This document shows, in pieces, positions 1 to 38,178 of a stretch of 38,178 nucleotides of DNA. The DNA is from a virus. Lineage: Duplodnaviria; Caudoviricetes. The stretch spans positions 1-38,178 of IMG/VR virus record IMGVR_UViG_3300037308_000544; one strand, written 5' to 3'. The number at the start of each line of letters is the position of its first letter. Positions within the stretch are counted from its first letter, which is position 1. The notes under the pieces are model-generated. The model worked only from the letters and a program-made list of their open reading frames with translations, was not told the DNA's origin and ran no database searches. Position numbers and translations under genes: made by a program.

Positions 1-2
1 GA

Positions 3-935
3 ACACGAAAAGAAAATTTTAGAAAGAAAGCTGATGTAATAAAAGGAGCCATGATTAGATTTAGAATTGAACAAGAATTACAAGTTAAAGCTGGAGATAA
101 ACTTTGTAATAGATATGGAAACAAAGGAATTATTTCTTTAATAGAGAAAGATGAAAATATGCCACGAACTCCATTTGGTGAAACTATTGATATAATTTTA
201 AATCCAATTGGATTACTTAATAGAATGAACATTGGTCAATTATATGAGATATATTGTGGTTTAATTTCAAGAACTTTAGGAAAAGTTTTACCAACTCTAA
301 GCAAAAGTAGAGCCATAGCTGTTATAAAACAAATTTATAATATTCTTGATAGTTCAAAAAATAAGATAGTTAGTCAAACATTAATTTCTAATTTATCGAA
401 AATGTCTGAAACTCAGTTTAAAAAAGTTCTTGAGCAAGTTAAGAATAGAGGATTTTTTCCAATTATTGTTCCTCCTTTTAAAGCACCTAAATATAATGAA
501 ATAGCAAGAGCTTTAAAAACAATTGGTCTAAAACCAGCATATCAATTATACTTACCAGAATATAGAACCAAGACTATGTATGAAGTTCCTGTTGGTTATA
601 TGTATATTTCAAAACTTGAGCATTTAGGAGATGCTAAAATATATGGTAGAGCATCTGGCCCTGTTACTGGAAAGATAGCACAACCAACTGCTGGTAAACA
701 ACGAGAAGGTGGTCAGAGATTAGGTGAATTAGATACTTACTCGTTTATTTCATATAACTGTATCAATGTATTAGCTGAGTTTCTTGGACCATTATCAGAC
801 GATTATATAACTAAAGAAGAGTTAATTTCAGATATAGTTCAGACAGGTCATGCCAGATATAAGGAAGCTAAGATAACTCCAGCAAAAGATTTATTAAATG
901 CATACTTTATATCTTTAATGTTGGATAGGAGATAA
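3..935 (+). CDS. rpoB: DNA-directed RNA polymerase beta subunit, C-terminal part (paralogue 1, 5'-truncated by window edge)
   Basis: Motifs GDKLCNRYGNKG, NPIGLLNRMNIGQLYE, GYMYISKLEH and GGQRLGELD. The frame is open upstream of ATG 51 to the window edge (TRKENFRKKADVIKGA), and that stretch resembles the corresponding part of the beta gene at 34295-37306. Confidence 0.93.
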   Translation, partial: TRKENFRKKADVIKGAMIRFRIEQELQVKAGDKLCNRYGNKGIISLIEKDENMPRTPFGETIDIILNPIGLLNRMNIGQLYEIYCGLISRTLGKVLPTLSKSRAIAVIKQIYNILDSSKNKIVSQTLISNLSKMSETQFKKVLEQVKNRGFFPIIVPPFKAPKYNEIARALKTIGLKPAYQLYLPEYRTKTMYEVPVGYMYISKLEHLGDAKIYGRASGPVTGKIAQPTAGKQREGGQRLGELDTYSFISYNCINVLAEFLGPLSDDYITKEELISDIVQTGHARYKEAKITPAKDLLNAYFISLMLDRR

Positions 936-936
936 T

Positions 937-1554
937 ATGTCAGATGAATTAGCTCAAAAAATCTTGATGGCAAATTCAATTCCGTTGCCAGAACAGGATT
1001 TAGATGATGAAATGGTTAAATCAAAATATGGGCTTCCTACAGAAGAAGCAGCATTGAGAGATTATTATTTCCAAACAATTATTGGTAATATTGGGAATGA
1101 AGATTTCAAAGAGAATTATTTAACTGTTATTCAAGAAATAAGAAAAGAATACGATATGGGTGAACAACGAGATTTATGTTTTGGAATAATAAAAAAAATA
1201 GAAGAAGTATATGATTTTTCATTCTCAAGAGAGGTTGAATTAGACACTGTAGAACAGATTTATAATACTTATGATTGTATTGAGTTTATAGAATACAAGC
1301 ACGAAGATTTTATATCTGATGTTTGGAAAGGATTAAAACCAGACCTCTCAAGAACCGATTTCGGAAAATATATAGAACAAAATCAAGATAAAATCCTAAA
1401 TGAGATTGAAAATCAGACAAAATCTAAAGATTTCTCTGAGTTAATTTCTGATTTTTTGAGAACAAATAATAAAGAAAACATTATAGACTGGTTTAGTAAA
1501 AAGTCAAAACGTTTAATAGTTCTGATTAGAATAAAAATCGAAGGAGAAAATTGA
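937..1554 (+). CDS. hypothetical protein (205 aa, acidic, helical)
   Basis: ORF abuts both neighbours, with AGGAG upstream; no recognisable motif. Confidence 0.75.
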   Translation: MSDELAQKILMANSIPLPEQDLDDEMVKSKYGLPTEEAALRDYYFQTIIGNIGNEDFKENYLTVIQEIRKEYDMGEQRDLCFGIIKKIEEVYDFSFSREVELDTVEQIYNTYDCIEFIEYKHEDFISDVWKGLKPDLSRTDFGKYIEQNQDKILNEIENQTKSKDFSELISDFLRTNNKENIIDWFSKKSKRLIVLIRIKIEGEN

Positions 1555-1806
1555 ATGTCTGAAGTAATTATTAAAAAAGGAAAAACAAAGATTACCTTGG
1601 ATAGATCAGATTTAGTAGAAGTTGTTGAAACTCCAGATGGTGTAAACTTCAATATAAAAGGCGGAATTAGTATAGTTTTAAATGATCCTGATATGCCATC
1701 TGCTACAAAGCAAGTAATAAAAAATACTTCGGATAATTTTCCAGGAAAAAAGCTAATTTTTGATTTAGCGAATTTTAGACAACCAGCTAGGGTAGACGCA
1801 ACTTAA
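1555..1806 (+). CDS. hypothetical protein (83 aa)
   Basis: AAGGAG upstream; starts immediately after the previous stop. Confidence 0.75.
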   Translation: MSEVIIKKGKTKITLDRSDLVEVVETPDGVNFNIKGGISIVLNDPDMPSATKQVIKNTSDNFPGKKLIFDLANFRQPARVDAT

Positions 1807-1820
1807 TTTAAAAAAGAAAC

Positions 1821-1845
1821 CTCTATATATATTAATATCTAAAGA
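1821..1845 (+). promoter_or_regulatory. candidate AT-rich promoter (CTCTATATATATTAATAT) for the RNA array operon
   Basis: Position only: AT-rich element between a stop codon and the first structured RNA unit; seen once in this window. Confidence 0.25.
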
Positions 1846-1874
1846 ATCAAGATTGTATTTTTTTCTAACAAATT

Positions 1875-1983
1875 TAAGAGGACTTAGTGTAATTTCAGAT
1901 GTGTTGGATACACAAGACGACTGCTAATCGTCCTTTCGGGTTCAAATCCCGCAATGGAAAACATTACACTTTTCCACCTCTTA
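1875..1983 (+). ncRNA. array unit 1: Y-like stem carrying D-like, anticodon (GCT, Ser) and T arms
   Basis: Outer stem TAAGAGG 1875-1881/CCTCTTA 1977-1983; inner stem AGTGTAAT 1886-1893/ATTACACT 1963-1970; hairpins TGTG-TTGGATA-CACA, GACGA-CTGCTAA-TCGTC and CGGG-TTCAAAT-CCCG; no acceptor stem or CCA. Confidence 0.8.
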
Positions 1984-1993
1984 TTAAAATTTT

Positions 1994-2081
1994 GGCTGGA
2001 CTTTAAGTACTTTCAGACAACCCTTGAAAGGTTGGTTACTTCCTTTGATAGTAACTCCAAACAGTACTTGTATTACCAGCC
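1994..2081 (+). ncRNA. array unit 2: Y-like stem carrying an anticodon arm (TGA, Ser) and a second hairpin
   Basis: Outer stem GGCTGG 1994-1999/CCAGCC 2076-2081; inner stem AAGTACT 2005-2011/AGTACTT 2063-2069; hairpins CAACC-CTTGAAA-GGTTG and GTTACT-TCCTTTGAT-AGTAAC. Confidence 0.8.
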
Positions 2082-2090
2082 CAATATTAT

Positions 2091-2208
2091 TCTCCAGACT
2101 TGATGTCCGTTCAGATTGCTCAATGGTAGAGCATTAGCTTGATAAGCTAAGAGTGTTGGTTCAACTCCAACTCTGTACACCAAAAAACCGTACATCTTTC
2201 ACTGGAGA
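2091..2208 (+). ncRNA. array unit 3: Y-like stem enclosing a complete tRNA
   Basis: Outer stem TCTCCAG 2091-2097/CTGGAGA 2202-2208; inner stem GATGT 2102-2106/ACATC 2192-2196; tRNA lies between them. Confidence 0.8.
2109..2182 (+). tRNA. tRNA-Ile(GAT) or tRNA-like domain, with encoded CCA
   Basis: Acceptor GTTCAGA/TCTGTAC (one T-T mismatch at pair 3), D arm GCTC-AATGGTA-GAGC, anticodon arm TTAGC-TTGATAA-GCTAA (GAT at 2141-2143), T arm GTTGG-TTCAACT-CCAAC, discriminator A plus CCA at 2180-2182. Confidence 0.85.
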
Positions 2209-2216
2209 TAACTTTT

Positions 2217-2274
2217 AGTAGACTGAGTGTGATTTCAGAAATCTTCGGATTTTTCGGTCACACTCAAATCTACT
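2217..2274 (+). ncRNA. array unit 4: minimal unit capped by a cUUCGg hairpin
   Basis: Outer stem AGTAG 2217-2221/CTACT 2270-2274; inner stem GAGTGTGAT 2225-2233/GTCACACTC 2257-2265; apical AATC-TTCG-GATT. Confidence 0.78.
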
Positions 2275-2296
2275 TTTATTTTGTTTTGAAGTTTAT

Positions 2297-2363
2297 AAGA
2301 TAGACTTAATGTGATTTCAGCATACATTGGATATGTAAACGCAATCACATTTCTTTCTATCTT
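2297..2363 (+). ncRNA. array unit 5: Y-like stem with one hairpin (loop TTGGATA)
   Basis: Outer stem AAGATAG 2297-2303/CTATCTT 2357-2363; inner stem AATGTGATT 2308-2316/AATCACATT 2343-2351; hairpin TACA-TTGGATA-TGTA. Confidence 0.78.
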
Positions 2364-2380
2364 TTTAATTTTAAACTCAT

Positions 2381-2450
2381 AGATAGACTTGATGTAATTT
2401 CAGAATGCAACGCCATGAGAGTGCCCAAAGAATTACATCTACTCCTATCT
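2381..2450 (+). ncRNA. array unit 6: Y-like stem with weakly paired apical region
   Basis: Outer stem AGATAG 2381-2386/CTATCT 2445-2450; inner stem GATGTAATT 2391-2399/AATTACATC 2431-2439; possible extra basal helix AACTCAT 2374-2380/ATGAGTT 2459-2465. Confidence 0.78.
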
Positions 2451-2506
2451 TTCTAAAAATGAGTTATTTTCATCTTACGTCGGTCAACCCCTGAAAGGAG
2501 AAAAAA

Positions 2507-4063
2507 GTGGCAGCAAAACTAGAAGTTGACTCGGGTATATTACAATTTACGCCAAAAGGCGCTTATTACGAAGAAGCTAATGAACAATTCAAAAAAGTAT
2601 ATGAAATGTGGAAAAACTTATTCAAATTTGATAGAACTATGTTTTGTTTAACTATGCTCCTTCAAGGAACCGGATTTTCAAAGGGTATGATGACACATAT
2701 GTTGCTATCAAATCCTCAGAGCAAAAAAGGAACAGAATTGGTTCCTTTGGGATTGCCTTTTGACTATGAAAAGAAGGTTATCTTATTCAATCTAACAAAA
2801 GAAAGAACTCCAAGAGCATTAAAGAATCTCTTGATGTTAGCTGGTTCAGAAAAGCAAAAAAGAGTTAATAATAATAGAACCAGAAAGATCATTCTTGATT
2901 TCATATTTTCAAGAGATAACAAAGATTTAGATTATCTCGCAATAAACTATAAGCAAAAATTACGAGCTTTGGTCAAGCATGCTTTAGGAAAATATGATCT
3001 AAAGAAATTGCTTGATGGAGATAGAAAGATATTTGATAAATTTATTGGAAAGCAAAATGCAGATGCTTTTCCAGTTGTTTGTCATATATTCGATAAAGAT
3101 ATCTCAAAGTATAAAAACTTTGGAGATTCAAGATCTCTTAATTTAATGTTTCAAAAGATTAACCAATATGGTAAGCTGAAAGAAGCAGCGAAAAAGCAAG
3201 ATGTTGAAAAATTCAGAACTTTGATGAAAGGAATGCCCATGAGAACTGTCATGGGTTTCAGAAATCTATACAAAGTTCCTATTGATAAAGCGGAGTTATT
3301 CGAGAAAGCAGATATGTCTGAAAGAGAGTCAATTCAGATGGAAGCTGCTGTTAAAAAGAGCGGCGCAAAGAAAGAAGTAAATTACGAGAAACAAGAGATC
3401 TATGATCTTTGGAAATCTTTCTATTTCAAAATTATAACCAAGGACAATTCAAACCTTGAAAAAATCGCCAAGGCCATAGATAACCAATCCAAAGTCGTCC
3501 CAAAACTTAATATCGGTGAGTGTGTCGTCGTTTTCGATGCATCCGACTCTATGAGTGGCAGTCAAGAAAGACCACTACACCCGTTCCTAACGTCGTTGTG
3601 TCTCATCTCTGCAATTGACAATATCAAGGATATTATTTATGTTGGTGGTCAACAAATAAAAGTTCCTGAAATTGAAGGAATGAATTTGGTATTGCCCAAA
3701 AATCATTCTCCATTATGGAAGGGTTTGGTTGAAGCTGTTATTTCAGGAGCAAAAAATATTATAGTAATTTCGGATGGATATGAGAACGCCATAAAAGGTA
3801 TGTTTAATCATACCTATAAATATTTCAAAGATTCAGGTTATGATTTTAACCTGATTCATTTAAATCCTGTATTAGCAACAGATGCAAAAACTGGCACCAG
3901 TAGAAAGCTGGCTGAAGATGTTAAACCATTGCCAGTAGCAGATTATAAATATTTAGAAACAGAACTGATATTCAATAGAATGATTGAACAAAGAGAATTA
4001 GTAAAACAACTATTAGTAGGAAAGTATCAGGCCTTACTTGGAGAAAAGGAGGTAAAGGCATAA
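2507..4063 (+). CDS. helical N-terminal + C-terminal vWA protein; probable divergent Ro60/TROVE-like RNA-binding protein
   Basis: GTG start after AAAGGAG; 518 aa; basic helical first ~330 aa; vWA MIDAS motif VVVFDASDSMS and IIVISDGYEN. Size and architecture match Ro60/Rsr. The vWA call is firm; the TROVE call is inferred. Confidence 0.65.
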   Translation: MAAKLEVDSGILQFTPKGAYYEEANEQFKKVYEMWKNLFKFDRTMFCLTMLLQGTGFSKGMMTHMLLSNPQSKKGTELVPLGLPFDYEKKVILFNLTKERTPRALKNLLMLAGSEKQKRVNNNRTRKIILDFIFSRDNKDLDYLAINYKQKLRALVKHALGKYDLKKLLDGDRKIFDKFIGKQNADAFPVVCHIFDKDISKYKNFGDSRSLNLMFQKINQYGKLKEAAKKQDVEKFRTLMKGMPMRTVMGFRNLYKVPIDKAELFEKADMSERESIQMEAAVKKSGAKKEVNYEKQEIYDLWKSFYFKIITKDNSNLEKIAKAIDNQSKVVPKLNIGECVVVFDASDSMSGSQERPLHPFLTSLCLISAIDNIKDIIYVGGQQIKVPEIEGMNLVLPKNHSPLWKGLVEAVISGAKNIIVISDGYENAIKGMFNHTYKYFKDSGYDFNLIHLNPVLATDAKTGTSRKLAEDVKPLPVADYKYLETELIFNRMIEQRELVKQLLVGKYQALLGEKEVKA

Positions 4064-5040
4064 TGGCAAACATATTTGAAAAATTGAACTTCACCAACGT
4101 TGGAGTAGGTGCTGTTCAAGCTGTAGATGAAATGATTGTTATTCCAATTATCGGTCCAGATAGAGGAAACCTTGCTGACCCTCAACATTTGAAATTTGAG
4201 AGAACATCTGGATATGGAAATATGGTATTCAGAAATGAAGATGATGAAAAACCAGCTATCGTTCCAACCAATATGATGGTCAGAGGAAAATACGCTGCTC
4301 AAGATCATGCTATGAGTGAAGCAGGTATTGTAGGAAGGCGTGAAACTATCACGTTCGATACAGCTTGTTGTATAGAGCAAACGCAAGGTGGATATTTAAC
4401 AGATAAAGGTGAAAATGAACAAGATATACTACCAATTGAATTAAGAAAAGCATTATTAACAAAAGAAAAAAGAAAAGAAAAAAGTTATAGTAAATTATGG
4501 TCAGCTATTTCAAATTGGTTAACAGGACTTTCAATATCAGGGAAAGCTGGTTCAAATGCTCATCTAAATTATTTCTATAATAGCAAAGAAATTGCAGATT
4601 CATTAGAACAATTTGCATCAGAATTTGAACCTGTAGAAGGTCAAATTGGAGCAATTATTTTATTCAATGGAATTCCAGTTGGAGTTGAAATAATGCCAAG
4701 CAATGCTCATTGGCAGGCCTACTGGAAATACTTGATTAGGGGTTGCTATGGTGCAGAACTATTACGACTAAAAATGTTAAATAAAATACCAAATTCAACA
4801 TTAGTATTACCGGAGATTCCAAAAGAATCAGATCCAGAAAAAGTAAAAGAAATTCTATCAGACTTTTGCGATCATGTTCAAAAAGATGTTCTACCATTAT
4901 TAGAAAATATTGACGTCGTATCACAAACAGCAATGACAAATAAAAGCGGATTAACTTGCAGATTAGTTAAAACAAAAGGTGGAGGCGGAGATTTAATTTC
5001 TGAAGGAAATACTCCAGTATATCTATCAATTGTAGTATGA
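4063..5040 (+). CDS. ARPP-like (DUF6569-like) protein
   Basis: Coupled to the previous gene (TAATG overlap). Motifs MIVIPI, AAQDHAM, ACCIEQTQGG and FEPVEGQIGAIILFNG..VGVEI resemble ARPP-family proteins as I recall them. Confidence 0.55.
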   Translation: MANIFEKLNFTNVGVGAVQAVDEMIVIPIIGPDRGNLADPQHLKFERTSGYGNMVFRNEDDEKPAIVPTNMMVRGKYAAQDHAMSEAGIVGRRETITFDTACCIEQTQGGYLTDKGENEQDILPIELRKALLTKEKRKEKSYSKLWSAISNWLTGLSISGKAGSNAHLNYFYNSKEIADSLEQFASEFEPVEGQIGAIILFNGIPVGVEIMPSNAHWQAYWKYLIRGCYGAELLRLKMLNKIPNSTLVLPEIPKESDPEKVKEILSDFCDHVQKDVLPLLENIDVVSQTAMTNKSGLTCRLVKTKGGGGDLISEGNTPVYLSIVV

Positions 5041-5050
5041 TGGAGCTTGT

Positions 5051-5206
5051 ATGTTAAGCTTAGATGAAACTCAAATACGAAATCTAAAACGCAAAGTTGT
5101 AGATTTTATTTGGAAAACGACTCCAGAAAAAGTAATAAAAGTAGCACATATTTTGGGAATAAAGGTTCAAAAGAATCTTCAAGATAGATTCAAAGAAGAA
5201 GATTAG
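5051..5206 (+). CDS. small hypothetical protein (51 aa; not in ORF track)
   Basis: GGAG upstream; ATG 5051 to TAG 5206; MLSLDETQIRNLKRKVVDFIWKTTPEKVIKVAHILGIKVQKNLQDRFKEED. Confidence 0.65.
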   Translation: MLSLDETQIRNLKRKVVDFIWKTTPEKVIKVAHILGIKVQKNLQDRFKEED

Positions 5207-5210
5207 CAAC

Positions 5211-5293
5211 GTCCTGTCACATAGTGGCTAAGACAAAGCTAACTACTCTAAAAAAGTAGCTCTAGTAGTCAAAAGCCATTATGTTGGCAGGAC
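5211..5293. ncRNA. long irregular intergenic hairpin (candidate structured RNA)
   Basis: GTCCTGTCA 5211-5219/TGGCAGGAC 5285-5293 and CATAGTGGCT 5220-5229/AGCCATTATG 5274-5283, continuing GAC/GTC, GCTA/TAGT and CTACT/AGTAG. G-T wobbles favour the + strand. Confidence 0.6.
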
Positions 5294-5340
5294 TATCTTT
5301 ATTCCACTATTCCCTTTTTGTATCTAAAATGGAGGTAAAA

Positions 5341-5907
5341 GTGAAGATTATATCAACAGAAAAGTTTATAGAACAATTAGGATGTGAAATTTATCCAATT
5401 ACTATTGTAAAGTTTTTATTAAATAAGAAAAGAATTTTAGGTTATTTTTCAAAAGCATCTGATAAAAGTTTTGATCCAAAACAAAAATATATTATTGATC
5501 CTACTACATGCCCAATTTGTCAACAAAAAACAGATATGTTATGTAGGCAGCATACTTCAATTGATAGAGTATTAAAAGCAAATATTGTTGCTCATGATGT
5601 TGATTCAAATGTATTCTTTTTTAGAAATGAAATTTTTAAGATGGTAGGAAATAGATTAGTTATAGTATATTGCCCACATCCAAAATTAATTAGTGGAGAT
5701 ATTACAGATTCAAAAGTAAGAAAGATAAATCCAATAACTATAGAAGATCCAAAGCTGAAACAATTACCCGAGTATGAAGAGAAAACATTCTTATCAAGCG
5801 AATTGATGGATCAATCTTTAAAATGTTGGTTCAATAATGAATTTTCAATAGTAACTATCCCAGAAGATAGAAATTTACAGAATTGGTGCTTAATGCCCAA
5901 TAAATAA
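5341..5907 (+). CDS. hypothetical protein with putative Zn-binding motif
   Basis: Probable GTG start at 5341 behind GGAGG (the track start at 5281 lies inside the hairpin); motif CPICQQKTDMLCRQH. Confidence 0.7.
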   Translation: MKIISTEKFIEQLGCEIYPITIVKFLLNKKRILGYFSKASDKSFDPKQKYIIDPTTCPICQQKTDMLCRQHTSIDRVLKANIVAHDVDSNVFFFRNEIFKMVGNRLVIVYCPHPKLISGDITDSKVRKINPITIEDPKLKQLPEYEEKTFLSSELMDQSLKCWFNNEFSIVTIPEDRNLQNWCLMPNK

Positions 5908-5923
5908 AGGAGGATAATAATTT

Positions 5924-6862
5924 ATGCCAGGTTTTGAAGATTACAAAGATTTAAATAAAACAGGATATACAAGTGTAGAAACAGTAGCACCAGAAGATGA
6001 GTTTTTTCACTCAGTATATATTTCTGGTCAAAGCAGAAAAAATCATATTAATATTGAAGAAGAAATAGGAAAAATGCAGATTCGAGGAGTTGAATATAAT
6101 CTTAGTGAAGTAAATATGGTTATAGTTCATACTAAGGAATTATTATCAAAAATTATTTCCAAGGCTGGAAAAGATAGTGTTGAGTGTTTTTCTTTTAAAG
6201 ATGGAGCACCTCCATGGTTTGGAACTTCTAAACTCCCAGATGGAAATAGAAGACAATGTCCCCAAACATCTGCTGAAAGAGCGGTCGTTGATTTTTGTAG
6301 TCCATGCCGATCTCAAATTCTTGTAGCTGGTATTTATTGTAGACCGGATGGAACTCCTGTAGTTACTGAAGATAAGAAACCGGTCTTTGTGTTCGTAAGA
6401 GCAAAAGGAATGAAGTATTCAAATATTGCAAATTATTTATCTGAACTTTATAAAGAAGATTTACCACCAGTATTTGAACCTGTTACAGAAAAGAGTAAAG
6501 AATTTGAAAAGAAAGTAGTAAATCAAAAACGATTTGTTACTAAAATTACAAAAGGTTCAGCATCATCAAAACATGGAATGAAAGATGTTTTTGTATTAAC
6601 TAAAGGACAGCAATTACCAAAAGAAGCTGTTTTAAAAATATTGACATTATCTAAAAATACTCTTGACAAATTCAATGAAAAATTTGATTGGTCAAGAAGA
6701 GGAACATCTTCATACGATGTTACTGAGGCTCAAGCAGAAGGAATCATGTCGATGGAATCTACTGAGGGATCTACAACAATTCCAGTTGATGAAGCATCTT
6801 TACAAAAAGAGAAAGAAAAACAATCTGCAAAACTGTTTAGTTTTGATGACATAGAATTCTAG
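5924..6862 (+). CDS. putative single-stranded DNA-binding protein
   Basis: Strong AAGGAGG; 312 aa; beta-rich core with Cys cluster (C...CPQ...FCSPC); low-complexity linker and acidic/aromatic tail FSFDDIEF typical of phage SSBs. Confidence 0.55.
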   Translation: MPGFEDYKDLNKTGYTSVETVAPEDEFFHSVYISGQSRKNHINIEEEIGKMQIRGVEYNLSEVNMVIVHTKELLSKIISKAGKDSVECFSFKDGAPPWFGTSKLPDGNRRQCPQTSAERAVVDFCSPCRSQILVAGIYCRPDGTPVVTEDKKPVFVFVRAKGMKYSNIANYLSELYKEDLPPVFEPVTEKSKEFEKKVVNQKRFVTKITKGSASSKHGMKDVFVLTKGQQLPKEAVLKILTLSKNTLDKFNEKFDWSRRGTSSYDVTEAQAEGIMSMESTEGSTTIPVDEASLQKEKEKQSAKLFSFDDIEF

Positions 6863-6879
6863 TTACCTAGGGGGAGAAA

Positions 6880-8103
6880 ATGGCTGAAGTAAAGGAAAGA
6901 GAGTTACAGTATCATGAAAGGTTAAACATTGGAGTTTTATCAATCGCTAGAATTAAGCGACAATTAAAAAATGATATTATAGAAACCCTTATTGCTTGGG
7001 AAAAAGGAAGACCAGTTCAAAAGCAATGCTGGAGAATTATTGGTCCAGCTGGAGTTGGAAAAACTGAAATATGTTATCAGATTGCAGCAGAACTTACAAA
7101 AGAAACTGGAAAGAAATTTGATATTATAATGGTAAAAGCTCCAGTCCTTTCAAGAGATGATTTCATTATTCCATTTCCTGTTACAGCTGGAGACGAACCC
7201 AAATTCAAAATGTTATATTCAGATTTTGTTCCAACTGTATCAAGTAGTTATGGCATCTTCGTTATTGATGAATTTTCTCGTGGTGACCATACACTTCAAC
7301 AATTATTATGGCAAGTTCAAAATGAATATGCAATCCACAGGTTTAAATTTCCAGATGGATGGTTTGTGATTTCAATTGATAATCCAGACGAGTCACAATA
7401 TTCAATGGAAATTCTTGAGGATGCGGCTGGTATCAGAAGGCAACTTCAAATTGCTGTCGAAGTTAGTGCTATTGATTTTTTGGAATATGCAATTGAGAAT
7501 AAGTTTCATCCATATGTCATTGAGTTTATTCAAACCCATCCAGAAAGGGTTTATGATTTCTCATCTCAAAAATCTGGAATGGTTTATGCAAACCCTGCAA
7601 GTTGGGAGAAACTCTCTGACCATTTATGGAAAATGTATATGTCACATGATAGCATTAATTTCGATGATCTTGAACCTAGAGCTCAAGGTCTACTGAACGT
7701 TCATATGACCAGACTCTTTATTGAATTTGCAAAAGAGAAAAAGGATATCAATCCAAAAGACATCTTCTATAAATTTGGAAGTGTAAAAGCTGATATTGTT
7801 AAACTAAAGAAGGAAAATAATAACTCCAAGCTTGGGGAAATTATGATTTCTTTTTGTACATTCCTTACTACTAGCATGCCCAAATATGAAAAAGAGCATC
7901 TTAATAATATTCTTGATTTCTTACTATTAATGCCCATTGATACTGGGGCTCTATTTATTTCACACGTAGATCAATATGAAAGAAATTCAAAGCAATTTCA
8001 ATATATGACCGGAATCCATCAATATTTTCTAAAGTCAGCACCAAAATATAAAACAGAATTTTATGATCCAATTGTTCAATGTGGTGAAGGAAAAATAAAG
8101 TAA
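6880..8103 (+). CDS. MoxR-like AAA+ ATPase
   Basis: Walker A GPAGVGKT, Walker B IFVIDEFSR, sensor IDNP, DAAGIRR and NPASWEKLS; adjacent to a vWA-peptidase gene. Confidence 0.85.
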   Translation: MAEVKERELQYHERLNIGVLSIARIKRQLKNDIIETLIAWEKGRPVQKQCWRIIGPAGVGKTEICYQIAAELTKETGKKFDIIMVKAPVLSRDDFIIPFPVTAGDEPKFKMLYSDFVPTVSSSYGIFVIDEFSRGDHTLQQLLWQVQNEYAIHRFKFPDGWFVISIDNPDESQYSMEILEDAAGIRRQLQIAVEVSAIDFLEYAIENKFHPYVIEFIQTHPERVYDFSSQKSGMVYANPASWEKLSDHLWKMYMSHDSINFDDLEPRAQGLLNVHMTRLFIEFAKEKKDINPKDIFYKFGSVKADIVKLKKENNNSKLGEIMISFCTFLTTSMPKYEKEHLNNILDFLLLMPIDTGALFISHVDQYERNSKQFQYMTGIHQYFLKSAPKYKTEFYDPIVQCGEGKIK

Positions 8104-8139
8104 ATTAAGTGAGGATGGGTGGGTGGGATTTAATTTACT
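8099..8139 (+). promoter_or_regulatory. AT stem with G-rich loop immediately before an RBS
   Basis: AGTAAATTAA 8099-8108/TTAATTTACT 8130-8139 enclosing GTGAGGATGGGTGGGTGGGAT; AAGGAG follows at 8141. Confidence 0.4.
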
Positions 8140-8151
8140 AAAGGAGAACAA

Positions 8152-9435
8152 ATGGATACAATAGAAAGAATGAATAAACTTATTGCTCGATTTGTTTTAC
8201 AATATAATTTCTGGGGGTATTTATTTTCATCAATAAAAAGAGTTCCGATTCTCGAACCCGAAAAAGTAGGATTCACAAGCATTATGGGGGTTGGAGCAGA
8301 AACAGATGGAACGATCAGCTTATATTTTGTTCCAAATCTAGTTGAGAAAACAGATGATAAAAATTTACTTACTATTATTGAACATGAAGGAATGCACGTA
8401 TTAAATAAACATATTCCAAGACTTTTAAGAATATTAGCAAATGAAACTAAAGAACATATGAAAGAACCAAAAATACAGATTTGGAATATTGCTTCTGATT
8501 GTTCAGCAAATCAACAAGCAAATCTTAAAGATGTAGTAATTGATGGAAAGGCATGTCTTCTTCAATTACCTAAAATGTATAATCTTCCAGATGGAAAAGT
8601 TAGTGAGTTTTATTATTTAGAATTATTAAAAAAACAAAAACAAAACCTTGATAAATATGAGCAGTTTATAAAGCAAGTTAAAGGGTTAGTTGATAACCAT
8701 TCAAAATGGTCAGGAAATTTAAAAGGTGTCTCTGACCTAAGCAGCTTGGCAAGAAAAGTTGATAACTATACAACCAGTGTTATAAGAGAAGCAGCAAAAA
8801 CTTTTCAAAAAGAAAGAGGAAGTTTGCCAGCATATATATCAGAATTGATTGCAGAAGCCTTAAAGCCACCAAAAGCTCCTTATTATCAGATTATTAGGAG
8901 ATTGGTAAGAGCAACAAGGTTCAGCAAGTTTAAAAGATCACATACAAAAATTAATAGAAAAAGAGCATATCTTTTTGCTCTTGATGATGATGGTCTTCCA
9001 AAATTATCTCCATTTCCAGGAAGGACAAGAGACTTTACTTTCAAGATCGTTATATTGATTGATACATCTGGAAGTATGGGAAAAGATGAAATTCTAGAAG
9101 CTCTTTCTGGAATAAAAAATATTATTGAGAATGATCGTCATTGTTATACTATTGTATTGGAAGTAGATACAGTGGTTAATAAAGAATATCGTCCAAAGAG
9201 AATAAAAGACATAGATTTTAAAGTCAAAGGTAGAGGCGGAACAACTCTTGGTTTAGGAATTGATCGAGCTCGTGAATTAAATCCAGATGTTTGTTTAGCT
9301 TTTACAGATGGTTACACAGAGAATATTAATGCATATCCAAGAAAAAAGTTTCCCAAGAAAATGATTTGGGTTGTAACCCCAAAAGGTTCTGTAGAAAATT
9401 TGAATAGGACGGGGTATATAGTTAGATTAGATTAG
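8152..9435 (+). CDS. metallopeptidase-like (HExxH) + vWA domain protein (DUF2201-like)
   Basis: HEGMH, WNIASDCSAN, vWA ILIDTSGSM, GRGGT and FTDGY. Confidence 0.85.
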   Translation: MDTIERMNKLIARFVLQYNFWGYLFSSIKRVPILEPEKVGFTSIMGVGAETDGTISLYFVPNLVEKTDDKNLLTIIEHEGMHVLNKHIPRLLRILANETKEHMKEPKIQIWNIASDCSANQQANLKDVVIDGKACLLQLPKMYNLPDGKVSEFYYLELLKKQKQNLDKYEQFIKQVKGLVDNHSKWSGNLKGVSDLSSLARKVDNYTTSVIREAAKTFQKERGSLPAYISELIAEALKPPKAPYYQIIRRLVRATRFSKFKRSHTKINRKRAYLFALDDDGLPKLSPFPGRTRDFTFKIVILIDTSGSMGKDEILEALSGIKNIIENDRHCYTIVLEVDTVVNKEYRPKRIKDIDFKVKGRGGTTLGLGIDRARELNPDVCLAFTDGYTENINAYPRKKFPKKMIWVVTPKGSVENLNRTGYIVRLD

Positions 9436-9445
9436 GAGGGTATTA

Positions 9446-11239
9446 ATGCAAAAAACATATACATCAAAAGATGTTAGAGTTCTAGAAGAAGTAGAACATA
9501 TTCGACTAAATCCAGCAATGTATATTGGAGACACTCAGAACCCAGTTCATTTGATTGAAGAAGCTCTTGATAACGCATTAGATGAAGCATTAGCAGGATA
9601 TGCAAAGATAATTGCTGTTATCATTAACACAAAAGAGAATAAGTTTTCAGTCTTGGACGATGGTAGGGGTATACCAATAGAAAATGATACCCCTATCACC
9701 GTTTCAAGAAAATTATTTAGTGGAGCAAAATTTAGAGATCAAAAGAATGCTTATGAGATAAGCTCTGGTTTACATGGAGTTGGATTAGTAGCAGTAAATG
9801 CTTTAAGCTCAATATATACAGTAGAAGTATATCGAGATGGAAAGCATGCAAGATTTGATTTCGTAGATGCAAATTTAAAAAAGTCACATATTGAAAAATT
9901 CATAGAAACAAGACCATTCTCAACTAAAATAGAATTCATTCCTGATAAAAAATTCTTCGAAACATTATCTCCAGATATTAAAAGAATAAGAAAAAGATTA
10001 ACAACGGCAGCAGCAGAAATGCCTGTGGATATTTCGTGTATATTAGTTATTGATGATGATAAAGAAATCTTTCAATTAACAGAAGAAACTCATTTTCTTG
10101 AGACGTGTATAGATCAGCATAATGATTTAAAATTAAGAAAATTTATAGCAAATGTTCCACCAGAGTCATTTGAAGTTTTAATGGCGTATGAAGAAGATTC
10201 AACAATAACTCCAAGAGTTATGTCTTCTGTAAATTTATTGCCAGTAGATAGTGGTGGTAGTCATATTAATGCTTTCTTTGATATGCTGAAAGATTTCTAT
10301 ATTACAAAAGGTAAAAAGTTGGGGTATGAATTTCAACCAAACGATTGCTTTTGTGGATTAAGAATTTATTTAATTTTGAAAATGATTGACCCAAGATTTG
10401 CGGGTCAAACTAAAGAAAAAGTAACTAACCCAAAATCAGATTTTGATAAATTCATAAAAGTTTTAAGAAATCAATTTGAAGAATATAGTGAAAAATATCC
10501 GGATGAAATTAATGCAGATTTAGAACGATTTCAAGAATATAGAAAGAAACAAGATTCTAAAAAACTACAACTGAATGGAACAGGTAGTAAAAGAGCATCA
10601 GCAAGGTTTACCAAGCTAAGAGATTGTACGAGTAGGTTTGGAGAATTATTTATAGTTGAAGGGGATTCAGCAGGTGGATCAATAATTCAATCAAGAGATC
10701 CAAAGATTCATGCTGTTCTACCTTTGAAGGGCAAGTCAATTCCAAACATTACGACCAAGAAGAAAATTCTTGAAAATAAAGAAGTAGGAGAATTAGTCAA
10801 AGCAGTAGGAACTGGGTTGGCTCCAAACTTCGATATCTCTAAACTTAGGTATAGCAAGCTGGTATGTGCTACTGACGCGGATCATGATGGTGCACATATA
10901 GCTTGCTTAGTGACCATGTTAGTGGCAATTTTGTTGCCTGATATTATTAAAGAAGGAAAATATTTCATAGCTCAGACTCCATTGTTTGCTATCCAAGAAA
11001 AGAAAGCATTTATACCATTATGGAATGATGAGCAATTAGAGAAAGCTAGAAAAGAAAAAAGAAATATTCAACGATATAAAGGTTTAGGAGAAATGAATCC
11101 TGAAGAATTAAAAGTTTGTTTATTGGATGAACCAACAAGGCATTTGATTCCAATAAAGTATAGTGATAATATTGAAGAGTTGATAAAATTATTTTCTAGT
11201 GCTATAGAGAAAAGAGAATTGGTAGTAGGAGAAGAATAA
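9446..11239 (+). CDS. gyrB: type IIA DNA topoisomerase subunit B (GyrB/ParE-like)
   Basis: EHIRLNPAMYIG, EEALDNALDE, DDGRGIP, GLHGVG, EGDSAGG, PLKGK, TDADHDGAHI and RYKGLGEM. Confidence 0.95.
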   Translation: MQKTYTSKDVRVLEEVEHIRLNPAMYIGDTQNPVHLIEEALDNALDEALAGYAKIIAVIINTKENKFSVLDDGRGIPIENDTPITVSRKLFSGAKFRDQKNAYEISSGLHGVGLVAVNALSSIYTVEVYRDGKHARFDFVDANLKKSHIEKFIETRPFSTKIEFIPDKKFFETLSPDIKRIRKRLTTAAAEMPVDISCILVIDDDKEIFQLTEETHFLETCIDQHNDLKLRKFIANVPPESFEVLMAYEEDSTITPRVMSSVNLLPVDSGGSHINAFFDMLKDFYITKGKKLGYEFQPNDCFCGLRIYLILKMIDPRFAGQTKEKVTNPKSDFDKFIKVLRNQFEEYSEKYPDEINADLERFQEYRKKQDSKKLQLNGTGSKRASARFTKLRDCTSRFGELFIVEGDSAGGSIIQSRDPKIHAVLPLKGKSIPNITTKKKILENKEVGELVKAVGTGLAPNFDISKLRYSKLVCATDADHDGAHIACLVTMLVAILLPDIIKEGKYFIAQTPLFAIQEKKAFIPLWNDEQLEKARKEKRNIQRYKGLGEMNPEELKVCLLDEPTRHLIPIKYSDNIEELIKLFSSAIEKRELVVGEE

Positions 11240-11258
11240 ATATTTAGAAAGGACAAAA

Positions 11259-12278
11259 ATGAAAGAGAAAATAGTGACAATAGCCTATAAACTAAAAGAT
11301 AAAACAACTTATAAAATAACAAATTATGAAACATATGACAAAGAAAAAAAGCTAGAAGATAATTTTGAGATAAACCTTACCCAATTTTTAGGAATGCGTT
11401 ATCTTGCAAGACAAGTAGTAATGTTTGGGTTTAAATATAAAATTGATATTCTTGCCTATGATTTTGAAGGAAGACTGGTTGTAATAGAATTAAAAAAGAC
11501 AAAAGATCAACTTCTTTTTGTGCAGGTTTCTAGATATGAAGAATTTATAAAAAACTGGGGAGGAAAGTATCAACTAGGTCTATTAGCAATTCAAGAACTT
11601 AAAAAACGATATAATATAGATATTAGCTATGATGAAATTAAATCAATGAAAATACGATATATATGTGTTGCAGGCGAGTTCGATGAGTATGATAAGTTAT
11701 TAATGAAAAGCGACCGTTTTTCTGATTTTGAATTTGTAGAATATTCTTTACTAGATAACAAAAAATGTGTAGTTTTGAAATATTTTATGTGTAACAATAG
11801 TCATAAACTTACATGGAATACTGCTGCTAAAGAATATAAAGAAGAAAACGAAGATACTGAAGAAAATGAAGATACTGAAGAACCTAAAATAAATATAATA
11901 TTAAATGAACTTCAAAATAAAGATTGGCTTTATTCTAGATATTTTAAAGATTTAATTGATTGGTCAATGTTAAATGTAAAATTTGAACTATTTGCGGACA
12001 CTGGAGATATAAATTGCGCTCATTATTATGATACTATTTCTAAAAGAATGCTTTTTACGTTACTAAAACATCCAGAAAGATTAATAGTAAATATAAATCT
12101 TCCAAAAGAGTATAAAGACAAGATGCAATACTCAGATTTTATAGTAGATTCAAGTAAGCCAAAATATGGAAAAGGTAGTACTGATGTATATGTTACAGAT
12201 GATAATTCTCTAGAAAAAGCAAAAGAATTAATAAAAGTAAAAGCTGAAGAAATTTTAAAAAAGAATGGGATTAATTGA
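11259..12278 (+). CDS. PD-(D/E)xK endonuclease, NucS/DUF91-like
   Basis: EKKLED..., KIDILAYDFEGRLVVIELKK and QVSRY motifs, followed by an acidic linker and a C-terminal domain. Confidence 0.7.
   Translation: MKEKIVTIAYKLKDKTTYKITNYETYDKEKKLEDNFEINLTQFLGMRYLARQVVMFGFKYKIDILAYDFEGRLVVIELKKTKDQLLFVQVSRYEEFIKNWGGKYQLGLLAIQELKKRYNIDISYDEIKSMKIRYICVAGEFDEYDKLLMKSDRFSDFEFVEYSLLDNKKCVVLKYFMCNNSHKLTWNTAAKEYKEENEDTEENEDTEEPKINIILNELQNKDWLYSRYFKDLIDWSMLNVKFELFADTGDINCAHYYDTISKRMLFTLLKHPERLIVNINLPKEYKDKMQYSDFIVDSSKPKYGKGSTDVYVTDDNSLEKAKELIKVKAEEILKKNGIN
11841..11882 (+). repeat. 18-bp in-frame tandem repeat (EENEDT x2.3)
   Basis: GAAGAAAACGAAGATACT GAAGAAAATGAAGATACT GAAGAA. Confidence 0.8.
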
Positions 12279-12598
12279 AAGTATTAAGGAGTAATTATGT
12301 GACTAACATTTGGCAAGAAGTAAAAGACTTCATTAATAACAAATCAGCTGGAACTATTATAGAAAGAAAAGAAATAAAACAATTATTGCATGGAAAAATA
12401 CCAGAAAAGAAACCATATGGAGGATATACATTTGATAAGTATTTAAGATATCTTACTCTTCATGGATTTTTAGAACATTGTGATAAGGGTAAATATAAAT
12501 TACTACAACGTATTCCTACAAACGTAAGTAGTGAACGAGCAAAGCAAGTAGCATATAAAAAACGAACTTATGAAAAAGTGGGAATTTTAGATATTTAA
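12275..12598 (+). CDS. hypothetical protein, winged-helix-like paralogue 1
   Basis: WQEVKDFIN...IPEK..GGYTFDKYLRYLT..GFLEH..KGKYK; shared with the next two ORFs. Start codon uncertain. Confidence 0.7.
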   Translation: MKVLRSNYVTNIWQEVKDFINNKSAGTIIERKEIKQLLHGKIPEKKPYGGYTFDKYLRYLTLHGFLEHCDKGKYKLLQRIPTNVSSERAKQVAYKKRTYEKVGILDI

Positions 12599-12607
12599 GG
12601 ATCTACA

Positions 12608-13219
12608 ATGGCATTAATGACTAAGTCACAAGAAAAATACATAAAAGATATTGAAAAGAATTTAAATGTTAAATATTCAGGTTCACCTTCACGAAAAGAT
12701 GCTTCAATATTTATAAAGAAATATGTAGATAAGAATAGAAAAATAAGATTAGGAAATAACGATATAATACTTCCAACAGGTAAACAATTAAGATTTATTA
12801 GAGCTATTGAAAAAAATCTAGGGATTAAATTTAGAGGAAAAACTTTTGAAGAAGCAAGTTTATTTATATATCAGAAAATAAAGAAGAATTTGAATTGTAT
12901 CGAAATAACTGATGGGAAGGGAAGAAGAATGACATACTGGCAGGAGTTAAAACGATTTATTAACCATAGACAAATTGGAGAAATTATTACAAGACAACAA
13001 TTAATGAATTTATTTCGTAACTACTTACCAGAAAAAAGTTCAATTGGTGGTTACACATTTGATAAATATAGAAGATACTTAACAGTAATAGAAATATTAG
13101 AGCATATAGGAAGAGGAAGATATAGAATCAATCAACATGTTGCGCCTTGGATGAATAGCAAGAATGTTCAACATATGGCATCTAGTAGACATCTTATAGA
13201 TAAAGTTAGGAGTTTCTAA
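12608..13219 (+). CDS. hypothetical protein: duplicated N-terminal module + winged-helix-like paralogue 2
   Basis: Two copies of T..Q...I..IEKNL..K..G....AS.FI, then MTYWQELKRFIN...GGYTFDKYRRYLT; possible internal ATG at 12929. Confidence 0.7.
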   Translation: MALMTKSQEKYIKDIEKNLNVKYSGSPSRKDASIFIKKYVDKNRKIRLGNNDIILPTGKQLRFIRAIEKNLGIKFRGKTFEEASLFIYQKIKKNLNCIEITDGKGRRMTYWQELKRFINHRQIGEIITRQQLMNLFRNYLPEKSSIGGYTFDKYRRYLTVIEILEHIGRGRYRINQHVAPWMNSKNVQHMASSRHLIDKVRSF

Positions 13220-13513
13220 ATGGGTCGTGGAAATTTTTGGCAAGAAATGATTAGATTTATAAACTATCAACCCATTGATTCTATTATAACGAGACCAAGA
13301 CTAGCAAGATTATATTATGGTTATATTCCAGAAAAAACTAGTGGCATTAAAACATTTGATGAATATAGAAGACTTTTTTGTAATCTCGGATATTTAGAAC
13401 GACTTGGAAGAGGACAATATAAAGTTGTAAAACGAATTCCAGATTGGTTAAGAAGAAAAAACGCAGCAGGTATGGATAGAAGAAACTTAAGATATGTGGT
13501 ACAAGATAGTTAG
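13220..13513 (+). CDS. hypothetical protein, winged-helix-like paralogue 3
   Basis: WQEMIRFIN...IPEK...TFDEYRR...LGYLERLGRGQYK..RIP. Confidence 0.7.
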   Translation: MGRGNFWQEMIRFINYQPIDSIITRPRLARLYYGYIPEKTSGIKTFDEYRRLFCNLGYLERLGRGQYKVVKRIPDWLRRKNAAGMDRRNLRYVVQDS

Positions 13514-13817
13514 AGAAAAAGATGGAAAAATATTCACATTATTTCATGGAACACAAGGAAGTAGATTATTAGAACCAGAAACCTGGTATGAAGCAGACCA
13601 AAAAGTTGTTAATGATGGAACAAGTAAAACTTCTTATATATCTGGCTTCCATGTATTGCCAAGTTATGATATAGCAAAGATATACTTAGAAAAACATTTT
13701 AAAAATAAAGAAAATAAAAAAATTGTTAGATGTTTTGCTGGAGAAGTAACTCAAAAAGCTCATAGTAAAGATCCAGTATTTTTAGCTAGATTTATTTACA
13801 TTCTAAAAGGAGAATAA
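13494..13817 (+). CDS. hypothetical phage protein (107 aa)
   Basis: Overlapping/abutting ORF within the gene train; no function recognised. Confidence 0.7.
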   Translation: MWYKIVREKDGKIFTLFHGTQGSRLLEPETWYEADQKVVNDGTSKTSYISGFHVLPSYDIAKIYLEKHFKNKENKKIVRCFAGEVTQKAHSKDPVFLARFIYILKGE

Positions 13818-13819
13818 AA

Positions 13820-14128
13820 ATGAAAGTTAGAAGTCCATATTCAGATCTTTGTTCAAGTGTTATTTGGATGCTAAAAGAATTTAAAAGAATCAGACCAATT
13901 GAGATTGCAGAAATGTTAGAAGCTAAACCAAAATCAGTAAGAGATGAGTTAAGAAGATTATCAGAACAATGTATTTTGAAAGAGTTTATAACAAAAGAAA
14001 AAACTGGAGTAGCAACATATTATATAATGAATGAACAAGCAAAACAAGCTCCTGTACCTTTCCTAAAAGATCTTGCAAAGAAAACATGGAAATTTAACCG
14101 TAAGTATACTCCAGAAACAAGGACTTAA
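13820..14128 (+). CDS. putative winged helix-turn-helix protein
   Basis: AAAGGAG; IRPIEIAEMLEAKPKSVRDELRRL fits an HTH pattern. Confidence 0.6.
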   Translation: MKVRSPYSDLCSSVIWMLKEFKRIRPIEIAEMLEAKPKSVRDELRRLSEQCILKEFITKEKTGVATYYIMNEQAKQAPVPFLKDLAKKTWKFNRKYTPETRT

Positions 14129-14129
14129 T

Positions 14130-14408
14130 ATGAGGGAAGCACACGTTTTGATACAATTTGATATGACAAAATTAGATAAAGATAAATTAGATAAACTATT
14201 CCAAATTGAACTGCTATTTCATGAAATGGGAATCACGTTTGATACTGGTGCTGGTTTTGGTGGTAGAGATTGGGAATGGGATTGGAGTTTGAAAGGACCA
14301 GTAAAAGTATACTTCAAAGAATTTAAAGATGAATTTGAAAAGAGGAAAAATAATGAGTCACAAGACAATAACAAGGAATTGCCCATCGTGCAAGAAACTG
14401 GTTGTTAA
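14130..14408 (+). CDS. hypothetical protein
   Basis: Probable ATG at 14130, just after the previous stop; motif GITFDTGAGFGGRDWEWDWSL. Confidence 0.65.
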   Translation: MREAHVLIQFDMTKLDKDKLDKLFQIELLFHEMGITFDTGAGFGGRDWEWDWSLKGPVKVYFKEFKDEFEKRKNNESQDNNKELPIVQETGC

Positions 14409-14535
14409 TGACCAAGGAAATTTCCAATGTATGTGGGGAAGATCTAAAAAAAGAAAAATTATATACGAAGTAAAGAGAACATTAAGATATTGCAAATTGA
14501 ATCTTGAAAAGGAATTTGAATCATGCCATACATAG
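14353..14535 (+). CDS. small Cys-containing protein (putative Zn finger)
   Basis: GAGG upstream of ATG 14353; CPSC...C...C; overlaps both neighbours. Confidence 0.5.
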   Translation: MSHKTITRNCPSCKKLVVNDQGNFQCMWGRSKKRKIIYEVKRTLRYCKLNLEKEFESCHT

Positions 14536-14990
14536 AAAGTAAGGAAAGAAGAAAAGAATTAGATCAAATAGTTGATTATCTAGCAAACCATCAAAAAACA
14601 TATGGTTATAGAATATTAGGAGCAACATTAGAAGATTACTTTTTTGAGAAATTTATGTCGTTAGAAGGAACAACATCTGTAACAGCATATCCATTATTAG
14701 AGCTTTTTCATAAGTTAAAAGTTGAAATAACTGGAGAAGTCAATTACATCTTATTTAAATTTTGTAAGTATCATATTAATCCTAGTTATAATAATTATAA
14801 AAAATATATTTCAATGTTATTAGAAACAGCAAGAATAATTGAAACTACTGATAAATCAACATGGTTTTTTGAAACCAAAATGGAAATGGAAAATTTTGTT
14901 GGTGAAATTAGAATGAGTTGTTTAGAAATATATAGAAAAATACTTGGACCTTATGAAGATAAAAAAATAGAAGAAAATGGAGATATATAA
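14523..14990 (+). CDS. conserved phage protein (DUF6899-like)
   Basis: MPYI..., GEVNY, PSY..Y and EIYRK..GPYEDKKIEENGDI pattern. Confidence 0.65.
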   Translation: MPYIESKERRKELDQIVDYLANHQKTYGYRILGATLEDYFFEKFMSLEGTTSVTAYPLLELFHKLKVEITGEVNYILFKFCKYHINPSYNNYKKYISMLLETARIIETTDKSTWFFETKMEMENFVGEIRMSCLEIYRKILGPYEDKKIEENGDI

Positions 14991-15193
14991 TGAACAAGAG
15001 AGAATTTTCCAGACTAAGAGTTGGAACATGGGTTAGAGTTTATTTTGATGATGTTGGAGCAAGAGATGGAATTATTATTGAAAAAGAAGCGGATGAAATA
15101 AAAGTATTTGAACCTACAGAAAACACTTCTTTCTGGATGGAAAGAGACCGCGTAATAAGCGTAGGACCTTTCATTCAAACTCCAAGGTTTTAA
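14990..15193 (+). CDS. small SH3-like hypothetical protein
   Basis: TAATG coupling; LRVGTWVRV...GIIIE pattern. Confidence 0.6.
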   Translation: MNKREFSRLRVGTWVRVYFDDVGARDGIIIEKEADEIKVFEPTENTSFWMERDRVISVGPFIQTPRF

Positions 15194-15207
15194 TGAGGAG
15201 ATGGTGT

Positions 15208-15645
15208 ATGACTAGAGCAGATTTTTATATTGATAAAAAATGGATTGGAAGTATTTATGGAGATGGTTATCCTCAAGGAATTCCATTAGAAATTTTTATT
15301 CAAATAAACCCAATAATGTATGAAGAATTGGTTGTTGAATTTATAAATAAAAGAAGTGGATCAGTAAGATCTCAAGGTGCTCAATGGCCTTGGTTATGGT
15401 CTGATAGCCGGTTAACTGATTATGCATATATATTTATAACTGAGCAAGATAAAGTTATGGCATCACATTTTGGTGGTGAATTATTTGATCCAATAAAATT
15501 CCTTCAAGGGTGTGATAAAGAAGAATTATACCCAAATATAGGAGTTCCAAACTTCCCAATTATGGATCCTTATGTTATAGATAAAACAAATGAAGTATTA
15601 GAACGAGGAAAAACGCATGGATATACAATTACCAAAATTGTATAA
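15208..15645 (+). CDS. hypothetical phage protein
   Basis: GAGGAG upstream of ATG 15208; MTRADFY...WIGSIYGDGYP. Confidence 0.7.
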   Translation: MTRADFYIDKKWIGSIYGDGYPQGIPLEIFIQINPIMYEELVVEFINKRSGSVRSQGAQWPWLWSDSRLTDYAYIFITEQDKVMASHFGGELFDPIKFLQGCDKEELYPNIGVPNFPIMDPYVIDKTNEVLERGKTHGYTITKIV

Positions 15646-16921
15646 AGATTATGGACAATATTCAAACTACAGAAACTTTCCATTAGATTTAGATGGATTG
15701 AAACCAGTAGAAAGAAGAGTTTTATTATCAGCTTATAAAATAGCTAGAGAAAAGTTTGTTAAGTCACGTCAAGTAGATGCTTATACAATTGGTCATTTTC
15801 ATCCTCATGGTGAATGCTATGGCACAATTGTTCAATTAGTTAGACAAGGGTTCTTGGAAGGTCAAGGCAATTTTGGAACGACAGTTGGGGTAGAACCAGT
15901 AGGCCCAGCTGCTCCTAGATATACAGAGTGCAGGATTCAGAAGCAAACTATTGAATTAGCATTTAAATATCTAAAATATGTTCCAATAATTCCAACCGAG
16001 TTAAATGATGAGGAACCCTTATACTTACCGACAATGTATCCCGTTTGTCTTTTGGGACAATCATATACTCAGGGTATTGGATTTGGTTTCAAGACTCTGA
16101 TTCCATGTTACAAGGTTGAAGATTTACATAAAAGATTGCTTTGGTTAATTGGTGAAAGGAAAACAAAACCAACTATAGCACCAATATCTGATTGTAAGAT
16201 TATTGCAACAGAAAAAGATTTAGAAGATTTATTGACTACAGGAAAAGCTAAGATAGCAGTTGAAGGAATATTTACAACAAGTCCAAGGACTAATAAATTA
16301 ACACTTATATCTTGGCCACCTGGAAAAAAATTCGAATCTTTATTAAATGCCTTTTCAAAAGAATTAGAAGCAGGTTTAATTGGAATTATTGATTTATCCA
16401 GCAAAAATAAAACCGAAATAGTCTTTGAAGTTTTAAGAGAAAGAAATAGAGATAAGATTTTTCAAGACTTTATAAAGAAAATGAAACGAGTAGTTCAAGG
16501 CGCAGTTTCTTTTGAGATTCAGGTTGTAGACGTAAATCAAAAAGTCATGATTAAATCTGTTGATAGTATGTTAATGGATACATATAAAATGTTTAAAGAT
16601 ATTAATGAAAAAGTATTGAAAGACGAAATTCAAAAAATTCAAGAAGTAATTGATGAATATTCTCTTCTTGAAAAAGCTAGAAAACCATTAACTATTTGTA
16701 TTCAATCCGGATGGACTGTAGAAGAGACAGTAAAAGTAGTTTCAGATGCTGTAAATTGTGATGAAAAATTTATTGCAGAATTGATTGATAAATATAGAAT
16801 TAAAAAATTGTTAACTTTAGACACAGATACAGAAGGATTAGAAAAAGAAAAACAGTCTAAAAATCATTTACTAAGCTCTTTAGTAAACTATGTATTAAAT
16901 CAATATAGAGAGATGAAATAG
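15617..16921 (+). CDS. gyrA: type IIA DNA topoisomerase subunit A (GyrA/ParC-like, no C-terminal pinwheel)
   Basis: DGLKPVERR, FHPHGE, GQGNFG, catalytic AAPRYTE and GIGFGF; only 434 aa. Confidence 0.92.
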   Translation: MDIQLPKLYKDYGQYSNYRNFPLDLDGLKPVERRVLLSAYKIAREKFVKSRQVDAYTIGHFHPHGECYGTIVQLVRQGFLEGQGNFGTTVGVEPVGPAAPRYTECRIQKQTIELAFKYLKYVPIIPTELNDEEPLYLPTMYPVCLLGQSYTQGIGFGFKTLIPCYKVEDLHKRLLWLIGERKTKPTIAPISDCKIIATEKDLEDLLTTGKAKIAVEGIFTTSPRTNKLTLISWPPGKKFESLLNAFSKELEAGLIGIIDLSSKNKTEIVFEVLRERNRDKIFQDFIKKMKRVVQGAVSFEIQVVDVNQKVMIKSVDSMLMDTYKMFKDINEKVLKDEIQKIQEVIDEYSLLEKARKPLTICIQSGWTVEETVKVVSDAVNCDEKFIAELIDKYRIKKLLTLDTDTEGLEKEKQSKNHLLSSLVNYVLNQYREMK

Positions 16922-16933
16922 GAGGAAAAAATA

Positions 16934-17839
16934 ATGGAAGAAGATAAAATAAAATGCGAGATTTGTGGAGAGATTACACAACAGATAACATATGCTCATT
17001 TAAAAACGCATGGATTTACCATGAAAGATTATTTTGAAAAATTTCCGGATACAAAACTTCGTAGCAAAAATCTAGAAAAAAGAATGATAGAAAATCAGAT
17101 AAAATCCCAATATCAAAATGAACATAATCAATGTAGAAAATGTGGAAAAGATATCAAATGGAATCAAATGTTTTGTTCTACAGAATGTGCAAATTCAAGA
17201 AGAATAATTTTAAAAGTAGAAGATATCTGCTTGAAATGTAATAAAGTTTTTTATAAACCTGCTACAAGCAGTCAAAAATTTTGCTGCGAAGAATGCTATC
17301 GAGAATATAAACATGATAATAAAAAAGAAAACTTATCTGAATATATTTTGAAAAAATATAATTATTCTTGTATTCTTTGCGGTTCAACAGAAAATATAAG
17401 AGTTCATCATATTGACGGTAATCGAGAAAACAATACTGAAGAAAATTTAGGGGTAGTTTGTGAAAGTTGTCATAGAAAAATACATAATGGTTTTATAGCT
17501 ACTGTATATAAAACTTTTACTATTGAAGCAGCACATCACCTTCCTGATCACCCAACTTGTGGTTTTCTTCATGGACATTCAGCAACTATAACAGTAGGTG
17601 TTAAAGGATCAATTAATTTAAAAACAGGAATGGTTATAGATTTTAAAATTCTAAAAAAAATTATTGAAGAAGTAATTGTTAGTAAATTTGATCACGCATA
17701 TTTGAATGAATATTTACCAATTCCAACAGCAGAAATTTTAGCATACTATATATTTTTAAAACTGAAAGAAGCGGGTCTTAATGTTGAAGTTGTAAGATAT
17801 TATGAAACAAAAGATAATTATGCTGAAGTAAAATTATAG
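16934..17839 (+). CDS. queD: Zn-finger/HNH endonuclease fused to 6-carboxytetrahydropterin synthase QueD
   Basis: N-terminal CxxC clusters and HNH CILC..RVHHIDGNRENNTEENLGVVCESCHRKIH; C-terminal EAAHHL..CGFLHGH, GMVIDF, FDHAYLN, PTAE and ET. Confidence 0.88.
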   Translation: MEEDKIKCEICGEITQQITYAHLKTHGFTMKDYFEKFPDTKLRSKNLEKRMIENQIKSQYQNEHNQCRKCGKDIKWNQMFCSTECANSRRIILKVEDICLKCNKVFYKPATSSQKFCCEECYREYKHDNKKENLSEYILKKYNYSCILCGSTENIRVHHIDGNRENNTEENLGVVCESCHRKIHNGFIATVYKTFTIEAAHHLPDHPTCGFLHGHSATITVGVKGSINLKTGMVIDFKILKKIIEEVIVSKFDHAYLNEYLPIPTAEILAYYIFLKLKEAGLNVEVVRYYETKDNYAEVKL

Positions 17840-17852
17840 AAGGTAAATAGAA

Positions 17853-19265
17853 ATGGTAGATATTATAAAAAGAGCTGGCTTAGCAATTTCAACTAGTTAC
17901 AGAAATGAAAGGTTTTACGAGTCCATAAAAGAGTTTCTTACAAGACGAACAAAAACCTATAATTCGTCTGTTTATACATATAATATATTTTATCTTGAAT
18001 CGGAAAAGTACCTTACAATTCCAAGGAATTTTCCGATTCAAGATTATGTTTCAAATCCTAATTTAATTGATAAAAGGCATGAGGGTGAAGAGATTTCAAT
18101 TCAACATAACATAACTTTTAGAAGTGAAGCTCAGAAAAAAGCAGCAGAAATCTTGATGAATAATGAAATAGGAATCCTTCAGCTTGCACCAGGTGTTGGA
18201 AAAACAGTTATTTCTATTTATATGATTGCTGAAAGAAAACGAAAAAGTTTGATTTTAGTTCATAGAGATAGTTTAGCTGACCAGTGGAGAGATAGATTTC
18301 TTCAATTTACAAATATTAATAATGATAATATTTCAAGATTAACATCTTCTAGTTTCAAAAAAGATTTATCAAAACCAATCATAATAGTAACCGATCAAAC
18401 ATTACTTTCATTATTAAAGAGAAATAGAGAAGAATTTTTGCTAGCATTAAATGAGGCAAATATTGGAATTTTTATAGCGGATGAAGTTCATACCTCAGTA
18501 GGAGCTCCAACTTTTTCAGAGTGTTCAATTCATATACCATCAAAATATTCTTATGGATTAAGTGCAACTCCATATAGACTTGATGGAAATGGTGATGTAA
18601 TAGAGTTTCATTTAGGTAATATAACATCTGATGACGATTTAGAAGGAACTATGCCTGCAAGGGTAACAGTTCTTCTTTTAAATTATGAAATTGATACTCC
18701 TAAACGATATACATATGTTCATTGGGGTGGAGAATTTCAACGAGCAAGGTATTTGAATCTAATTAGAAAATCCCAACCATTTTTGGAAGTAGTAAAACCA
18801 TTATTAGCAAAAATGATTAAAGATAATAGACAAATAATATGCATGATTGAAAGAATTAATTTAATAGAAGATCTTTATAAATGGACACCAACTCTTAATA
18901 AATCAATGTTTTGTGGTGTTGCGAAATTAGATACTTTGCAAAAGCAAGTAACATTTGCTACCCCAGGAAAATGTAGAGATGGAATTGATGCTCCTCATAA
19001 AGATTGTGTAATAGTTACATCACCAATAGCAAATATTGAACAATTAACAGGTAGAGTTGTAAGGTCAATGAAAGATAAGAAAACTCCTATCATAATTGAT
19101 ATGGTAGATTGCGGTTCAACTAGAATAGGGCAAACATTAAGTTCAAGGGTTACCTTTTACGAAAGAAAAAAGTGGCCAGTTCAATATGTTATTTTAACCA
19201 ATGGTCAAAAGAGACTAATTGATAAAGAAACCGCTTACCGAATAATTCATGGAGGTGTTGAATGA
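17853..19265 (+). CDS. superfamily 2 DExH helicase (UvsW/XPB-like)
   Basis: APGVGKT, IADEVH, GLSATP, DGID and QLTGRVVR. Confidence 0.9.
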   Translation: MVDIIKRAGLAISTSYRNERFYESIKEFLTRRTKTYNSSVYTYNIFYLESEKYLTIPRNFPIQDYVSNPNLIDKRHEGEEISIQHNITFRSEAQKKAAEILMNNEIGILQLAPGVGKTVISIYMIAERKRKSLILVHRDSLADQWRDRFLQFTNINNDNISRLTSSSFKKDLSKPIIIVTDQTLLSLLKRNREEFLLALNEANIGIFIADEVHTSVGAPTFSECSIHIPSKYSYGLSATPYRLDGNGDVIEFHLGNITSDDDLEGTMPARVTVLLLNYEIDTPKRYTYVHWGGEFQRARYLNLIRKSQPFLEVVKPLLAKMIKDNRQIICMIERINLIEDLYKWTPTLNKSMFCGVAKLDTLQKQVTFATPGKCRDGIDAPHKDCVIVTSPIANIEQLTGRVVRSMKDKKTPIIIDMVDCGSTRIGQTLSSRVTFYERKKWPVQYVILTNGQKRLIDKETAYRIIHGGVE

Positions 19266-20290
19266 AATTTCTAATAACAGCTGATATTCATTTGTCCAGA
19301 TATGGACAGGATAAAGTAGAAGATACAACTAATCTCCCAGAAAGATTACATAGTATTAAGAATGTATTATATGATATGGGGGAATATTGTTTTCAAAATA
19401 AAATAACTGATATGGTAATAGCTGGGGATTTGCTTCATGGAAAGTCAATCATTTATGCTATTGCTCAAGACGTTATGATTGATTTCTTTTCAGAGTTTAA
19501 AAATTTGAATTTCTTTGTATTAGATGGAAATCATGATCTATCTGGAAAAAGCGAAAATGCCATCTCTGCTTTGAAGTCTATTAGACATATTCCCAACGTT
19601 ACATGGATTTCAAAACACCCAGTATATCATATAGACGAACCAATTGTTTTTATTCCATATTCTGCAAATATTAGAGAGAATGTAAAAGATAGTTCAGCAA
19701 AAATCTTGATTTCTCATTTTGGTTTGAATGAAGGAATGTTAAATTCAGGAATAAGTATTGTTTCAGACATAAAATTAAAAGATTTGGTTGGTAAATATGA
19801 ACTAGTTTTACTTGGTCATTATCATAAACCCCAAGAAATATCGAACGATAATATAAGATTATTCTATACAGGATCTCCAATTCAATTAGATTGGGGCGAA
19901 AAGAACGATGAAAAGAGATTTTTAGTTGTTGATACAAAAACTCTTGAAGTTAAAAGTGTAAAGACAACTGGATATAAAAAACACATCGAATTAGAATTGA
20001 CCAATAAAAATAAATCCCAAGTTTTAAAGCTTGCTCAAGAAGAGATTGATAATGGAAATTATGTAAAAATAGTAAAGAAGGAAGTTGTTGATATTAAAGA
20101 TTTAGATAAATTCAATGTAGTTGATAAATCAGATAGAGATATAACAAATAGAGGAATAACCAGTTCAATGGCTAAAGAGGAAAAATTGAAAAGATTTTTA
20201 GAAATAAAGGAAATTTCTCCTGAAGAAATTGATGACTATTTAAAATATGGTATTGAAATATTAAATGGATGTGAAGGGGATACAATATGA
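19262..20290 (+). CDS. sbcD: SbcD/Mre11-like metallophosphoesterase nuclease
   Basis: TADIH, AGDLLH, GNHD, SH, LGHYH and YTGSP; coupled to an SbcC-like gene. Confidence 0.9.
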   Translation: MKFLITADIHLSRYGQDKVEDTTNLPERLHSIKNVLYDMGEYCFQNKITDMVIAGDLLHGKSIIYAIAQDVMIDFFSEFKNLNFFVLDGNHDLSGKSENAISALKSIRHIPNVTWISKHPVYHIDEPIVFIPYSANIRENVKDSSAKILISHFGLNEGMLNSGISIVSDIKLKDLVGKYELVLLGHYHKPQEISNDNIRLFYTGSPIQLDWGEKNDEKRFLVVDTKTLEVKSVKTTGYKKHIELELTNKNKSQVLKLAQEEIDNGNYVKIVKKEVVDIKDLDKFNVVDKSDRDITNRGITSSMAKEEKLKRFLEIKEISPEEIDDYLKYGIEILNGCEGDTI

Positions 20291-22509
20291 GGCAAGTAAA
20301 TTTTGAAGAAGTAGGAATGAAGAATTATGGCCCATATGTTGATGATATGATCTTAAAATTTAAAAGCGGGGCATTAACATTTATAACTGGGCCAAATGGT
20401 GTTGGAAAAACTATGGCGTTAGATGCAATTCCTTTTTCCCTTTATGGAGTAACTTCAAAAGGAAGTAAAGGGGATGATGTTGTAAATAACGTTATAGGAA
20501 AAGACTGCCATACATGGTTGACCTTTTCTATTGATAATGATAAATATAAAATAGATAGATTTCATAAGCATTCTAAAAAGAATAATACTGTAATTCTTCA
20601 AAAGAATGGAGTTGAAATTAAGAAAGGACAAAAAGAAGTATTACCAGAAATTGAAAGAATTGTTTGCCCTCAAAGAACATTTATGAACACGGTTATGTTT
20701 GGGCAAAAAGTTAAAGATTTCTTTACAGATTTAACTGATTCAGATAAAAAAGAAATCTTTAGAAAGATTTTAGATCTAGATATTTATCAAGCATATTATA
20801 AGAAAGCTGATGATATTCTAAAGGAAATCAAACCAGTAATAATTGAGAACCAATCAAAATTACAAATAAATAATTCTCTTATAAGCGATGCTCATACTCA
20901 ATTATTCGATTTAGATGGGAAAAAGCAGCAATTTGAAAAAGAAAAAGAATCGTTTATAAATTCTTTGAAAGAAGAACTTTCTACTGCCGAACAGATATTA
21001 ATACAACTTAGAGATTCTCTTATAGAATATAAATTAGAAGATTCAGATGTAGAAAACACAGTTATGAAAATAGCTGATTCCGAGAATCGTCTTAAATCTA
21101 TTAATAAAGATATAGAGGCAATAAGACAAGAACTAAAAAATCAGCAGATGGTTAAAGAGGCAGAATTAACCAAAACAGCAAACGACCTTCAAACAGAAGT
21201 TCTTAAAAAATATCAAAGAGAAAAAGACGAAGCTTCTACACAATTTCAAAATCATACAAACAATATTCATAAAGAAATTGATGAATTAAATGAAAGTGCT
21301 ATTTTCTTTTCTTCACAAGAAACAAGATTACAAACAACTATTTCTATGGCACAGAAAGAGATTAGTAATCTCAATGATTCCTTAACATTAGAAACAGCTA
21401 TATGTCCTACTTGTTTACAAATTATTGATGATAAAGCAAAGAATATTCTTAAAGAAAAGATAGAAAAATTAAATGTAGAAGTCGCTGAAGCAGTAAATTT
21501 AGTAAGAGAAAATTCATTAAAGCAAAATGAATTAAAAGAAAAACGAAAACAATTAGATCAACAAATTGAAAATGAGTTGACGAGTTTACAGAAAAGAAAA
21601 GATGAAATTGAAAGAGATAAAGAACTAGGTATTGATGATGCTAAAGAAAGATTAAAAAATGCTTTAATAAGATTGTCTGGTCTAGTATTACAAAAAATAA
21701 CTGAAGAATCTGAAAAATATTCCGATGAAATAGAAAAGATTGAAAAAGAAATAAGTAGATTAAAAGATCTAAGAATCGAACAGAATAGAGTAAGATCTAT
21801 GATTCAACAGATTGAAATGAAAGTTAATAATGAGCAAACTCATATAACTTATTTAGAAAAAAGACTTGCTGATAAAAAGAAAGAAACTTTTGATATGTCT
21901 CAAATTAAAAATTGCGAACAAAAGATTGTAACCTATAACGCAATAATAAGGGAATGTCAAAACAAGTTGCAAACATTGGAAAGAAAAAGTGAAATTATAG
22001 AGTTTTGGAAATCTGCTTTTTCTCAAACTGGCATTCCATCAATGCTTATTGATGAATCTATACCATTTATGAATCAACGAGTAACTTTCTATCTAGATCA
22101 TCTAACAAATAATAGATATATAGTTTCGTTTGATACATTATCAGCTACTAAAAGTGGAGAAATAAGAGATAAAATATCTGTTAATGTTTTAGATACATAT
22201 ACAAAAGCTAATTCAAGAATTCAACTTTCAGGTGGCCAGACAAGACTAATAGATATTTCAATAATTCTGACCTTAGGTGACTTACAATCTAAAATGCAAG
22301 ATATTTCATTTAATATCTTGCTATTCGATGAAATATTTGATAGTTTGGATGAAGAAAATATTGGATTTGTATCTAAGGTATTAACAATGATAAAAGAAGG
22401 CTTTAAAGATCCAGACACAGATTTAGAAAGTCCACCAAGATCAATTTATTTGATTTCTCATAAACACGAGGATCAACTTGAGGCAGATGAGACTTTAAAT
22501 ATGACATGA
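20287..22509 (+). CDS. sbcC: SbcC/Rad50-like SMC ATPase
   Basis: Walker A GPNGVGKT, long coiled coil with zinc hook CPTC, signature LSGGQ, Walker B LLFDE, D-loop SLD and ISH. Confidence 0.92.
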   Translation: MRQVNFEEVGMKNYGPYVDDMILKFKSGALTFITGPNGVGKTMALDAIPFSLYGVTSKGSKGDDVVNNVIGKDCHTWLTFSIDNDKYKIDRFHKHSKKNNTVILQKNGVEIKKGQKEVLPEIERIVCPQRTFMNTVMFGQKVKDFFTDLTDSDKKEIFRKILDLDIYQAYYKKADDILKEIKPVIIENQSKLQINNSLISDAHTQLFDLDGKKQQFEKEKESFINSLKEELSTAEQILIQLRDSLIEYKLEDSDVENTVMKIADSENRLKSINKDIEAIRQELKNQQMVKEAELTKTANDLQTEVLKKYQREKDEASTQFQNHTNNIHKEIDELNESAIFFSSQETRLQTTISMAQKEISNLNDSLTLETAICPTCLQIIDDKAKNILKEKIEKLNVEVAEAVNLVRENSLKQNELKEKRKQLDQQIENELTSLQKRKDEIERDKELGIDDAKERLKNALIRLSGLVLQKITEESEKYSDEIEKIEKEISRLKDLRIEQNRVRSMIQQIEMKVNNEQTHITYLEKRLADKKKETFDMSQIKNCEQKIVTYNAIIRECQNKLQTLERKSEIIEFWKSAFSQTGIPSMLIDESIPFMNQRVTFYLDHLTNNRYIVSFDTLSATKSGEIRDKISVNVLDTYTKANSRIQLSGGQTRLIDISIILTLGDLQSKMQDISFNILLFDEIFDSLDEENIGFVSKVLTMIKEGFKDPDTDLESPPRSIYLISHKHEDQLEADETLNMT

Positions 22510-22515
22510 GGTATT

Positions 22516-22914
22516 ATGCTAATAAGTAGCGATTTTATTACAAATAGTTCATCTAGTTCATATATTCTTAAAATACCAAACGAAACTATTTGTGCACAAT
22601 TACAAGATTACATTTATCATCTCCCAAGAACTATTTATAGAGACGTAAAATCATTTATAACATTTTCAAATAAACAAAAATTGGTTGAATTTACTCAACA
22701 AAAAGAATGTGATTGGGTATCAAAAGTTATGGGACCCAGTAAATTTATTTCATTAAGTAGAGAGGAGTTTATTCAACTTAGACGTGCTATTGAGGAAAAA
22801 AAATCATTTGAAATAATTGGTTATATGGAATTAGCTTGGGGAAAAAGAGCTGACAGTATAAAATCTTATTGTAGTAGAAATTCTATAAAAATGATTTACT
22901 TAGAAGATTCCTAA
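22516..22914 (+). CDS. hypothetical protein with N-terminal DFITNSSSSSY motif
   Basis: GAGG upstream; distinctive FxTNSSS N-terminal motif. Confidence 0.7.
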   Translation: MLISSDFITNSSSSSYILKIPNETICAQLQDYIYHLPRTIYRDVKSFITFSNKQKLVEFTQQKECDWVSKVMGPSKFISLSREEFIQLRRAIEEKKSFEIIGYMELAWGKRADSIKSYCSRNSIKMIYLEDS

Positions 22915-22923
22915 GGAGATAAC

Positions 22924-23952
22924 ATGATTAGAATAGCAAACTGGTTGTTGACTAGGAAGTGCAATCTTCGTTGTGACTACTGTGCAATAGTAAAAGATTA
23001 TGAAAATAAACCAGAAAAGTATCCAAACATGAAACATTATATAGAAAAAGAAATGTCAACTGAAACAGTTATTAATGGGTTGACAAAACTTAAATTACAC
23101 AATCCAGATATGTTTCATATTTTCTATGGAGGGGAACCTCTGTTAAGAAAAGATCTTTCAGAGATAATAAAATTTGCAAATAAAAACGATATTCATTATA
23201 CAATTATTTCAAATAATACACCTGAGATTAGACCATTAATTGAAAAACTATTTGAAAAGGTTGGAAAAATTAATGGTTTTACTGCATCCATTGATCCGAT
23301 ATTTTCTCAGGAACAAAATGACCATAGAACACTAAAAAGTGTTAGTGGTTTTAAAGGTTTAGTAAAACTAAAAAAGTTTGTAAATGATGTTGTTGGCGAA
23401 ATAACAATTACAAACGATACTGTATCAAATATATATGAGTTAGTTAAAATGTTATCCGAAAAAGGAATCAATAGCGATATAACTTTTGTTGATATTGCAA
23501 AAACTGAGTATTATGATTTCTCAAATGTTAGAGATGAAAAAGAATTGGTTAATATTTCTTCTAAACTCGGAAATGAGCTTCAAAAGTTATGGTATGATCC
23601 TAAATTGGATATTCATATGAAAGACGTATTAATTCCAGAAATATGGACAATGTTACCATCAAATTATGATTGTGAAATAGAAAAAATATTACATAATATT
23701 TCTATTGATGCTGATGGAACTGTCAGACTTTGTTTAAGAATAAGAGGAGTTTATACTCCAGAAGAAATAACAATAGATAATTTAATAAGAAATAATGGTG
23801 CAATAAATGTAGAAGCTATTGCCACAATAAGAAGAGATAAAAAAGAGTTTTGTAAACTATGTAATCACACTTGCCAAATTATGAGTAAATTTATTGAAAA
23901 ACAACAATCAAATATGGAGGAGCTTGTTCATTTAGAAAAAAGGAGGGTATAA
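22924..23952 (+). CDS. radical SAM protein with C-terminal Cys cluster (SPASM/twitch-like)
   Basis: CNLRCDYC, YGGEPLL; C-terminal C..., IDADGTVRLC and CKLCNHTC. Confidence 0.88.
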   Translation: MIRIANWLLTRKCNLRCDYCAIVKDYENKPEKYPNMKHYIEKEMSTETVINGLTKLKLHNPDMFHIFYGGEPLLRKDLSEIIKFANKNDIHYTIISNNTPEIRPLIEKLFEKVGKINGFTASIDPIFSQEQNDHRTLKSVSGFKGLVKLKKFVNDVVGEITITNDTVSNIYELVKMLSEKGINSDITFVDIAKTEYYDFSNVRDEKELVNISSKLGNELQKLWYDPKLDIHMKDVLIPEIWTMLPSNYDCEIEKILHNISIDADGTVRLCLRIRGVYTPEEITIDNLIRNNGAINVEAIATIRRDKKEFCKLCNHTCQIMSKFIEKQQSNMEELVHLEKRRV

Positions 23953-23955
23953 GAT

Positions 23956-24318
23956 ATGGCGGATGAAAAAGATCCTAAAGATGAAATTCAAGGGGAAGTA
24001 TTAATAAATGCATTAATGTTTTGGAAAAAGGTATATGATTCAAAAGAAGCTACAATAAAATTTGTAAAGAAAAACGGTGAAGTTAGAATAATGAGATGCA
24101 CATTAGACTTCAAGAAAATTCCTAAAAAGGATGTTCCAAAAGAAGTAAATGTTCCTAGAATGTTACAATTAGTAAAAGAAAAACAAATAATTCACGTATA
24201 TGATTTGGATAAACAAGGTTGGAGATCTGTGCCGTTTGCTGAAGTCGAATGGTTAGAAAATAAACAAGGCCGTTTTTACACTAAAAAAGCACTTGAATTA
24301 TTGAGGAAAAAGAAATGA
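23956..24318 (+). CDS. WYL_2/Sm-like SH3 beta-barrel protein (DUF2693-like)
   Basis: IKFVKKNGEVRIMRCTL ... VYDLDKQGWRS pattern. Confidence 0.72.
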   Translation: MADEKDPKDEIQGEVLINALMFWKKVYDSKEATIKFVKKNGEVRIMRCTLDFKKIPKKDVPKEVNVPRMLQLVKEKQIIHVYDLDKQGWRSVPFAEVEWLENKQGRFYTKKALELLRKKK

Positions 24319-24710
24319 CAATTCTTGAAGAACTACTAAGCGAAATAAGAACTGTAAACGTAGTTGAGAAATTAAAAATTATATGTGATACAATCCAAAA
24401 AGAAGAAAATGAAAAATTTAAATATCCAAAAGAATTAACTCCGAAAGGGCCAAATAATTTTCTAGTTGTTGAAGTTCCTGGAAGAAATTTAAAGGAGCTT
24501 GCATATTTGGTATTAGAAAGGGACATGCCTGTGGCTAATCAATCATATAACGCAGTATTATATACGTATATGTTACCAAAAATAGATCTTACTAAACCAG
24601 ATACATTTCCTGCTCCAAAAAGGCAACATACGTGGGTAATAAATGAAAGCGAACCACAGAAGGTTTTAAAACAATTTGCAAGAATAATTAAATTTCTACA
24701 AGGAGAATAA
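24315..24710 (+). CDS. hypothetical protein (131 aa)
   Basis: ATGA overlap with the previous gene; abuts the next. Confidence 0.7.
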   Translation: MTILEELLSEIRTVNVVEKLKIICDTIQKEENEKFKYPKELTPKGPNNFLVVEVPGRNLKELAYLVLERDMPVANQSYNAVLYTYMLPKIDLTKPDTFPAPKRQHTWVINESEPQKVLKQFARIIKFLQGE

Positions 24711-27251
24711 ATGCTACAAGAAGAAATACGAATTAATGATAAATTTGTATCCGTGGTAAAAATAGATCCTGATTATTCAGAAAAACCAGATATACCAATA
24801 GCTAAAATATCTTCTCAATCAACTAATATTTTTCTCAAAAAAATAAACGAGAAATTTCTTTTAACACAAATAGGAATGACTCCAGCAAATTGTAGATATA
24901 TAGAAAGTTTAAGTGAAAAAACAAAAGTTATAATAATAGAAGAACCTCCATCTATTAGAACGCTATTTTTCTTTACAAAAAGTATTCCAGAGGTAATAGC
25001 TTCTTTAACACCAGAAAAAATAGCAGAATATCAGATTGATAAAGAAGATTTTGAAAAAGAACTTATTAAATTCAATTTAGCTTTACCATATATAATTTTT
25101 ATAATGGTATTTAATGGTTCAAGACTTGATTTATTACAAGCTGCAGTAAGACCAAAACCTATAATTAGTTTAACTGATAATCTTTTTGTTCCTCCATTTC
25201 TAAATATAAATGAGAGTTTTCAAGTATGTCTAGGAGAGGGAGTACAAGACGGAACAAATATCGTAGTATCCACAGAAAAAGTTTTAAAGAAATTTTGGGC
25301 AACTCCATTCAATAGAGATTATGCTAATAATTTTGTAAAATATAAAACAGTTCCAATAATAGGTAATTTATTTGATTGGCAATATAATAGTCAAGAAAAT
25401 CCAATGTTTATTTATAAAGTTGATTGGATTCCAATGGATCAATCATGCCAATCCTTTCTTACAACTATAAAATCAACATATTCACAAAATAAAGTGAAAC
25501 CTTTAACATATATAGAACTTCATAAAATATTTGATATGAAACAAAAATATGCAACAAGAAAAAAGGTTCAGAATAAGCCAGTATTATATGAAGATGTTTG
25601 TAATGGAATTAACTTACTAAAAACAAAAGACGAGCCAGCAACTTCCATATATATAGGCGATCCTTTTCATTTTAAAAATAAAAACTTTTTTATAGAAACA
25701 TTTTTATCTTTTGATCCAGAAGGACCAGCTGAATATCTACGATTTCTATCTACAGAAAATAAGCAAATTACAATGAAGTTAACTAAAAAGACCAGAGCTT
25801 TTCTTCTCAAACAAAGAAAGAAGCTATTATATGATGAAGAGGCAACATTACCAAATGGAATAGTTGTAAAAGCTGGAGATATTTTAATTCTTGAGAATAT
25901 GCTTAGCAGTAAAAAATCATTATTTAAAAAGATTATTTATATTAGAAAAGGGTCAGAAGGATTTGTAGAATTAAGAGCTGGAGATCAATATCTAATAGTT
26001 GATAATATTCCAAAAACTGCTAAAAAACTTGATTTTGACGATATAAAAATAGATGGAGTAAAACTAGAAAAAGATCAAGAATATTTTATCGTTAATAGGC
26101 AAGGAACCAATAATGCCGTATTAGAATATTTGGTAAAAGCCAAATTCAAAGAACTCTCAATTGCCCAATCTGATAGATTAGTAGCTAGATTTTTATATGG
26201 TGCTGGAGAAATCAATCTTAATCTGGGAGATACTGGATGTGTATTTAAAGGATTAACTTTTGAAAAATTACCAAAAGTTATTTATTTAGGAAGACTTCTT
26301 ATGACTAGTTTACAAGGAGAAATGTATAGAAAAGATAATTCAATATATTTTACTTCAGGTATTGGGCATGTACCCGATACATCTACGGGGTTTGATTTAA
26401 TATGCAAAGAATTATTACAAGATGGATCTTTTATAGCAAAATCATCTAATTTAGATATTATATTTTCTGTTGGAGATGAAGTTGTAATTTCAAATTGGGA
26501 TAATCCAATTGATATGTTAAAGATAAAAACAATAATTGGAATAAGCAAAAATACAGAAAAAAGAACAATTGATTTTCATTTAGTAGATAAAGATAATGTT
26601 AACTCAAAGGTTTCTTATGTAGAAAAATATATAATTTATGTAGGAACTGTTAGAAAAATAATACGAGAGTATAATGGAATAAAAAGAGGCTCTAAAATAG
26701 TAGCAAAAGAAGGATTGAAGAACTTTCCAAAAGGATCAGTTAATATTATAATTGGTTTCTTAAATGATACAGGAACTTCAGAACCATTAGTGTTTTGTTC
26801 AAATGCTTTAACCTTATGGTTTAGTGATCTTGAAAAGAATTTTGATATTATTGAAGAAAATTCTAAAGATTGGAATAAGTTAGTTCATGAGCCAATTAAT
26901 TTGTCAAATATTGAAATGCAACCTGGAGATATAGTTGAATGTACCTCTGGTTACAAATTATTTGGTGGTTTTGTATTATTTAAAAATTCATCATACGATG
27001 CAATAATAGCTGCGGCAGTCTTAAAATCTAATATGAATTTTTCAGATTATTATAACTTGGATAGAATGTTTTTAGCTGAAATGAAATTTAATGCAATTTT
27101 AAATCCAAGAATAAGTTTAAAAGAAGATACATATTCTTGTTTACCAAATCTTCATGGAGGATATTATAGAAACTCAGTAATGAATTATAGTACTATTCCA
27201 TATTTTCAACCCGGGAAAGGAAGGGAATTTGATGTTTCCAATAGCGATTAA
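24711..27251 (+). CDS. large protein with N-terminal prokaryotic E2 (family D-like) domain
   Basis: LALPYIIF...LFVPPFLNINESFQVCLG...FWATPFN matches the Prok-E2_D/PRTRC-B pattern; about 600 aa C-terminal extension; lies next to JAB, E1 and Ubl genes. Confidence 0.7.
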   Translation: MLQEEIRINDKFVSVVKIDPDYSEKPDIPIAKISSQSTNIFLKKINEKFLLTQIGMTPANCRYIESLSEKTKVIIIEEPPSIRTLFFFTKSIPEVIASLTPEKIAEYQIDKEDFEKELIKFNLALPYIIFIMVFNGSRLDLLQAAVRPKPIISLTDNLFVPPFLNINESFQVCLGEGVQDGTNIVVSTEKVLKKFWATPFNRDYANNFVKYKTVPIIGNLFDWQYNSQENPMFIYKVDWIPMDQSCQSFLTTIKSTYSQNKVKPLTYIELHKIFDMKQKYATRKKVQNKPVLYEDVCNGINLLKTKDEPATSIYIGDPFHFKNKNFFIETFLSFDPEGPAEYLRFLSTENKQITMKLTKKTRAFLLKQRKKLLYDEEATLPNGIVVKAGDILILENMLSSKKSLFKKIIYIRKGSEGFVELRAGDQYLIVDNIPKTAKKLDFDDIKIDGVKLEKDQEYFIVNRQGTNNAVLEYLVKAKFKELSIAQSDRLVARFLYGAGEINLNLGDTGCVFKGLTFEKLPKVIYLGRLLMTSLQGEMYRKDNSIYFTSGIGHVPDTSTGFDLICKELLQDGSFIAKSSNLDIIFSVGDEVVISNWDNPIDMLKIKTIIGISKNTEKRTIDFHLVDKDNVNSKVSYVEKYIIYVGTVRKIIREYNGIKRGSKIVAKEGLKNFPKGSVNIIIGFLNDTGTSEPLVFCSNALTLWFSDLEKNFDIIEENSKDWNKLVHEPINLSNIEMQPGDIVECTSGYKLFGGFVLFKNSSYDAIIAAAVLKSNMNFSDYYNLDRMFLAEMKFNAILNPRISLKEDTYSCLPNLHGGYYRNSVMNYSTIPYFQPGKGREFDVSNSD

Positions 27252-28560
27252 TGACGGAAGTTTAGAGTTACCTAAAGACGATATAGTATATATTATTGCA
27301 AAAGAAGGTATATTTCTGAAAAAGAAATTGGATATTCTAGAAAGTATTGTTCCAGTACAAAATATTTCTTTTTTGCAAAGTATAAATACAATGGCAAAAT
27401 TACATATACCAAAAATAAAAGCTGATACTATTACAAGAGTAATCTTGTTTTTTAAAGAAATTTATAAATTATATAGTTCAGAAGCTATTGTTTTAATATT
27501 CTATAATAAAGAAAAAAAGAAATTTAAAATGATTCCCCCTTTTCAAAAAGTGACTGGTGGTTCTTTAGAATATAACAGAACCATTAATGAAGAAGGGTAT
27601 GATATGATTGGAACCATTCATAGTCATGGTATGATGTCTGCATTTCATTCTGGAACAGATCAGCATGACGAAAAGAGTTTTGATGGGTTACATATTACTA
27701 TTGGAGATCTTGATGAAGAATTTGTTAGTATATCAACGTCAATAGTTTCAAATGGAACCAGATTTATTGTAGAAACTCTTGATTATATGGAATTAAAGAA
27801 ACAAGTAGATATTGATGAAGTAGAAGAAAGAAGTTATGGAAAAATATTTACTTGGGATCCAGAAACCAAGAAGATGGTAGAAAAAGAGCATACATATAAA
27901 GTGAAAAAATATGATAAAAGATTTTCTCCATTACCATCAAAAGAAAATATATCATTTAATAAAGAATGGTTGAAACGTGTTGAAAAACAAACATATACAT
28001 ATAATACTGCAGCATATAGACACCATTGGGCTAATTATTATCCGGGTTATTATGGTATGCTTGATGATGGTGAAGCATGGGAAGATTATTTCAAAAGAAT
28101 ACGAGGGGATAGAACTCCAGCTGGTTTTAAATTTAAGAAACCCGAAGATTCCAAAAATAATATTACAATAGGTCCAAAAGATAAACAACAAGAAAAGAAA
28201 CCAATAGAAACAATAGTTAAAGATGAAGATGATTTTAATCCATGCGAAAGCTGTACATTTAGAGACAGTAAAATAGATTGGGTAATAGAGCAAATAACCC
28301 AAGGAACCGAAGATAATTATGATGAAGAAAAGTTAACTACCAACTTTATTGTAGATGATTTACAAGTTGTAGAAAATGAAAAAGGAGAAGCTTATTTAGA
28401 AGAAGATCAAAAAGCTATTCAAGAAGAAGTAATGCGTCAGATAGAAGAAGAACCAAAAGTTATTGAAAGGATTCCAGAACCTGGCAAGAAGGCAATTCCA
28501 CTAACATCAAGATTTGGTGGATTACTTCGATTTTTCATTCATAGAAAAGAGGGAACATAA
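27232..28560 (+). CDS. JAB/JAMM (Mov34/MPN) isopeptidase with long acidic C-terminal region
   Basis: SEAIV...GTIHSHGMMSAFHSGTDQHDE (E...HxH...S..D); ATG at 27232 (track uses TTG 27229). Confidence 0.88.
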   Translation: MFPIAINDGSLELPKDDIVYIIAKEGIFLKKKLDILESIVPVQNISFLQSINTMAKLHIPKIKADTITRVILFFKEIYKLYSSEAIVLIFYNKEKKKFKMIPPFQKVTGGSLEYNRTINEEGYDMIGTIHSHGMMSAFHSGTDQHDEKSFDGLHITIGDLDEEFVSISTSIVSNGTRFIVETLDYMELKKQVDIDEVEERSYGKIFTWDPETKKMVEKEHTYKVKKYDKRFSPLPSKENISFNKEWLKRVEKQTYTYNTAAYRHHWANYYPGYYGMLDDGEAWEDYFKRIRGDRTPAGFKFKKPEDSKNNITIGPKDKQQEKKPIETIVKDEDDFNPCESCTFRDSKIDWVIEQITQGTEDNYDEEKLTTNFIVDDLQVVENEKGEAYLEEDQKAIQEEVMRQIEEEPKVIERIPEPGKKAIPLTSRFGGLLRFFIHRKEGT

Positions 28561-29240
28561 TGCGAATTGTTATAGTCGGGCTTGGGGGTATTGGTTCAAT
28601 TCTATGTGAAAAATTATCAAGGTATATAAAACATATTACTAATGAGGAATTTAATTTAATTTTTATAGATGGTGATGATTATGAAAGCAAAAATTTAGTA
28701 AGGCAAGAATTTGCCACATATGGAAATAAAGCAGAAGTAAAAGCAGCAGAAATATTTAATAAATTTGAAATTACTGTAAAACCATATCCATATTTTATAA
28801 ATGGAGATAATATTGACGCAATTATTAAAGATAATGATATAGTTATGCTATGTGTTGATAATCATAAAACTAGAAGACTGGTATCTAATTATTGTAGTAT
28901 GCTAGATAATATTACTCTTATTTCAGGAGGAAACGATTATATTGATGGAAATGTTCAAATTTATGTAAGACGAAAGGGAGAAGATATTACAGCAGATTTA
29001 TGTGCATACCATCCAGAAATAAAAGAAGCAAAAGATAAATCTCCAGAAGAAATGTCATGCGAAGAATTGGAGAAATCAGAACCGCAACTTTATTTTACAA
29101 ATTTAACAGTTGCTACTATAATGTGTTGGACGTTTTATAATATCGTCACAAAAAAATTGATTGGACCAGGCGAAGTTTATTTTGATATAAATTCTATGTC
29201 AGTAAACTCGCAACTAAGAGAACCGAGAAAAGGAGAATAA
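28560..29240 (+). CDS. ThiF/E1-like ubiquitin-like activating enzyme
   Basis: VGLGGIGS, IDGDDYESKNLVRQ, NKAE, CVDNHKTR; candidate catalytic Cys in MSCEE. Confidence 0.9.
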   Translation: MRIVIVGLGGIGSILCEKLSRYIKHITNEEFNLIFIDGDDYESKNLVRQEFATYGNKAEVKAAEIFNKFEITVKPYPYFINGDNIDAIIKDNDIVMLCVDNHKTRRLVSNYCSMLDNITLISGGNDYIDGNVQIYVRRKGEDITADLCAYHPEIKEAKDKSPEEMSCEELEKSEPQLYFTNLTVATIMCWTFYNIVTKKLIGPGEVYFDINSMSVNSQLREPRKGE

Positions 29241-29242
29241 AA

Positions 29243-29704
29243 ATGGCTTACAAAAGAGAAACGTTAGAACGTATGACTGTTGATGAATTGAAAGATATTT
29301 GTTGGAATAAAGATATTAGAGGAGTCTCCAAGAAACCAAAAGCTGTCATTATTGACAAAATTATGGAGAAACTCGGGGCCAAAGAAAAAGCAGCTTTTGC
29401 TCCAGCTAAACCAGCTGCTCCATTGAAAGGATTGTCTGGTGAATTTGAAAGCGAACTAACCAATCCAAATGGAAGAGCTGGCGATAAAACAACTACAACC
29501 ATTCAGGTTTCTTGCGGAGCTTCTTCTGGTAGATTCCCAGTTGTTGGGAGAACCGTAAGGGAAGTATCAGAATTTCTAAAAGAAATTTTGAATGTAGATA
29601 CGCTTTCTTCAGGTCTGGTCAATGGCCGAGAAGTATCATCTGATTATGTATTAAAAGCAAGAGACACTCTAGAGTTTATTAAACCCTCTGGAAGAAAAGG
29701 ATAA
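29243..29704 (+). CDS. ubiquitin-like (beta-grasp) protein with N-terminal Rho-N/HeH-like domain
   Basis: N-terminal LERMTVDELKDIC...IRGVSKKPKAVII; Ala/Pro linker; C-terminal TIQVSCG...GRTVREV...LVNGREVSSDYVLKARDTLEFIKPSGRKG ending in Gly. Confidence 0.8.
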   Translation: MAYKRETLERMTVDELKDICWNKDIRGVSKKPKAVIIDKIMEKLGAKEKAAFAPAKPAAPLKGLSGEFESELTNPNGRAGDKTTTTIQVSCGASSGRFPVVGRTVREVSEFLKEILNVDTLSSGLVNGREVSSDYVLKARDTLEFIKPSGRKG

Positions 29705-29720
29705 TAACTAACTCAGAAAA

Positions 29721-29754
29721 GTTGGAGGGTTCAAAAAAAAATGAACCCTCCAAC
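29721..29754. terminator. perfect 13-bp hairpin after the Ubl gene (terminator-like or mRNA-stabilising)
   Basis: GTTGGAGGGTTCA-A8-TGAACCCTCCAAC; a short T tract follows only on the - strand. Confidence 0.55.
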
Positions 29755-29780
29755 AAATAATCCTTGAAAGGAGAGTAATC

Positions 29781-30629
29781 GTGGTGTATAATAGTATCAC
29801 TGTATTAGGCATCGGAACTCTTGGTGGATTTGTTGCAGATGCAATTTCTGAGTTAGAAAAAGTTTCTAAACTTATAATAATTGACCACGATTTAGTTGAA
29901 GAAAAAAATTTAATCAACTCGATCTATAGACAAATTGACGTAGGACTTCCAAAAGTTGATGCTCTGTCTGATATAATATCTTCAAAATATCCAGATATAA
30001 AAATTGAGAAAATCCAGCAAAAATTTATAGAGGGTAAAACAAAAATTCCCAAAACAGATCTAATTTTAGATTGTAGAGATTATACATATGATAGATTTGG
30101 TTTAATAGATGCTAGATTATATATGTCTTCTAGATATTTAATTGTAGATTGTAGAAGATATGTAACTTATGCTGATAAACAGCAAGGAAAATATCTGGTT
30201 AAGCTTACTAAAGAAGATTTAAAATATGCTTCATTTATTATTTCGTTATTAGTAAATAGTGGAACAATAGAAACAATGAAAAAATCCGAAGTTGTTCAAA
30301 AATATGAATTAGATCATTTCAAAAAAATAAATAAGAAAAACACATATGATATAGTTTATGAAAGCGGAGATAAATTTATTAATCTTCCAGAAACAATTAA
30401 ACCTATAATAGATATTAATAAATCAAAAGAATTGACAGTATTTATTGGAAGCAAAACAATTCCAATAACACAAACTATTATTCCAGCAAAAACATTACGA
30501 AATGAACTAGATGTAATATCGAATTTATCATCAATAGTTAAAATACAAGATTTTAATGCTTTTATTATTTCAATTCAAAATAATAACGAGGCATTCATAG
30601 AATTAATTCCTGAAACCGGAGCTGCATAA
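29781..30629 (+). CDS. second, divergent ThiF/E1-like protein
   Basis: GTG after AAAGGAG; VLGIGTLGG, IDHDLVEEKNL, DVGLPKVDAL and LDCRD; the NLxRQ motif is replaced by NLINS. Confidence 0.75.
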   Translation: MVYNSITVLGIGTLGGFVADAISELEKVSKLIIIDHDLVEEKNLINSIYRQIDVGLPKVDALSDIISSKYPDIKIEKIQQKFIEGKTKIPKTDLILDCRDYTYDRFGLIDARLYMSSRYLIVDCRRYVTYADKQQGKYLVKLTKEDLKYASFIISLLVNSGTIETMKKSEVVQKYELDHFKKINKKNTYDIVYESGDKFINLPETIKPIIDINKSKELTVFIGSKTIPITQTIIPAKTLRNELDVISNLSSIVKIQDFNAFIISIQNNNEAFIELIPETGAA

Positions 30630-30965
30630 ATGTTGAAAGAAATAAAAGTAGAATCTATAATAATTCCAAATAAAGTAATTTATAATGGAAGGCTTTATAA
30701 AATAGTTGATATTGATGAGAAATTTATAATAAAAGAATACATGGTTTCGTTATTTGAAGGAAAAATATTTTCAGTTAAAATTAAGTGCGAACATCCAAAT
30801 GCGAATCCTGAAAGTGGAGAGGTATGCATCCCTGCAAACTTACAAGATCATGGTTTTTCAGAAAAAAGTAAAGCTATGATTCATTCAATATTATGTTGCT
30901 TCAATTTAGATAATTGCTATTTTACTCCGTGGGGTGAATTTGAATACGAAAAAATGGAGTGTTGA
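30630..30965 (+). CDS. minimal E2/UBC-like protein
   Basis: HPNANPESGEVCIP resembles the UBC HPN...G.(I/V)C active-site signature; located in the E1/Ubl cluster. Confidence 0.55.
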   Translation: MLKEIKVESIIIPNKVIYNGRLYKIVDIDEKFIIKEYMVSLFEGKIFSVKIKCEHPNANPESGEVCIPANLQDHGFSEKSKAMIHSILCCFNLDNCYFTPWGEFEYEKMEC

Positions 30966-30968
30966 ATT

Positions 30969-31220
30969 ATGGAAAAAGAAAAACAAAAAGGAACATCTGA
31001 GGAATTACAAAAAAATATTGACGAGACTATTGATGATGTAGAACAATTAACTAGAAAAACAGCAAATAGATTTTCTCAGTTCTTTGTTAAAGCATCTATG
31101 GAAAAATTTGATAAAATTTTAAATAGTGGAAAAATAATCTTAAAAGAGAAAGTCAAAAAAGGATTGAAACATGGCAAGACCAAAAAAGGTAAAAGTAGAA
31201 AATCAACAAAAATCATTTGA
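30969..31220 (+). CDS. hypothetical protein (83 aa, basic tail)
   Basis: GGAG upstream; in the gene train. Confidence 0.6.
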   Translation: MEKEKQKGTSEELQKNIDETIDDVEQLTRKTANRFSQFFVKASMEKFDKILNSGKIILKEKVKKGLKHGKTKKGKSRKSTKII

Positions 31221-31422
31221 TAAACCTATAACTGGTTTAGAAAGTGAAATTAGAAAAATTGTATTAGAGATATTACATGAAGAACAATATAGAATAGCAA
31301 CAAGTGATATAAAAGATATTATAGCTGAATTATTACCAAATTTAGATGCTGTAGTAGCAAAAGCAATAAAGAAACATACTAAGCTTTTAATAGGATGGAT
31401 TGATTCTAATTTAAAGGAGTAA
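31171..31422 (+). CDS. hypothetical protein (83 aa)
   Basis: AAAGGA upstream; MARPKK start; ends 5 nt before rpoC. Confidence 0.65.
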   Translation: MARPKKVKVENQQKSFDKPITGLESEIRKIVLEILHEEQYRIATSDIKDIIAELLPNLDAVVAKAIKKHTKLLIGWIDSNLKE

Positions 31423-31427
31423 CCAAT

Positions 31428-34100
31428 ATGCCAAAGATCTTGGACTATAAAAAATTCTGCGAAACCTTAGACGAAATAACGTCTCTAAAAGTAATAAGCA
31501 AGAAAAAGTTCCATCCAAAAGGATTATTTTCTGAGCAGATTTTTGGCCCAATACGAAATTATACTTGTCAATGTGGAGTATATTATGGAGTTTCAAAATC
31601 AGGTGGTAAATGTGAAATTTGTGGTGTTGATATAGTTAACAGCGATGAAAGACGAAAACGATTTGCTAAAATTACTTTACCAATACCTGTAGTTAATCCT
31701 TTAATATATGATCTGCTTTGTGATCTAGGTGGAAAAGAAATTAAAAAATCTATTGATGAGTTAATGAAAAATGATAAAAGTAGTTTGATAAAAACAAGCA
31801 ATGATGAATATTTCGTAAGGACTGAAGAAACTAATATTCCAGAAACTAATCAAGTTTGGGAAAAGACAGATGCTATATATGAAATAATAAAATTTACAGC
31901 TCAAGATCAAGTTGATTCTGGAAATAATGAATGGAAAATGATTTTAGATAATCTTGATAATTTATTATTAGATACTATAATTGTTTTACCACCAGACCTT
32001 AGACCAACTTCAAAAAATATGCAAGAAAGTAAACAATTAATGGATAAAATAAATAGATATTATGTTCAAATACTTACTAAAAAAGAGATTATGAAAGATA
32101 CTATTATTGATATCCAGAAAGATAAATCTCTTTATTATACTTATTTTAAACAGTTGCAAAAAGATGTATTTGAGTTATATGAAAGAATTTTAGAAAAGAT
32201 GGCAAAAAAGGAAGGTCTAATAAGAGGAAATATTCTTGGTAAAAGAATTGACTTTTCTGGAAGAGCTGTAATTACTCCAGAACCAACTCTTTCTCTTGAT
32301 GAATGTGAGTTACCATATCTAATGCTTCTGGAAATTTATAAATTACCAATAGCAAAAAGAATAATTGAGTTGGGAAAATTCAAGTTGTTAAATAAAGCTA
32401 TTGATTTTGTTGATGAATGTATTGAGAAACAATCACCTGTTCTATTTAAAATTGCTTCTGAAGTAACAAAAGATGAAGTTTGTATTTTAAATAGGCAACC
32501 TTCATTACATAAATTAGGTATGCTAGGATTTAAAATAAAAGTTACTTTAGATCAAGTAATAAAAATTCATCCATTAATTTGTCCTCCATTTAACGCTGAT
32601 TTTGATGGAGACCAAATGGCAGTATACATTCCAATTACAGAAGAAGCTAAAGAAGAAATAAAAAATAAAATTAGCATTAAAATGAATTTAAGTAGTCCAG
32701 CAAATGAAAATTTGACAACTACTCCTAGTCAAGATATAGTTTTGGGAATTTATTTCTTGACTTCAAATTCTTTTCCAAATACAAATGGTCAAAAAATGTT
32801 TATGTCTTGCCTTCCAGAGGGTTATCCTGAAATCGAAGGTACTATTGATAATAAAAAATTAATTGAGATTCTAACAGATATTAAAAATAAATATTCTGAA
32901 GATATTACAATGAAAACTTTAGATAATATTAAAAAATTAGGATTTAAAGCTGCAACTCTTTATGGTTGCACAATTTCTTTAGATGATTGTGAAATGGAAA
33001 ATGCTAAAGAAATTAAAGAAGTTATTTATGAAGGTGATAATATACGAAAACAATTATCGAGATATTCAAACCCAAAATTGATTGATGAAATGAGAAAAAG
33101 ATATAAATATTCATATTTTATAGATTCTGGAGCTCGTGGTAGTTGGGATCAAGTAAAGCAATTAATTTTAACTAGAGGTTTTATTTCAAATTTTGATGGT
33201 CAGATTCTACCATTACCAATAAAGAGCAATTTAGTAGAGGGATTAACTCAAGAAGAGTTCTTCTATTCAACATATGGTTGTAGAAAAGGTCTTTTAGATG
33301 TTGCTTTAAATACAGGAACTTCTGGTTATCTATCAAGAAAATTAGTTTTTACTTGTGCTAATTTACAAATTGATAAAGATTTAGTTGATTGTGGAACGAG
33401 TGATACATTACAAGTAGATATAAACTCTGAACGAAAAGCTAGAATGTTAGTTAATAGATATCAGGTTAAAAATGGAAAACTTGAAAAGATAACAATAAAA
33501 AATTATAAGAAAATAATTGGAAAAGTAATAAATATTAGAAGTCCAATATTCTGTACAAGTCCAAAAATATGTACAACATGTTATGGTGATTTATATAAAA
33601 CAATAAAAAGCAGATTTATAGGAGTATTAGCTGCTCAAACTCTTGGTGAAAAGGGGACTCAATTAGTATTAAGAACTTTTCATACATCGGGTTCAGCAGT
33701 TGTTCAAAAAACAGAAGATTCTAAACCAGATATGAAGCAAAAAGATATTATTGGAGATTTAGCTGTTGTAGCTGAATTATTACATAAATTTAAAGATAAA
33801 ACACCTATTCAAATAGTTCATGAATTATTTGAAGCATATGATAAGGATATTTATCATATCCATTTTGAATGTGTTGTCTCTCAATTAATGTGGCATGGAA
33901 ATCAAAAATGGAGATTATTAAGTAATAGAAATCAAGTTAATCCAACTTTTTATAGTATACAAAGTGTTCCAAACCACGAAAGTTGGATTTTAGCTATGGC
34001 GTTTTCAAATCCAAAACGATCAATTCTGAATGGTATCTTATATGAAGGGATATACTCAGGAATCATGGACAAGATCTTAAAAGGAGAAAAAATTACATGA
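31428..34100 (+). CDS. rpoC: DNA-directed RNA polymerase beta-prime subunit (compact, unsplit)
   Basis: GLFSEQIFGP, Zn finger CQCG..CEIC, VLPPDLRP, GKRIDFSGRAVI, LNRQPSLH, catalytic NADFDGDQM, SGARGS, RKGLLDVALNT..SGYLSRKL and GTQLVLRTFH. Confidence 0.96.
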   Translation: MPKILDYKKFCETLDEITSLKVISKKKFHPKGLFSEQIFGPIRNYTCQCGVYYGVSKSGGKCEICGVDIVNSDERRKRFAKITLPIPVVNPLIYDLLCDLGGKEIKKSIDELMKNDKSSLIKTSNDEYFVRTEETNIPETNQVWEKTDAIYEIIKFTAQDQVDSGNNEWKMILDNLDNLLLDTIIVLPPDLRPTSKNMQESKQLMDKINRYYVQILTKKEIMKDTIIDIQKDKSLYYTYFKQLQKDVFELYERILEKMAKKEGLIRGNILGKRIDFSGRAVITPEPTLSLDECELPYLMLLEIYKLPIAKRIIELGKFKLLNKAIDFVDECIEKQSPVLFKIASEVTKDEVCILNRQPSLHKLGMLGFKIKVTLDQVIKIHPLICPPFNADFDGDQMAVYIPITEEAKEEIKNKISIKMNLSSPANENLTTTPSQDIVLGIYFLTSNSFPNTNGQKMFMSCLPEGYPEIEGTIDNKKLIEILTDIKNKYSEDITMKTLDNIKKLGFKAATLYGCTISLDDCEMENAKEIKEVIYEGDNIRKQLSRYSNPKLIDEMRKRYKYSYFIDSGARGSWDQVKQLILTRGFISNFDGQILPLPIKSNLVEGLTQEEFFYSTYGCRKGLLDVALNTGTSGYLSRKLVFTCANLQIDKDLVDCGTSDTLQVDINSERKARMLVNRYQVKNGKLEKITIKNYKKIIGKVINIRSPIFCTSPKICTTCYGDLYKTIKSRFIGVLAAQTLGEKGTQLVLRTFHTSGSAVVQKTEDSKPDMKQKDIIGDLAVVAELLHKFKDKTPIQIVHELFEAYDKDIYHIHFECVVSQLMWHGNQKWRLLSNRNQVNPTFYSIQSVPNHESWILAMAFSNPKRSILNGILYEGIYSGIMDKILKGEKIT

Positions 34101-34282
34101 GAGATGAAAAAAGAATTAAAAAAATATTGAAGCAAATAGAGGTTGTTTGGAAAAAGTATCCTGATCTAAGGTTGTTTCAATTATTACTTAATCCATTAGG
34201 ATTACCTGGACATACTGAGTTATATTACCTTGAAGATGATACTCTTTCGGAAATCCTAAAAAAATATTATGAGAGCAAATAG
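34097..34282 (+). CDS. small conserved phage-type protein (61 aa)
   Basis: ATGA overlap; MRDEKRI..IL..IE..WKKYPDLRLFQLL pattern. Confidence 0.7.
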   Translation: MRDEKRIKKILKQIEVVWKKYPDLRLFQLLLNPLGLPGHTELYYLEDDTLSEILKKYYESK

Positions 34283-34294
34283 GAGGATTTAAAC

Positions 34295-37200
34295 TTGAAT
34301 ATAATAAATCCATTATTCAAAGTGGACGAAGAAAAAAATATCTTTAATATAAGAGAAAAAGATTATACAACAATATTAGATAAAATAAAAGAAATAGTAA
34401 CCCCTGTCGAAGAGATAGGGTTTACTATTCTCGAAATAGATCTAAAAGATTCAAGATTTTCATCTGGAGAACTTTCAAGGACTTTAAAACAAACTGTAGT
34501 GATAAAATTACAAAAAGGATCTACTACAATTGATTTAAGTCTTTTTATTCCTAAATTGATTGAGAAAAACTATATTTATATAAATGGAAGGAAAAAAGTT
34601 CCATTATTTCAATTATATGATCTTCCTCTTGTAACTAGAGGAGAGAGTATAAAGCTAAGAAGTAACGTTGCTACATTGATGATGATGAAAGCTCCAGAAA
34701 AAGAAGTTCCATATGTTTTAGTTAGCTTTCTAGGAAAAAAGATTCCATTAGCATTATTACTTATTGCATATTTTGGTATGCCAGAAGTAGAAAAAATGTT
34801 TGATCTTCAAAATGTAGCAATTGATCCAAATTCAAACGATTTATATGAAAAATTATTGTCTGATTTAAAAACATATCAAGAAGAATCTCAAGGATATACA
34901 GAAGAAGATTTCCTAACAGAAATTGGAAGATTATATTCTAAATATAATGCGAAAACAAAAGGCGAAGATATTATTTATGCTTTAAAATTAATTCCAAAAG
35001 TTGATCCTATAACTGCAAGTTTCTTGCAAACTCCATCAATTCTAGAAGAGTTAGTAGAAGCTATAAAAATTAAAGATATTGATGATACATTATTTACTAA
35101 TAAAAGGATACGATGTTTTGAGTATGTAATATTAGGAAAAATATCTAAGATTATTTTTGATCTATGTTATGCGAATAGAACATCTAGACAACCAAAGTTT
35201 AGTATTAACTCAACTCAAATTCTTTCTGACTGTAATGTTTCGGATATTGTTCAGTTTGATTTCTCAATCAACCCAATTGAAGAGTTAACCAAGTTATCGA
35301 GAATAAGCCTTTTGGGTCCTGGTGGATTCAAAAGAGAAAATATACCAAAGCATTTAAGAGATATCTGTCCATCAATGTTCGGTAGAGTTTGTCCTGTTGA
35401 TACTCCAGATAGAGATAATTGTGGTGTCTTACAGAATTTATTACCAAATGTTAAACTTGATGAAAAATTAAGATTCACTGAAGAATATTTAGATAAACAA
35501 CCAATTTCAATTCCAGTTTCTATGGTTCCATTTTTAAAGAATGACGATCAAACTAGACTTCAAATGTCCTCATCCCAAATGAGGCAAGCAGTAATGTTAA
35601 AAGAATTTGATATTCCAATGATTAGTTCTGGTTGTGAAGGATTATATACTAATTATAGTCAGTTTGTTAAAAAGGCTAAGAAAAATGGATCTGTAATTCA
35701 TGTTGATTCTCAATATTTAATAGTTTGTTATGATGATGGAGAAGCTGAAATAATAAATATTAGCTATAGAAAAATTTATGTAGAAAATTTAGATTATATG
35801 GTTAGTTATGTAAGAACTGGGGATAAATTTAAGAAAGGTGATATATTAGCTGAAAGTAATTTTTGTAAAGATGGAAAAATTGTATATGGAAGAAATTTAT
35901 TAACTGGTGTTATGGTTCATTATGGAAATAACTATGAGGATGGAATTGTTATTTCTGATCGTCTTGTAAAGGAAGGAATTTTTAGCTCAGTACATTATGA
36001 TGAACTATCATTTGTATTACCACCAGATAAAGTTTTATTATCTCTAAATCCAGATAAATATGAACCGTTACCAGCAGTAAATAGTTCTCTTCAGCAAAGT
36101 GCTCCATATGCGATTATTAAAAAAATAACAAAAGAAGATCCATCAATCGTTTTTAGTGAAGAGATAAAATTACTAGCAGAAAAAAGATATTTTATTTCTG
36201 AAGTAAATATTTATGCTAATGAATGGAATACTGAAATACCCGAATTTAGAGATTGGGTTGAAAAAAGAATATCAGAACAAGAAGAAAGAGAAAAATATAT
36301 AAAGAATTTAATTTATGAAAGTGTAGAAAAAGATCAAGCTCAAAAACTTATAAGAGAATATAGCTTGGATAAATTTTCCTTTGTAGGAAAATATAAAGAG
36401 AAAAAAGAACGTGTAAATGGTATTATAATAGAAATAACAGGTATTCACACAAGAAATATTCAGGTTGGAGATAAAATAGCAAATCGTCATGGAAATAAAG
36501 GTGTAATATCTAAGATAATTGAGCATGAAAAAATGCCTCAGATTGAAGATGGAAGACACATTGATATTTGCATAAATCCAATGGGTATAAACTCCAGAAT
36601 GAATATTGGACAAATTTATGAATTACATTTAGCTATGTCTCTTTTTGATCTAAAAATGAATCTACTTAAAATGATAGATCAGAAAAAATCTAATAAAGAA
36701 ATAAAATCTTATCTTTTAAGTTATATAAAAATAATAGATAAAACAGAAGGAAACTGGTATCTATATCAATTTCAAAAACAGCTTCCAGAAAAAATAGATG
36801 AAGAATTTGTTAAAGATTTAACTTTAATACAAGCTCCTTTTGAATCATGTAAAGTTGAAGATATAAAGAAAGCTCTTCATTTTACTAAGACTAAATTTAA
36901 ACAGGAGATCTTTGATCCTTTGTCTAAAGAATACTTACTTAATCCAGTAGCAGTTGGTTTCATTTATTTCTTTAGAATGGTTCATATAGCTGAAGAAAAA
37001 TTAGCTGCTAGAGGAATAGGTCCATATACAAGAAGAACACTTCAACCTTTAGGTGGTAGAAAACATAAAGGTGGCCAACGATGCGGTGAAATGGAAACTG
37101 CATGCCTAATTGGTCATGATGCTCCTGTTAATTTATTTGAATTCTTAACAACTAAATCTGATTGTATTGACTTAAAGAATAATTATATCAGAAACTCCAT

Positions 37201-37306
37201 TTCCGGAGGTTTTGTTGACGATAATAAAAATCCAGATATGATTCCTGAATCTGTAAAATTATTAGATTCATATTTAACAGTCATTGGAGTAGATCACAAA
37301 AAGTAG
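34295..37306 (+). CDS. rpoB: DNA-directed RNA polymerase beta subunit (paralogue 2, complete)
   Basis: TTG after AGGAGG; YINGRKKV, GPGG, GRVCPVDTPD..NCG, NDDQTRLQMSSSQMRQA, GNNYEDG, GDKIANRHGNKG, SRMNIGQ and GGQRCGEME. Confidence 0.96.
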   Translation: MNIINPLFKVDEEKNIFNIREKDYTTILDKIKEIVTPVEEIGFTILEIDLKDSRFSSGELSRTLKQTVVIKLQKGSTTIDLSLFIPKLIEKNYIYINGRKKVPLFQLYDLPLVTRGESIKLRSNVATLMMMKAPEKEVPYVLVSFLGKKIPLALLLIAYFGMPEVEKMFDLQNVAIDPNSNDLYEKLLSDLKTYQEESQGYTEEDFLTEIGRLYSKYNAKTKGEDIIYALKLIPKVDPITASFLQTPSILEELVEAIKIKDIDDTLFTNKRIRCFEYVILGKISKIIFDLCYANRTSRQPKFSINSTQILSDCNVSDIVQFDFSINPIEELTKLSRISLLGPGGFKRENIPKHLRDICPSMFGRVCPVDTPDRDNCGVLQNLLPNVKLDEKLRFTEEYLDKQPISIPVSMVPFLKNDDQTRLQMSSSQMRQAVMLKEFDIPMISSGCEGLYTNYSQFVKKAKKNGSVIHVDSQYLIVCYDDGEAEIINISYRKIYVENLDYMVSYVRTGDKFKKGDILAESNFCKDGKIVYGRNLLTGVMVHYGNNYEDGIVISDRLVKEGIFSSVHYDELSFVLPPDKVLLSLNPDKYEPLPAVNSSLQQSAPYAIIKKITKEDPSIVFSEEIKLLAEKRYFISEVNIYANEWNTEIPEFRDWVEKRISEQEEREKYIKNLIYESVEKDQAQKLIREYSLDKFSFVGKYKEKKERVNGIIIEITGIHTRNIQVGDKIANRHGNKGVISKIIEHEKMPQIEDGRHIDICINPMGINSRMNIGQIYELHLAMSLFDLKMNLLKMIDQKKSNKEIKSYLLSYIKIIDKTEGNWYLYQFQKQLPEKIDEEFVKDLTLIQAPFESCKVEDIKKALHFTKTKFKQEIFDPLSKEYLLNPVAVGFIYFFRMVHIAEEKLAARGIGPYTRRTLQPLGGRKHKGGQRCGEMETACLIGHDAPVNLFEFLTTKSDCIDLKNNYIRNSISGGFVDDNKNPDMIPESVKLLDSYLTVIGVDHKK

Positions 37307-37315
37307 GAGGAGAAA

Positions 37316-38178
37316 ATGCCACATTTAAATAGTAACGACCTTCCTGATATCCAACAATCTGAACCAAAAATTAAAATGGCAATTATGGAAGTTGGAGTAG
37401 AAAATGTTGAAGTACCTTTCATATTGGAGTCAAAATATGGAGGGTTTAATCATATGGTAGCAAACGTGTCGATGAGGACTTCATTAGATTCATCTATGCG
37501 AGGTATCTCAATGTCACGTTTGCTACTAACTTTAAAGCCATATTTAGACCTGCCATTAAAAAGTAAACTAATACGAGAAATTTTATTAAAAATACTTGAG
37601 ACAGTAGATAGTGCAACAGCATTTATGAAATTTGAATTTAGATTACCAATTTTAAGAAAATCAATTCTTTCACAGAATGAATTTCCAATATATTATAAAT
37701 GTAGATTTGAAGGAAGAGCATATAAAGTAAAAGTAATTGATCTAGATTATAAAGAAAGAATTACAACATATTATAGATTTTTTGAAGGCGTAATTGTTCA
37801 ATATTCTTCATATTGCCCATGTTCGGCTGAATTATCATGTTTAGGTACAGAAGGATATCCTCATAATCAAAGATCGTTTGCCAATATTTTAGTTGAAGTT
37901 GATTCAGAAGGTAAGCATTACGTATGGTTAGAGGATCTTATTGAACTTGTAGAATCAAGAATTAAAACTTTACCATATCCAGTTATTAAACGAGTAGATG
38001 AAAAAGAAATTGGTAAAGTAGCAAAAGAGAATCCTTTATTTGTTGAAGATGCTATTAGAGAGATTTCTGAAGGTTTAGAAACTCTTCCAGGAATAAGTGA
38101 TTGGATAGTTAAATGTGTTCACGAAGAATCAAATCATACCAGAGAATCAATTGCAATTAAATATAAATGTACAGACGG
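37316..38178 (+). CDS. folE2: GTP cyclohydrolase IB FolE2 (3'-truncated by window edge; not in ORF track)
   Basis: AGGAGG then ATG 37316, open to the end: LPDIQ, EVGVENV, RGISMSR, YCPCSAELS, PHNQRS, KRVDE, ENPLFVEDAIR and HEESNH. Confidence 0.9.
   Translation, partial: MPHLNSNDLPDIQQSEPKIKMAIMEVGVENVEVPFILESKYGGFNHMVANVSMRTSLDSSMRGISMSRLLLTLKPYLDLPLKSKLIREILLKILETVDSATAFMKFEFRLPILRKSILSQNEFPIYYKCRFEGRAYKVKVIDLDYKERITTYYRFFEGVIVQYSSYCPCSAELSCLGTEGYPHNQRSFANILVEVDSEGKHYVWLEDLIELVESRIKTLPYPVIKRVDEKEIGKVAKENPLFVEDAIREISEGLETLPGISDWIVKCVHEESNHTRESIAIKYKCTD

Follow-up and report, generated by a model that had tools for sequence, protein, structure and literature searches.

The stretch of DNA analysed here, called the window throughout, comprises positions 1-38,178 (38,178 nt) of IMG/VR record IMGVR_UViG_3300037308_000544, from the Caudoviricetes. 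A gap of 700 nt (1807-2506) is free of open reading frames (ORFs) and holds six units with the motif GAC-N10-TTCAG. An AT-rich element, the six-unit array, a Ro-like gene and an ARPP gene follow one another in this order, all in the same orientation:

1823..1835, + strand: AT-rich element CTATATATAT-W-AA, about 40 nt 5' of unit 1
1875..1983, + strand: unit 1, whose handle encloses D-like, anticodon-like (GCT) and T arms and which lacks an acceptor stem of its own
1994..2081, + strand: unit 2, whose handle encloses a pair of hairpins, with an anticodon-like loop of 7 nt on the first
2091..2208, + strand: unit 3, a handle closing a complete tRNA (2109-2182) with anticodon GAT and an ACCA end
2217..2274, + strand: unit 4, a short handle with a 2x3 internal loop and a UUCG-capped hairpin
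2298..2362, + strand: unit 5, a short handle with a hairpin in whose loop the D-like loop of unit 1 recurs
2381..2450, + strand: unit 6, a short handle around a cargo that folds weakly, about 55 nt 5' of the start codon
2507..4063, + strand: Ro-like protein of 518 aa, helical-repeat plus vWA, Ro60-like by predicted fold
4063..5040, + strand: ARPP-1 protein of 325 aa (PF20208, E 1.7e-23), whose start overlaps the upstream stop

The AT-rich element occurs once in the 38-kb window. Close relatives provided 51 distinct upstream regions, and its core, TATATATA-W-AA, was present in 48 of these, against a background of 0.01 per 1100 nt elsewhere in the same loci; the element can be considered a putative promoter. 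Neither a sigma-70 promoter nor a terminator was found in the gap above chance level. In one metatranscriptome, three contigs were about 95% alike over parts of the Ro-like and ARPP genes (3809-4065, 4078-4398 and 4584-4811), and the array had no matching contig there; as such contigs cannot show transcription, this is neutral with regard to transcription of the array.

The six units of the array

The TTCAG motifs start at 1894, 2012, 2110, 2234, 2316 and 2399, each with GAC 13 nt before it. GAC-N10-TTCAG was found six times in the gap and on neither strand anywhere else in the window. Of 2000 dinucleotide-shuffled gaps, 24 contained it, once each, which bears out the preliminary description of an ORF-free gap with six fold-back units. 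All six were predicted to fold into an outer stem, internal loop, inner stem and cargo, with folding z-scores of -3.3, -3.1, -2.8, -6.3, -5.1 and -1.9 for units 1 to 6 (200 shuffles each). The internal loop had been described as AC-T(1-3) opposite a mostly pyrimidine strand of 4-6 nt, which does not fit unit 4, where AC lies opposite AAT; this 2x3 loop is the second commonest class in relatives, in a tally that took in two spurious rows (L062 and L064).

The tRNA of unit 3 was called by ARAGORN and scored 67 bits with the Rfam tRNA model. Its cloverleaf has an acceptor stem, with one U-U mismatch, and a CCA end, and the TTCAG of the unit is also part of the acceptor 5' strand. Of the six units, all described as tRNA mimics, only 1 and 3 have clear tRNA arms. 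In the relative L043, the acceptor and anticodon stems of unit 3 are kept and the anticodon is ATG instead of GAT, despite 96% protein identity; a T-stem pair of unit 1 has changed from C-G to T-A, and the differences in unit 2 are confined to the internal loop and the loop of the second hairpin. A model built from 51 short units, including units 4-6 of the window, matched units 1 and 2 with 48 and 29 bits, and unit 3 weakly (12 bits, E 0.74).

Conservation of the handle

The pairing of the handle was conserved independently of its sequence. Among 172 motif-selected units, 61% reached a pairing score of at least 15 between their own 5' and 3' halves, compared with 2.8% of 428 swaps within the same locus, 6.5% of 852 random swaps and 2.7% of 516 shuffles. 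When 51 short units were aligned by sequence only, 93% of the cells paired against 69% when shuffled, a figure that overstates the pairing because these units had been preselected for it, and 13 of the 15 handle pairs, counted on an RNAalifold-based structure, showed two-sided changes. The swap test and these changes confirm that the stems covary while their sequences differ, as had been proposed. A strand-neutral test covering 134 of 169 units gave 11 G-U against 2 A-C mismatches, a wobble-pair bias that points to an RNA of the + strand.

TTCAG had been called invariant, which is correct within the window but not in the family, where it was present in 167 of 239 structured handles (duplicate loci counted) and replaced in others by TTCTG, TACAG, TTCCG or TTCAT. 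TTCAT was found in four of five handles in the clade of L007 and L081, whose proteins have both N147 (otherwise 100% conserved) and R252 (98%) changed. These residues may be candidate readers of the RNA motif; the co-change is a single event, in a clade in which eight conserved positions have changed.

The docking motif GNCGAA was found in none of 338 handle 5' strands, and the array of the window lacks CGAA, so that membership of the YrlA or Y RNA families could not be upheld by this motif. Unit 2 does carry the GGCTGG...CCAGCC ends that had been pointed out (1994-2081), but their likeness to animal Y RNAs was rejected as chance, GGCTGG being present in 1 of the 338 handles, that of unit 2.

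Cargos and anticodons

Across the family, the cargos included whole tRNAs, circularly permuted tRNAs of the YrlA type, twin anticodon-like hairpins and tandem pseudoknots. When 121 cargos of 60-135 nt were analysed with ARAGORN, 46 were called as tRNA unaltered and a further 21 solely upon circular permutation, compared with 0 of 121 shuffled cargos, supporting the earlier idea of a constant handle with interchangeable tRNA-derived cargo. In the close family, 22 of 66 long cargos were whole tRNAs, and 116 of 205 cargos were short hairpins lacking any tRNA feature, as in units 4-6 of the window. Anticodon-like 7-nt loops numbered 39 in the close loci (3.1 when shuffled) and 33 in bacteria (0.9 when shuffled). 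The permuted T-acceptor-D module is missing from the six window units and present in some relatives; one such cargo, in L133, matched Rfam YrlA over positions 30-81 (T-acceptor-D) with 26 bits, where the cut-off is 69.

The 36 distinct tRNAs carried 15 different anticodons, with TTA in ten of the tRNAs and A34 in 12, and the anticodon was the same in 8 of 31 tRNA pairs with bodies at least 80% alike. Such drifting anticodons are compatible with neutral decay no less than with selection as decoys.

The Ro-like protein and its ARPP partner

The gene following the array encodes a 518-aa helical plus vWA protein, as described. Its AlphaFold model (pLDDT 87) was compared with the PDB by Foldseek, and the top ten rows were all Ro60; the best, 2i91 (E 5.7e-7), aligned over the full length in 559 columns with 11% identity, a global TM of 0.56 and an rmsd of 7 A, values compatible with a ring. 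The Ro60 of phage phiLo was also matched (9kop and 9l5y; E 3.6e-5 and 8.6e-5), and Ro-like viral models ranked top in a BFVD search. The Ro60-like architecture that had been suggested was thus borne out at the level of the predicted fold. Across 75 sequences, D344, S348 and D423 were invariant and S346 nearly so, which we take to be the MIDAS-type metal site of the vWA domain, and conserved basic stretches lie at 121-158 and 244-256.

Pfam TROVE (PF05731) matched neither the Ro-like protein nor any of 58 relatives, and no significant match came from searching PDB sequences with the protein or with two profiles. In an HHalign comparison with a set of just five TROVE proteins, the match covered the vWA part only, at 2.8% for the close and 42.7% for the distant family, and the ESM Atlas lists TROVE clusters at 0.95, which was taken as a lead.

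The identity of the ARPP-like partner was confirmed by its PF20208 match (83.8 bits, cut-off 27). Q80, H82 and C103 were invariant in an alignment of 99 sequences. The model of this protein (pLDDT 95) had no match in the PDB at E<=0.001, and its Atlas structure showed a TM of 0.86 to one ARPP cluster. Iyer et al. 2022 (PMC9503650) predict ARPP to be a cysteine-type enzyme acting on ribose.

Distribution and gene linkage

Relatives were collected by an alignment-based scan of viral contigs, a single-sequence scan having yielded none. At least one handle was found in the 1 kb upstream in 45 of 45 non-redundant close loci, and at least two in 43, against a background of 0.13 per kb. In all 45, the handle array was at most 4 kb from the Ro-like gene, as judged by fold, and on the same strand, in line with the expectation of similar arrays beside homologous genes. 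One to seven handle copies were present per locus, with several cargo types. ARPP was directly downstream in 40 of 40 close loci; it also followed the Ro-like gene in 36 of 39 loci from bacteria and in 46 of 46 from distant viruses, and one 884-aa protein (P0265) fuses the two.

The family extends from large uncultured phages to bacteria in culture, with records from Stieleria, Minicystis, Nostoc and Alkaliphilus. The Ro-like protein was absent from cultured phages, with one uncultured 462-kb record only. The module also occurs on bacterial chromosomes and plasmids, contradicting the earlier view of a system confined to phages. Planctomycetota, Myxococcota, Bacteroidota and further phages harbour a distant branch in which the gene pair persists, usually together with similar handles, and its members often lie within long tRNA arrays; 21 of 51 bacterial loci have at least five tRNA genes nearby. 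As model R1 gave only 8 matches at E<=1 across 100 distant loci, the handles of this branch rest on a loose pattern and folding; the loose pattern is common in bacterial genomes (41-194 matches per genome) and was not seen upstream in 15 of 43 bacterial loci. Some distant phages have their handles 1-2 kb upstream of the Ro-like gene, and in 13 loci the 1 kb upstream contains a gene of a KilA-N family. RtcB was present in one of three related phage records, distant from the locus. In six canonical TROVE loci, a small control, an upstream handle was not found.

Discussion

Taken together, we think it likely that the locus encodes a Ro-like RNA-protein particle. On balance, the array, the Ro-like protein and ARPP probably form, by a modest lean, a system in which tRNA-displaying RNAs are held on the Ro-like protein as decoys or for repair against tRNA cutting, with ARPP the likely enzyme; such a particle would shield protein synthesis. 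That a decoy or repair function against tRNA damage is the main role is plausible and no firmer than that.

The proposed mechanism would start from the single co-oriented unit of AT-rich element, array, Ro-like gene and ARPP gene that is conserved across many phages. By analogy with Rsr loci, a single precursor would be cut into individual RNAs. The covariation shows that each unit has an AC(U)n internal loop between an outer stem and an inner stem that ends in UUCAG. The handle would bind the outer face of the Ro-like ring via the conserved basic helices, in place of the GNCGAA of YrlA. The cargo would show the shape of a tRNA (elbow, anticodon loop and sometimes a CCA end) with no decoding role, and could therefore serve as bait or as a tether for tRNA-recognising host proteins, above all anticodon nucleases. 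More speculatively, ARPP could process damaged RNA ends held on the particle.

An unlikely alternative is a tether of the RYPER type, in which the tRNA fold stabilises the RNAs or ties the particle to an exoribonuclease such as PNPase, with ARPP as an accessory, and which would steer or blunt RNA decay. This is the role shown in Deinococcus and Salmonella (PMC4201824), and in phage phiLo, Ro60 with two Y-like RNAs is reported to dampen host PNPase in vitro (PMC12135203). The short hairpin units also resemble YrlB and Yrn2. However, a tether leaves unexplained the nearly obligate ARPP partner, the anticodon-like loops that have been kept and the several cargo types per array. It is less probable again that the array stays in the mRNA as a cis-regulatory leader, through which the Ro-like protein or host tRNA-binding factors control both genes. 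The array is always upstream on the same strand, behind one conserved promoter-like element, and its last unit ends close to the start codon in a gap lacking a terminator-like site, but complete CCA-ended tRNAs and permuted tRNAs indicate processed RNAs, the ribosome-binding site is not occluded by any unit as folded in the prediction, and the handles lying 1-2 kb upstream and the 13 loci with a KilA-N gene speak against a leader.

Slightly more doubtful than a leader is a store of real tRNAs, with the handle as a paired leader and trailer from which the tRNA is released for decoding or stop suppression. The full tRNA of unit 3, the whole tRNAs among close-family long cargos and the bacterial members in long tRNA arrays would fit such a store. 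Against it, only one of six window units holds a whole tRNA, anticodons differ between near-identical bodies (GAT and ATG), UAA, which is also the stop codon of the Ro-like gene, would be read by ten of the 36 tRNAs, and 12 carry A34. Of very low probability is an element acting as DNA, in the form of single-strand hairpins, recombination sites or a CRISPR-like array. Handles repeat while inserts vary, and attC-type sites are one-strand hairpins with extra-helical bases; the CRISPR-like and attC-like readings were rejected as the inserts are tRNA arms and not foreign DNA, the handles keep pairing though their sequences differ, and neither a recombinase nor a cas gene is among the recurring neighbours. 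The partner protein also has a predicted fold of the RNA-binding type.

Returning to the tRNA-displaying particle, a broader version of it is a rather doubtful possibility, namely that this is a separate, widespread class of Ro-like particle whose docking stem, read by sequence, forms the socket into which a library of translation mimics plugs (cloverleaves opened at several junctions, twin anticodon loops and tandem pseudoknots), with ARPP as a cysteine enzyme of unsolved fold acting on RNA ends or on nucleases caught by the bait. If true, it would be a phage counter-defence and a bacterial stress system against tRNA-cutting toxins, and would give ARPP its first RNA-linked role.

Comparison with known systems

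The long tRNA arrays (L-arrays) often contain the bacterial members found here, with HNH genes recurring nearby. In the parts of the reports available, a TROVE gene is given for 20 of 29 archaeal tRNA clusters (PMC8421152, PMC6333295), and the long arrays of Anabaena are induced by translational stress (PMC8421152); the main texts describe neither the Ro-like/ARPP pair nor handle RNAs, and a tRNA array is absent from the window itself. In dictyostelids, Class I RNAs (PMC7919456) similarly have a terminal stem conserved in structure and not in sequence, a short conserved motif adjoining the 5' strand and a variable rest, but they are eukaryotic, bound by an RRM protein, have a single 6-bp stem and carry no tRNA cargo.

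ARPP shares PF20208 and its conserved Cys and Gln with the systems described in the available text of PMC9503650, whose contexts there are ARG/ADP-ribose systems, HIRAN, WYL and deacetylase, with no RNA partner; the word TROVE is absent from that main text. ARPP, a predicted enzyme of unsolved fold, gains a new, nearly obligate gene context beside the Ro-like protein. The Ro60 of Thermus phage phiLo is likewise phage-encoded, with a Ro60 fold at low identity and Y-like RNAs upstream, whereas its two RNAs, Yrl1 and Yrl2, carry CGAA, are never termed tRNA-like, and have no ARPP beside them in the text available (PMC12135203).

A further likeness is to bacterial Ro60 (Rsr) with YrlA/YrlB or Yrn1/Yrn2 (Chen et al. 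2014, PMC4201824): a predicted helical plus vWA ring-type protein, several small RNAs just upstream on the same strand, and a terminal stem with a tRNA-like module in long and short-hairpin members, including, in some relatives here, the T-acceptor-D permutation of YrlA. Six copies had been thought to exceed known Ro loci, a claim to be qualified, as five small RNAs lie upstream of Rsr in Deinococcus, just two of them with its docking stem (PMC4201824). The systems differ in that the motif here is GAC(U)n...UUCAG on a two-helix handle instead of GNCGAAN0-1G, there is no Pfam TROVE or Rfam YrlA call, so that the family escapes both although widespread, one to seven handles carry several cargo types that include unpermuted whole tRNAs, and the fixed partner is ARPP and not rtcB/rtcA. 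The best reading is an undescribed branch of Ro/Y RNA particles that has a docking stem of its own and ARPP as its dedicated partner. The purpose of tRNA mimicry by bacterial Y RNAs is an outstanding question (PMC4201824), and as many tRNA-derived cargos share one handle here, the cargo would be swappable with the docking fixed, making that question directly testable.

Results

Array and predicted handle units

In the 700-nt gap upstream of the Ro-like gene, a stretch free of ORFs of 60 aa or more, GAC-N10-TTCAG was found six times. It was absent from the remaining window on either strand, and no more than a single copy arose in any of 2000 shuffled versions of the gap. Every copy opens a unit that is predicted to fold into an outer stem, an AC(U)n internal loop, an inner stem, TCAG and a cargo, the variable insert closed by the stem (the handle). 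The six units reported in the preliminary description were therefore recovered, in the following setting.

Features of the array region
ending at 1806: 83-aa gene, left border of the array gap
1823-1835: AT-rich element, candidate phage promoter
unit 1: cargo with D-like, anticodon-like and T arms
unit 2: cargo of two hairpins
2109-2182: unit 3 cargo, a whole tRNA
units 4-6: cargos of short hairpins
2507-4063 (+): Ro-like gene, 518 aa, helical and vWA
4063-5040 (+): ARPP-1 gene

Of 51 distinct upstream regions, 48 carry the AT-rich element 5' of the array; it is single-copy in the window. All six units are also present in L043, a relative locus with 96% protein identity to the window, in which the unit 3 anticodon has changed from GAT to ATG with identical acceptor and anticodon stems, and one T-stem pair of unit 1 is altered on both sides.

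Conservation of the handle

Ninety-three loci were fetched with a 75-sequence protein alignment. Among 45 non-redundant close loci, including the window, with at least 800 nt upstream each and estimated gene starts, the upstream kilobase contained at least one handle motif in all 45 and at least two in 43, against a background of 0.13 per kb. The locus L007 and its duplicate L183 were left out of this count by the cut-off; they score zero, as their handles read TTCAT. When 172 units were chosen by motif only, 61% reached a pairing score of at least 15 with their own halves, compared with 2.8% of 428 within-locus swaps and 2.7% of 516 shuffles. Fifty-one short units were aligned by sequence only: three from the window and 48 of 70 that had been preselected for pairing. 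In this alignment, 93% of cells were paired, falling to 46% or less with slid registers, and two-sided changes occurred at 13 of 15 pairs. The handle is a conserved structure that covaries, as the preliminary description had expected, and it is linked to homologous genes. A strand-neutral test of mismatches gave 11 G-U versus 2 A-C, which favours a handle RNA from the + strand.

A distant branch (HHalign to the close family, 100%) was reached by profile search in Planctomycetota, Myxococcota, Bacteroidota and others (62 loci), in other phages, and on Nostoc and Alkaliphilus plasmids. G(G/A)ACT...T(T/A)CAG handles with a like fold were upstream in 28/43 non-redundant bacterial and 42/48 distant viral loci, and the plasmid members (Nostoc, L236:6600-6990; Alkaliphilus, L237:4150-5010) carry the variant TTCCG. 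A model built from close units gave 8 matches in 100 distant loci, and the loose handle pattern is frequent genome-wide in bacteria, therefore lone bacterial matches are weaker evidence. At least five tRNA genes were nearby in 21 of 51 bacterial loci; in Minicystis rosea (L246:4563-17814), a canonical TROVE gene (6733-8379) shares a 54-tRNA array with a Ro-like/ARPP pair (11804-14361).

Cargo

Among 121 cargos of 60-135 nt, 46 were recognised as tRNA unaltered and 21 further solely upon circular permutation, compared with none of 121 shuffles, which bears out a constant handle with interchangeable, tRNA-derived cargo. Arms occur in the orders D-AC-T, D-AC-T-acceptor, AC-T-acceptor-D and T-acceptor-D-AC, among others; the cloverleaf junction that joins the handle can thus vary. 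Anticodon-like loops were about 10 times or more commoner than in shuffles. The 36 distinct whole tRNAs have 15 anticodons (10 tRNAs with TTA, 12 with A34), and where bodies are similar the anticodon mostly differs; judged by sequence, the cargo retains tRNA shape and not decoding identity. Short hairpins make up more than half of close-family cargos (116/205), and tandem H-type pseudoknots with A-rich loops were found in 4 of 82 long cargos (L003:3539, L047:3052, L067:1369, L089:2929) and in no shuffles.

Ro-like protein and ARPP

Searches of Pfam, and of PDB by sequence, gave no match for the 518-aa protein, which has at least 252 relatives. Its predicted model (pLDDT 87) has helical repeats followed by vWA, and in Foldseek the top ten PDB rows were all Ro60, with 11 matches at E ≤ 0.001 (best Ro60 match: E 5.7e-7, TM 0.56, 11% identity); matches among viral models included Ro-like or vWA proteins. 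Alignment to five canonical TROVE proteins was, however, weak and confined to the vWA part. The proposed Ro60 identity therefore holds for the predicted fold, which looks Ro60-like, but not for the TROVE profile, which the protein fails.

L007 and L081, whose proteins are 76% identical, have TTCAT instead of TTCAG in four of five handles. Both proteins are altered at N147 and R252, positions with 100% and 98% conservation across the other 50 aligned proteins. This hints that the motif could be read directly by the protein, a lead rather than proof, because it is one event and these two are among eight shared changes.

The Ro-like gene is followed by ARPP-1, in agreement with the ARPP-like partner initially described. 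Q80, H82 and C103 are invariant in this protein, and its confident structure model matched nothing in PDB. It directly follows the Ro-like gene in 40/40 close, 36/39 bacterial and 46/46 distant viral loci with enough sequence, and in P0265, an 884-aa relative from one contig, the two are naturally fused. On the Nostoc plasmid, an inserted xisH-xisI pair separates the Ro-like gene from a weak ARPP match.

Genomic setting

To judge from its split RNA polymerase subunits, its gyrase subunits, its AAA ATPase with a vWA-metallopeptidase gene and its prokaryotic ubiquitin-like cassette, the window appears to be a segment of a large phage genome. IMG/VR contigs with related loci are up to 248 kb long. 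Two RNA polymerase beta-like genes and one beta-prime-like gene (1-935, 31428-34100, 34295-37306) suggest that two multisubunit polymerases are encoded, a trait of jumbo phages. The ubiquitin-like cassette (24711-30629) lies about 20 kb from the array and comprises an E2-D domain protein, a JAB peptidase and two ThiF/E1 genes, with a 153-aa gene without Pfam match between them. Two genes after ARPP (5281-5907, 5924-6862), of no known family, have counterparts in about 70 close loci and are probably core synteny of the phage.

Discussion

In Rsr loci, a single precursor yields the Y RNAs, and RNase P cuts some of them (PMC4201824); by analogy, the array could be processed into single RNAs that then dock on the putative Ro-like ring. 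Cargo variety, drifting anticodons and the placement in long tRNA arrays, which are described as stress-induced (PMC8421152), suggest that the particle may counter tRNA nucleases as a decoy or repair platform. The main rival reading is that the particle is tethered to PNPase, as reported for phage phiLo (PMC12135203). ARPP would, speculatively, act on RNA ends; Iyer et al. (PMC9503650) predicted that ARPP is a cysteine enzyme with ribose as its target, and the contexts given in their main text are ARG, HIRAN, WYL and deacetylase, Ro not being among them.

In the largely open-access literature searched, we found no account of the protein branch, the handle or the Ro-ARPP link. Ro60 with tRNA-like Y RNAs is already known, phages included, and in Deinococcus five small RNAs lie beside Rsr. 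One unit from a relative locus resembles Rfam YrlA in its T-acceptor-D module but not in the docking part. By the motifs that define them, the module lies outside both YrlA and TROVE, and its sequences point to a variant of the Ro/Y RNA particle that is real, widespread and so far unannotated.
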